Shown piece by piece: positions 1-32,000 of a DNA stretch of 32,000 nucleotides. How positions within the stretch are numbered: position 1 is the first letter of the stretch; every line of letters starts with the position of its first letter. Where the stretch lies: NCBI RefSeq assembly GCF_018336915.1, contig NZ_CP064923.1, forward strand, positions 3,180,001-3,212,000, in the 5' to 3' direction. Under the pieces are notes generated by a model, which worked only from the letters and a program-made list of their open reading frames with translations, was not told the DNA's origin and did not search any database. This stretch comes from Acaryochloris marina S15 (GTDB taxonomy: Bacteria > Cyanobacteriota > Cyanobacteriia > Thermosynechococcales > Thermosynechococcaceae). The position numbers and the translations under genes were made by a program.

Positions 1-565
1 GGCTGGGCAATTCAACGCCCAGAGGAAGAAGTAGCTTAGGTGTTTGAATATTTAATGCTTTTATATCACTGACTTCTCCGGGGGAAGTGCAGTGAATCAT
101 TGCAGCCTGCTCTAGATTACGATTTTCTATGAGATAACGGTAGAGTTTTTTTCTTTGAGCTGACTGGGACAATGCCCAAGGAGTCAATTGCCCAAGGGGA
201 CGCATTAGGTAAGGGATATTACTATGCCGTGCGGCTCGTGCTGTCCAAGTCGGGAGATGAGAGAAAAGATAGTGAGTATGAATCAGATGGAATTGCTTAA
301 GATGATTGCGGTGCCACTTAGAAAGCGCATGGGTGTATAGAAACTCTTTAGCTTGAACTGTTCGGGGTAAGAAAGTGGTTTTTAGCCCTTTAAAGCGAAT
401 TGGCTGGTTAAGAGGAACTTCTAGACGTTGATTAGTGCCATCATCGGTTGTTAGAATTTCGACATCAGCACCAATAACTTGGAGACTCTTGCTAAGCTGT
501 AAAGCTACTCGGGTTGGCCCACCAAGGTATGGGCTCAGTGAAGGAATGACCTGTAAGATTTTCAT
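1..565 (-). CDS. Glycosyltransferase, GT4 (GT-B) family, N-terminal part only; the gene continues past the window start
   Basis: Absent from the ORF track because it runs off the window. My translation of the minus strand from ATG (565-563) gives MKILQVIPSLSPYLGGPTRVALQLSKSLQVIGADVEILTTDDGTNQRLEVPLNQPIRFKGL... and later ...IHTHYLFS. I checked every codon in this frame down to position 2 and found no stop. The MKIL..P...GG start is typical of GT4 N-terminal domains. Confidence 0.75.
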   Translation of the reverse strand, partial: MKILQVIPSLSPYLGGPTRVALQLSKSLQVIGADVEILTTDDGTNQRLEVPLNQPIRFKGLKTTFLPRTVQAKEFLYTHALSKWHRNHLKQFHLIHTHYLFSHLPTWTARAARHSNIPYLMRPLGQLTPWALSQSAQRKKLYRYLIENRNLEQAAMIHCTSPGEVSDIKALNIQTPKLLLPLGVELPS

Positions 566-782
566 TTGTTGCAGACTTAAAATGGATATCGGGCCAGTCA
601 ATGCTTTTGATTAACTCTGCAATACGTCTCTTGATTAGGGAATTGAATGCTTGATTGCAGCAAAATCCGAAGAATACTTATTTTTTAAGAGTAAATAGAA
701 TAAAAATTTTCATTTATCTTGAATATATTACCTAAATAAGTTGTGAAATTAAGCTTTCAGGTATTTTTTAAATACCCTTGTT

Positions 783-1997
783 TTAGATAACGAGCTTAAT
801 GGTTGTATCTTTTAAAGATAATTTTTGATAATACAACCTTCGGATAGCTAGCATTAAGACCATCCAGAAAAGGAAGGAAAAGCAATTGCCAGCAGAATAG
901 ATTGCCGGTTCAAAGATCGCGATGACTAAGCCACTAACGATAGTGGCAGCTAAGGTAACAAGTTGATAATTACGCCACTTAGCAAATAAGCAAAAAACCG
1001 CGAAGCCCCAAAGCAATCCAAAGAAAAGATAGGTAAGGGGCCAGCCAATTTGTACTGCTAGCCCAAAGTAACTGCTCATTACTCCATGACCTCGGAGTTT
1101 TAATGCATATAAAGAGGTTCCATAATAGTTATGGATTAAACCCTCTGTACCAAATCCATGGCCAAAGTCAGGACGATTAGTAATATAGTCTTGAGCAAGC
1201 TCCCAAAAATAAGTTCGATTTGCGGCTGTATATAATGTATCTTCTCGCAGAATTTTCTCTGCGAAAAAATTCGTTTGAATGAATTGCTCTAGAAAAATGA
1301 TAGCTGCTGTGGGGATAAAAAATGCTTGTATTGGATTCTTAGCAAACAATGATCTAAAAATGAAGAATATTGCAACGCCAAAAGCGAATAGCGCTGTGCG
1401 ATTTCCACTGAGCAGGAGATTAACTAAAAATATAATAGTGATGGTTAGATCTAACTTATGGTTCGTAATTAGCCATCTAGATATAACTAATGGTAAAGCA
1501 AGTCCCAATACCAAACCAATATTATTGGGGTTTTCAAAAATCCCTTGAAAACGGGAAGACATAAGCGAAGCTGGCTCAAAAAAAATTCCATAAACCAGAT
1601 TGAATGTCATGACGAAGCCTAGGATATATAAGGTATTCCTGATAATAACTGCCTCTGATATTGAATCAGTATATTCCCATAACGTCCAAAACGAACAAAC
1701 ATATAATAGTAGTAGACTAATAGTCTTTAAGGCTGTTTCTATAGGTAGAATCGACCAAATAGCCGAAGCCAGAAAAATATATAAGAACATGATAATGAAC
1801 CGATCAGGCAAAATTATTGTACCTTTTGATCTTCCTGCACGGACAAAACCTAATTTCACAGATAAAGCACAACCTGAAAGTAGAACCAACCACCTAAGAA
1901 TATCTCCTGCTGATGCTATTTTTTCGAATTTCATGGTTGCCATGAGGAAAGGCAACATATAGAAAATCAGGAAGTGTTTTATAAAGAACGAATACAT
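783..1997 (-). CDS. Polytopic membrane protein of the O-antigen ligase/polymerase (Wzy_C, WaaL-like) type
   Basis: 404 aa, hydrophobic throughout with many TM-like segments. The central region NPNNIGLVLGLALPLV...LLLSGNRTALFAFGVAIFFIF resembles the Wzy_C loop/helix region. ATG at 1997. I cannot tell ligase from polymerase by eye. Confidence 0.65.
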   Translation of the reverse strand: MYSFFIKHFLIFYMLPFLMATMKFEKIASAGDILRWLVLLSGCALSVKLGFVRAGRSKGTIILPDRFIIMFLYIFLASAIWSILPIETALKTISLLLLYVCSFWTLWEYTDSISEAVIIRNTLYILGFVMTFNLVYGIFFEPASLMSSRFQGIFENPNNIGLVLGLALPLVISRWLITNHKLDLTITIIFLVNLLLSGNRTALFAFGVAIFFIFRSLFAKNPIQAFFIPTAAIIFLEQFIQTNFFAEKILREDTLYTAANRTYFWELAQDYITNRPDFGHGFGTEGLIHNYYGTSLYALKLRGHGVMSSYFGLAVQIGWPLTYLFFGLLWGFAVFCLFAKWRNYQLVTLAATIVSGLVIAIFEPAIYSAGNCFSFLFWMVLMLAIRRLYYQKLSLKDTTIKLVI

Positions 1998-2084
1998 AGT
2001 AATATTCAGCGGAAAAATACGTGGGAATCTCGTTGTTTTGTAGAATAACCTTACCCTGCAATTAAACTATGAACCTAAAATTAA

Positions 2085-3134
2085 TCACAGCTTTTTTAAT
2101 CCATGCAGTAAGGTGTCGACCCAACGCTGAGGAGTATACTGCTTTGATAGCTCGTGGCTTGCTTGCCTATATGCTACTTGTTGCTTTGGATTCAATAAAT
2201 GAATGGACATCAATGCCTCAGTAAGCTGATTAACTGAACCGCTAGGGAAGCTATAACCGTTGTAGTATTGCTTTAATAGATGGACTCCTGCACCACAAGC
2301 ATCGGAAAGAATGAGTGGCAAACCACATGCAGCTGCTTCTTGTATCACCACTCCCCAGGGTTCGAAGCGGCTCGGTAAAACAAAGGCTGATGCTCCTTGC
2401 ATAAGTATTGGAAGGTTATGAGGTTGGATGAAACCGCGATCTTCTGCACCGGCAGCTATTAACATATCTTGTAATGGTCCAGCACCAGCACAAACTAGAC
2501 GCCAGGGGTTTTCCACATTCGAAGAATAGTTTTTGAATGCATCAGCGAGGAGGTCAATACCTTTTTCGGGTGCATATCGTCCTACATAAAGGAAATAAGG
2601 ATGATTTAAGTCAGTGGGGTTGGTCACTGAATTCGCAAAAGCTGGCCAGTCACAGGCATAGTAGCCATCCCAGCAACGATCTCCAGAATATCCAAGCTCT
2701 TGGGCAAGATGGCGCTGACGCTCGCCGGTCACCCAAAGAACGTCAAGAAACCTTTGTAAATACAAGGGAGAAAGCCACACAGCAATTTGTTGGCGAAGAG
2801 ATCCTTTCCACTGTGTATCACAGCCTGCAATAATTGGTATACCTTTTGATTTTAAGTGTCGACAAATCCTAACGTAGTCTTTATCTCGCCAACCGCTTGC
2901 AAGTACTGCTGTTGGGCGAAATGCTAAAATTTGATGCAGAATGCTCTCAATATTGCACTCATAACGATTAATGATTGTGCCTAGGTCGGAAAACGTGGAG
3001 GTGTCAAAAGGTGAATCCGGTTGATTAGGCCAGGCATAGATTAAGAGTTCGGCCTCAGTCTGTTGCTTGAATTCACGTAGGCAAGCGGCTAGGTAACCAG
3101 ACAATCGGGTGTGGAGTAGAGCAACTCTCATCAT
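2085..3134 (-). CDS. Glycosyltransferase family 4 (GT-B)
   Basis: 349 aa. FLYVGRYAPEKGIDLL and PSRFEPWGVVIQEAAACGLPLILSD (EX7E-type motif). ATG start overlaps the stop of the upstream gene by 4 nt (3131-3134), suggesting translational coupling. Confidence 0.85.
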   Translation of the reverse strand: MMRVALLHTRLSGYLAACLREFKQQTEAELLIYAWPNQPDSPFDTSTFSDLGTIINRYECNIESILHQILAFRPTAVLASGWRDKDYVRICRHLKSKGIPIIAGCDTQWKGSLRQQIAVWLSPLYLQRFLDVLWVTGERQRHLAQELGYSGDRCWDGYYACDWPAFANSVTNPTDLNHPYFLYVGRYAPEKGIDLLADAFKNYSSNVENPWRLVCAGAGPLQDMLIAAGAEDRGFIQPHNLPILMQGASAFVLPSRFEPWGVVIQEAAACGLPLILSDACGAGVHLLKQYYNGYSFPSGSVNQLTEALMSIHLLNPKQQVAYRQASHELSKQYTPQRWVDTLLHGLKKL

Positions 3135-4279
3135 GCAGCAACGACTTTCTGAATTGCTTCTAGCGTTTGCATTGCAATTCGATCCCAGGTAAAGGACTGT
3201 ATACGTTCGAGAGAAGATTTCTTCATGTTTTGGAATTGAGTTTGAGTAAGTTCCAAAAAATGATTGATTCCTTGAGTAATGCCTGGAATACTGACTTTGG
3301 GAAGTAAGACCCCATTCTCGATGTCAACTAGAAGGCAAACGGCGCCAACGTCCGTTGCTAATACTGCTAAACCTGACCCCATAGCCTCCAGAATCACATT
3401 AGGCATTCCTTCAGAATAAGAGGGACAGAGTAAAACATCAGATTGGCGTAGTTCGTGCTGTAAAATACTCTCATCACGTATTGGTCCTGCATAACTAACA
3501 TTAGGGAGAGACAATTGCTTGTCTTTCGGGATTGGACCTATAAAGCGGAACTGAGCATGGTTTTTCCAATCAGGATTTTTCCGTATCGCAGTTTGAAGTT
3601 CTTGAATGCCTTTACGGCGTTCATAGCGTCCAACGAATATGAAGCGGATTGGGTCAGAAGGGGGAAGAACTCGATCGACTAACCATGAAGAATCAATGCC
3701 TCCTGGAATTTCAAGGATTTGTTCGTTAGGTATATGTAATTTTTTATTAATAAGCTCAGTAATCCGGCCACCATAAGAAAATAGATAGTTTGCTTGATGG
3801 ATATGGTACGAGAAATCTGGACGTAATAACCAATTCTCTAGCCAAGCTTTTGAATTTGCTGAAGTTTGGAACATCTCAAACCCATGAAGATTTACTCCAA
3901 TGGGCGGAATCTTACTACCGTGCAACTTTGCTTCCGTAAAAGCCCAAGCAGTTATGCTTTTACCTAAGATGAAGTCTGATTCTGATTGCTGTTGGTACAG
4001 CTCATATGCTTTTTGGGAGAAACATTTTAATGAACGAATATAATGTCCTGGGAAATGGTCTAATTTAGCCCAAGGAATAAAAATATTATTAATATTTTCT
4101 TTTTCTATATCAGTCATTCCATAAAGCTGATCAATAGTTTGAGTATTATCAAAATCTGTATGATAAAGATCAATTCTTACTCCTAAGGTAGCTAAATGTT
4201 TAGCTAAGTTAAAGCTATGACGCTGCAGTCCACCGATAACATAAGGTGTAACGCCTGGAGTTAGAAAGGATATCTTCAC
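3131..4279 (-). CDS. Glycosyltransferase family 4 (GT-B)
   Basis: 382 aa. N-terminus KISFLTPGVTPYVIGGLQRHSFNLAKHL, then FVGRYERRKGIQEL and CPSYSEGMPNVILEAMGSGLAVLATDVG (EX7E). The track start at 4279 is a GTG. Confidence 0.85.
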   Translation of the reverse strand: MKISFLTPGVTPYVIGGLQRHSFNLAKHLATLGVRIDLYHTDFDNTQTIDQLYGMTDIEKENINNIFIPWAKLDHFPGHYIRSLKCFSQKAYELYQQQSESDFILGKSITAWAFTEAKLHGSKIPPIGVNLHGFEMFQTSANSKAWLENWLLRPDFSYHIHQANYLFSYGGRITELINKKLHIPNEQILEIPGGIDSSWLVDRVLPPSDPIRFIFVGRYERRKGIQELQTAIRKNPDWKNHAQFRFIGPIPKDKQLSLPNVSYAGPIRDESILQHELRQSDVLLCPSYSEGMPNVILEAMGSGLAVLATDVGAVCLLVDIENGVLLPKVSIPGITQGINHFLELTQTQFQNMKKSSLERIQSFTWDRIAMQTLEAIQKVVAA

Positions 4280-4417
4280 TTAATTATTGGTATTTTAATT
4301 TAGATTAGAGAGCTGGTATAAATAGCAGTTAATGGCAACTTTATTTCCATCTCCAATATTAGCTTTTCTGAAAAGATTTCTTAAATCAAAGTGCGTAAGC
4401 ACAGTTGCTATTCCAAA

Positions 4418-5632
4418 TCATGTAAGTGCTCTAGAGTATACTTCTGCATATCTATCAGCAGCTTTATCGTAACTATGAAATCGTTCAATCCTATCTTTTG
4501 CAGCAATACCAATTTTTGCCCTTTTTGATGGAGATTCAATTAACTCAACTATTTTTTTAACAAGCTGATTAATGTTACCTTTTTCATAAGAAATTCCCGA
4601 CTCTCCATCAATAAACCACTCACTTGTTCCACCTGAATTAGAAGCTACGACAGGAGCACCGTTTAACATTGCTTCAGCCACTACATTGGGAAAATTATCA
4701 GGGTATATTGATGGAACAACTACCACACAGTCAGAGGCAAATCTATTAAAAATATCTTCTCTCTTCTGCCAGCCTAAAAGTTGAATATTTTTCAACAGAG
4801 CTTGTTCAACACTCTCCTCAAACTGGTGTTTAAAGTCACCGTCACCAATAATTTTTAGTCTTAAAGATGGGTAATACTTGACAATTTCTCGATAGGCTTC
4901 AATTAAGTCAAAAATTCCTTTTTGCTTAGAAATTCGTCCAACAAAAACTAGATCTGGTATGCCTGACTTTGTTTGGATCGGTGTTGTTAAAATACTTTTC
5001 TGTGGTGAAGGAACCTTAAGTATCTTACTACGTAATACTCCATGATTTAAAAGAAGATTTAGCATATAGTCCGAGTAAACAATTAAGTTAAAATACTTTT
5101 TGATAAATTTATTCTGTTCATAATAAACATTTAAATAAGCTGAGACTATATTTTCAGGCTTGCGTGAACGTTGACATTTTTCAGTATATGCATTTATTAA
5201 ACATAAGGGGCCAAAATTTTTACTACATGGTTTACAACTTCTTTCTAAAAACCGTGACCACCCAGGACAAGTTATCATTGGTTCATGTAGAGATCTAAAG
5301 ACTGGGAGTCCGAATTCAAAAAGTAGGTTAGTTACCTGTGGGAAAGGCATCGAATGAATATGTATGATATTTATACAATATTCTTTTATATAGGTTTCGA
5401 TTAAACATTTTAGTGATGAGATTGAAGAAGCCTTAATAATTCTGTTGACATCAGTAGAGAAATAACAAAGATTGTATGCACCCATTTCTTTACTAATTAG
5501 CATTAAATGCTTTTCAGTTTTAAAGCGTTCGTACATAGCTGTCATTATCTTAAGAATATGATTTTCAGCCCCACCTCTTAAATCAAGGTTGTAGTGAATC
5601 CGGAGAACTTTAATCTCTACATCAAAATACAT
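4418..5632 (-). CDS. Glycosyltransferase family 4 (GT-B) with a Cys-rich insert in the N-domain
   Basis: 404 aa. FVGRISKQKGIFDLIEA and VPSIYPDNFPNVVAEAMLNGAPVVASNSGG. Cys cluster CPGWSRFLERSCKPCSKNFGPLC. ATG at 5632. Very AT-rich gene. Confidence 0.8.
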   Translation of the reverse strand: MYFDVEIKVLRIHYNLDLRGGAENHILKIMTAMYERFKTEKHLMLISKEMGAYNLCYFSTDVNRIIKASSISSLKCLIETYIKEYCINIIHIHSMPFPQVTNLLFEFGLPVFRSLHEPMITCPGWSRFLERSCKPCSKNFGPLCLINAYTEKCQRSRKPENIVSAYLNVYYEQNKFIKKYFNLIVYSDYMLNLLLNHGVLRSKILKVPSPQKSILTTPIQTKSGIPDLVFVGRISKQKGIFDLIEAYREIVKYYPSLRLKIIGDGDFKHQFEESVEQALLKNIQLLGWQKREDIFNRFASDCVVVVPSIYPDNFPNVVAEAMLNGAPVVASNSGGTSEWFIDGESGISYEKGNINQLVKKIVELIESPSKRAKIGIAAKDRIERFHSYDKAADRYAEVYSRALT

Positions 5633-5693
5633 TAAATAATATGGAAAATAATTTTTTTAGCAATTGAAAAGCTATATTTCTAGATTTCTGTTG

Positions 5694-6257
5694 TTAATTT
5701 TTACTTATTAATATAGATTTATTTGCGTAGAGCGTTGAATTATTTGGTATATCATCAAGAACTAATGAATTTGCGCCAATGATAACATTATCACCAACAT
5801 TTATGCCGCCAGCTAATACACTACCCGGATATATAACTACATCATCACCAATTTTGGGGTATGAAGTAAGTTTATTTATGCTTCTTGCCCCTATAGTTAC
5901 ATTGTGATAAATATTTAACCTTTTACCAATTCTAACTCCACTACCAATAATGATTAGGTGTGCATGATGGATAACTAGGCCGCCCTCTATGATTGCATCA
6001 GGATGAATATCAATATTAAACTTGGAACGTAATAAGGAGTATAGAAAGATCCTTAATCCAGGAAAAATTCGTCTTCTATAGTAGAAATACTGATAGGTTC
6101 TGTAAAGAAGTACTGCTGCAAATTCACCCATTCTTAGAGAAGCTAAGACTACTGAAATCCAACTTTTTGGTTCATAGCCATAACGAGCCGAAAAATCTTC
6201 AACTAATGTAGACCAAGTATTCTGGTGTGGTAAACAGTCAGATTTTATTTTGGACAT
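5694..6257 (-). CDS. Left-handed beta-helix (hexapeptide-repeat) O-acetyltransferase, serine-acetyltransferase/WcaB-like
   Basis: 187 aa. Hexapeptide periodicity in IIIGSGVRIGKRLNIYHNVTIGAR...KIGDDVVIYPGSVLAGGINVGDNVIIGANSLV. Its ATG (6257) directly abuts the stop codon of the upstream gene (6258-6260). Confidence 0.8.
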   Translation of the reverse strand: MSKIKSDCLPHQNTWSTLVEDFSARYGYEPKSWISVVLASLRMGEFAAVLLYRTYQYFYYRRRIFPGLRIFLYSLLRSKFNIDIHPDAIIEGGLVIHHAHLIIIGSGVRIGKRLNIYHNVTIGARSINKLTSYPKIGDDVVIYPGSVLAGGINVGDNVIIGANSLVLDDIPNNSTLYANKSILISKN

Positions 6258-7403
6258 TTATCTTACAATCTTTTGATTAATAACTTTAGCCTTTTGATCA
6301 AAAACACTTTCCCAAGAAAAATCATTAGAAATTTTTCTGTATAGAGATTCACCTTTAGAGAAATAATCAGCAGGTTGCTCGGTGATCGCCATTAGTATTT
6401 TTGCTAGACCAAGCGAATCATCGATTTCAAAAAATTCTACTTCTGAAGTATCAAACCAATAGTCAAAATTATAAGTCCTTGGAACAATAGAAATACATTT
6501 TGATGCACCGTAATCGAATAATTTCATTTGAGACGTATAGGGAGGAACACCAGGAATTACTCCGACATGCATCATCTTTAATATATCTGCTAATTCATTA
6601 CGATCCAGAAAACCATGATCAATGACTTCAATATGGCTCTCTAACTCATTTTTTATAGTGTCAAAACCAGTGCCAAAAAGATTTAGACAAAGGTTCTCTT
6701 TTGTTTCTTTCTCAAGTATCTTAATAGCTTTAATGAGAAGAGATGGTTGATGGTGAGACATAAGTCGAGCAATGAAGGCGATATTAACTTTATCATTTAT
6801 AATCTTCTGGTGATTTGAATAATGATTGATAAAGTTTATCTCTACACCATTTTCAACATTACTCCAGTTTTTAGTAGATAACTGCCAATAATCTCCATAT
6901 GTACCAACAAAGAATACATGTCGAGAACAGGAATATATTTTTTTCTCAATCCATCTATTTAACGGAGTAAGAAGAGATGGATAATATTTTTTTCTTGCTT
7001 CAAACTGTAAGCCATTTGATTCAACAAAACATGGTATCTTTAGAATATTTAGAACAACAGGAAGAAGATCCAGAAAAGATGCCCGGAAGTATACAAAGTC
7101 AACTTTATTCGTACATATTATGGAAGATATTTGAATAGATTTAATTACAGACTTTAAGAGAATTTTGCAATCAGAAAGAGTACCCTTTATCAGGCTTGAC
7201 CTTTTTGAATTTTGAACTATATCATTCTGAGGTGTAGTTTTTAGGCTTTTCTTAATCTTGGATGAAATTAAATATATATCAAAGTATTTATTTAATTCAC
7301 TTAAACCAATATCAATATGTCTGTATGCACCAGAAGTGGGATCTAAACAGCCTGCTTCATTAACAACATAAATACCTTTAGGTCGTTTTTTCCTACTGAT
7401 CAT
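6258..7403 (-). CDS. Putative divergent GT-B-type glycosyltransferase
   Basis: 381 aa. IAFIARLMSHHQPSLLIKAIKIL...LNLFGTGFD and VIPGVPPYTSQMKLFDYGASKCISIV resemble the C-terminal Rossmann half of GT4-like enzymes, but the motifs are degenerate. The family call is tentative. Confidence 0.55.
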   Translation of the reverse strand: MISRKKRPKGIYVVNEAGCLDPTSGAYRHIDIGLSELNKYFDIYLISSKIKKSLKTTPQNDIVQNSKRSSLIKGTLSDCKILLKSVIKSIQISSIICTNKVDFVYFRASFLDLLPVVLNILKIPCFVESNGLQFEARKKYYPSLLTPLNRWIEKKIYSCSRHVFFVGTYGDYWQLSTKNWSNVENGVEINFINHYSNHQKIINDKVNIAFIARLMSHHQPSLLIKAIKILEKETKENLCLNLFGTGFDTIKNELESHIEVIDHGFLDRNELADILKMMHVGVIPGVPPYTSQMKLFDYGASKCISIVPRTYNFDYWFDTSEVEFFEIDDSLGLAKILMAITEQPADYFSKGESLYRKISNDFSWESVFDQKAKVINQKIVR

Positions 7404-7553
7404 ATGATAAAAATATTTTATCTATAAGTCTAACAAGTCTATAAAAGCCACGGATCTTCTAGTAGGGACTAAAGTGCAACTCTAAGTTATGAGTTCTAAA
7501 ATGCATTGGAAAGTTCTTTATCTATTTACTCTGAAGTGTATAGAGTATTAGTC

Positions 7554-7765
7554 CTGACTGCCTGACACATCTCTGAAAGCCTTTTCTTCGTAAGGGTTTG
7601 CACTGTAAGAATAGCAACGCTGCCCCTAAGGCAAGAGAGTTGGTAATACGTTTAGGTTGCGTTTGACGTGTGAACAATGCCAAAAGCTAGCCTTATACAC
7701 CCTGCTATTCAGCATCCAAAAGCTACGTATCTAAAGGCTTTGAGGTACTTATGTCAGGCAGTCAG
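7554..7765. mobile_element. 212-bp MITE-like element with 14-bp perfect terminal inverted repeats and a 9-bp target-site duplication
   Basis: TIR-L is CTGACTGCCTGACA (7554-7567). TIR-R is TGTCAGGCAGTCAG (7752-7765), its exact reverse complement. Flanking direct repeats GTATTAGTC lie at 7545-7553 and 7766-7774. Imperfect subterminal inverted repeats are also present (tgaaagcctttt / rc of taaaggctttga). No ORF inside. Confidence 0.8.
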
Positions 7766-8529
7766 GTATTAGTCTATTTGATTTGTTATCATCATCGTGT
7801 AACCCTTGCCATTAATCTGGTGCGAAAAGCTGAAAGGCTGGTCTAGCGATCAGTCTGCTGTTGAATTGACTGACGCCTTTAAAGGAGAAGGTCAATTCAC
7901 TAACCTTAGACCAAGGATTTTTACTGTGTCCCTGTAATTATCATGCTCTTAGCCTTCAAGATTCCGTTTAAGATGCCAGCAGTGAATCAAGGCATGTCTT
8001 GGGAATCAAGATAGTTCTGTTGTCATCGAACTAGTTACTGGACCCACTATCGATTTCACAGCTAACGGTCTGGCTTTGTTGAATGCTAATTAGCGGTTGT
8101 GTGTCACTATTGCAAAGGATTTCTACAAAAGCATAGCGATTATCTAATTTATGTTGTTTATCAGATAAACATTGCCCTCGTAGATATTTGCGTAAGCGGT
8201 CTGGTATTGAAACGAGTTATTGAATTAAAAAATCACTTTAACATACCAACGATGACTAAATATCCACTGGCACTGCTGTTGTTGGCAACCTTTTTTCATC
8301 TTGATCAGTGTCTGGATTACACTGCTGTGGATGTTTTCAGAGTTATTCGGCGTTGAGGAAGATGAGACTATCAAGACTTATTTCTACCTAAAACACTTTA
8401 GAAGTTTATCCTTAAGGGCGTTGATAGTTTCTTCCTGCCCAAGAGGGAAATTTAATTTTATGTTATCGAACTACAGATGATCTTTGATTATAATCTCGTG
8501 ATAGTCCTAAAATCTTAAAAATCATTAAA

Positions 8530-9744
8530 CTAAATGAGTGCGTTCTCAATAAGAAATTCTGAAAAGCTATTTACAAGTAGCTTAATATCATAGTTTGAGA
8601 CTACATGTTTTCTAGCTGAAATTGAAATTTCTTTTCTAAGATCTTCATTACTTATAACTAGATCTAAATAATCACTAATTTCTTTGATCGCATTATCTCT
8701 ATTATCGGCATCTACAAGAATACCACACTTGCTGTTTTTAACAGACTCTACTGCCCCTCCGTGGTTTCCAGCTATAATTACATTCTCAAAGAAAGATGCT
8801 TCTATAAAACTTATACCAAAACCTTCAAAGTCTTTGTTTAAATTAGAATGATTCGGCATAATAAAAACTGAGCTTAATTCTAGCAAATTAAATTTAGCTT
8901 CGTCTGAAATTTTCCCTAAAAACCGTACTTTTTCATTCAATTCTAATTCATTAACAATTTTTTTGAGATAATCGTATTCCTGGCCCGTTCCTGCAATTAA
9001 ATAAATATAATCATCATTTTCTCTTAATGTTCGTTTTAAAGCTTGTATAGCAATATCTATACCTTTTCTTTTTGTGAGTCTTGAGATTGTAGTAATTAAA
9101 AATTTATTAGTTAGATCTATTTCTAAATCCTTAGATTTTTTTTTCTTTTTGCCTTCTAGGAATTCTATATCAAGGCCTGGATAGAGGATGTAGTCTTTGC
9201 AACTATATTGAATTGAATTATCTTTAAGTAGTTTTTTTGTAGCATGAGAGTTGAATATAATTAGATTTGAGCTTTTGCAGACAAAATCCAAAAAATTTTT
9301 ATTGCTCTTGATCAGATTCAAAATATCGTAACCATGCAAAACTATTGCATACTTTAATTTTAGAAAATGTAGTATCTGGATAACAAGTATAGAATATGTA
9401 TTGCTTATATAAGTGATAATAAATAGATCTTTTGGATTTTTAAGTGATATTTTTAGGATCTCAAAAATAACAAAAAATGCAATATTAATATAGTAAATTG
9501 CAGAGTTTATTTTCTTGAATAAATAAAATGAATCTCCTATTCTTTTTCCAAGAAATCTATCATTTTTGTATTTATTTAAACCTTTCAGGGTAAAAACAGG
9601 AGTTTCTATTTGAAGTACACTTGTAATTACTGTATTTAGTAAATCTAACTTGTTTAACTCTTTTGCAAGTTGGTAGGTATATTCAGCAACCCCACCCAAC
9701 ATAGGCTTATAGTCCGGTGAGAAAATTACAATTTTATTACTCAT
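8530..9744 (-). CDS. Glycosyltransferase family 4 (GT-B)
   Basis: 404 aa. IVIFSPDYKPMLGGVAEYTYQLAKEL, ISRLTKRKGIDIAIQAL and FEGFGISFIEASFFENVIIAGNHGG. Extremely AT-rich (23% GC on line 9361). Confidence 0.8.
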   Translation of the reverse strand: MSNKIVIFSPDYKPMLGGVAEYTYQLAKELNKLDLLNTVITSVLQIETPVFTLKGLNKYKNDRFLGKRIGDSFYLFKKINSAIYYINIAFFVIFEILKISLKNPKDLFIITYISNTYSILVIQILHFLKLKYAIVLHGYDILNLIKSNKNFLDFVCKSSNLIIFNSHATKKLLKDNSIQYSCKDYILYPGLDIEFLEGKKKKKSKDLEIDLTNKFLITTISRLTKRKGIDIAIQALKRTLRENDDYIYLIAGTGQEYDYLKKIVNELELNEKVRFLGKISDEAKFNLLELSSVFIMPNHSNLNKDFEGFGISFIEASFFENVIIAGNHGGAVESVKNSKCGILVDADNRDNAIKEISDYLDLVISNEDLRKEISISARKHVVSNYDIKLLVNSFSEFLIENALI

Positions 9745-10187
9745 TTTTTATTAAATATGCTAACCCAAAATTGCAGCATTAAGGATTTGATGATTGGGGA
9801 AAGTATCTTCCATTTTTCATTAGCGAGACTGGATTTTTAAACTATTAAACTTGAGGCCAAGGATCTTAAATATTAGATATTCAATAGCTTCTAATTCTCT
9901 AAAGAGGCTTTTTTGACATGGTTTAATAGTATTAAAGCTAACCACTCAATAATTCAACAATAAATGAGAAACTTAGTTAAAAAAAGAATATTATGAACGC
10001 AAAAAATTACTTTTTCTGAATCTACTCAGGATTTAACTACTGATAATTATTAAGAACAATAGGAATCACAATACAAACCAACGGATTGGGAGAGAAATGA
10101 ATTCTTTACCCTGACTATCTAAATCAGGGTAGTTGAGTAGCCTCATATAATGTATTTTTTTTAACTAGTCCAGCTTAAGTTAAGATT

Positions 10188-11102
10188 TTAAAGCGAAAAT
10201 CTCTTTAATATTTTTTTGAATTGATTACCCAATATTTCTTTTCTTTCGCAATAAGTAATTCTTCTTGCTATTTCTTCTAGTATTTTTTTTCTTGTACCAG
10301 TGTTTGCATACCTTAGTTTAACTTCTATTGCCTCTGCCTTTGATAAGATTTTATACTTGGGCGAGGTTGTCTTGGCATTATTATGGATCTTTATTTTTGA
10401 TGCAATGATTTCATAGTGATGAAAATTTGTGATTTCAGAAAAACGAAACCATAAATCATAATCCATTTGTAAGTGAAGTGACTCATCTAATTTTCCTGCT
10501 TCAATAAATAAATCATGATTAAAGAATACACCAGCTTGCGGAACATAGTAGCTCCACCAAAAAATATTAGAAAATTTTGTAGAAGGGGGATTAGTTAAAC
10601 AAATAAAATTATTGTCAGGAGTTACCCTCTCTACTGAGCAAGTAATACAACGAATATTTTTTCCTTGTCTAAATTCATTTGCAATATTGGATAGAATATT
10701 AGGACAATAGCAATCATCGCTATTTAGCCAAGCACATATTTTACCTTTAGCTTGATTAAATCCAGAATTAATTGCATGACTTTGACCTTTATCATTTTTG
10801 CTTGTCCAATAAGTAAAAAACTCCTCATATTTATTAATTATTTCAAGTGAATTATCAGTGCTTCCGCCATCCATTAATATATATTCTAAATTCGGATATC
10901 CTTGTAGTAGTACTGAGCGTATTGTCTCTTCAAGAAACTTTCCTTGGTTAAAGCTTGGAGTTATTATGCTAATCTTAGGCCAAGTTAAGCCATCAAGCAT
11001 AATCTCTGGAATGATATTAGATCCCTCTGTCCAAGGCCATCCTTTTTTATTTGGTGGGGGTGGTGGCAAATCTTTTATTGTTAGAAATTTACTAACAGTC
11101 AT
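10188..11102 (-). CDS. Glycosyltransferase family 2 (GT-A)
   Basis: 304 aa. ISIITPSFNQGKFLEETIRSVLLQGYPNLEYILMDGGSTDNS is the classic GT2 N-terminal signature, followed by AWLNSDD (DXD-type). Confidence 0.85.
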   Translation of the reverse strand: MTVSKFLTIKDLPPPPPNKKGWPWTEGSNIIPEIMLDGLTWPKISIITPSFNQGKFLEETIRSVLLQGYPNLEYILMDGGSTDNSLEIINKYEEFFTYWTSKNDKGQSHAINSGFNQAKGKICAWLNSDDCYCPNILSNIANEFRQGKNIRCITCSVERVTPDNNFICLTNPPSTKFSNIFWWSYYVPQAGVFFNHDLFIEAGKLDESLHLQMDYDLWFRFSEITNFHHYEIIASKIKIHNNAKTTSPKYKILSKAEAIEVKLRYANTGTRKKILEEIARRITYCERKEILGNQFKKILKRFSL

Positions 11103-11212
11103 TGGGGTATCTCAGGCCTAACTTATGCATGAAAATTTTAATCAAATAAAATCTTCTATAATAGAGAAAATAAACCAATGATTAAATAGTAAATAGCGAT
11201 AGTTAAGTATTC

Positions 11213-12475
11213 TTATATTGAACTTGAGAGTTGAGTTAACTGATTTGAGTTAGATTTACGGTTGAGTAAAGCTCTATATAAATTTAAATACCTTTTAGCC
11301 TGGAGCTTTGATGAATATTCTTCTAATGCAATTAACCTACAATTTAACCCCATTTCATAGCGTAATTTATCATCTTTAAGTAGCACTTCAATTCCTTTTG
11401 AGAAATCTTCAATATTCTCTTCTTGTGCGAGATATCCTGTAACATTAGGTCTTACCAAATCTTGAACACCTCCAACCCTAAATGATACTGTGGCTGTTCC
11501 ACAAGCCATGCTTTCTTGAAGTACAACTGGTAAGTTATCTGCCCGAGTGGGTAAGAGAAATAAATCCGCAGAGGAATATACTATAGCTTTTATACGGTCA
11601 TTTGTAATATAACCGAGATGGATAGTTTCAATGTCAGTACTTTTATCTAACGCACTATAAGGTTTTCCAAGGGTTATTAGAATGCATTCTTTTTTTAGTT
11701 TTTCAGGCAAAGAGGAAAGAGATTTGATTAATAAATCACCTCCTTTTCTGGGTTCATTTAACTTTACTGCACAAAAAAGTAAAACTTTTTTTTGAAGAGG
11801 TATACCTAGGATACTTCGGGAAAGCTTGTTATCTAATGGTTTGTAAATATCTGTGTCAATACCGTATGGAATATGATGAATCGAGAACTGGTTAAGAATG
11901 CTTTTTTTAGCTTGCTGGGCTAACCATTTACTCGGCGAGACAATTACTAAATCTGAATTTCTATATACCCAATTCTTAAACTTCCATTCCCAGCGGGTAG
12001 TATCTCTTTTGATTGCAGGAATAGTTTCTGGGTATGGACAAGAACCACAGCCATTTTGCCATCTATTGCAGTCAAAGCTATAAGCACAATGCCCAGTAAA
12101 ACTCCACATATCATGAAGTGTAAAGATTGCAGGCTTAGATTTAGTTAGTTTTGGAATTGCCATATAACTAAATCCAGCAAAATGAAGATTATGAAAATTT
12201 AGTAAATCACATTCCTGAAAAAACCTATGTTTAGGGATATCGAAACTACCAAAATAATTTAAATGGTTGAAGCCTAAGCGGGAAGTAAACCTTCCAAGTT
12301 GATTTTCTAACCTATATCGGCGAGGTGATAAATTTACCTCTTCATCATCAGTCTGTAAGTTCCCTACCAAAAGCTTAGAATTTACACCTTGTTTCAACAA
12401 CTCCTTGTGGAGACGATACCCTGCAATTGCAGCTCCACCTGAAATATCCGATTGATTAATATGTAATACTTTCAT
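11213..12475 (-). CDS. Glycosyltransferase family 4 (GT-B) with a Cys-rich N-domain insert
   Basis: 420 aa. MKVLHINQSDISGGAAIAGYRLHKEL, HDMWSFTGHCAYSFDCNRWQNGCGSCP and LPTRADNLPVVLQESMACGTATVSFRVGG. Confidence 0.85.
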   Translation of the reverse strand: MKVLHINQSDISGGAAIAGYRLHKELLKQGVNSKLLVGNLQTDDEEVNLSPRRYRLENQLGRFTSRLGFNHLNYFGSFDIPKHRFFQECDLLNFHNLHFAGFSYMAIPKLTKSKPAIFTLHDMWSFTGHCAYSFDCNRWQNGCGSCPYPETIPAIKRDTTRWEWKFKNWVYRNSDLVIVSPSKWLAQQAKKSILNQFSIHHIPYGIDTDIYKPLDNKLSRSILGIPLQKKVLLFCAVKLNEPRKGGDLLIKSLSSLPEKLKKECILITLGKPYSALDKSTDIETIHLGYITNDRIKAIVYSSADLFLLPTRADNLPVVLQESMACGTATVSFRVGGVQDLVRPNVTGYLAQEENIEDFSKGIEVLLKDDKLRYEMGLNCRLIALEEYSSKLQAKRYLNLYRALLNRKSNSNQLTQLSSSI

Positions 12476-12486
12476 GGGGTTAAATA

Positions 12487-12494
12487 GCGATCGC
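12487..12494. repeat. HIP1 palindrome GCGATCGC (other perfect copies at 30133-30140 and 31570-31577)
   Basis: Exact octamers read directly from the sequence. HIP1 is a highly iterated palindrome characteristic of many cyanobacterial genomes, so it supports the taxonomic guess. Confidence 0.7.
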
Positions 12495-12630
12495 TATGCA
12501 GGTAACTGCTCAACAAACCTTTGATGGGCATTTGCATGTATTTACTGTTGTAGAATTACCAATACCTGATCCATACGATACTGTGGCAAATAAGTGATAC
12601 TCCATTTTTGCTATTCTTTAGCGGAGAAAA

Positions 12631-13390
12631 TCAAGTCTGAGGAGGTTTAATTGCTTCCATGTAGAGGGAGTCAGGTTTGTAAATGTTGCCATCTGCTTCG
12701 GTATCTAGGTTAAAACTGCTCCAACCGGGAATGTAGCTTTCGGTAGCACTACGTTGAGTAATTTGTTCAAATCCACACTCTTTGAGTAAGCGTGCTAGAG
12801 AATAGCGATCGTACATCCATTGATGAATTTCACTGATTTGGCGGAAGCGACCTATGTTTATCGATTGGTGATCTTTTGCACCAAACGGAAATTTAATCAG
12901 GGTTTATCGACGCACATTTGAATCGCACAAAAAACGGAACAAGGGACGTAGCAAGACTTTAAAACATGGATCTATGTTTGAAATAGCTTGACCTTGACTT
13001 TGCCCAACTTCGATGAGTTTTTGGACTTCAAGACTTAGACGCTTCAAAATGAAGGGTTTATTCAGAACCTCAGGTTGAAAAAGGTAGGCTGCCATATCGC
13101 CCCTTGAGTAATTTCTGACCATCTGGTCAAAAAGTTCTAGCAACAACCAATTGTAGTTGTCGGCTACATAGGAATTACTACAAACAGCCTGTTCCAGTCT
13201 CGACCATTTTTGATAACCTTTTGACTCTGGCAGTGGGGACAATCCTAGTTTGTTCTCTTTGCACTGCCGACATTTTAGCTCTTATAGATTAACAGGCCAG
13301 TGCCAGGATATCACGCCTTAACTGATCAGTACTCGTTGTGTATTTAGGTAAGGCCGTAGTGTTGCAATAGGCGAGCAAGAGAGTGGCAAT
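12631..13390 (-). pseudogene. Decayed class I SAM-dependent methyltransferase: 5'-truncated with several in-frame stops
   Basis: Track ORFs 12904-13242 and 12631-12816 are in the same frame. Hand translation across the gap gives ...CDSNVRR*TLIKFPFGAKDHQSINIGRFRQISEIHQWMYDRYSLARLL..., so a single TAA (12904-12906) splits them. The same frame upstream reads ...YLNTQRVLIS*GVISWHWPVNL*ELKCRQ..., with stops at 13318-13320 and 13282-13284. The WMYDRYSL..LL..GF tail and NYNWLLLELFDQMVRN middle look like a methyltransferase family I recall from memory. No SAM-binding motif I region remains before the next gene at 13398. Confidence 0.6.
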
Positions 13391-13397
13391 TACACAA

Positions 13398-14345
13398 CTA
13401 CTCATGGGAAATTATCGACTCAGGTATGATTTTTTCGAATACTTTTCTGAGTAAACGTTTCATAGAGACAGTAATTGATAAAACTCTCGCAGGAAGGAAC
13501 CGTAAGAGGTATTTTTTTGATAAAGCTAACCTCAACATCAGCTTTCCTAACTCCGATTTAGATAGAACTAATTCATTGCCTAATTCTTGTTCTATAATCT
13601 CTCTTTGAACTTTCAAATCGCATTCTGGGAAGCTAAAGAAATTTCCGAATCGAGACTCCCAACTTCGATGAAAATCCGTGTAATCTATATCTTGATAATT
13701 TTGATCAAGTGAATCTGTCGAAAAACGTGGACCCCAAAAAAAGCTCTTCAAACCCATTGCAGATGCGAATAGAAGAGCAGAGGTCATTTGATTTGAAAAA
13801 GCGTAACGCTTACCGTGAACATTGGCTACAAAGCGTTTGAGAAATGCTTTGTCATACAAATCATTGCCATTTGTAACAACTTTAAACCCGTGGCCTCTAA
13901 AGGTATTATCCAGACCTTTTTGCTGGTCGAGATGATACATGCAGACAGTGATAGGGTGATAATTATCTGGCAAATTCTGGAGCATCTCTGCATACAGGTC
14001 AAAATCACATTTCATCTCAATCAGCTTCGATGAATGAGAAGGAAATACAATAGAGCCTTGCTTATTATCTGCTTCAGAATAGTCAAGGAGTTTTAATAGG
14101 TAGAGGAATGGTGCACCAATACTACGCGTCTTTAATGCCCGATATTTTCTTTTATATGTTTCCTCTAAACTTTTCGACCAATACCAATTTTCAGGCGCAT
14201 CATAACGAGCATCATGATCAGTAGCCGTTATTGTCCAACCATGCTGTAATGACATAGGACAAGGCAAATAGGACGGAAACCCCGCATACTCTTTCAGAAT
14301 CTTGCCGATACCGTAATAGGTCACATTGTCATAAAACTCTTGCAT
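13398..14345 (-). CDS. Hypothetical protein; possibly a TagF/KpsS/sialyltransferase-like GT-B-type transferase (unclassified)
   Basis: 315 aa with no family I can name. Loose features are GSIVFPSHSS, NYHPITVCMYHLD (an HP dipeptide) and KRYAFSNQMTSALLFASAMGLKSFFWGP, plus a basic amphipathic C-terminal tail KKYLLRFLPARVLSITVSMKRLLRKVFEKI. It lies 49 nt downstream of the neuB-like gene. Confidence 0.35.
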   Translation of the reverse strand: MQEFYDNVTYYGIGKILKEYAGFPSYLPCPMSLQHGWTITATDHDARYDAPENWYWSKSLEETYKRKYRALKTRSIGAPFLYLLKLLDYSEADNKQGSIVFPSHSSKLIEMKCDFDLYAEMLQNLPDNYHPITVCMYHLDQQKGLDNTFRGHGFKVVTNGNDLYDKAFLKRFVANVHGKRYAFSNQMTSALLFASAMGLKSFFWGPRFSTDSLDQNYQDIDYTDFHRSWESRFGNFFSFPECDLKVQREIIEQELGNELVLSKSELGKLMLRLALSKKYLLRFLPARVLSITVSMKRLLRKVFEKIIPESIISHE

Positions 14346-14394
14346 ATCGTTTCCAGAATGATCGTTTAACCTAGGGCCACTCGAAAAGAAGTAT

Positions 14395-16644
14395 CTAAAA
14401 GCTGTACGATTCCAATCTTCTCAGTGAAATCCAGAACCCTTCGCCCTCATTTTTATGTCCCTGCCATATCTCCGGAATGAAGGAGGCATTCGGGGCGAAT
14501 TGGAGTAAATATTCTTGCAAGGCAAGGAAATCCATTTCACCTTCTCCAATTTGCAAGCCTTCTCCATCCGACCCAGCCGCATCTGCAATATGCAAATGGG
14601 TCGTATGTGGTCCCACTTGCCGAACAAATTCCATGAAGGATAGCTTGTGTTGGTTGCAAGCTAGCTTGGAATGGGAGACATCTAGACAAACACGATATCC
14701 ATGCTGAGCACAGAATGCGGTAATGTCGTGAGCATCGACAAATAAGTTGTGATATCGCTGTCCACCAAAGTGCCATGGGAAAGGTGGCATTGTCTGCGGG
14801 ATGATTTCAACTCCTTCCGCATCAATGGTAGATAAACTATCGAGCAGTATCTGATACAGTTTCTCTAGTTTCGATCGAGGCAGGGGAGCATCGATCGTGA
14901 AGCCTCCAATATTAGTGACAATACAAGGGCGCTGGGCGCGCTTAAAATAGGGCTTCAGTTCACGCGTAATTTCGACGACTCGCTGCAACTCATGAATGGA
15001 TCGTTGTCGATAACTCTCGTCTTCCGAGCATAAGTCAAGCGTATGATCTCTGGCAAATAGCTCAGGACTATGCACAACCAGATCGAGGTCATAGACTTGG
15101 TCGAAGTATTGATGTAGGTCTTCCTCCATGTCTTTGTAGCTCAGGTGGAATTCCAGTAGGTCGGGGTTGGTTTTTTCGAGTATGTTTTTGAAGTCGTGAT
15201 AGCGCACTGGCAAGCCCCAGGGGCGATCGAACTTGTAGTGTTTGGGTTGCACACGATCGTGCTCTAAATCGCTTGGGTAAAAGAAATCACCAGCCTTGAG
15301 ATCACGTTTTGCCTTTTGGCCAATCAACTCATCTTTGCGGTTGGGTTGTAAACCTTTTCCAGGGCTTTTGACTTCCAGCATTCCGGCTGTGATGACCTGC
15401 CCTATCTGGAGATTACAGTTGATGATTAAACTTTTGGCCAAGGTTTCTCGATTCATCAATTCACCCTGACTCAGTCGGCGTTCACTGCTGCTGCCGAGCG
15501 CTGACTCGATCTGACGAATGCCCTGCACCATCGTTTGAAATTCATCGGGCAACAAACTAACCTTATGGTCATTGCCTTCCATAAATTTATCAATCGTGAA
15601 GTGTTTTTCAATCACCTTGGCGCCTTTAGCCACGGCAGCAACTGAAACATGAATATCACGTTCATGGCCTGAATATCCCACGGGGCAATCACCAATTTCT
15701 TTGAGACGTTCCAGGTAGTTGAGATTAACATCTTTAAAGGGCGCTGGGTAAGTAGAGTTGCAATGCAGCAATACATACATCGCACCGAGCTGTTGCAATA
15801 GCCGGACAGATTCGGCAATCTCGGCTTCTGTAGACATCCCCGTCGAGCAAATGAGTGGCTTACCGGTCTTAGCTATCGCTCTGAGTAAATCATGGTTGGT
15901 CAGATCGGCTGAGGCCACTTTATAGCCTGGCATACCATAGTCTTCCAGTATTCCAAGACTTTTTAAATCCCAAGGGGTGCAGAGCGGCAGGATTCCTTGG
16001 GATTTGCAATAGTCGAATACTTCCAGCATTGCCTCAGGGGAAAGCTGAAAGCGTGATAGCAAATCGAGGGTGTACTGTGAACCAAGGTCCTCGCTCGCAT
16101 CATTAGCGTTACCAGCATTACGGTAGAGGGCTTTCATACTACGCAGTTGGAACTTAGCGCAGTCAGCACCCGCTTCAACGGCTAGATCCACCAGTTTCTT
16201 GGCCATATCTAGGTTGCCGTTATGATTGTTACCGATTTCCGCAATGATGAAGGTAGGTGAGGTCGCATCAATTTTGAAGTCACCAATCTGGACACCATCG
16301 GAGCGTTTGCGGGCGACGGCGACAAGGTGACCAGCAGCGTCTACCAGTGGAATAAACTCGACTTCGGCGGAAAATGCCGCCAAGATCTGAGCGGGGGCGG
16401 CATCGGCTGGAACGGACTTATAGTTTTTATTCGAAACCTGATAAACGGATTGATTTAGATCAATATTGTCTTGACTGACTAACCAACGGCGAAAGTCACC
16501 GTCGGTCATAATCCCTTCTAGCGCGCCGGACTCGGTGACGGAAAAGATAATACGACTTTTGTTGTCACTGATTTTCTTGAGCGCGTTAAGAACACTATCT
16601 TCAGCAAAAACGATGTATTTGGCAACGTTTCTGTCAATCAGCAT
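14395..16644 (-). CDS. neuB: Multi-domain nonulosonic-acid synthase: CBS pair + NeuB-type PEP-condensing domain + SAF + C-terminal xylose-isomerase-like TIM-barrel domain
   Basis: 749 aa. aa 1-112 is CBS-like (GALEGIMTDGDFRRWL; FIPLVDAAGHLVAVARK). aa 128-385 is the NeuB core (FIIAEIGNNHNGNLDMAKKLVDLAVEAGADCAKFQ; YKVASADLTNHDLL; LLHCNSTYPAP; GYSGHE). aa 400-460 is SAF-like (LKAGDFFYPSDLE). aa 475-749 is sugar-phosphate isomerase/epimerase-like (VHSPELF...; LDVSHSKL...; HLHIADAAGSDGEGLQIGEGEMDF). Its ATG overlaps the neuA-like stop by 11 nt. Confidence 0.8.
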   Translation of the reverse strand: MLIDRNVAKYIVFAEDSVLNALKKISDNKSRIIFSVTESGALEGIMTDGDFRRWLVSQDNIDLNQSVYQVSNKNYKSVPADAAPAQILAAFSAEVEFIPLVDAAGHLVAVARKRSDGVQIGDFKIDATSPTFIIAEIGNNHNGNLDMAKKLVDLAVEAGADCAKFQLRSMKALYRNAGNANDASEDLGSQYTLDLLSRFQLSPEAMLEVFDYCKSQGILPLCTPWDLKSLGILEDYGMPGYKVASADLTNHDLLRAIAKTGKPLICSTGMSTEAEIAESVRLLQQLGAMYVLLHCNSTYPAPFKDVNLNYLERLKEIGDCPVGYSGHERDIHVSVAAVAKGAKVIEKHFTIDKFMEGNDHKVSLLPDEFQTMVQGIRQIESALGSSSERRLSQGELMNRETLAKSLIINCNLQIGQVITAGMLEVKSPGKGLQPNRKDELIGQKAKRDLKAGDFFYPSDLEHDRVQPKHYKFDRPWGLPVRYHDFKNILEKTNPDLLEFHLSYKDMEEDLHQYFDQVYDLDLVVHSPELFARDHTLDLCSEDESYRQRSIHELQRVVEITRELKPYFKRAQRPCIVTNIGGFTIDAPLPRSKLEKLYQILLDSLSTIDAEGVEIIPQTMPPFPWHFGGQRYHNLFVDAHDITAFCAQHGYRVCLDVSHSKLACNQHKLSFMEFVRQVGPHTTHLHIADAAGSDGEGLQIGEGEMDFLALQEYLLQFAPNASFIPEIWQGHKNEGEGFWISLRRLESYSF

Positions 16645-17347
16645 GGGACACCACCTGTTGCTTGAGCAAGAATTCAGCGATTTCGAAGTCTAAAGGAGAA
16701 TCAATTTCGTGAGCCGCAGCCTCACTCATCGGGAAAAGCGATATTTTACCGCCTAAGCGATTGCCGAGTTCTTTCAAGACCCAAGGCTTAAAAATATAGA
16801 TTGAACCATTTTCAACATACTGCGGATTCATGTCTTGCCGGCGAGGGCGATGGCGATAGTCGTAGTTGATGGCCTTAGCCACACCATTAGCTTCTTCCCA
16901 GAGAAAACGATGCGAGGGGGAAACTGATACGAGAGAATCAGCATCTTCTGACTGAAGTTTTTGGATAGCCCGATCGATGTCAATCCCAGTGCGAATTGGT
17001 GAAGTACACTGGAGGAAAATGACCAAATCAGGCTTAACTAAAGATTCTTCGATGACACTAAGTGAGTGAATCAAGGCAGATTCCGAAGATGCCGTATCAC
17101 TTGCCAAGTAATCAGGGCGCTGGATAGTATTAACGCCATATTCCTGAGAAATAGCTGCAATCTCAATATCATCAGTCGAAACATAAACTTGTCCAGCAAG
17201 GTTAGACTCGAGAGCATCGAGTATACTGTGGGCAATCAAAGGCTTCTTATCCAGTAAGTTAACGTTTTTTCGGGGAACCCCTTTAGAACCTCCACGAGCT
17301 GGAATGACTACGATATTTCCCCGGAATTTAAAATTGGGCAAGTGCAT
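16634..17347 (-). CDS. neuA: Acylneuraminate (CMP-nonulosonate) cytidylyltransferase
   Basis: 237 aa. VVIPARGGSKGVPRKNVNLLDKKPLIAHSI is the NeuA/CMP-sugar synthetase N-terminal motif, followed by FLQCTSPIR. Translationally coupled to the neuB-like gene. Confidence 0.85.
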   Translation of the reverse strand: MHLPNFKFRGNIVVIPARGGSKGVPRKNVNLLDKKPLIAHSILDALESNLAGQVYVSTDDIEIAAISQEYGVNTIQRPDYLASDTASSESALIHSLSVIEESLVKPDLVIFLQCTSPIRTGIDIDRAIQKLQSEDADSLVSVSPSHRFLWEEANGVAKAINYDYRHRPRRQDMNPQYVENGSIYIFKPWVLKELGNRLGGKISLFPMSEAAAHEIDSPLDFEIAEFLLKQQVVSHAD

Positions 17348-17373
17348 GATAAGGCTATAAAAGGGAGTTAAAA

Positions 17374-19437
17374 TTACAAAATTTTGAGAATTTTCTTGAT
17401 ATCAGCCAGATTTCTCAATGTAATTTCCCATAACCCTTCTTGAGCACGCTTAACTTGATCTTCTATCTCATCAATCTTTTGTCCAATGCTAGTCATATCC
17501 GTGACCAGAGTAGACCGCAAGTCTTCACCTTGAATTTCAGCGCCCCATTCTTGATGATGAATATCTTCCAAGAAGAAGCGTAGCTTATCGTGACTAATCA
17601 AACTATAAATTGCTTTTCCAAGTCCAAAGGGAATCATTTGAGCATGGCCTCTCATCCCGAAAGCCAAAGATATTTTACGATATTCACGAATAATCACATC
17701 TGGTGGTGCACGATGGAGATTAATTTGTTCAAGTTCAAGTCCGCGAGCTCTGAACCATGCATAAGCTTCAGCATCTGTCCGCATATGCATGAACATTTTT
17801 GGACACCACCCCTTGTTCTTTAATTCCAAAAGTGCATCAGCTACTGACCACAGAATTTCATCTTCGCGCTTGCCAAACCTAAGGTGGTGCCTATCGAACG
17901 CGATATTTACAGCAATTACATTACCCGGCTCTCTGTCATGAGTTTCCACCTTGGGATAAAATTTTTGCAGGAATGTGGTCGCACATGGTTGAAAGGTAAT
18001 CTTCGAATGCAGCTCTGGTGGAAGATATTGCTTAAGAGCTTCCATACTTCCTCGATTCCGAATCCCAAAAAAGGCACTTTTCCGAACCAGTTTTTCTACA
18101 CTTTCTCTGAATTTAGGTGAGAATTCAGGCTGACCTCTGAAGCGGTTGTAACCAACGGCAAACACAATAATTGGCACTTGAATTTTCTCTAACAGTTCGA
18201 TAGGGCAAGCCCATTGCCATCCAGACAATTCATTAAGGTTAGAGTCAGAAAGGAAAAGGCCTCCACCGCCAATTAGAACAGCATCTTGCGTATTGATTAT
18301 ATCAATGGTTTGTTCCGTAACTTTTCCTCTTAAGGGAATCAGCTCAAACTGAGTTGGCGATACATATTGCTGGAATAGCCACCTAATAGCAGGAAATAAA
18401 AGCGTATCCCCAGCATTATCATTAGCGTGTAAGCCAATATGAGCAATTTTAAGTCGAATATTCTCCGTCTCTACTGGTGTAACCGCAACATTTTCAGCAT
18501 TACATAGATCTTGGGGTGTCTTATCACGCCAGGACTTCAATTGATTCTTTAGTCGACGCTTAGCTGCTACAAGGTATTGCTTAGCAGTTCGAGATCTTTT
18601 GCTCGAACTGATATCATTTGCATCAACTACTATTTTCTTAATTCGTCGTGGATCATCCGACAGGGTAGATTGCAATGCTTTAGCTTTCTTTTGCGCTATA
18701 ATCCATAGCCCATTTCCATGCCATCCACTCTCTATTGGCTCAAAACCATTTTTGAGCATGAATGATCTTAAAACCGTTTCAGAAAATGTGTTGATGTGAA
18801 CATCCCAGAAGAAGAAATCTATACTTTCTCCATACCAACGATCAATACTTGGACACTCTATATAGAGCAAACCATCATTCTGCAACAGATCATAAATTCT
18901 ACTTAGAAAGGAATTTGGATCTGGCACATGCTCAATAACATGGAAGCTAGAAATTACATCGAATCTGTCTTCTGAAAGATAGTATTCCAACGAAGTATTC
19001 TCTATTGAAAGACCATACCTCTGCTCAACAACACTTGTATAAACAGAATCCGGCTCTAGCCCGGAGACCTTCCAACCAGCTCCCTTCATCAATCTGAGGA
19101 AGCTGGCTGTGCCACAACCAATCTCTAAGATGTTTTTTTGATCATTAGGGCTATATAATTCTGATTTCAAATGATTTTGCAGCGTTTGAAATCTAGAGAA
19201 TGCCAGTGCTTCACACTGCTTGAACTTCGCGTCATCAGGCTTGTGTAAACTTCTCTCATTGCGGGAGAAACCACCACCTGCGTATAAATTTTCCAATTCA
19301 GTAGCGCTTGGCCTGGGTAGAACAAAAACGAATCCACACTGCTCGCAAATGTAATTTTTGACATTTTTGACATGTCTCCCCTTACCGTAAATAAGACTAC
19401 GCTTATCACTTCCACAGAGCGCGCAATTATATGCCAT
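17374..19437 (-). CDS. Bifunctional fusion: Zn-ribbon + class I SAM methyltransferase (N) and polysaccharide pyruvyl transferase (C)
   Basis: N-terminus is MAYNCALCGS...YICEQCGF (4 Cys), then ILEIGCGTASFLRLMKGAGWKVSGLEPD (SAM motif I) and FDVISSFHVIEHVPDP. The C-half has KIAHIGLHANDNAGDTLLFPAIRWLF, DAVLIGGGGLF and LAFGMRGHAQMIPFGLGKAIYSLISHDK, typical of the CsaB/WcaK-type pyruvyl transferase family. I place the start at ATG 19437, which has GGAG 8 nt upstream. The track start at 19524 would overlap wzt by 50 nt and add a hydrophobic, unsupported extension. Confidence 0.75.
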   Translation of the reverse strand: MAYNCALCGSDKRSLIYGKGRHVKNVKNYICEQCGFVFVLPRPSATELENLYAGGGFSRNERSLHKPDDAKFKQCEALAFSRFQTLQNHLKSELYSPNDQKNILEIGCGTASFLRLMKGAGWKVSGLEPDSVYTSVVEQRYGLSIENTSLEYYLSEDRFDVISSFHVIEHVPDPNSFLSRIYDLLQNDGLLYIECPSIDRWYGESIDFFFWDVHINTFSETVLRSFMLKNGFEPIESGWHGNGLWIIAQKKAKALQSTLSDDPRRIKKIVVDANDISSSKRSRTAKQYLVAAKRRLKNQLKSWRDKTPQDLCNAENVAVTPVETENIRLKIAHIGLHANDNAGDTLLFPAIRWLFQQYVSPTQFELIPLRGKVTEQTIDIINTQDAVLIGGGGLFLSDSNLNELSGWQWACPIELLEKIQVPIIVFAVGYNRFRGQPEFSPKFRESVEKLVRKSAFFGIRNRGSMEALKQYLPPELHSKITFQPCATTFLQKFYPKVETHDREPGNVIAVNIAFDRHHLRFGKREDEILWSVADALLELKNKGWCPKMFMHMRTDAEAYAWFRARGLELEQINLHRAPPDVIIREYRKISLAFGMRGHAQMIPFGLGKAIYSLISHDKLRFFLEDIHHQEWGAEIQGEDLRSTLVTDMTSIGQKIDEIEDQVKRAQEGLWEITLRNLADIKKILKIL

Positions 19438-19474
19438 TTTTAGCTCCAAAAATAATGAGAAAACTACGAGAAGG

Positions 19475-20773
19475 CTAGGCAGAAGAGATATCCCAAGAAT
19501 ATGGCTGATAAAAAGCAGCGCCACTCAGATTGAAAAACGTATCTACGCTAAAATCATATGCTTCTACGAAATCTAAAGTGTTTAGAGCTCCTTGGCGAAC
19601 GACAAGCTTCATCATATAGTTACCAGGTTTGAAGCAGACCTGCGGAAAAATAACAGCTATTTTGTTCATCCCCTTACTCAATTTGATTTCTTTACCATCA
19701 TTTTGGTTGCTAATAAACAAAACTGAGTTTCCAGCGCTTAATTTCTCATAAAAATTAAGCCTCAAATTAATGTTGCTTAAATCAGTTTTCGCGTTACATA
19801 GAATAGATATTCTTGCAGATTCGCCACAATACAAAGTCTCAGAAGAATCATTTCCTTCAGATTTTATTTCAATAGATTCAATGGATAAGGTTGAAGATTT
19901 TTTCAGAAAATCTTCAACCTTATTTGTATTGTGTACAATCCTTCTATCTCCATGCTGCTGAGAATCCATGAAGATAAGATCTCTCTCATACTGAAGCACA
20001 ATTTCTCTAGCTTCTCCAACGTTTAGAAGCTTACCCCGATTTAAGTAAGCCACTTGTTCACAAACTCCCGCAATTGTTTGAGAGTTGTGACTGACCAAAA
20101 TAAATACGGTATCACTGTTTCTTAATTCTCCCAGTTTTTTATGACATTTAGCTTGGAAGCAAATATCACCTACCGCAAGAACCTCATCGACAAGAAGAAT
20201 TTCTGGCTCGGTAAAAATTGCACTGGCAAAGCCTAAACGTGCAGCCATCCCAGAACTATAACTCTGGACAGGCGCATCAATTGCATCCCCAATCTCCGCA
20301 AACGCCACTACCTCCTCAAACCGTTCATCGATCTCCTGTTTCGACAAGCCCAAAATTGCCATATTCACATAAATATTTTCCCGCCCCGTCAAAATTGGGT
20401 TAAACCCCGCCCCCAAGGCAATCAACGGCGCCACCCGTCCATTCACCTCCACCGAACCATGATCTGGCCGGATCAACCCACTAATAATCCGCAACAGCGT
20501 CGTCTTCCCTGCACCATTGGCACCCACCAGCCCCAGCGCTTCCCCCCGCTTTAGCTCAAAGCTCACATTGTTTAACGCCCAAAACTCCCCCTTACGCAGC
20601 TCTACATCTTGCCGCTGTGCGCCAAACACCTCTCCAGCAATATCCTGCACCCCATATAGCAAAGACCGCTTTAAATCACGGCAAAACCGTTTAGAAACAT
20701 TCTTCACGGACAAAACAACGCTGCCATCCTTAGACGACTGATGCATAATAGGCTCTAGATAGGTTTGTGTCAT
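19475..20773 (-). CDS. wzt: Polysaccharide ABC exporter ATP-binding protein (Wzt/KpsT type) with an extra C-terminal domain of about 170 aa
   Basis: Walker A GLVGANGAGKTTLL, signature YSSGMAARLGFA, Walker B ILLVDEVLAVGD. Residues about 265-433 extend beyond the NBD (…IESIEIKSEGNDSSETLYCGESARISILCNA…GNYMMKLVVRQG…), like the carbohydrate-binding Wzt C-domain. The start is either ATG 20773 or the adjacent GTG 20776. Confidence 0.85.
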   Translation of the reverse strand: MTQTYLEPIMHQSSKDGSVVLSVKNVSKRFCRDLKRSLLYGVQDIAGEVFGAQRQDVELRKGEFWALNNVSFELKRGEALGLVGANGAGKTTLLRIISGLIRPDHGSVEVNGRVAPLIALGAGFNPILTGRENIYVNMAILGLSKQEIDERFEEVVAFAEIGDAIDAPVQSYSSGMAARLGFASAIFTEPEILLVDEVLAVGDICFQAKCHKKLGELRNSDTVFILVSHNSQTIAGVCEQVAYLNRGKLLNVGEAREIVLQYERDLIFMDSQQHGDRRIVHNTNKVEDFLKKSSTLSIESIEIKSEGNDSSETLYCGESARISILCNAKTDLSNINLRLNFYEKLSAGNSVLFISNQNDGKEIKLSKGMNKIAVIFPQVCFKPGNYMMKLVVRQGALNTLDFVEAYDFSVDTFFNLSGAAFYQPYSWDISSA

Positions 20774-20792
20774 CACTTAAATAGGGTGAAAG

Positions 20793-21004
20793 GTTACTAC
20801 TCAGGCACTACATTTAGACTCTTGGTTTCTTAAAACACTACATATGGTGTTTGCCATTAATCTCCAAACGTCAAAATAATAAGCAATTCTCAACAAGGAG
20901 CCGCATTGCCCATTTTATTGAGAATTGAATTTCAAACAAAAATTGAGTGTAAATCTTTCTCACAGGTAGTTCTGGAGATTTTAGGGGGCAGCCTGAGTAG
21001 TTAC
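20793..21004. mobile_element. 212-bp MITE-like insertion between wzm and wzt (14-bp TIRs with 1 mismatch, 8-bp target-site duplication)
   Basis: Direct repeats GGTGAAAG lie at 20785-20792 and 21005-21012, immediately outside GTTACTACTCAGGC (20793-20806) and GCCTGAGTAGTTAC (20991-21004; rc GTAACTACTCAGGC, 13/14 match). There is an internal 10-bp inverted repeat caattctcaa/ttgagaattg. Removing the element plus one repeat copy shrinks the 243-nt wzm-wzt spacer to 23 nt. Confidence 0.75.
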
Positions 21005-21019
21005 GGTGAAAGTTTGAAT

Positions 21020-21880
21020 TTACGAGCTCATCCGCTCCACCATAAATGGCATTGCCAGGCGATACAGCATCCAGCCCAGCAGGAACAGCCCTAAGGCCAG
21101 TCCACTGGCCCACCAAAAGCCTATAACATCCGTCAATACTCCGGTTGTCGCTAGTTCCCGTGTTGTTACCAGCAATGGTGTTACCGGATTTAGCCGCACA
21201 ATGCTCCCAAATAAACCACTTTGCGGCACTTCGTAAATCACTGGTGTCAGCAGCAGCCAAGGTGCCACAATCATCGGTAATACCTTCTGCACATCTCCAT
21301 ACAGCGCCCCCAGTGGCGCTAACACCAAGCCAATCCCTGTCCCCAGCATCACCAGATGCACCAGCGCTACTGGCACCAACAGCACCGCCCAAGTCACTGG
21401 CATCTGAAACCAAACAAATAGACCCACAATCAAAATCAGCTTGATACCAAAGTTAAACGCCACCTCCCCCAGTTTCGCCAGCACCAATGCCTCACGCGGG
21501 AAATTGATTTTCGCCAACATCGCCTTTGCTGCATTGACTGCCATAATTGGCCCATTCAGCGCCTCTACAAAGGTCTGCCAAAGGGCCATACTGAACATGA
21601 CATAGGCCGGGTAGGGCAACTCCGTTTCACCCAGGTTCACTACCCCCGTATTGCGAGCCATAACCAATCCAAACGCTGTCACCACTGGCGGCATAAAAGC
21701 CCAGAAAATTCCCAGTAAAGACTGCCGATATTGAGCGCTGATATCCCGCACCAACAATCGCCAAGCCAGTTCCCGAGAAGCCAGCAAGTCACGGCCCATT
21801 TCCTGCAACATTTGCAGCGGGTGACGAATGCGGCTTTCAGGTGTGTAGATCACTCGCTTAGGAGCATGATATTGATTCAT
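21020..21880 (-). CDS. wzm: Polysaccharide ABC exporter permease (ABC-2 type, Wzm/KpsM)
   Basis: 286 aa. LAWRLLVRDISAQYRQSLLGIFWAFMPPVV is the ABC-2 N-terminal motif, followed by about 6 hydrophobic segments. It sits next to the wzt-type ATPase. GC-rich (about 60% on sampled lines). Confidence 0.85.
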   Translation of the reverse strand: MNQYHAPKRVIYTPESRIRHPLQMLQEMGRDLLASRELAWRLLVRDISAQYRQSLLGIFWAFMPPVVTAFGLVMARNTGVVNLGETELPYPAYVMFSMALWQTFVEALNGPIMAVNAAKAMLAKINFPREALVLAKLGEVAFNFGIKLILIVGLFVWFQMPVTWAVLLVPVALVHLVMLGTGIGLVLAPLGALYGDVQKVLPMIVAPWLLLTPVIYEVPQSGLFGSIVRLNPVTPLLVTTRELATTGVLTDVIGFWWASGLALGLFLLGWMLYRLAMPFMVERMSS

Positions 21881-22045
21881 AGTCTTGGGTAGATTGCGCT
21901 AAGCTATGGTTCAAGCAACTCTCTCTAAATACTGAGCCGTTCCCTTATCGGCTCCATAGTCCGACTCAATATTTATAAGTGCGTTATTTTTCCGCCCCAC
22001 TGCGACCAACCTCTATTCAGTTAAACTTCAGTCATATCGACCTAT

Positions 22046-23428
22046 CTAAGACTCTGTTTCAGGGGCAGGATGAGAGTCAGTGTTCAGGATTTGTCGATTC
22101 AGTTTCTGTTTACGCAGTTCTCGGTTGCGTAAAGATTGATCCACAACTTTGAGGTATTTCTTGGCAATAATTTGGGGTGTAAAATGCTCTTCCAAATAAC
22201 GATGGGCATTTTCACCCATCGCTTGGGCCGCTTTATGATCCTTCTGTAAATACAACAGAAAATCTGCTAACTCCTTGCCATCTCCATTCTCAATCGTTAT
22301 CCCACAATTGGCATCGGCAATTAAATCATTCAGATAGGAACTCTTAGGACATACGGCCACAATAGGACGTCCTGATGATAACGCAGAATATACTTTACTG
22401 GGTGCAACTAAATCCTGCATTCCTGGACTTACGCTGACTAAAGAAATATTTCCTGCCGTCAAAGAATAGGGCAACACCTCCTTATCCTGATAGGGTAAGA
22501 ACTGGCAATTTTTCAAACCACGGTCTTGTACCTCAGCCATCACATCAGATCGTTTTGCTCCACCCCCAATAAACACAAATTGAATCGGCTCATCCTTTAA
22601 CAAGATCATGGCTTCCAACAATGTGTCCATATCGTGGCAGCGGCCCATATTACCGGAGTAAATGACCGTAAAAATATCTACTAGGTGATATTTCCAGGCA
22701 AACCAATTTTTAGTTTTTGGAATAGGCACAATCTGTTTGGGATCTGCCCAACTATGAATCACTGAAATTTTCCCCCGCACTCTTGGACATTGCCGAATCA
22801 CCCGTCGCTTCATCGCCCCACTCAAAACGATGATCCCACTGGCATTTTTCCAAACGTAATAGTTCACCAATCGCCAAGCTTTCGCTAAAACATGATTGTG
22901 GTTAACAACATTAAGCTCAACTGCTATATCGGGATAGAGATCGTAGACCAAACAAATATAGGATTTGCCTAAGATCAAAGAAGCCAAGTATCCCAATACA
23001 GGCAAAAAAGGTGGAGCCGTTGTCAGCAAAATCACATCATACTTTCGTGCAGACCGGAGCAGATGTAACCCCGCCCGCAAAAAAAACAAAAGACCATTAA
23101 TAGCTTTACCCCGAATTTGTTTCGGCCAAAGTTGGGCGGTCCTAGAACGCTTCACCCGAACCTGATGCCGATCTTCTTTTAGAGGAGATTCTCGTTGGAC
23201 TGTAAAGGCGTATCCTGGCTGACCACTAAATACACTGACCTGTATATCTTGTTGGGATAACTGTTGGGTGATCTCATCAATCAGTTGTCCAGTCGGGGCA
23301 TAATCCGGGGGAAAGAATTGCGTAAACACCCCTAGATGTGTGTCTTTAGTAACTAGTCCCAATGTCTCAGTAGTATTGCCTTCAAGATCAAACTGCACAT
23401 CTGTTGATAAGAAATAGTTACGTGTCAT
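22046..23428 (-). CDS. Glycosyltransferase family 4, WcaI-like
   Basis: GVFTQFFPPDYAPTGQLIDEITQQL, VIYSGNMGRCHDMDTLLEA and VSPGMQDLVAPSKVYSALSSGRPIVAV. The track start at 23440 is a TTG. The first ATG is at 23428 (MTRNYFL...), and I cannot decide between them. Confidence 0.8.
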   Translation of the reverse strand: MTRNYFLSTDVQFDLEGNTTETLGLVTKDTHLGVFTQFFPPDYAPTGQLIDEITQQLSQQDIQVSVFSGQPGYAFTVQRESPLKEDRHQVRVKRSRTAQLWPKQIRGKAINGLLFFLRAGLHLLRSARKYDVILLTTAPPFLPVLGYLASLILGKSYICLVYDLYPDIAVELNVVNHNHVLAKAWRLVNYYVWKNASGIIVLSGAMKRRVIRQCPRVRGKISVIHSWADPKQIVPIPKTKNWFAWKYHLVDIFTVIYSGNMGRCHDMDTLLEAMILLKDEPIQFVFIGGGAKRSDVMAEVQDRGLKNCQFLPYQDKEVLPYSLTAGNISLVSVSPGMQDLVAPSKVYSALSSGRPIVAVCPKSSYLNDLIADANCGITIENGDGKELADFLLYLQKDHKAAQAMGENAHRYLEEHFTPQIIAKKYLKVVDQSLRNRELRKQKLNRQILNTDSHPAPETES

Positions 23429-23505
23429 AGGGGCAAACAAGTAGGAGAGTAAGCAAACCGATGTGGTTCAGTAACATTGGGGAAAATGAAGATGTTCGAA
23501 TCTAA

Positions 23506-23529
23506 ACCTCGAACATTATTGTTCGAGGT
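23506..23529. promoter_or_regulatory. Perfect 10-bp stem / 4-nt loop hairpin in the leader of the GT4 gene, with an alternative upstream pairing partner
   Basis: ACCTCGAACA ttat TGTTCGAGGT (23506-23515 / 23520-23529). ATGTTCGA at 23492-23499 can instead pair with TCGAACAT at 23509-23516. The hairpin is about 66-78 nt upstream of the GT start. Confidence 0.4.
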
Positions 23530-23872
23530 GTTTATAGGTGATGGTAATAAAAAATTTTCAGCAGGCGATCAAAGTCTAACTATCAATCTTTTAGTGGGTT
23601 ACAGCATTTGCTACATAGCGCTCTGCTTTGTAAGTTTCTGGCCATCCCACATCATTGTGTAGATCGGTGCGGTTATCCTGCGAAGTTGGATCGGAATGGC
23701 CGAAAAACATAAATGGAGGGTCATCCCTTCGAAGGCCGCAGCAATAACTCCTCCTAAGCGCAAGATTGTCCCCTGCTGTCCTCAACTCTTGGCGCGAGTG
23801 CAATCAATCCAGACTTCTAACTCTCAACCAAGTTCAGTGGGTTTAAAATGGAACTGTGGGGGGTTTAGTAAT

Positions 23873-25379
23873 CTGACTTTTCCTGCTAAGTCTTCCAGTG
23901 CTTAGTGGGTGGTATTTGTAGCCCTTAGTCTCAGCCTTGGTTAAAGTAAGTGCAGTGATACCCAGAGAGCATCTAATGAGTCCAGAGCGTTATGAGCAAA
24001 ATTTTGGAACCTGTGAGTTGGGTGATCAACGATTGAATCACCGTGCATTCAGTATCGGTCGTTCTCTGAGCGAGAAATTTGGTCAAGCCCTATCGACCGT
24101 ATTTGAGACTGGGAAAGCCCTCAAACGGTCTTACGAGTTTTCGCAAATGTGAAAACCAGCTTCGCTAAGATTATTTCTCCTCATTGTTCTATGACCGCTT
24201 GTAGCGTATCGTCGCAAGAGATGACCTTGAGTGTTGGCGACACCACCTTCCTCGACTATGAAGGTATCAAGCAGAAGCGCCAAGGCTATGGTCCCCAAGG
24301 CAGAGGGGGGAATGGATTATTACTCCATAGTGCCTTAGCCGTTGACCCTGAGCAGGGCCAACCCTTGGGTTTGTTATGGCAAAAAGTGTGGAATCGTCAG
24401 CATCGTCCCAAGCCCCCGAAGAATGAAACGTCCCGACAAAAGAAGAAACGTCAGACCAAAGCGCGTAAAACTGCTCGGGAGCGTCTATTTGAGGAAAAAG
24501 AATCCTATCGTTGGGTGGAAGCACTGCACGCAGTGGAGAAAGCTGTGGGTCCTTCAACTCGTATCATTCATGTCTTTGACCGAGAAGGAGACATTGCTGA
24601 AGTCTTTGAACGACTCAATACCCTAGACAATACGGGACTCGTGGTTAGAGCCTCTCATAATCGTTGTCTAGAACACGATCCTAATCGCCTGTGGGAAAAG
24701 CTGGAAGCCCAGAGTGTTCAGTTCGAGTATGAGATTGACTTACCTAAAACGAAAGGCCGGAGTGCGCGCACGGCTAAGTTAGCTGTGAGATGTTGTCTTG
24801 TTGAACTTCAAAGACCAGCCCGACTAGCTGCCAGTCAACCCCTTCAGGTTTACGCTGTCTATGCAACAGAAGTAGCCCCACCTGAAGGGGAAGAACCAGT
24901 GTCATGGATGTTGCTCACTAGTGAAGTCGTGACAACAGTAGAAATGGCCCAAACCATTTTGCGTTGGTACACCTACCGTTGGCGAGTTGAGGAGTATCAC
25001 AAAGTTCTAAAATCGGGCACTCAGGTGGAGCGATATCGGTTGGCATCTGAGGGAATGAAAACCTTATTGGGATTCCTGTGTGTCACTGCTGTAGAGCTGT
25101 TGCGTGTGACTTATTTAGAACGAACACAACCTCAATTACCTGCACAAGATGTCCTCACGCCTTTACAGATCAAAGTTCTCATTGCCAAGACCCCGAAGGT
25201 ACCTAAAACATTAACGGTGGCATGGGCTGTTCAAGCAGTTGCACGACTCGGGGGATATCTGGAGCATCGTCGAAACACACCGATTGGAATTCAAGTCCTG
25301 TGGAAAGGGTGGGCGAAGCTCAATGACCTGATTGAAGGCTGGCTGTTAGCTACCCAGGAGACTTAGCAGGAAAAGTCAG
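23873..25379 (+). mobile_element. IS4-family (IS50/Tn5-like) insertion sequence, 1507 bp, with 20-bp perfect IRs and a 9-10 bp target-site duplication
   Basis: IR-L is CTGACTTTTCCTGCTAAGTC (23873-23892). IR-R is GACTTAGCAGGAAAAGTCAG (25360-25379), its exact reverse complement. Flanking direct repeat GTTTAGTAAT lies at 23863-23872 and 25380-25389. The IR begins CTGACT, as does the Tn5 outside end. Confidence 0.92.
23976..25366 (+). pseudogene. Tn5-like DDE transposase interrupted by a -1 frameshift near codon 58-60
   Basis: ORF 23937-24152 (…FGTCELGDQRLNHRAFSIGRSL…KRSYEFSQM*) matches the Tn5 Tnp N-terminal DNA-binding region (ALGDPRRTARL…GAYRF). ORF 24149-25366 carries the catalytic core: VGDTTFLDY, HVFDREGDIAEVF, YTYRWRVEEYHKVLKSGTQVE and ARLGGYLEHRR…LWKGW. 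The two frames join if the run GAGTTTTCG (24135-24143) had one more T (…YEFFANVKTSF…). The total would be about 476 aa, the size of Tn5 Tnp. Confidence 0.85.
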
Positions 25380-25535
25380 GTTTAGTAATGATTACACCTA
25401 ATCAAATAAAAAAATAGAGATCATTGGTCAAACACAGAGGCTCTTAGAGATACAAGGACTTAATGATTGATCCAGATTTTTCCCAGGGGATAAAAATTAC
25501 ATCCCCAATATTACCTTTAACAAAGAGCGGATCTT

Positions 25536-26033
25536 CTAAGATTCATCACCTTCACCAGAATCAGAGCCTGATTCGGTATCTGCCCCAGAGTTAGATTCTT
25601 GTTCAGATTCTGAACTACTGATAGAGTCAAATACTTTTTCGGCGTCAGTTACATCTACACCGCTTGTTTCTCCTATGTCCGTTACCTTAGTCCCCATTTC
25701 CTTAGCATCAGCTGTTGTGCAACCAGACCCACCACAACTATTTTCTATATCGCTGAGCATGCTCTCAACATCAGCAGCCTCCTTTGATTCTGATTCATCA
25801 TTATCCGCCCCAGTTTCACCACTAATATCTGAACCATCTCCTCCCGATATATCTGAACCATCTCCTCCCGATATATCTGAACCAATGCCACCACCAATAT
25901 CTGATCCGGTACCACCCGGAATTTCTGCATCTTGGCCATAGGCATTGGGGATAGGAGCTAATAAGAGCAACCCACCCAGAGCCAAGGTCAATCCAAAACC
26001 TTGAGTCCCATATTTGCTAGTGCTATTCTGCAT
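25536..26033 (-). CDS. Secreted, highly acidic Asp/Ser/Gly/Glu-rich repeat protein (unknown function)
   Basis: I prefer ATG 26033, which has AAGGAG 10 nt upstream and avoids overlap with the upstream gene. Signal-peptide-like MQNSTSKYGTQGFGLTLALGGLLLLAPIPNAYG, then GGTGSDIGGGIGSDISGGDGSDISGGDGSDISGETGADNDESE… ending …SGSDSGEGDES. It has only two Cys (SCGGSGC). Confidence 0.6.
   Translation of the reverse strand: MQNSTSKYGTQGFGLTLALGGLLLLAPIPNAYGQDAEIPGGTGSDIGGGIGSDISGGDGSDISGGDGSDISGETGADNDESESKEAADVESMLSDIENSCGGSGCTTADAKEMGTKVTDIGETSGVDVTDAEKVFDSISSSESEQESNSGADTESGSDSGEGDES
25825..25920. repeat. 24-bp tandem repeat (4 units, 2 of them perfect) inside the acidic-protein gene
   Basis: ATATCTGAACCATCTCCTCCCGAT occurs at 25825-25848 and 25849-25872, both exact. 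Degenerate units follow at 25873-25896 and 25897-25920. On the minus strand these encode the (G)GDGSDIS octapeptide repeats. Confidence 0.85.
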
Positions 26034-26067
26034 GATTTCATAACTCCTTCGTTCGTCAAACACCTTG

Positions 26068-27183
26068 TCAAAACTTCCAAGACATCCCCACACTGATAAT
26101 GAAACGAGGATTTTCTCCGGCCCCCAAAATATCCCGAATAGCAGGGGAAATCACTAGGGGAATCTTTCGGAATGGAGCAACCGATAGCCCCACAGCCAAA
26201 TCCTGTCCTGTCCATTCTACAATCGTGGACACTGGACGGGCGACCAGTATCGTTGCCGTTCCAAATGGACTCACGGTGGTGCGATCCGCAACAAAGTCAT
26301 CTTCCAATCGAAATCGACCAGTCCCTACACCAGCCGTCAGGGCTAGGCGACTAAACGGTTGATTCACATCTTGACGGAGGTTAATGATTTTTGACACGGA
26401 TCCATAGAAGGTATCTTCAAAATCATTATCATCTCCTAAATTGATCAATCCTTCTGCCCCCACTGCGACGGCCCATCGGCCTGGGAACTGGCGATGAATC
26501 TTGGCATTAAATCCCCCCGTACCAAAACTGCGACCAATCTGGCCAAAACTGGCTAAACTATAGGAGATTTGCACCCCAATATTTTTTCTAGCGTCTCCAA
26601 AGCCAATGCCAAATCCAGCTGTAGCATCACTGTCCGGTGCACGCCGGACCCGTTCTTGAAAGTTAAAATTGGCAAAGGCTGTAAAATTGTCCGCTCCAAA
26701 CCCAGCCGGGTTAGAAATCGTAATAGCTGGAGAACTCCGCCCCCGACGGCTTTGTTTTTTAATTTCTTTCTGGATGTTTTCCAGACTTTCTTTAATTCGC
26801 TTGATCTCGTCTTCTGTTAGGGGTCGGTCCTGGGGGGCAGAGTTAGGAGCATCTCCCTCCGATTCCAGTGTGTCTCCCTCTGGAGTATTAAAGTCGGTCC
26901 CCAAATTGTCAGCCTGAGCCTGCAACTCGGATACATCAAGATTCTGATCTAATACTGTCTCAAGTAATACTGTTTGATTTTTAACTCCCTCCTGGGAAAG
27001 AGGCTGTTCCAATAAAGACTGGGGTAAAGGGAGTGTCGATTGAGGGGAACTTAAGGGTGACTCATGGGCCACCTCAATGGAAATAGGCGTTTCTGCTGCA
27101 ACGAGTCGAGGAAGACAGAGTATCGCCATTGCACTAGACAAGTACAAGGGACCCAACGTTCTCAACAAAGGATATGTATTCAA
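26068..27183 (-). CDS. Putative outer-membrane beta-barrel protein with N-terminal signal peptide, P/Q/S/E-rich linker and a charged helix
   Basis: 371 aa. Begins MNTYPLLRTLGPLYLSSAMAILCLPRLVAA/ETP, followed by a low-complexity linker and the helix LTEDEIKRIKESLENIQKEIKKQSRRGR. The C-terminal ~225 aa are rich in Gly and aromatics with alternating hydrophobicity, ending …RFIISVGMSWKF; a terminal Phe is typical of the OMP beta-signal. The track start is a TTG (GAGGA about 10 nt upstream), so the start is uncertain. Confidence 0.5.
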   Translation of the reverse strand: MNTYPLLRTLGPLYLSSAMAILCLPRLVAAETPISIEVAHESPLSSPQSTLPLPQSLLEQPLSQEGVKNQTVLLETVLDQNLDVSELQAQADNLGTDFNTPEGDTLESEGDAPNSAPQDRPLTEDEIKRIKESLENIQKEIKKQSRRGRSSPAITISNPAGFGADNFTAFANFNFQERVRRAPDSDATAGFGIGFGDARKNIGVQISYSLASFGQIGRSFGTGGFNAKIHRQFPGRWAVAVGAEGLINLGDDNDFEDTFYGSVSKIINLRQDVNQPFSRLALTAGVGTGRFRLEDDFVADRTTVSPFGTATILVARPVSTIVEWTGQDLAVGLSVAPFRKIPLVISPAIRDILGAGENPRFIISVGMSWKF

Positions 27184-27421
27184 GTCAATGGAATCCTCAT
27201 CTCACAATAATTAGATCAAACTGAACGACCCAGGCATTCACCGATGTGATTTCTGAGAAAGAATTTACCGTTTTTGACAAGGACGTTCTATGCCCTGTAA
27301 TTCATTTAGTTGGTTTTTCTAGTAATTTATTTCCTGGAAATCACCCGAGTTGCTCCAGTGTCTCTGGGTTTACAGCATCACTGGAATTCACAAGAAGCAC
27401 TGGAGCTAAAAAAAAGATGGG

Positions 27422-29632
27422 CTAACGGAGAAATAAATCTTTGGGTGAAGGAAGTGAGCGCTGGGTCCCAGAACCACTCTTTGACTTAGAATCACCATAA
27501 TAGTTATGGGAATAGTAGTAGTAGTAGGAATAACTTTCATTTTTGGTGACAATACCATTAATGAATAATCCCAACACAGCCGTTCCTGACTGCTCTAAAA
27601 GCTCTTTCGCGCGTTTGGCGCTCGATTTTTCTAAATATTCGGGTCGACCTACCAGTATTAACCCATCGGTTTCTTGAGCCATAATCAAAGCATCCGCCGC
27701 TGCCATCAAAGGTGGAGCATCAATTAACACAAAATCATAGCGATCGGCCTGCTGGGCCACAAAGGTATGAAATGGGTTAGAGTCAATCAATGCTTGGGGA
27801 TTAGGGGGTAAAGATCCAGAGGTTAACAGATCTAAATTGGGTTGCACCGAATGAGTTATGGGTGTCCCCCTATCAGAGTCTTCTGTCGCAGCTAACACAT
27901 TGGATAAACCTGTTTGATTACTCACTTCCCAAATCAGGTGTTGGGTCGGTTTGCGTAAATCTGCATCTATTAGTAATACCCGATAGTTCATTTGGGAGAG
28001 GACAACGGCCAAGTTAGCACTGGTCCAGGATTTTCCTTCCTGGGGTAAGGCGCTACTAAATGTCAACACTCGTACGGGTGCTTCCGTGCTGAGAAAGCGT
28101 AAGTTTGCTCTCAGCATCCGATAGGATTCAGAGATTGGTGATCTGGGATTTATGATGGTTGGCAGGGCCACCTGGTCTTCAGATTCCGATGTATGGATTG
28201 GCACACTGCCCAAAACTGGCCAAGACGGGTAAGTCTCACGAATATCGTCTACCGTTTTTAGCTTCGAATCAATCTTTTCCAGAAAATAGGCCAATCCAGC
28301 GGCCAGTAATGCTCCGGCGATGACCCCTCTCAGGATCTCTGCAAACTGATTAGGTGCCACTGGTGTTGAGGGTAACTCAGCTAACTCAACAATTTTGGCA
28401 GTGGGAATGGTTTGATTCTCCGTTAATTGGGCATTCTGTAAGCTTTGAAGTAGCGCTTTATAAGTAGTTTCAGCAACACCCAATTCCCGTTGAAGCTGCC
28501 GAAGTTTTTGTGATAGGGTGGGGAGCTGTTGGGAGCGACTCCCATAAATATTCAACTGAGCTTCCAATACTTTCTGTTGTTTTAAGAGGCCTTGCCGAAC
28601 AACATTTAGCTGCACCAACTGGTTTAATAACTTTTGGCGTGTAGAGTCTACAGGTTGTTGATTAACCTTTGAACTTTCACCAATTGAAGTTTGAATTGTA
28701 TCTTGCAATATTGATTGAAGACGCTTTTGTTGGTCTTCTAAGTCTAAAATTGTGGGGTGATCCGGAGTTAAATTGGTTCTTGCTAAAGCAAGGTTTTGAC
28801 TCACTTCTTGTAAACTATCACGTACTTTTTGAATGGCAGGTAATTGGCTAGCAGTACTAATGTCAAAGGCGGAATCTATGGTCACTCCCAACTGACCCCG
28901 AATGCTCAATGATTCAGCCTCAATCTTGGCAAGTTCAGTTGCAACCTGATCTATTTGGTTTTGAATGTTAATTTGCGCTGAAGTAACAACGTTGGCCAGA
29001 CTTTCCACATCACTAATTTGATTCGCTTCCATAAATCGTCTTAAGGATTGGTCTGCGACGAGAACGTTTTGCTTGATCTGAGGAAGCTGCTTAGCAATGA
29101 ACTGCCGTGCTACTGATGCTTGTGAGCGATTTTCCTGCAAATTGTAATTGACATAGACTTCCATCAACTGGTTAACAGTAGCAGAAGCGATACGGGGGGC
29201 GACACTTTCAAACTTTACATTGACAACATCTGTACCTTCTTGCGGGGTTATGGTCAATGAGGCTTTCAGGGTAGAAACTTTTAATGAAGTATCTGAGTTA
29301 TTGTTTTTGAGAAAATCCTGTAAGGAAACCAAGGTCTTTTCCAAAAGAGGATGAGATTTCATGATGGCGATCTCAGTGGAAATTCCTTGATCTGAATTAG
29401 AATTAGCTTCTATACCTTTAATACTAACGAGTTGTGACGTTTTATTCGGAACATTGAGACGTAATTGCCCTACCGCCTGATAAATGGGTGTTTTAGATAA
29501 AGTGTTGAAGGTATTTAAGACACAAACTCCAGTAAAAAAGCATAGAGCAGGTTTCCATCGTCGTTTAAAAATGGACCAATAATCTACAGAAGTATTTGTT
29601 TCGATTGGGGTAGGCAGCGGATTGGTAACCAT
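27422..29632 (-). CDS. wzc: Polysaccharide co-polymerase / BY-tyrosine kinase (Wzc, GumC/EpsG-like, PCP-2a)
   Basis: 736 aa. N-terminal Wzz-type segment (YWSIFKRRWKPALCFFTGVCVL…IYQAVGQLRL), a long coiled periplasmic region and a second TM (VIAGALLAAGLAYFL). Kinase motifs are Walker A SSALPQEGKSWTSANLA, A' LLIDADLRKP and B DFVLIDAPP, plus a C-terminal Tyr cluster ESYSYYYYYSHNYYGD. Confidence 0.9.
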   Translation of the reverse strand: MVTNPLPTPIETNTSVDYWSIFKRRWKPALCFFTGVCVLNTFNTLSKTPIYQAVGQLRLNVPNKTSQLVSIKGIEANSNSDQGISTEIAIMKSHPLLEKTLVSLQDFLKNNNSDTSLKVSTLKASLTITPQEGTDVVNVKFESVAPRIASATVNQLMEVYVNYNLQENRSQASVARQFIAKQLPQIKQNVLVADQSLRRFMEANQISDVESLANVVTSAQINIQNQIDQVATELAKIEAESLSIRGQLGVTIDSAFDISTASQLPAIQKVRDSLQEVSQNLALARTNLTPDHPTILDLEDQQKRLQSILQDTIQTSIGESSKVNQQPVDSTRQKLLNQLVQLNVVRQGLLKQQKVLEAQLNIYGSRSQQLPTLSQKLRQLQRELGVAETTYKALLQSLQNAQLTENQTIPTAKIVELAELPSTPVAPNQFAEILRGVIAGALLAAGLAYFLEKIDSKLKTVDDIRETYPSWPVLGSVPIHTSESEDQVALPTIINPRSPISESYRMLRANLRFLSTEAPVRVLTFSSALPQEGKSWTSANLAVVLSQMNYRVLLIDADLRKPTQHLIWEVSNQTGLSNVLAATEDSDRGTPITHSVQPNLDLLTSGSLPPNPQALIDSNPFHTFVAQQADRYDFVLIDAPPLMAAADALIMAQETDGLILVGRPEYLEKSSAKRAKELLEQSGTAVLGLFINGIVTKNESYSYYYYYSHNYYGDSKSKSGSGTQRSLPSPKDLFLR

Positions 29633-29730
29633 GGTATTAGTTTTTTAGGCGCTACCCAAATGGATAGCTATTGATATCAAACTAGACGGTCAAATTTATA
29701 AGCGATTCCAACCGGCAAGTTAGGAGAATG

Positions 29731-30153
29731 TTACTTCATATACCGGAATTGCTTGATTTGGTGGCCTGCCATGCGAGCCTGTTTTTTGGTAAATTCGCCA
29801 ACAGAAGGGTTGCCTCTCGGATCAGTCACTCCAATGGCTCGTTGCCAGAGTTCAGGGGGAGCGACTGAAACTTGATAGGTCTGGTCGGTTTTACGAATGT
29901 GATACCACTGCACGTTTTGGCATTCTTCACACCAGAATGCTTCCAACCAGTGTTCCCTCAAGATCACTTCAGATCGACTCGCCAATATCCTCCGAGAAGC
30001 GGATTTACCCAGGCCATGCTGCTGTAGCTGAGAAGTTTGGTTGGAGTAAAGGGAATGTTTTTGGCTGACACTATCTAAATAACAGTTATGAATAGGGCAA
30101 TAAATTGCTCTGCGTTTGGAGCGTTTCCGATTGCGATCGCACCTTCTCCCCAA
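29731..30153 (-). CDS. Small basic Cys-rich protein (possible zinc-ribbon), unknown function; first gene of the wzc transcription unit
   Basis: 140 aa. TTG start at 30153 with a strong AAGGAGG 6 nt upstream, and an in-frame stop at 30181-30183 upstream. N-terminus GRRCDRNRKRSKRR. Cys pattern is C19-P-I-H-N-C24 … C75-E-E-C78. No family recognised. Confidence 0.55.
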   Translation of the reverse strand: MGRRCDRNRKRSKRRAIYCPIHNCYLDSVSQKHSLYSNQTSQLQQHGLGKSASRRILASRSEVILREHWLEAFWCEECQNVQWYHIRKTDQTYQVSVAPPELWQRAIGVTDPRGNPSVGEFTKKQARMAGHQIKQFRYMK

Positions 30154-31382
30154 ATTCGGCCTCCTTTGCGCGTAAATACATCATTTGCGGCATCGCAAGG
30201 TTCGTGTTTTGAGGCTGAGATCAGTCTGACCATCGAAGCCCCAGAAACAAGTAATTTCATATTATTCAGTTCAGTCTAATTAAGTGCTAACTAGAAGGCA
30301 GCCTCTTTCAGATCGAGGGAACTTCCAGTAGAGCGAAGCGAGAGGAATGTGACCAATCTCAAGCTAAAGTATATTGCCAAAATCTGGCAAAAAAAGACAG
30401 ATAAACTCTATTTGATTACACGTGTCAGACATATTTCCCCCTATGAATCGTCAAGCCGACAGATGTGAATAATTAATTGAGATAGTTCCCTATGGACTTA
30501 GAACATTATCATGCTTATCAAAACTAAATATTCATCTTAAGCATCAGAAAAAACTAATTTTAATGATTTTCATCTATCTAATTAATTATTGCCGTTGAAA
30601 GCATAGCATGCATTTTTTATTTTGTTAACCAATAGAAGTCATATTAAGTCATATCTACAATGAAATTTAAAGTAATAGTCAAAAAATCCTCCAAACTAGC
30701 TTTTTAGCAGAAATTCGGCGAATTTATTCTATCTAAGGCACTCAAATATGACATATACAACTATTCTGACAGATCTATTATTACAATAATTGTGATTTGT
30801 GATACAAGTCAATATTCCTTAGAAATAGAATAAAAACTTGTCTCGTTCTTATTCTAAATATTTCTCCAATGCAGACTTAAAATCGTAGCTTCATAGATTT
30901 ATATTTTCTGTAAAACAAGATTTCAAGGATGTTTAGAGACTATATTTTTAAACTCATTGTCCTGAATCTAAGGGGAAACACTAGCATTAACCCTTAAAAA
31001 AATATATCCAGGCAACAAAGTATCAAAAATATTCTATAGGAAGATAATATTGAGCACCCTGTTTGTTAATCAACTAATCATTGAATAACTCATTTATACA
31101 AATAGATTATCTTCAATACCAATAATCTTTTTCTCAAATATGTCACCTCCTTTTTTTCATCGAACATACCCATAACTCAATGCAGTTGAGAATTATGGAA
31201 AACTCTGGCATGACAACCAAGGTTTATACATTCTGAGTCCCTGAGTTATACTCGTTACTCAAGGTAAATTCACCATATTGCGAAAGAAAACAGAGTCCCT
31301 ACCTTGTTAGGTTGACGGCTGGACGGGATATCGATCTCTCCTGTAAGGGAACTATGAAGTTAGTGAATGGAGATTATTAACC

Positions 31383-32000
31383 ATGCGAGTTCTGGTTACA
31401 GGTGCAGCTGGTTTTATTGGTTACCACTTATCTCAACGCCTTTTGCTAGACGGAGCACAGGTATTGGGAATCGACAATCTCAATGACTACTATGCAGTCG
31501 ATCTCAAAACGTCACGACTCGCTCAATTGGAATCCAATCCTAATTTCCAGTTCCAACGCCTAGATCTCAGCGATCGCAACGGTATGGAAACACTTTTTGA
31601 GAGCAATACGTTTGATGGTGTGATTCATTTAGCTGCTCAGGCTGGAGTTCGCTATTCTCTGGAAAACCCCCATGCTTATTTAGACAGTAACCTGGTGGGC
31701 TTCCTACATATTCTTGAAGGCTGTCGCCACAGCAAAATAGCCCATCTGGTTTACGCTTCTTCTAGCTCTGTGTACGGTGCCAATAAGAAAGTCCCCTTTT
31801 CCGTAGAAGACAATGTGGACCATCCCGTCTCTTTATATGCCGCCACCAAGAAATCCAATGAGTTAATGGCCCATTCCTATAGCCATTTATATCAAATACC
31901 GATTACCGGACTACGATTCTTTACGGTATATGGCCCCTGGGGACGACCCGATATGGCTTACTTCAAGTTTGTAGATGCGATCTCAAATAACAAATCCATC
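31383..32000 (+). CDS. NAD-dependent epimerase, UDP-glucuronate 4-epimerase-like extended SDR (5' part; continues past the window end)
   Basis: Not in the track because it is open at the window edge. ATG at 31383 gives [21 protein letters not shown] (GxxGxxG), [25 protein letters not shown] (YxxxK) and [17 protein letters not shown]. 206 codons without a stop. Confidence 0.85.

Follow-up and report, generated by a model that had tools for sequence, protein, structure and literature searches.

The window analysed here is a stretch of DNA of 32 kb that carries a glycan locus with a fused synthase gene. The genes and domains identified in this locus all lie on the minus strand and are as follows.

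783..12475, minus strand: glycan assembly run with six GT4 genes, one GT2 gene, a hexapeptide acetyltransferase and a Wzy_C-like membrane protein (Pfam)
13398..14345, minus strand: 315-aa protein directly downstream of the synthase, no family assigned (no Pfam or NCBIfam match)
14395..16644, minus strand: whole fused gene, 749 aa, CBS pair, NeuB, SAF and TIM barrel (ORF, Pfam, NCBI identity, AF2)
14398..15222, minus strand: C-terminal xylose-isomerase-like TIM barrel, aa 475-749 (Pfam, AF2, Foldseek, hhalign)
15262..15414, minus strand: SAF (antifreeze-like) domain, aa 411-461 (Pfam, 1.2e-9)
15469..16254, minus strand: NeuB catalytic (PEP-aldose condensing) domain, aa 131-392 (Pfam, PDB matches, invariant residues)
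16309..16644, minus strand: N-terminal CBS pair, aa 1-112, presumed ligand-sensing module (Pfam in homologues, AF2)
16634..17347, minus strand: neuA-like CMP-sugar synthetase, 237 aa (CTP_transf_3, 4e-19)
17374..19524, minus strand: 716-aa fusion of a class I methyltransferase and a polysaccharide pyruvyl transferase (Methyltransf_23, 5e-22; PS_pyruv_trans, 1e-16)
19475..20776, minus strand: Wzt-type ABC transporter ATPase with a C-terminal glycan-binding domain (ABC_tran, 2.6e-24; Wzt_C, 31.7 bits against a cutoff of 30.4)
21020..21880, minus strand: Wzm-type ABC-2 permease (ABC2_membrane, 3.3e-9)

The fused gene is a single uninterrupted ORF with an ATG start, and its 749-aa product matches an Acaryochloris marina protein at NCBI with 100% identity. 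The domains follow one another in the order CBS pair, NeuB, SAF and xylose-isomerase-like TIM barrel. The Pfam NeuB match covers aa 151-386 (6e-86, 288 bits against a cutoff of 22.1) and is followed by the SAF match (39 bits against a cutoff of 21), while AP_endonuc_2 (PF01261) was matched at aa 499-733 (2.5e-18, 67.2 bits against a cutoff of 31.1). The AF2 model of the full-length protein has a pLDDT of 92.3 and a pTM of 0.78; modelled with AF2, the C-terminal 280 aa of the protein form a TIM-barrel fold with a pLDDT of 97.7. The sequence-only reading had called one gene with NeuB and SAF domains, an N-terminal CBS pair and a C-terminal TIM barrel of isomerase type, and each of these calls held. 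An artefactual fusion or a frameshift was considered as the origin of the ORF and rejected. Of the 150 top-ranked database sequences that represent the barrel, 46 are at least 700 aa long, and 80 species loci align with the 749-aa protein across residues 1 to about 747; thus, a sequencing artefact is excluded. The 747-757-aa architecture also recurs in many database clusters.

The CBS domain was matched by Pfam in 42 of 50 diverse family members (best 3e-10), and the full-length AF2 model contains two beta-alpha-beta-beta-alpha units in aa 1-112. In the window protein itself the match at aa 11-56 (23.3 bits) lies 0.7 bits under the cutoff of 24. The best NCBIfam matches for aa 1-110 were to the CBS region of GutQ/KpsF, and these were weak (1.8e-5) and far under their cutoffs. 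The KpsF/GutQ arabinose-5-phosphate isomerases (SIS domain plus CBS pair) are like the fused synthase in that a CBS pair is carried by an enzyme of ulosonic-acid precursor metabolism, but their catalytic domains are unrelated to those of the synthase. A regulatory role is a reasonable idea for a pair of this kind; it may, speculatively, provide nucleotide or CMP-sugar feedback control.

The neuA-like gene ends with a TGA 11 nt inside the synthase ORF, and this 11-nt overlap with the synthase ATG, read directly, bears out the translational coupling of the two genes claimed earlier. Its product scored 116 bits against the PseF model, below the cutoff of 205.7. The Wzt-type ATPase is a conserved upstream neighbour in 22 loci and the Wzm-type permease a conserved neighbour in 21, and the slot of the 716-aa fusion is occupied elsewhere in cyanobacterial loci by methyltransferase and/or pyruvyl-transferase genes. 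The 315-aa gene, whose cluster (c57) is common to loci L005 and L010, lies in the slot held in other cyanobacteria by MptE/Maf-like or polysialyltransferase-like genes and is therefore a candidate transferase by position only. Its placement in a sialyltransferase family was tried and rejected: profile-profile comparisons with MptE-like, polysialyltransferase-like and other slot occupants gave 1% or less, and Pfam and NCBIfam returned no match.

Pfam and profile searches detected no NeuC, DegT aminotransferase or PseB/LegB-type genes in the 32-kb window, as had been noted from the sequence, and no canonical Neu/Leg/Pse precursor set was found within about 6 kb past its right edge. The window has only a partial SDR epimerase/dehydratase (31383..32000) and the hexapeptide acetyltransferase (5694..6257).

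The architecture had been supposed to be unusual and unnoticed, and this did not survive comparison. Relatives are encoded in 494 species genomes, including that of Leptospira interrogans, in which the architecture was described in 2012 (PMC3438082). Literature searches for biochemical work on the fusion gave only this description and its repetition in 2016. The cyanobacterial homologues are 68-84% identical, and the architecture is near-universal in form across cyanobacterial orders. Of 79 related loci, 61 have a neuA homologue, in 54 cases within 3 kb; none was found within 10 kb of the fused gene in Crocosphaera, Rippkaea and Cyanothece. The gene order in cyanobacteria is Wzm, Wzt, a methyl or pyruvyl transferase, NeuA, in some cases TylF, the synthase, an MptE-like, polysialyltransferase-like or unknown gene, and glycosyltransferases. 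Most cyanobacterial loci contain no NeuC or aminotransferase, and no BT1713-type HAD phosphatase was found in about 88 loci. The main text of a survey paper on cyanobacterial nonulosonates holds no strain-level data.

The loci of L. interrogans and L. borgpetersenii encode proteins with 59% identity to the window protein over residues 1-747, collinear over the full length. For example, NeuB2/Sas of L. interrogans (LA_1613, NP_711794 / YP_002104) has the same full-length architecture (a 753-aa ORF in locus L071) and a paired NeuA gene. The Leptospira gene lies beside a complete legionaminic-acid cluster with DegT, Fe-ADH and radical SAM genes, whereas the Acaryochloris gene lies in a Wzm/Wzt glycan locus that holds no precursor genes. 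Ricaldi et al. 2012 noted a C-terminal "endonuclease-like" domain and proposed that it is a phosphatase in an animal-like 9-phosphate route (PMC3438082).

The sugar used by the synthase was approached through its NeuB domain. The best PDB sequence matches were PseI (8h2c, 7e-54) and NeuB of Neisseria meningitidis, NmNeuB (1xuu, 1e-47). These enzymes have the fold, the catalytic core and the metal and PEP ligands of the fused synthase, but they are about 31% identical to it and differ at six substrate-side positions, including Arg314. Invariant in the NeuB domain are N140 and H141 together with E136, K164, Q166, K242, S245, S267, H327, E346, H348 and D359, and the latter ten align with NmNeuB equivalents. 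The roles that Gunawan and colleagues reportedly assigned in NmNeuB in 2005 are those of two metal-binding His residues, PEP-binding Lys and Ser residues and an N-terminal Glu. The scores against the NCBIfam equivalogs lay below the cutoffs for both NeuB (TIGR03569, 333.6 against 399.65) and PseI (TIGR03586, 245.3 against 340.25).

The six-position signature of the domain consists of a basic residue at 167/168, D247, G326, E328, H360 and a Ser at the position of NmNeuB Arg314. At these positions all 28 of 28 diverse fused members and two split NeuBs agree with the vertebrate N-acetylneuraminate-9-phosphate synthases (NANS) and the Prymnesium enzyme; the signature is absent from NmNeuB, PseI and 12 canonical NeuB/LegI-like genes of the same loci. 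The Ser is Ser428 of the SAF domain, where the column reads SPG as against RPG in free-sugar enzymes. In addition, the fused NeuB lacks equivalents of Arg314, Asp214 and Glu134, all of which are common to every free-sugar enzyme compared. A neighbour-joining tree, bootstrapped with a numpy implementation, separated the fused enzymes, NANS and the Kdn-9-phosphate synthase from NeuB, PseI and the LegI-like enzymes with 64% support, a modest value obtained with few characterised anchors. From the tree and the residue signature, for which only two phosphosugar groups provide experimental anchors, we infer that the NeuB core may be of the phosphosugar-dependent type (NANS or Kdn-9-P synthase).

Vertebrate NANS resembles the fused synthase in its NeuB and SAF core, the K/R after the FQ motif, D247, the SGHE and GxDH motifs, the missing Arg314 equivalent and its side of the tree, but it is 34% identical and has neither CBS pair nor barrel. 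NANS is partnered by NANP, a stand-alone phosphatase of the HAD type whose fold is unrelated. The Kdn-9-P synthase of Prymnesium parvum has the signature positions in common with the fused synthase at about 30% identity and, unlike it, has no SAF, CBS or barrel. In P. parvum and Bacteroides thetaiotaomicron, Kdn-9-P synthase, Kdn-9-P phosphatase and CMP-Kdn synthetase lead in three steps from Man-6-P (PMC6200933). The route proposed for the window locus is like this pathway in its three-step logic and in having no hexosamine precursor genes. The phosphatase of B. thetaiotaomicron belongs to the HAD enzymes and has no homologue in the loci studied.

For the C-terminal barrel, Foldseek gave 175 PDB matches at E<=0.001, of which the top 50 all belong to the xylose-isomerase-like superfamily; among them were MJ1311 (3wqo), Endo IV (5zhz) and UlaE (3cqj), with TM scores of about 0.66, and the scores were all about 0.6-0.67 across the matches. 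MJ1311, Endo IV (5zhz and E. coli Nfo), UlaE, the ketose 3-epimerases and CbiR thus have the fold in common with the window barrel, but they are 10-21% identical to it, and it differs from them in a Q-D-H-E set and extra invariant His, Asp and Glu residues. Neither in sequence nor in fold was the barrel closer to phosphodiesterases (CbiR, Endo IV) than to epimerases (FrlC, UlaE, MJ1311), and all of these likenesses were weak. The weak family matches to CbiR, FrlC, UlaE, Hyi and MbnB were tried as a means of choosing between phosphoesterase and epimerase and were set aside, all being far under cutoffs and non-discriminating. Outside fusions with this NeuB clade, the barrel family is almost confined to genes that lie directly downstream of a stand-alone NeuB and overlap it.

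Thirteen polar residues are invariant in the barrel across sequences of 30-50% identity (R481, D484, E498, H500, D505, H525, D655, H658, H685, D688, E695, E725 and H730). Five of these are His, beyond the E-D-H-E set of UlaE, and several lie at Endo IV ligand positions. Endonuclease IV is said, from the work of Hosfield and colleagues in 1999, to hold trinuclear Zn with nine ligands (H69, H109, E145, D179, H182, H216, D229, H231 and E261). By hhalign to Nfo, D655/H658, H685 and E725 align with D179/H182, H216 and E261. The equivalents of H109 and E145, two Zn1-binding positions, are N578 and Q617 in the window protein, and H and E occur there only in a subfamily that has no CBS pair; the window barrel thus does not hold the nine-ligand set. 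The canonical E-D-H-E corresponds to Q617-D655-H685-E725. The first Glu is a Gln in 61 of 85 barrel family members (72%), the window protein included, and the D, the H and the last E are invariant. In ketose 3-epimerases both Glu of the metal site act as catalytic bases, and with Gln617 in place of the first Glu the window barrel departs from the E-D-H-E of the ketose and sugar-phosphate 3-epimerases (DTE, DPEase and UlaE).

A phosphatase role for the barrel was considered for several reasons. First, the phosphosugar signature of the NeuB domain points to a need for a 9-phosphate phosphatase. Secondly, none is encoded nearby. Third, the first catalytic Glu is a Gln. For these reasons, a phosphatase role is at least as likely as the role in supplying or modifying the sugar that had been suggested for the barrel, which stays one of two live options. 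The module as a whole would then make a nonulosonate 9-phosphate from a central hexose 6-phosphate, dephosphorylate it in the barrel and have it activated by NeuA for an ABC-exported glycan, a reading that we favour tentatively and would place just short of probable. The NeuB-SAF core would condense PEP with an aldose 6-phosphate (of the Man-6-P or ManNAc-6-P type), as in animal NANS and the Kdn-9-P synthases. The fused metal-dependent barrel would remove the 9-phosphate, as first proposed for the Leptospira orthologue, and the NeuA-like enzyme, whose gene is linked, would give the CMP-sugar. Judging from synteny, the putative transferase encoded just downstream may attach this sugar to the polysaccharide that the neighbouring glycosyltransferases would build and Wzm/Wzt would export, perhaps as a terminal cap that is also methylated or pyruvylated. 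With a central hexose 6-phosphate as its starting point, this scheme would need no precursor genes of the NeuC, Pse or Leg type. The expectation of a non-canonical nonulosonic acid is weakened by the NeuB signature, since the "animal-like" route could end in an ordinary acid of the Kdn or Neu type. Several points count against the favoured reading: the tree support is modest, the signature has few experimental anchors, the barrel resembles epimerases and phosphodiesterases equally weakly, the window protein has Asn and Gln at two Zn1 positions of Endo IV, and neuA is missing near the Crocosphaera, Rippkaea and Cyanothece copies. In addition, the pathway does not demand an obligate barrel fusion because dedicated 9-phosphatases can be dispensable (PMC6200933).

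The wider form of the claim is doubtful: the barrel would bring sugar-phosphate phosphomonoesterase activity to the xylose-isomerase/endonuclease IV fold for the first time, and hundreds of species would use a CBS-controlled animal route on a single polypeptide for ABC-exported glycans. To our knowledge, no member of the xylose-isomerase-like/AP_endonuc_2 superfamily is a sugar-phosphate monoesterase, a point against the favoured reading too. If the claim is true, Kdn- or Neu-type sialic acids are products of the 9-phosphate route in hundreds of bacterial species, most cyanobacterial orders included, and serve to cap or decorate these glycans. If the phosphosugar reading is right, the "animal-type" pathway is of old date and broad distribution among bacteria, and a well-studied fold gains a new catalytic activity. 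Sialic-acid-like sugars influence how bacteria deal with surfaces, phages and hosts. Such sugars are not commonly associated with cyanobacteria, and the fused enzyme is both highly conserved among them and present in Leptospira pathogens.

It is rather unlikely, though a live rival, that the barrel instead works as a sugar-phosphate isomerase or 2-epimerase and, within one polypeptide, provides the synthase with its aldose (Man-6-P from Fru-6-P or Glc-6-P, for instance, or ManNAc-6-P from GlcNAc-6-P), with the 9-phosphate removed by an unlinked, non-specific phosphatase. Most characterised members of the superfamily are sugar or sugar-phosphate isomerases and epimerases, or dehydratases: MJ1311 (tagatose-epimerase-like), UlaE and ketose 3-epimerases are among the best Foldseek matches, and FrlC, UlaE and hydroxypyruvate isomerase were weakly matched in NCBIfam. 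UlaE was found by hhalign with 94% probability and aligns at the DxxH, HxxD and final Glu motifs, but it lacks the invariant His500, His525 and 578 position of the barrel family, and the Gln in place of the first Glu also speaks against this role. A supplying barrel would account for the missing precursor genes and, if ManNAc-6-P is otherwise unavailable, for the obligate pairing with a phosphosugar-type NeuB; Man-6-P, however, is already a common metabolite, so that the need for a dedicated source is not obvious. No gene would account for the phosphatase step in compact loci that have no HAD phosphatase, although Prymnesium, whose synthase is Man-6-P-specific, has no dedicated phosphatase either (PMC6200933).

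An action of the barrel after condensation, as an epimerase, dehydratase or multinuclear-metal oxidase that turns the nine-carbon acid into a non-canonical nonulosonate, is improbable. The superfamily does contain dehydratases and hydratases that act beside a keto group (8ro4 and mannonate dehydratase are among the Foldseek matches) and multinuclear iron oxidases, and many loci contain tailoring genes (TylF O-methyltransferase, Fe-ADH, aminotransferase, radical SAM and carbamoyltransferase). However, specific similarity to product-modifying enzymes is absent, the matches of stand-alone barrels to MbnB/ApyH are weak with E-values >0.05, the phosphate problem raised by the NANS-like signature would be left unsolved, and L. 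interrogans, which has the orthologue, makes plain Neu5Ac (PMC3438082). Lastly, a conventional free-sugar NeuB core fed by NeuC, Pse or Leg-type genes elsewhere in the genome, with the barrel and CBS pair as non-catalytic structural or regulatory accessories, is very improbable: non-cyanobacterial loci often hold a complete Leg/Neu-type set beside the fused gene, but a canonical synthase of 340 aa (cluster c9) is encoded there as well and leaves the fused enzyme dispensable for that pathway, and both the three residues missing from the fused NeuB and the 13 invariant polar residues of the barrel, which argue for catalysis, stand against it.

Some further features of the related loci were observed. 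Four long homologues have N-terminal extensions of 200-320 aa that have no Pfam match and may be ORF-calling artefacts. The orphan copies in Crocosphaera and Cyanothece adjoin a chorismate-binding enzyme and a UbiA prenyltransferase, which were judged unrelated. In some loci an Fe-ADH and an aminotransferase adjoin the synthase, a pairing that counts for the favoured reading and resembles the Kdo8N logic, which, in the 2013 work of Gattis and colleagues, reportedly acts on a free terminal CH2OH.

The synthase is encoded by a single open reading frame. Its sequence matches, at 100% identity, an Acaryochloris marina protein that bears the name "N-acetylneuraminate synthase family protein". Its domains and nearest neighbours are listed here.

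14395..16644, minus strand: synthase, one 749-codon ORF with an ATG start
residues 151-386 of the synthase: NeuB domain (Pfam, 6e-86)
residues 411-461 of the synthase: SAF domain (Pfam)
residues 499-733 of the synthase: AP_endonuc_2, a xylose-isomerase-like TIM barrel (Pfam, 2.5e-18, 67 bits against a cutoff of 31)
13398..14345, minus strand: protein of about 315 aa
16634..17347, minus strand, upstream of the synthase: neuA-like CTP_transf_3 cytidylyltransferase (Pfam), its TGA 11 nt inside the synthase ORF
17374..19524, minus strand: fusion of class I methyltransferase and polysaccharide pyruvyl transferase, 716 aa

The CBS match at residues 11-56 scored 23.3 bits, 0.7 bits short of the Pfam cutoff. 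CBS was found in 42 of 50 diverse homologues (best E-value 3e-10), and residues 1-112 form two beta-alpha-beta-beta-alpha units in the full-length AlphaFold model (pLDDT 92.3, pTM 0.78); the CBS pair is real. That the CMP-sugar exerts feedback through this pair is a guess, drawn from how other sialic acid pathways behave. The C-terminal 280 residues were modeled as a barrel (pLDDT 97.7, with an 85-sequence alignment as input) whose PDB neighbours were all xylose-isomerase-like barrels. The other ORFs of the window encode glycosyltransferases, an acetyltransferase, a Wzy_C-like protein, Wzm, Wzt, a Wzc-like kinase and a transposase, with a partial SDR gene at the right edge. No NeuC, DegT aminotransferase or PseB/LegB-type dehydratase was present among the Pfam-annotated window ORFs. 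The sequence-only reading had described an uninterrupted 749-aa ORF with an N-terminal CBS pair and a C-terminal xylose-isomerase-like barrel, coupled to a neuA-like cytidylyltransferase and lacking precursor genes. Because the ORF, domain, coupling (read from the sequence) and window-gene checks agree, that description is right in every particular. In the roughly 6 kb past the right edge, the flank holds only the SDR remainder, a response regulator and a PAS histidine kinase, and no canonical precursor operon. It is firmly supported that the gene encodes a nonulosonic-acid-type synthase, that this enzyme works with the putative CMP-transferase, and that the Acaryochloris marina gene sits within a locus whose polysaccharide is exported through an ABC transporter.

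The top 120 database clusters, from Scytonema, Nodularia, Dolichospermum, Moorena, Crocosphaera, Stanieria, Geminocystis and others, were all 747-763 aa with an identical domain set and 72-84% identity to the synthase. When one genome per species was scanned, 494 genomes encoded a relative, and nearly all of the 80 retained loci aligned over residues 1 to about 747. Non-cyanobacterial carriers (58-68% identity) included Bacillaceae, Rhizobium, Sphingomonas, Desulfobulbaceae, Mycolicibacterium, Leptospira interrogans and L. borgpetersenii. A barrel-only query against 1.84 billion cluster representatives returned 846 clusters at E<=1e-3. Among the best 150 of these, 92 contained a NeuB domain and 46 were at least 700 aa; the remainder were short, being fragments or stand-alone genes. 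Two placeable stand-alone barrels lie directly 3' of a stand-alone NeuB+SAF gene, one pair overlapping, and a third comes after a truncated gene, probably one for NeuB. Thus the barrel family is tied to NeuB, whether fused or split. This strict linkage is new here, and it is firmly supported that the barrel is functionally inseparable from this NeuB clade. Recurrence across clusters and species loci rules out a sequencing error as the origin of the fusion. Among the surveyed loci (L handles denote loci of species genomes encoding relatives of the synthase), four carry homologues as ORFs of 945-1073 aa and no separate neuA: L045 (1203..4040), L057 (2839..5790), L062 (1045..4266) and L063 (8793..12014). 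Their 200-320 extra N-terminal residues matched no Pfam family and may reflect either a further domain or erroneous ORF calls in high-GC DNA.

The synthase missed the NCBIfam equivalog cutoffs for NeuB (333.6 against 399.65) and PseI (245.3 against 340.25), and its NeuB domain shares about 31% identity with the NeuB and PseI of solved structure. An alignment was made of 28 diverse fused members, two split NeuBs, six vertebrate N-acetylneuraminate-9-phosphate synthases (NANS), the Prymnesium Kdn-9-P synthase (Kdn9PS), N. meningitidis NeuB (NmNeuB), PseI and 12 canonical synthases from the same loci. The Prymnesium enzyme is Man-6-P-specific, and its sequence was taken from the supplement of PMC6200933. 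Catalytic residues were invariant throughout, and six positions cleanly separated the fused and phosphosugar enzymes from the free-sugar enzymes.

Table. Positions separating fused and phosphosugar enzymes from free-sugar enzymes in the NeuB alignment, numbered as in the synthase.
167/168, after the K-x-Q motif: fused, x-R or K-R; phosphosugar, K-S / K-R; free-sugar, T-[H/Y/F]
247: fused, D; phosphosugar, D (S in Prymnesium); free-sugar, E
326: fused, G, rarely S/A; phosphosugar, G; free-sugar, D
328: fused, E or D; phosphosugar, E (H in Prymnesium); free-sugar, T/S
360: fused, H; phosphosugar, H; free-sugar, variable
NmNeuB Arg314 equivalent: fused, S or G; phosphosugar, no Arg; free-sugar, R (K in one)

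Arg314 is reportedly essential in NmNeuB (Gunawan et al. 2005). Neighbour-joining (261 columns, 200 bootstraps) grouped the fused, split, NANS and Kdn9PS sequences apart from NmNeuB, PseI and the canonical synthases with 64% support. This phosphosugar-type signature is new here and, with few anchors of known specificity, is suggestive, not decisive, for phosphosugar use by the fused NeuB domain.

ORFs were called and clustered in 79 loci, and the cluster representatives were annotated. A NeuA-like gene was present in 61 of the 79, at most 3 kb from the synthase in 54. The recurrent cyanobacterial order is Wzm-Wzt-(methyltransferase and/or pyruvyl transferase)-NeuA-[TylF O-methyltransferase]-synthase-variable gene-GT2/GT4 genes, and NeuC, aminotransferase and dehydratase genes are missing from most of these loci, as in the window. 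The variable slot holds an MptE/Maf-like gene in nine loci and an alpha-2,8-polysialyltransferase-like gene in six (PF07388, 1e-60). Dulcicalothrix, Scytonema and the window have the 315-aa protein in this slot; its ORF cluster has members in the window, L005 (12276..13235) and L010. This protein belongs to no detectable family and has no profile similarity to the other occupants; from its position, it may be an unrecognised family of transferases for CMP-activated acid sugars. The methyltransferase-pyruvyl transferase fusion recurs in L011 and L019, both cyanobacterial, and in other loci its halves are separate genes; the position is invariably between Wzt and NeuA. The fusion may act in chain termination or modification. 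The Wzt_C domain of E. coli O9a recognises a terminal modification of the chain. Since the window Wzt also bears Wzt_C (31.7 bits), it is plausible, as inferred from that analogy, that the acid sugar serves as a cap. In Rippkaea, Crocosphaera and Cyanothece (L001, L018, L023, L025, L026, L028, L029) the synthase gene is isolated: neither neuA nor any glycan gene lies within 10 kb, and the surrounding genes are unrelated, encoding for instance a chorismate-binding enzyme or a UbiA prenyltransferase. Partner genes, if any, lie elsewhere.

The Leptospira-type locus has the order synthase-DegT-NeuA-Fe-ADH-radical SAM/SPASM and adjoins a complete legionaminic set with its own 344-aa synthase, whereas the window has a Wzm/Wzt glycan locus without precursor genes. 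The same four genes follow the synthase in loci from Leptospira and several other phyla (L071 10001..16221, L078, L056, L073, L079). An oxidase/aminotransferase pair makes 8-amino-Kdo, and by that analogy the DegT/Fe-ADH set hints at a terminally aminated nine-carbon acid.

Similarity does not pick the barrel's chemistry, because the matches spread over differing enzymes. The top Foldseek matches were MJ1311 ("D-tagatose 3-epimerase-like", E 6e-12), M. tuberculosis endonuclease IV, UlaE and ketose 3-epimerases, all with TM 0.6-0.67 and 10-21% identity. The hhalign probabilities were 94% for E. coli UlaE and 92% for E. coli Nfo, and NCBIfam gave only sub-threshold matches, to CbiR (a phosphodiesterase), FrlC, UlaE, Hyi and MbnB/ApyH. 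Conservation was more telling and was analyzed in the 85 barrel sequences, 30-53% identical to the query. Invariant or nearly so were R481, D484, E498, H500, D505, H525, D655, H658, H685, D688, E695, E725, W727 and H730. The canonical E-D-H-E site of the superfamily corresponds to 617-655-685-725, where position 617 is Gln in 61 of 85 sequences, the synthase included, and Glu in 24. Positions 578 and 618 covary perfectly with it: N/S/T and T/S (one N) accompany Gln, and H and N accompany Glu. The N/S/T-Q version includes every form of at least about 730 aa, the size of the CBS-bearing architecture, and some of about 600-660 aa and shorter; the H-E-N version occurs only in forms of about 630 aa and shorter, stand-alone barrels included. 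These two subfamilies, with CBS-bearing full-length forms only in N/S/T-Q, are new here, and the substitutions suggest that one metal site is lost or changed in N/S/T-Q.

In hhalign, Nfo His109, Glu145, Asp179/His182 and His216 align with 578, 617, 655/658 and 685; UlaE shares E498 and the canonical four and has no His at 500, 525 or 578. Conservation, together with the ligands reportedly assigned in Endo IV (Hosfield et al. 1999) and those of UlaE and ketose 3-epimerases, mapped onto the barrel, leads to three conclusions. First, the H-E-N ligand set is probably Endo IV-like and multinuclear. Secondly, in the window's subfamily two Endo IV-type ligands are, judging from the alignment, replaced by amides. 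Third, a two-Glu 3-epimerase mechanism is unlikely in the synthase barrel. We know of no sugar-phosphate monoesterase in this fold, and the ligand-site comparison is no proof of the putative phosphatase activity.

The most likely mechanism, put tentatively, is that the NeuB core would use a hexose 6-phosphate and the barrel would strip the resulting 9-phosphate. The former would explain the missing precursor genes and the NANS-like signature. Removal of the 9-phosphate by the barrel is proposed for several reasons: no BT1713-type HAD phosphatase (the B. thetaiotaomicron type) was found in about 88 loci, the barrel has an Endo IV-like richness of ligands, and the Fe-ADH and aminotransferase of some loci need a free terminal hydroxyl. 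The main rival, proposed in the sequence-only reading, gives the barrel a supply role: by isomerisation or epimerisation it would turn a central sugar phosphate into the aldose that the core condenses. This reading agrees with the usual chemistry of the superfamily and would be attractive if the substrate is ManNAc-6-P; we consider it possible and rather doubtful. Less likely still is a product-modifying role, which we regard as improbable; the least probable reading of all is that the enzyme is a conventional free-sugar synthase whose barrel is accessory.

Dephosphorylation of a 9-phosphate product by this domain, giving an animal-like Neu5Ac route in Leptospira, was proposed in Ricaldi et al. 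2012, where the C-terminal domain was noted as endonuclease-like and Neu5Ac was detected in serovar Copenhageni (PMC3438082), and the proposal was restated in Fouts et al. 2016. With the architecture common (494 species genomes) and a mechanism proposed already in 2012, the fusion is less surprising than first supposed. No biochemical test of it was found in the literature searched, most subscription journals being outside its scope. The fusion is annotated, widespread and already in print, and its biochemical characterisation is a real gap that is testable with one recombinant protein.

Several other features of the window were noted. Overlapping minus-strand ORFs at 25536..26093 and 26068..27183 had no Pfam match; they encode a very acidic 185-aa protein with GGxGSDISG-like repeats and a hydrophobic N-terminus, and a 371-aa protein with a signal-like N-terminus. 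Within the glycosyltransferase run, about 1.1 kb (7403..8530) holds no ORF of at least 100 aa on either strand. The glycosyltransferase-rich region 4000..13000 has a GC content of 27-34%, against 40-51% in the synthase, transporter and flanking genes, a contrast suggestive of horizontal acquisition or exchange of part of the glycan locus. The sole large plus-strand ORF (24149..25366) encodes an IS4/Tn5-like DDE transposase (DDE_Tnp_1 and Tn5 dimerisation domain) and lies between the glycan locus and the Wzc-like gene (27422..29632).

Follow-up and report, generated by a model that had tools for sequence, protein, structure and literature searches.

A methyltransferase–pyruvyltransferase fusion beside an extended Wzt in Acaryochloris marina S15 and its possible role in glycan capping

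Overall organization of the operon

The 32,000-nucleotide stretch of the Acaryochloris marina S15 genome analyzed here (the window) holds an ABC-transporter-dependent surface-glycan operon in which a methyltransferase (MT) fused to a pyruvyltransferase (PT) is encoded between an extended Wzt and two nonulosonic acid (NulO) genes. Judging from sequence and predicted structure, we tentatively propose that the fusion makes a methylated and pyruvylated NulO-associated cap, which would be read by the C-terminal domain of Wzt.

All genes of the operon lie on the minus strand, in the order GT4, Wzm, Wzt (a nucleotide-binding domain, NBD, plus a carbohydrate-binding domain, CBD), MT::PT fusion, CMP-NulO synthetase, NulO synthase and a 315-aa protein, followed by many glycosyltransferases. 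The first gene of the block encodes a GT4 glycosyltransferase (22046–23440; Pfam Glycos_transf_1 and Glyco_transf_4), which has an orthologue upstream of wzm in the Umezakia loci L081 and L084. Wzm (21020–21880; Pfam ABC2_membrane, 37 bits) is the ABC-2 permease for glycan export and has homologues adjoining Wzt in L001–L004 and L081–L090. The 315-aa protein (13398–14345) occupies the slot where related loci have an MptE-like candidate NulO transferase, and its homologues come after NeuA in L014, L020 and L073. It matches no Pfam or NCBIfam model, and hhalign shows no relationship with the MptE-like clusters.

The CMP-nonulosonate synthetase-like cytidylyltransferase (NeuA-like; 16634–17347; Pfam CTP_transf_3, 69.7 bits) begins 26 nt past the end of the fusion gene. 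Its closest NCBIfam model is PseF, under the cut-off of that model. The long form of NeuA carries a HAD domain of the Kdn-9-P phosphatase type, which scores 175.8 bits, short of the 180-bit cut-off. The NulO synthase (14395–16644) is a multidomain protein with CBS, NeuB, SAF and xylose-isomerase-like TIM barrel domains (Pfam CBS, NeuB at 288 bits, SAF and AP_endonuc_2), and the same NeuB fusion of 748–749 aa is found in L001–L004, L081, L084, L085 and L087.

Wzt and its C-terminal domain

The longest open reading frame of wzt (19475–20776, minus strand) starts at a GTG and encodes 433 aa. The real start is likely the ATG at 20746, giving a 423-aa protein (19475–20746) that agrees with the database protein P0121 (423 aa, 100% identical to the window Wzt). 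The NBD (residues 1–264; 19955–20746) matches Pfam ABC_tran with 86.8 bits, and its Foldseek matches include WzmWzt, TagH and TarH. In the AF2 model (pLDDT 81.5), the NBD is followed by a disordered linker (residues 265–282) and an all-beta domain (residues 287–422).

This C-terminal beta-sandwich of the carbohydrate-binding type (residues 287–423; 19478–19888) matches Pfam Wzt_C at residues 296–412 with 31.7 bits, barely over the gathering score of 30.4. The top Foldseek matches for the whole protein are full-length Aquifex aeolicus WzmWzt chains with the carbohydrate-binding domain (E 1e-36, about 410 columns), and the sequence profile aligns with 7k2t up to residue 393. The first-pass annotation, made from the DNA letters, had described an extra domain of about 170 aa and considered that it might lack a carbohydrate-binding fold. 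The domain is present, with a size of about 160 aa, and the Wzt_C match, the all-beta model and the A. aeolicus CBD match all point to such a fold. At the NBD–CBD linker, the gene also contains a perfect 17-bp inverted repeat with a 5-nt loop (19885–19923), which occurs once in the window.

Structure of the fusion protein

The fusion gene (17374–19437, minus strand; 687 aa) starts at an ATG at 19437 with GGAG upstream. It directly follows wzt, as noted previously, with a gap of 37 nt (not 38) from the Wzt stop codon. The AF2 model has a pLDDT of 88 and a pTM of 0.88, and both halves retain invariant cofactor motifs. The N-terminus (residues 1–45; 19303–19437) forms a Zn ribbon whose four cysteines (C5, C8, C31 and C34) are invariant across 25 homologues. 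The class I SAM-dependent methyltransferase domain (residues 97–250; 18688–19149) is supported by PDB profile matches and matches Methyltransf_23 at residues 97–236 (4e-22) as well as Methyltransf_11, _12 and _25; G107, G126, E128, P129 and D130 are invariant in the same comparison. The leading Foldseek matches of this part, and its best PDB fold matches, are the sugar C-methyltransferases TcaB9, KijD1 and MtmC, in which a class I SAM domain likewise comes after an N-terminal four-cysteine Zn ribbon. However, these enzymes act on dTDP-4-keto sugars via a C-terminal domain that is missing from the fusion, and the identity is about 15%.

A basic linker (residues 263–328; 18454–18651) connects the two halves, and the stretch quoted in the first-pass annotation lies at residues 279–306. 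Its two short helices (residues 263–282 and 285–304) are of low confidence in the AF2 model, and residues 302–316 have pLDDT values below 50. Among homologues, the linker is hypervariable in length (0–70 aa) and nearly gone in those from Paenibacillus. By AF2 and a heptad scan, there is no extended coiled coil in the fusion or in any protein of the operon. The analogy to WbdD drawn previously fails on these two points.

The PT half (residues 329–687; 17377–18453) is a PS_pyruv_trans domain with a C-terminal helix. It matches Pfam PF04230 with 62 bits (1e-16, extending to residue 608), and Foldseek indicates a GT-B-like fold. Its invariant motifs are H333, N341-x-G343-D344, G390–G393, R460-N461 and R596-G597-H598. 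The last resembles the PEP-contacting R337-L338-H339 of Pvg1p, a likeness at the level of the motif only.

The PT half was also considered as a CsaB orthologue, and this assignment was rejected (it scores 29 bits with the CsaB model, whose cut-off is 213). The idea carried over from the first-pass annotation, that the pyruvylated product is a ligand of SLH-domain envelope proteins in a CsaB-like tethering system, therefore appears very improbable. It is true that SLH proteins are anchored by pyruvylated polymers and that cyanobacteria often have CsaB-like enzymes (PMC6801904), but much of the fusion family is found in Bacteroidota, and the known SLH ligand is the 4,6-Pyr-ManNAc of a peptidoglycan-linked polymer rather than an ABC-exported, NulO-linked glycan.

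The fusion family and its genomic context

More than 100 full-length fusion homologues from Cyanobacteria, Bacteroidota, Bacillota and Chloroflexi are among the matches listed, and about 45 of the top 150 representative clusters (50% identity) are full-length fusions. The protein annotated in A. marina S15, on a contig of 5.88 Mb, is 100% identical. Because the full-length architecture recurs this widely, the fusion is genuine and misassembly is excluded.

The constant partner of the fusion across phyla is the NeuB/NeuA pair for a nonulosonic acid, mostly of the Kdn type, a key context that had been overlooked in favor of Wzt. In 44 of the 53 loci with full flanks (83%), NeuA or NeuB is encoded within 5 kb, as it is in 27/30 of the fused members. 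Across 80 loci, the gap to NulO genes is 300 nt or less in 46, and a NeuA-like cytidylyltransferase neighbors the fusion in 58. Wzt occurs in only about 20–30% of the family loci, and a Wzx flippase is as common. Nine of the 30 fused members have a Wzx-like flippase and 12 have no visible exporter, indicating that capping for Wzt is not the general role of the family. Among the members with a visible export route, half are in Wzx-flippase loci, and in these a Wzt checkpoint cannot apply. Where the ABC transporter is adjacent, however, Wzt is extended (405–462 aa) in 12 of 13 cases, and Wzt_C exceeds the gathering cut-off in L008, L015, L027 and L019.

The tight, often translational coupling with neuB and neuA would also fit an enzyme that modifies NulO, free or as CMP-NulO, ahead of transfer instead of capping the polymer, as would the structural proximity of the MT half to the nucleotide-sugar methyltransferases described above. 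This seems unlikely, given that the fusion lacks the TcaB9-type C-terminal sugar-nucleotide domain (Pfam, AF2) and that characterized CsaB depends on an acceptor linked to a lipid rather than on a free or nucleotide sugar (PMC6801904). Moreover, a Rosetta-stone protein (P0258) joins Maf_flag10_N and an MptE-like domain (148 bits) to this PT subfamily, which suggests action after transfer.

The almost obligatory linkage to CMP-NulO synthesis genes, the GT-B-like fold and the lack of a recognizable sialyltransferase in the window, with the 315-aa protein unassigned, could alternatively mean that the PS_pyruv_trans-like half is itself a CMP-NulO glycosyltransferase, installing the residue that the MT half then methylates. 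We regard this as improbable: the PF04230 match exceeds the cut-off, the PT half has the Pvg1p-like motif, and many loci have separate candidate NulO transferases (MptE-like or polyST). The GT8::MT::PT fusions (L004, P0329 and P0334) hint at a possible hexose acceptor in place of NulO, which counts against the capping model proposed here.

Co-variation of the Wzt C-domain with downstream cassettes

In cyanobacteria, the slot after wzt carries alternative cassettes that combine an ulosonic acid (Kdo or NulO) with a modifying enzyme. MT-PT and NulO genes occupy it in L081, L087 and L001–L003; FrhB, PT and NulO genes in L084; a Zn-ribbon MT, a GT8-like protein and KdsD/B/A/C in L088 and L090; a 2OG oxygenase and Kds genes in L089; and AcT with Methyltransf_21 in L083. 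The first-pass annotation had suggested checking whether the Wzt C-domain co-varies with the fusion. With NBD identity controlled, C-domain identity was higher within a cassette type by 8.2 points for the a priori types (permutation p = 0.006) and by 16.6 points for refined types (permutation p = 2e-4), in a small sample of 15 cyanobacterial Wzt proteins with a known downstream cassette, whose loci are not phylogenetically independent. At long distance, C-domain and PT identities are uncoupled: in L003 and L004, the PT is 58–61% identical to that of the window and the CBD about 28%. In L043, which has no MT, CBD identity is nevertheless about 40%.

Two Umezakia ovalisporum strains are 99.4–99.6% identical over the locus except for one swapped block, which comprises the C-terminus of Wzt together with MT-PT in one strain and with FrhB and an unrelated pyruvyltransferase in the other. 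The breakpoints lie at about codon 206 of Wzt and codon 30 of NeuA. Across the swap, CBD identity is 31%, whereas Wzc, GT4, Wzm, NeuA and NeuB are 98–99.8% identical. A further difference between the strains lies downstream of neuB, and the swap can therefore not be attributed to MT-PT alone.

These data bear on the main alternative, which is that the fusion is an ordinary decoration enzyme placing methyl and pyruvate groups within the repeat unit, on internal or side-chain residues, with the Wzt C-domain recognizing another feature or merely tethering the polymer and the adjacency to wzt reflecting operon packing. We consider this less probable but well worth weighing. Repeat units are the targets of most known pyruvyltransferases (PMC6801904), the family is as frequent in Wzx-flippase loci, and the long-distance uncoupling fits as well. 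The window holds about nine single-domain glycosyltransferases, which suggest a complex repeat unit in which both groups could be internal, and the coiled-coil ruler, a hallmark of capped systems, is missing while the linker is variable. Against decoration, the CBD co-varies with cassette type and lies within the Umezakia swap, the adjacent Wzt is almost always extended, and the same slot carries cassettes for Kdo, a proven terminator that is read by Wzt CBMs (PMC11231755). The interpretation in the first-pass annotation is supported only in part.

Comparison with known systems

Among the nearest parallels for cap-read export are the Kdo-capped O antigens of Klebsiella pneumoniae O12 (WbbB) and O4 (ORF7, GT137), whose caps are recognized by the Wzt CBM (PMC11231755). 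Both pathways are ABC-transporter-dependent with a CBD at the Wzt C-terminus, an acidic 2-ulosonic acid at the non-reducing end would be the terminator here as in Klebsiella, and the cyanobacterial sister loci hold Kdo genes in the same slot. The window differs in its predicted nine-carbon nonulosonic acid with methyl and pyruvate transferases, and in a terminator-side enzyme without a coiled-coil ruler. The WbdD–Wzt systems of E. coli O9a/O8 and Klebsiella O3/O5 likewise place a two-domain enzyme with a SAM methyltransferase beside a Wzt with a serotype-specific C-domain, and the joint exchange of C-domain and modifying enzyme between variants is seen in Umezakia. WbdD, however, includes a kinase and a long coiled coil, and its C-terminus recruits the membrane and polymerase, whereas the fusion has a pyruvyltransferase and a short variable linker with no coiled coil.

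We found no described case of a fused methyl/pyruvyl terminator in the searchable literature, in line with the first-pass annotation. Terminal pyruvate itself is already known from WbbZ of Klebsiella O1b, and pyruvate terminators combined with a CBM have been proposed (PMC10629545). WbbZ uses PEP to pyruvylate the non-reducing end of an O antigen that leaves the cell by an ABC transporter, where terminal pyruvate ends O1 polymerization in vitro; unlike the fusion, it is stand-alone and has a galactose acceptor, a Wzt without CBM and cap-independent export (PMC10629545). There are chemical precedents for such modifications: 7,9-pyruvylated Kdn, within the chain, in the teichulosonic acid of Promicromonospora citrea, and methyl plus pyruvate on one terminal sugar, 4,6-Pyr-3-O-Me-Glc, in mycobacterial glycolipids (PMC6801904). 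They are precedents at the level of chemistry, not of named enzymes, and are not known to be linked to a Wzt checkpoint.

Proposed cap formation and export

In the capping model that we tentatively favor, transfer in the cytoplasm would place a NulO residue on the lipid-linked glycan, at its non-reducing end. With PEP as donor, the PT half would add a pyruvate ketal to this residue or its neighbor, and the MT half would use SAM to O-methylate a hydroxyl that is still free. Such a cap, acidic and blocked, would be non-extendable and could serve as the ligand of the Wzt C-domain, which would license export. Because the coiled-coil ruler is absent, length is not set in the manner of WbdD, and the cap would more likely signal completion. 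Where the enzyme occurs in Wzx-type loci of other phyla, it would only decorate a terminal or side-chain residue.

Domain architecture and predicted fold of the fusion

The methyltransferase-pyruvyltransferase (MT-PT) fusion and the extended Wzt beside it, both noted in the first-pass annotation, were confirmed at the same positions. The fusion gene, on the minus strand, runs from an ATG at 19437 to 17374 and encodes 687 aa; the ATG lies 37 nt past the Wzt stop codon, with GGAG ahead of it. Pfam searches assigned Methyltransf_23 to aa 97–236 (4e-22) and PS_pyruv_trans (PF04230; 1e-16, 62.2 bits versus a cut-off of 25.3) to the PT half. The ribbon cysteines (C5, C8, C31, and C34), the SAM motif (G107, G126, and E128-P129-D130), and the PT motifs (H333, N341-x-G343-D344, G390-G393, R460-N461, and R596-G597-H598) are invariant among 25 homologues. 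R596-G597-H598 can be likened, by motif resemblance alone, to the PEP-binding Arg-x-His of Pvg1p (R337-L338-H339).

The AlphaFold2 (AF2) model of the fusion (pLDDT 88, pTM 0.88) consists, in order, of the Zn ribbon, a class I MT domain, two helices of low confidence (263–282 and 285–304), a GT-B-like PT domain, and a packed C-terminal helix. The two-Rossmann GT-B-like fold of the PT domain is indicated by both the AF2 model and its Foldseek matches. The nearest structures to the MT half are the Zn-ribbon sugar methyltransferases TcaB9, KijD1, and MtmC, and a profile search of the PDB with the whole fusion was dominated by methyltransferases. By sequence, the PT half matched no PDB entry, including no pyruvyltransferase; its PF04230 score is well above the cut-off, and we consider it very improbable that this half is a misnamed nonulosonic acid (NulO) transferase. 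Orthology to CsaB was rejected, as the PT half scored 29 bits on the CsaB model (TIGR03609) against a cut-off of 213.1. The suggestion in the first-pass annotation that the pyruvylated product serves as an SLH ligand is left without support by this score, and we regard such a role as extremely improbable.

The coiled-coil terminators WbdD, WbbB, ORF7-O4, and ORF6-O7 carry a catalytic module that adds a terminal methyl, phosphomethyl, or Kdo group. In WbdD-type terminators, a ruler separates the terminator from the polymerase or the membrane, whereas the fusion lacks such a ruler. An extended coiled-coil ruler is described as a characteristic marker of capped systems (PMC11231755). A crude heptad scan of the fusion and of every other operon protein detected no long coiled coil, and the only linker helices in the AF2 model are the two mentioned, of approximately 20 aa each. 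Within the family (25 homologues), conservation is lowest in the linker, which is 0–70 aa long and nearly absent in Paenibacillus and in the database protein P0042. A WbdD-like ruler was therefore rejected, and the parallel with WbdD drawn in the first-pass annotation does not hold for a fusion whose basic, helix-prone linker is hypervariable or nearly absent in homologues. With no ruler, a cap would signal that the chain is complete and would not measure its length; the enzyme format lacks a supposed hallmark of capped systems.

Operon organization and the Wzt/Wzm exporter

All genes in this region are on the minus strand, with intergenic gaps of 37, 26, −11, and 49 nt. A GT4 glycosyltransferase gene (22046..23440, Pfam) and the gene for the ABC-2 permease Wzm (21020..21880; ABC2_membrane, 37 bits) lie upstream of the Wzt ORF (19475..20776), which Wzm adjoins; the 100% identical database protein (P0121, 423 aa) begins at the ATG at 20746. 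Scans for operon promoters and terminators gave counts equal to the shuffle expectation.

The Wzt ATPase domain (NBD) scored 86.8 bits for ABC_tran, and Wzt_C was matched at aa 296–412 with 31.7 bits, against a curated cut-off of 30.4. The AF2 model of Wzt, built with 40 homologues as input (pLDDT 81.5), has an NBD at aa 1–264, a disordered linker at 265–282, and an all-beta domain at 287–422. The top PDB matches by Foldseek are full-length chains of Aquifex aeolicus WzmWzt including the carbohydrate-binding domain (CBD; E 1e-36, about 410 columns, 31% identity); TagH and TarH were also matched. The Wzt sequence profile aligned 7k2t as far as residue 393. The extra domain reported in the first-pass annotation is thus a Wzt_C-type beta-sandwich. 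The homologues of Wzt were gathered with the full-length query; a query with the C-domain only returned none, owing to a word-index limit. An exact-sequence look-up of the window Wzm found no second Acaryochloris variant of the locus, the sole match being a 2.9 kb contig.

Several features of the surrounding DNA were also observed. A perfect 17-bp inverted repeat with a 5-nt loop (19885–19923), which occurs once in the window, lies within the wzt coding sequence; it falls exactly in the disordered NBD-CBD linker, encodes NKVEDFLKKSSTLS, and is accompanied by a nested imperfect repeat (19818–19835/19923–19940). The repeat could be the scar of a recombination event or of a MITE; it could also form a structure in the mRNA where the two domains join. 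A Tn5-like DDE transposase gene (DDE_Tnp_1 and Dimer_Tnp_Tn5; 24149–25366, plus strand) lies between the GT4-Wzm-Wzt block and the gene for a Wzc-like tyrosine-kinase co-polymerase (27422–29632); in Umezakia, the block and the Wzc-like gene adjoin directly. The G+C content is 0.27–0.36 in the glycosyltransferase-rich part (about 4000–12000) and 0.38–0.51 in the Wzm/Wzt/NeuB part, and the low values fit a horizontally exchanged, serotype-specific region. At the far cluster end, a 404-aa membrane protein (783–1997, minus strand) has a sub-threshold Wzy_C/O-antigen-ligase match (28.5 bits versus 31.7) and could be the ligase attaching the exported glycan.

Distribution of the fusion family

In A. 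marina S15, the identical protein is annotated merely as "methyltransferase domain-containing protein". Of 578 homologues scored, more than 100 are full-length MT+PT proteins, found in Cyanobacteria (Stanieria, Nostoc PCC 7524, Pleurocapsales, and Umezakia), in Paenibacillus/Cohnella, in Bacteroidota (Olleya, Flavivirga, Reichenbachiella, and Saprospiraceae), and in Chloroflexi. At E ≤ 1e-30, an exhaustive search of 1.84 billion representatives yielded 326 clusters (50% identity). Full-length fusions make up about 45 of the top 150 clusters, and the others are stand-alone PTs of the same subfamily or PTs joined to other modules. With this many full-length homologues and clusters, a misassembled gene pair, the alternative raised in the first-pass annotation, was rejected: the fusion recurs as one protein across phyla.

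Linkage to nonulosonic acid genes

The ORFs of 80 loci of relatives, with 10 kb flanks each, were annotated with the window proteins. In 44 (83%) of the 53 loci having at least 5 kb on both sides, NeuA (CMP-NulO synthetase) and/or NeuB (NulO synthase) is encoded within 5 kb, as compared with 10 loci for Wzt and 10 for a Wzx-like flippase. The 30 fused members among these 53 have NeuA/B in 27 cases, Wzt in 9, and a flippase in 9, with Wzt and flippase together in none. A NeuA or NeuB gene is at most 300 nt away in 46 of the 80 loci. Modification of the sugar at the precursor level by the fusion is an alternative reading of this proximity to synthesis genes; we judge it improbable.

The NeuB and NeuA genes of the window are adjacent, with an 11-nt overlap, and were recognized by Pfam (NeuB, 288 bits; CTP_transf_3, 69.7 bits). 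They scored 334 on the NeuB_NnaB model (cut-off 400) and 116 on the PseF model (cut-off 206), respectively, both below the level that would assign a specific NulO (Neu5Ac, Pse, Leg, or Kdn). The NeuB of most phyla has only about 290 aa, and their NeuA is joined to a HAD domain; in cyanobacteria, including the window, a short NeuA accompanies a NeuB fusion of 749 aa. The NeuA-fused HAD domain of the other phyla scored 175.8 bits, close to the cut-off of 180 for Kdn-9-phosphate phosphatase, which indicates a Kdn-type pathway there. The window NeuB fusion (14395–16644, minus strand) comprises a CBS pair, NeuB, SAF, and a xylose-isomerase-like TIM barrel (AP_endonuc_2), and is kept at 748–749 aa in several cyanobacteria. 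The TIM barrel may act as a sugar isomerase/epimerase or take the place of a phosphatase.

An MptE-like (Maf/sialyltransferase-like) protein joins the NulO module in many loci. In a 1018-aa metagenomic representative (P0258), a module of the Maf type, which transfers NulO to flagellin (Maf_flag10_N and an MptE-like domain, 148 bits), is fused to the same PT subfamily. This provides a Rosetta-stone link between NulO transfer and PT, and raises the possibility that flagellin or other proteins carry pyruvylated nonulosonic acids. PT is also fused to GT8 (L004, P0329, and P0334), so a hexose acceptor is still possible. Chemical precedents are known, namely 7,9-pyruvylated Kdn in Promicromonospora citrea and the terminal 4,6-Pyr-3-O-Me-Glc of mycobacterial glycolipids (PMC6801904). 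Downstream of the window NeuB, a 315-aa protein with no family match (13398..14345, minus strand) showed no relation to MptE-like or sialyltransferase-like proteins by hhalign. In many of the Bacteroidota loci L029–L037, L040, L041, L046, L047, L054, and L056 (Cytophagales and others), a module of MptE-like protein, NeuB, NeuA-HAD, and MT-PT stands beside an 800-aa YfhO-like membrane protein, and several of these loci also have a Wzx-like flippase. This arrangement suggests that the same modified NulO is handled there by a different route with no ABC transporter, which might be glycosylation of proteins or lipids.

Cassettes adjacent to wzt in cyanobacteria

Like the coiled-coil terminators, the fusion is encoded with a CBD-bearing Wzt, in the window and in 12 of the 13 loci with an adjacent Wzt. 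An extended Wzt of 405–462 aa is present in 12 of the 13 loci with an adjacent ABC transporter, with Wzt_C above its cut-off in Flavobacteriaceae, Cyclobacteriaceae, and Halothece examples. In the neighborhoods of cyanobacterial homologues of the window Wzt, the slot directly 3′ of wzt holds alternative cassettes. MT-PT with NeuA and NeuB-TIM occurs in L081, L087, and L001–L003, and probably in L086. L084 has an FrhB-like protein and an unrelated PS_pyruv_trans with NeuA and NeuB-TIM, and L085 has a GT8-like protein, NeuA, NeuB-TIM, a polysialyltransferase-like protein, GT2, and PT. L088 and L090 hold a Zn-ribbon MT (25% identical to the fusion MT), a GT8-like protein, and genes of the KdsD/KdsB/KdsA/KdsC set; L089 holds a 2OG oxygenase and Kds genes, and L083 an acetyltransferase and Methyltransf_21. 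Neither the window nor any of the 80 loci encodes a homologue of the GT8-like protein of L088 and L085. A Kdo or NulO pathway with modifying enzymes beside a CBD-bearing Wzt is thus a recurring cyanobacterial design, comparable to the Kdo terminators that have been proven for Klebsiella O4 and O12 (PMC11231755).

The Kdo genes directly follow wzt as KdsD, KdsB, KdsA, and KdsC in L088 (5482–8213) and L089 (10249–13284), and as KdsD and KdsB only in L090 (4464–6214). Kdo is reported as absent from cyanobacterial LPS (PMC4515613). The Kdo of these three loci is probably destined for the exported glycan, where it perhaps serves as a cap.

Co-variation of the Wzt C-domain with the cassette

The window NBD resembles those of Kdo-type and Methyltransf_21-type Wzt (77–78% identity) no less than those of the MT-PT type (70–77%). 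For the window C-domain, identity is 35–42% with most MT-PT and PT types and about 27% with the GT8-linked L003 and L004; it is 34% with the NulO and PT locus L085 and 21–31% with most other types. One-to-one tracking of CBD identity by PT identity was rejected, and an analysis by cassette type was used in its place. C-domain identity was regressed on NBD identity and a same-cassette indicator, with label permutation, over 15 loci, a small and phylogenetically non-independent set. The same-cassette effect with a-priori types was +8.2 points (p 0.006, 15 related loci), so that the co-variation check proposed in the first-pass annotation came out positive at the level of cassette type. Treating L003 and L004 as their own type, for the GT8 beside or fused to their MT-PT, gave +16.6 points (p 2e-4) for the same related loci, a refinement chosen after seeing the matrix. 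This co-variation is indirect evidence for a C-domain that binds a cap at the non-reducing terminus and is needed for export.

Cap-dependent export through the Wzt CBD is understood from a small number of prototypes in enterobacteria, whose caps are methyl, phosphomethyl, or Kdo groups. The locus and its relatives point to a further cap chemistry, a nine-carbon acidic sugar with pyruvate and methyl groups. For the window lineage we favor, with a little less than even confidence, a fusion that finishes a cap associated with a terminal NulO; this cap would be acidic, would carry methyl and pyruvate groups, and would be read by the Wzt C-domain before export. An adjacent Wzt is found in only about 30% of fused family members. 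Ordinary internal decoration by the fusion, the main rival, is less probable; against it, the C-domain co-varies with cassette type. Beyond the window lineage, a portable cross-phylum cassette of NulO synthase, CMP-NulO synthetase, NulO transferase, and MT-PT might make a pyruvylated O-methylated NulO cap that the cyanobacterial CBD reads as an export password, with reader and modifiers swapped together between strains in a ruler-free checkpoint; this wider proposal is put forward tentatively.

The O-antigen or EPS-like glycans of cyanobacteria bear on resistance to grazing and phages, on flocculation, and on biotechnology. If correct, these readings would offer a first functional handle on cyanobacterial control of O-antigen or EPS-like glycan export, and a substrate class, Kdn-type sugars, for the large uncharacterized PT subfamily. 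Terminal pyruvate on an ABC-exported O antigen is already known (WbbZ), and for Burkholderia vietnamiensis and Pseudomonas protegens there are proposals of pyruvate terminators coupled to a carbohydrate-binding module (PMC10629545). The searchable literature contained no description of the MT-PT fusion, its Kdn-type gene linkage, or NulO caps in Wzt-CBD systems.

Two strains of Umezakia ovalisporum (GCA_001458455.1 and GCA_016124525.1) provide a natural domain-swap experiment in which the hypothesis is directly testable. Their DNA shows 99.4% identity as far as Wzt codon ~206, and 99.6% identity over the stretch that runs from NeuA codon ~30 through neuB. Between these breakpoints, the modifying genes are MT-PT in one strain and FrhB and PT in the other, and the Wzt C-terminus is exchanged as well, leaving the C-domains 31% identical. 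The strains differ after neuB as well, indicating a swap that takes in the serotype-specific part as a whole, of which the fusion is one element. MurA and MurB turn an enolpyruvyl group into a lactyl group. In the second strain (L084, 8484–11314), where the FrhB/FdhB-like gene (F420-dependent oxidoreductase beta-subunit-like) and the unrelated PS_pyruv_trans stand in place of MT-PT, this pair could by analogy reduce an enolpyruvyl group to a lactyl group.

Follow-up and report, generated by a model that had tools for sequence, protein, structure and literature searches.

A gene for a predicted beta-barrel outer-membrane protein, here termed BB, and a gene for a small acidic secreted protein lie next to wzc in Acaryochloris marina S15, and this pair is the Acaryochloris version of a conserved, unnamed cassette found across cyanobacteria. 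In other genomes, BB genes are followed with few exceptions by a gene for a small secreted partner, c1, and usually by a third gene, c2. The cassette occurs alongside the usual Wza-type (OPX) exporter and apparently does not take its place.

The pair lies in a 32-kb stretch of genomic DNA (hereafter, the window), in a gene cluster read from the minus strand. The 736-aa product of wzc (27422..29632) is a PCP-2a polysaccharide co-polymerase with a BY-kinase: besides a GNVR motif it has, at the C terminus, a BY-kinase P-loop domain and a cluster of Tyr residues (YSYYYYYSHNYY), and it matches GNVR, ParA/AAA_31 (ParA-type P-loop), TIGR01007 (E = 3e-53) and NF008568 Wzc (E = 1.7e-58). Directly 3′ of wzc lies BB, a 371-aa ORF with a TTG start (26068..27183), and 34 nt further on an ORF for a 165-aa acidic secreted protein (25536..26033); the features described in the initial annotation are all present at the coordinates given there. 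Upstream of wzc is orf140 (29731..30153), encoding a small basic Cys-containing protein that is kept in this position in loci L081, L083 and L084 and has homologues near BB cassettes in L049, L053 and L080. Downstream of the pair, the cluster continues with a gene whose profile matches indicate a WcaI-like GT4 glycosyltransferase (22046..23440), followed by wzm (21020-21880) and wzt (19475-20776), which together span 19475..21880, encode a polysaccharide ABC exporter and match ABC2_membrane, ABC_tran and Wzt_C. Between the 165-aa ORF and the GT4 gene sits an IS4-family insertion sequence on the plus strand (23870..25382), recognized by its DDE transposase (NF033590, E = 7.8e-102), 24-nt inverted repeats and a 10-bp direct target-site duplication (GTTTAGTAAT) at both ends; the same site is free of the element in Acaryochloris sp. 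'Moss Beach'. An Rfam scan of the window gave zero matches, and three 404-aa ORFs considered as repeat copies proved to encode unrelated proteins.

BB corresponds to A. marina S15 I1H34_14905 at 100% identity, and an independent gene caller likewise gives a 371-aa product. We favour the TTG start over a shorter, 353-aa annotation because the N terminus is conserved in the relatives P0003 and P0004. Read from the sequence, the protein begins with a plausible Sec signal peptide (aa 1-30, 27094..27183; cleavage …PRLVAA↓ETP), and residues 31-120 form a linker of which 42% is P/Q/S/E. Two family searches returned 556 and 882 BB-like relatives, the latter counted as clusters at 50% identity, and all named matches are cyanobacterial. 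BB shares 38-72% identity and approximately 54 invariant columns with 32 relatives, and has the C-terminal domain of approximately 225 aa, the invariant residues and the aromatic end that mark the family.

Neither window protein can be assigned to a named family, as had been supposed from the sequence. Searches of Pfam, NCBIfam and PDB sequences gave no match for BB, and neither BB nor the 165-aa protein has a Pfam match at E up to 1. The models for OprB and general porins, KdgM, the autotransporter beta-domain and Wzi were unmatched by BB or 33 relatives at the same threshold, so that the porin or OprB-type identity raised as a possible objection was not borne out. SLH was the sole significant family match among the 33 relatives, in two of them; typical c1, c2 and BB members gave no NCBIfam matches; and named members of all three families are labelled 'hypothetical protein' or equivalent, with the exception of one BB relative that carries an automatic UniRef domain label. 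Both window ORFs are nevertheless real genes, because orthologues keep their order in four other Acaryochloris-type contigs; across such contigs the arrangement orf140-wzc-BB-c1 is retained, with BB 64-94% identical, and L082 is without orf140.

The proposal that the first protein is a small beta-barrel is supported by an AlphaFold2 model, in which disorder extends to about residue 114 and is followed by a helix at residues 124-146 (26746..26814) and 12 beta strands between residues 168 and 370. The strands are predicted with pLDDT values mostly of 85-96 per ten-residue block, one block being at 67, and one ten-residue block of the helix is at 92. The modelled barrel domain (aa ~160-371, 26071..26706; ending …MSWKF) shows the alternation of hydrophobic lipid-facing and polar lumen-facing residues, and the terminal Phe, of an outer-membrane beta-barrel. 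Lumen-facing positions are rich in Gly and Ser and more conserved than lipid-facing ones (0.85 versus 0.68), and D186, N226, K228, H230, R279, E323, D328, R350 and R360 are invariant in the barrel. The loops are very short (3-17 residues), and conservation reaches 81-95% in outer loops L2, L5 and L6; together, the conserved lumen and outer loops point to a conserved partner or substrate. Before the barrel, the family conserves a segment SPAxTIxxPxGxGAD. The preceding helix has Ile or Leu at heptad a/d positions (I127, I130, L134, I137 and I141, read from the sequence), and a weaker L…L pattern is conserved in the family; this heptad pattern suggests that BB may oligomerize.

A typical c1 protein, the small secreted partner of BB, has a signal peptide, xNxSDxTG octapeptide repeats at the mature N terminus, a helical hairpin with paired Cys, a PRRFAR motif and a C-terminal Trp. 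Our model of c1 combines disordered N-terminal repeats with a confident helical hairpin, and most members carry only 1-6 repeats with the hairpin, which is probably disulfide-bonded. Foldseek with this model returned only non-specific helical matches, at E above 1.

The ORF for the 165-aa protein of the window starts at an ATG; from an upstream GTG, it would encode 185 aa. The protein is a divergent c1-family member. D, E, S and G make up 56% of its residues, or 64% after removal of the signal peptide (…NAYG↓Q, read from the sequence), and its pI is approximately 4.05. The signal peptide is followed by a block of octapeptide repeats (aa 41-72, 25818..25913), a short Cys-containing segment and an acidic tail. 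The repeat block holds four GxGSDIxG units with a period of 8 (GSDI at residues 43, 51, 59 and 67), and these match the c1-family repeats in period and register. Profile comparison with the c1 family by hhalign gave a probability of 85.8% (E = 5e-6), and hmmsearch with the c1 HMM gave a weak 6.9 bits; the proposed homology draws mainly on the repeats. The gene is also placed as c1 genes are, on the same strand directly 3′ of BB and with a Sec signal peptide, and its orthologues directly follow BB in L082, L083 and L084. A Cys-containing segment is a further feature that its product has in common with c1. The product differs from a typical c1 in having one Cys pair (C100 and C105) and an acidic tail, with neither PRRFAR nor a terminal Trp.

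The two genes had been suspected to form a unit, and our census confirms that the pair is conserved well beyond Acaryochloris. Among 80 other genomes or loci with BB, 78 had enough downstream sequence, and in 74 of these the next same-strand gene is a c1-HMM match, at a median distance of 29 nt. A small same-strand protein is also encoded next in the remaining 4 of 78; three of these proteins fall in one cluster, of which the member examined combines a signal peptide with Gly/Ser-rich repeats and ends in W. The constant partner of BB is the small secreted protein (74/78), not Wzc (21/80).

The third gene, c2, follows c1 in 48 of 68 cases. It encodes a secreted protein with a weak match to DUF4114 (E = 6e-5 to 3e-4) that is below Pfam's cut-off; DUF4114 has been described as a lectin-like, Ca2+- and sugar-binding module (PMC9109919). 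A profile search of PDB sequences with c2 gave no meaningful match. Acaryochloris is without c2, and a six-frame search of the window with the c2 HMM found nothing. The idea that the IS4 element destroyed a c2 gene was rejected because the element lies in an intergenic region with a clean 10-bp duplication and because, in the IS-free L082, the c1-like gene is followed directly by the GT4 gene. The literature that we searched for FapF or DUF4114 in cyanobacterial contexts does not describe a BB-c1(-c2) cassette.

At least one of Wzc, OPX, Wzm or Wzt is encoded within 10 kb of BB in 34 of the 80 loci, and in 18 of the 30 with full flanks; in 27 of the 80, an export gene lies within four genes of BB. 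Gene orders differ between clades (BB-c1-c2-wzc, BB-c1-c2-wzm-wzt and wzc-BB-c1), BB adjoins wzc or lies close to it in at least six arrangements, and the order BB, c1, (c2), wzm and/or wzt is seen in some eight further loci. Linkage of the pair to export genes is much commoner than a rough chance estimate would give, that figure (wzc in a few percent of random 20-kb cyanobacterial windows) being our own estimate and not computed. The pair therefore does recur with wzc elsewhere, the co-occurrence that had been put forward as a check on the initial annotation.

The closest structural precedent for BB is FapF, the secretion channel for functional amyloid in Pseudomonas. Foldseek with the BB model placed FapF chains (5O65, 5O67 and 5O68) at the top of the PDB matches (E = 6.6e-5 to 1e-3) with an only moderate fit: TM scores normalized to FapF are 0.43-0.48 at 12-14% identity, a likeness of fold only, and a profile search of PDB sequences with BB did not match FapF at E up to 10. 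Like BB, FapF is a 12-stranded outer-membrane barrel with a periplasmic N-terminal coiled-coil-type helix and a disordered linker, and is encoded with small Sec-exported repeat proteins. In FapF the coiled coil is trimeric and a plug helix sits inside the barrel; on the BB side, the observation is the Ile/Leu heptad pattern of helix 124-146. The systems differ in their partners and surroundings. Imperfect repeats are typical of amyloid subunits, whereas c1 combines short octapeptide repeats with a helical hairpin; a role for c1 as an amyloid subunit is unlikely because its repeats are few, each contains Asp and the hairpin is folded. Moreover, the cassette is linked to polysaccharide export genes and is apparently restricted to cyanobacteria, and no FapA-E-like genes (amyloid subunits, chaperone or protease) were seen near BB, where the neighbours are c1, c2, wzc, wzm/wzt and GT genes.

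A second precedent, GfcD/YjbH, brings a FapF-like barrel into a polysaccharide setting. The N-terminal barrel of GfcD/YjbH, from the group-4 capsule operon and yjbEFGH, is FapF-like and is encoded within a capsule or EPS operon; the gfc operon also encodes GfcA, a small low-complexity Ser/Thr/Gly-rich secreted protein, and the Wzc homologue Etk, and the yjb counterpart of GfcA is the Ser/Thr-rich YjbE. Export of the small protein through the barrel has been suggested for gfc, which is the same idea that we consider for BB and c1. However, GfcD/YjbH has two barrels (FapF-like and PgaA-like) and needs GfcB and GfcC, whereas BB is a single barrel with no such partners, and c1 shows no sequence relationship to either GfcA or YjbE. 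Membership of BB in the YjbH family was rejected: Pfam YjbH (PF06082) is touched by 1 of 33 BB members at E = 0.28, hhalign against E. coli YjbH/GfcD gives 0.3% probability in a comparison of low power (only two sequences on the YjbH side), and the sole common ground is six residues long, RDIGGT against RDILGA in BB.

We tentatively propose, as a reading that is quite possible although short of probable, that BB exports or holds c1, that the pair organizes surface polysaccharide and that the polymer leaves through an OPX encoded elsewhere. BB would be an integral outer-membrane protein whose disordered N-terminal region, with SLH domains in some relatives, is periplasmic. Its cognate Sec-exported partner c1, a disordered octapeptide run followed by a Cys-containing helical region, would offer the unfolded repeat end to BB, probably an oligomer, which would take it into or through the Gly-lined lumen. 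Displayed at or released to the cell surface in this way, c1, together with c2 where present, could then tether or organize the polysaccharide that the Wzc and Wzm/Wzt proteins encoded nearby produce, with the polymer itself exiting through the distant OPX. The disordered repeats are the type of segment that a narrow barrel can accept, and the analogy with FapF, a 12-stranded channel that exports unfolded repeat proteins, is in keeping with such a route. Against it, the folded c1 hairpin would not pass a 12-strand pore, and the contact between c1 and the BB lumen is itself a proposal.

BB could instead be the outer-membrane conduit for the polysaccharide itself, acting as the barrel partner of Wzc and of an OPX that lacks the membrane-spanning Wza_C helix, with c1 and c2 as periplasmic or surface accessories; we consider this unlikely. 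The model for such an arrangement is WzpX/WzpS/WzpB of Myxococcus, stand-alone outer-membrane barrels encoded beside OPX and PCP genes, in which the OPX, of class 3, is without Wza_C. Consistent with it, an OPX gene lies one or two genes from BB in five loci (L014, L015, L022, L032 and L080), to be added to the varied arrangements with wzc, and a search of 10 BB-linked OPX proteins for Wza_C, run to E = 1, left all of them unmatched; most class-3 OPX proteins are not known to have a barrel partner. The Gly/Ser-lined lumen with its conserved charged residues would also suit a conduit, as would the resemblance to KdgM/NanC, 12-stranded porins with short loops, given that KdgM-type pores pass linear acidic oligosaccharides. 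KdgM yields the highest target-normalized TM score (0.61, with an rmsd of 4.5 Å) and superposes on BB better over its length, but KdgM/NanC are uptake porins that lack the N-terminal helix and linker and a partner gene, and BB does not match their Pfam model. Strand number argues the other way: known polysaccharide porins such as PgaA and Wzp have 16-18 strands, as do AlgE and BcsC, against 12 in BB, and the WzpX/WzpS/WzpB proteins are 18-stranded, PgaA-like and restricted to myxobacteria, with nothing like the constant small-protein partner of BB. That invariant partner is c1 and not OPX or Wzc, and the BB cassette also heads ABC-transporter operons, often with no export gene nearby. Furthermore, the BB-linked OPX proteins share a conserved hydrophobic C-terminal tail, …PFLQILPFxxLF, which may be a divergent membrane segment overlooked by Pfam.

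In group-1 capsule loci, wzi sits at the head of or inside the locus, and its product, a surface lectin, is an outer-membrane barrel from a wza-wzb-wzc locus that acts on polymer attachment and not on synthesis. BB is likewise found at the head of or inside export operons, and it is conceivable, though distinctly improbable, that BB is a plugged surface anchor of the Wzi type, whose outer loops bind and nucleate polymer without transport and for which c1 and c2 are independent. The very well conserved outer loops and the pre-barrel segment, which could plug the barrel, would fit such a role. However, loops as short as those of BB leave little surface for a lectin site; Wzi has 18 strands, a helical plug and no partner protein, whereas BB has 12 strands and no Pfam Wzi match, and the near-obligate pairing with c1 would be left unexplained.

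The same low probability attaches to a cassette that has nothing to do with polysaccharide, in which BB serves as a specialized porin for solutes, or as an envelope protein, alongside a periplasmic partner, and its location reflects the clustering of envelope genes. No export gene was found within 10 kb in 46/80 loci, many of them on short contigs; in the Leptothoe group the flanks are housekeeping genes (gatA, ilvC and dinB, identified by eye from the sequences), and the fold matches of BB include general and specific porins. Yet BB matches no porin family, and the association with export genes is found in multiple unrelated gene orders and clades, in many cases with the genes directly next to each other on one strand, at a frequency that exceeds our estimate for wzc in random windows.

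The suggestion that the pair forms an alternative export or anchoring module stands in so far as the pair is linked to export genes, but not as a substitute for OPX. The other suggested role, as a cation-binding matrix component, is speculative. Absence of an OPX gene from the locus, from which the substitution had been argued, is itself confirmed: no Poly_export or SLBB match occurs among the scanned window ORFs of at least 120 aa (all but the long ORFs 4418-5632 and 8530-9744 and the small ORF in its 185-aa form), and the 6.5 kb upstream of wzc, where an OPX gene just outside the window was looked for, likewise yielded none. Neither BB nor the 165-aa protein has the Poly_export (PF02563) and SLBB domains of an OPX; true OPX proteins at related loci score E of approximately 1e-20 with Poly_export. 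Cyanobacterial EPS genes are typically scattered, and the numbers of Wzc, Wza and Wzm/Wzt genes do not match one another (PMC4594306). That BB and the acidic protein have taken over export entirely from OPX in A. marina S15 is very improbable, because OPX often adjoins BB (a canonical OPX lies within 10 kb in 11 of 80 loci) and A. marina MBIC11017 has three wza/kpsD (OPX) genes at other sites. A Poly_export/SLBB gene is very likely present elsewhere in the S15 genome.

The passage of cyanobacterial exopolysaccharides across the outer membrane and their attachment to the cell are poorly understood, and no barrel partner is known for most bacterial OPX proteins that are without a membrane-spanning helix (bioRxiv 10.1101/2022.02.11.480155). 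Against this background, BB and its obligate small secreted partner turn up next to Wzc, OPX and Wzm/Wzt genes in many lineages. Possibly, though we hold this with considerable doubt, the cassette is an unrecognized cyanobacterial outer-membrane system that would supply the surface step still missing from the assembly of exopolysaccharide, capsule or sheath. Such a system might take one of two forms: a small barrel that exports a disordered repeat protein, and this protein primes, carries or anchors the polymer in line with the proposal for GfcA/GfcD, or a barrel partner that lets an OPX without Wza_C cross the outer membrane. Our analysis identifies a large family that has had no curated annotation (882 clusters at 50% identity, with no Pfam or NCBIfam model), a gain for annotation in itself, and offers BB, c1 and c2 as three specific genes for functional study.

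On the reverse strand, wzc (27422–29632), whose product is a typical PCP-2a co-polymerase carrying the GNVR motif, a kinase domain of the P-loop type and a cluster of Tyr residues, is followed by a 371-aa open reading frame (ORF; 26068–27183, 100% identical to I1H34_14905, hereafter BB) and, after a 34-nt gap, by a 165-aa ORF (25536–26033). The initial annotation described both genes accurately, including their composition and repeats, and it saw no OPX export protein of the Wza/KpsD/GumB type; none of the ORFs scanned in the window carries Poly_export or SLBB domains. An OPX gene immediately outside the window was also looked for, and none was found in a further 6.5 kb upstream on a Logan contig carrying the same wzc, a contig that shows orf140, then an AT-rich gap, an epimerase gene in divergent orientation, and genes for a response regulator and for a histidine kinase with a PAS domain. 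The arrangement of wzc, BB and an acidic 165-aa gene with no OPX is confirmed.

Directly upstream of wzc, orf140 (29731–30153, reverse strand) encodes a small, basic, Cys-containing protein that yielded no family match and might be a regulator. It is kept in Acaryochloris-type contigs, and three unrelated loci have a homologue (54–57% identity) close to a BB cassette (L049, 12248–12667; L053, 12342–12452, a 37-aa fragment match; L080, 723–1061). A 1.2-kb AT-rich region (30200–31400; 28–36% GC, against approximately 45% elsewhere) separates orf140–wzc from an NAD-dependent epimerase gene, which is divergent and extends past the end of the window. Every frame of this region contains stop codons; it has numerous promoter-like sites and gave no Rfam match.

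On the other side, an IS4-family element (23870–25382, forward strand) separates the 165-aa gene from the next cluster gene, a WcaI-like GT4 (22046–23440), which is followed by wzm (21020–21880) and wzt (19475–20776), all three on the reverse strand. The element carries inverted repeats of 24 nt, and its target site is duplicated over 10 bp (GTTTAGTAAT); it is a clean insertion in the spacer, and the corresponding position in Acaryochloris sp. ‘Moss Beach’ (L082) is free of it. If the cluster is one transcript, the insertion may separate GT4–wzm–wzt from wzc–BB and the small gene. Past wzm and wzt lie genes for a methyltransferase/pyruvyl-transferase fusion, a cytidylyltransferase, NeuB, further glycosyltransferases and a Wzy_C-like protein. 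The cluster (1–23440 plus wzc) places Wzc, of the Wzy-type pathway, alongside a Wzm/Wzt ABC exporter, NeuB, the cytidylyltransferase, the fusion and the Wzy_C-like protein, a combination that suggests a modified polymer with nonulosonic acid and a mixed export logic.

Neither BB alone nor its family profile has any Pfam, NCBIfam or PDB sequence match, in keeping with the earlier failure to assign either protein to a family. With an E cut-off of 1e-3, one search returned 556 relatives; another gave 882 representative clusters (50% identity), 291 of them with E below 1e-30; all named matches are cyanobacterial. Conservation covers a short helix and the C-terminal 225 residues; the length of the N-terminal region is variable, and a few members have SLH domains there, which places this end in the periplasm. 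The deposited GenBank protein has 353 aa; a TTG start gives 371 aa, and the added segment (27130–27183), conserved in the relatives P0003 and P0004, supplies a proper signal-peptide n-region, so that the GenBank start is probably too short. The system is duplicated in some genomes, with a second BB cassette or gene a few kb away in L013, L014, L030 and L043.

The small β-barrel suspected initially is also what AlphaFold2 predicts from an alignment of 120 sequences: a disordered N terminus, a helix at 124–146 and 12 strands between 168 and 370 (pLDDT mostly 85–96). Strand residues alternate between hydrophobic, lipid-facing positions and lumen-facing Gly, Ser or Thr with invariant charged residues; lumen positions are more conserved (0.85) than lipid positions (0.68), and the outer loops L2, L5 and L6 are short and 81–95% conserved. 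Foldseek against the PDB ranks FapF chains first (E 6.6e-5, TM 0.43–0.48 normalized to FapF), followed by other small barrels, the best length-normalized fit being KdgM (TM 0.61). By the model and these matches, the predicted fold is that of an outer-membrane barrel of 12 strands whose domains are ordered as in FapF; membership in the FapF family itself is not demonstrable. Ile or Leu at helix positions 127, 130, 134, 137 and 141 follows a heptad a/d pattern, from which a coiled-coil oligomer is a reasonable inference.

A one-genome-per-species scan gave 254 BB relatives, of which the best 80 loci were kept, their ORFs called and the products clustered. Directly 3′ of BB, on the same strand, lies a gene for a small protein of about 140–180 aa (c1), matched by its HMM in 74 of 78 BB genes with at least 700 bp downstream (median gap 29 nt). 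In the other four, a small same-strand protein also comes next; three form one cluster, and the member examined from it combines a signal peptide with repeats rich in Gly and Ser and ends in Trp. In c1, the signal peptide is followed by one to six copies of an octapeptide (xNxSDxTG), which begin at the mature N terminus; a helical region then contains conserved Cys and the motif PRRFAR, and the last residue is Trp. AlphaFold2 predicts disordered repeats and a confident helical hairpin in a typical c1, a model with no informative match among PDB structures. A third gene, for a secreted protein of about 220 aa (c2), follows c1 in 48 of 68 cases and matches DUF4114 weakly, a module described as Ca2+- and sugar-binding (PMC9109919). 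There is no curated model for any of the three families, whose source names are all ‘hypothetical’ or ‘uncharacterized’ save that of one BB relative, which bears a domain label assigned automatically in UniRef.

A search with the 165-aa protein found itself and only two metagenomic relatives, one of which (P0252) is encoded directly 3′ of a BB orthologue of 70% identity. The pairing seen after wzc recurs: Acaryochloris-type contigs keep the order orf140–wzc–BB–small protein, with ‘Moss Beach’ lacking orf140 and passing from the small protein directly to GT4. The Acaryochloris proteins share a signal peptide, Cys pairs and GxGSDIxG repeats and differ in their tails, the ‘Moss Beach’ one ending in a (GTESES)n run. 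hmmsearch scores are weak (P0252, 18 bits; window protein, 6.9 bits). Because the Acaryochloris repeats agree with those of c1 in both period (8 residues) and register, and profile–profile comparison of the Acaryochloris set with typical c1 matches over the repeats and helix start (probability 85.8%, E 5e-6), we regard the 165-aa protein as a c1 that has diverged and become acidic, with homology resting on the repeat region. c2 was found neither in the window nor in the IS-free ‘Moss Beach’ locus, so the Acaryochloris cassette has two genes. Short-read contigs L081 and L083 end inside the small repeat-protein gene, probably owing to its repeats or, in S15, the adjacent IS; draft genomes may therefore under-represent such genes.

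The near-obligate BB–c1 pair, the disordered c1 N terminus, the conservation of both the loops of BB and its Gly-lined lumen, and the FapF-like layout fit a barrel that takes its partner's unfolded end. BB would accept or pass the unfolded N-terminal end of c1, c1 (and c2) would thereby be placed at the cell surface, and there they would act on the polymer; we favour this sequence of steps tentatively, at somewhat less than even odds. Among published systems, that of group-4 capsules comes closest: GfcD/YjbH contains a barrel resembling FapF, for which GfcA/YjbE, small and rich in Ser and Thr, has been suggested as cargo. hhalign against the two E. coli sequences found no sequence relationship between BB and YjbH/GfcD, only a common RDI motif: RDIxGAG in BB outer loop L6 (residues 350–356) and RDIGGTG between two strands of the FapF-like N-terminal barrel of YjbH/GfcD (E. 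coli YjbH 128–134, L085), a likeness that could reflect either coincidence or remote common ancestry.

That BB is instead the polysaccharide conduit seems unlikely. What lends this role some plausibility is that none of ten tested BB-linked OPX proteins matches Pfam Wza_C, but they share a conserved hydrophobic C-terminal tail (...L.PFLQILPFxxLF) that may be a divergent membrane segment. OPX proteins near BB have Poly_export and SLBB domains (for example, L003, 15930–17504; L015, 5456–7723, with an additional SLH domain; L022, 7511–9433; L080, 7999–9564). A Wzi-like anchoring role for BB is a slightly poorer candidate still.

Co-occurrence with wzc extends beyond Acaryochloris. Within 10 kb of BB, a Wzc homologue is found in 21 of 80 loci, OPX in 11, Wzm or Wzt in 15 and any of these in 34; the export gene is at most four genes away in 27 of 80, and of the 30 loci that include 8 kb or more on both flanks, 18 have one. 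Our rough guess at the chance level, taking a genome of several megabases to have a few copies of wzc, is a few percent. Eight Oscillatoriales loci read BB–c1–c2–wzc–epimerase on a single strand, about eight have BB–c1–(c2) before wzm and/or wzt, five have OPX divergent from BB (L014, L015, L022, L032 and L080), L009 and Acaryochloris have wzc 5′ of BB on the same strand, and in Pleurocapsales BB adjoins wzc, HpsJ-like and cyanoexosortase A genes. Recurrence in differing orders argues for a functional link to polysaccharide export rather than inherited synteny; an envelope function unconnected with polysaccharide is as doubtful as the Wzi-like role. Cyanoexosortase A adjoins the cassette in the Pleurocapsales loci L068, L070, L071, L072, L076 and L078, those long enough also having a cyanoexosortase A-associated protein, an HpsJ-like protein and wzc, and a PEP-CTERM protein lies close to it in Leptothoe-type loci.

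The initial proposal that BB stands in for OPX finds no support and is very improbable, as OPX genes often lie directly beside BB, cyanobacterial EPS genes are scattered (PMC4594306) and A. marina MBIC11017 has three wza/kpsD genes elsewhere in its genome. The feature is a real, conserved, uncharacterized pair, a predicted outer-membrane barrel and its partner protein, associated with polysaccharide export loci.
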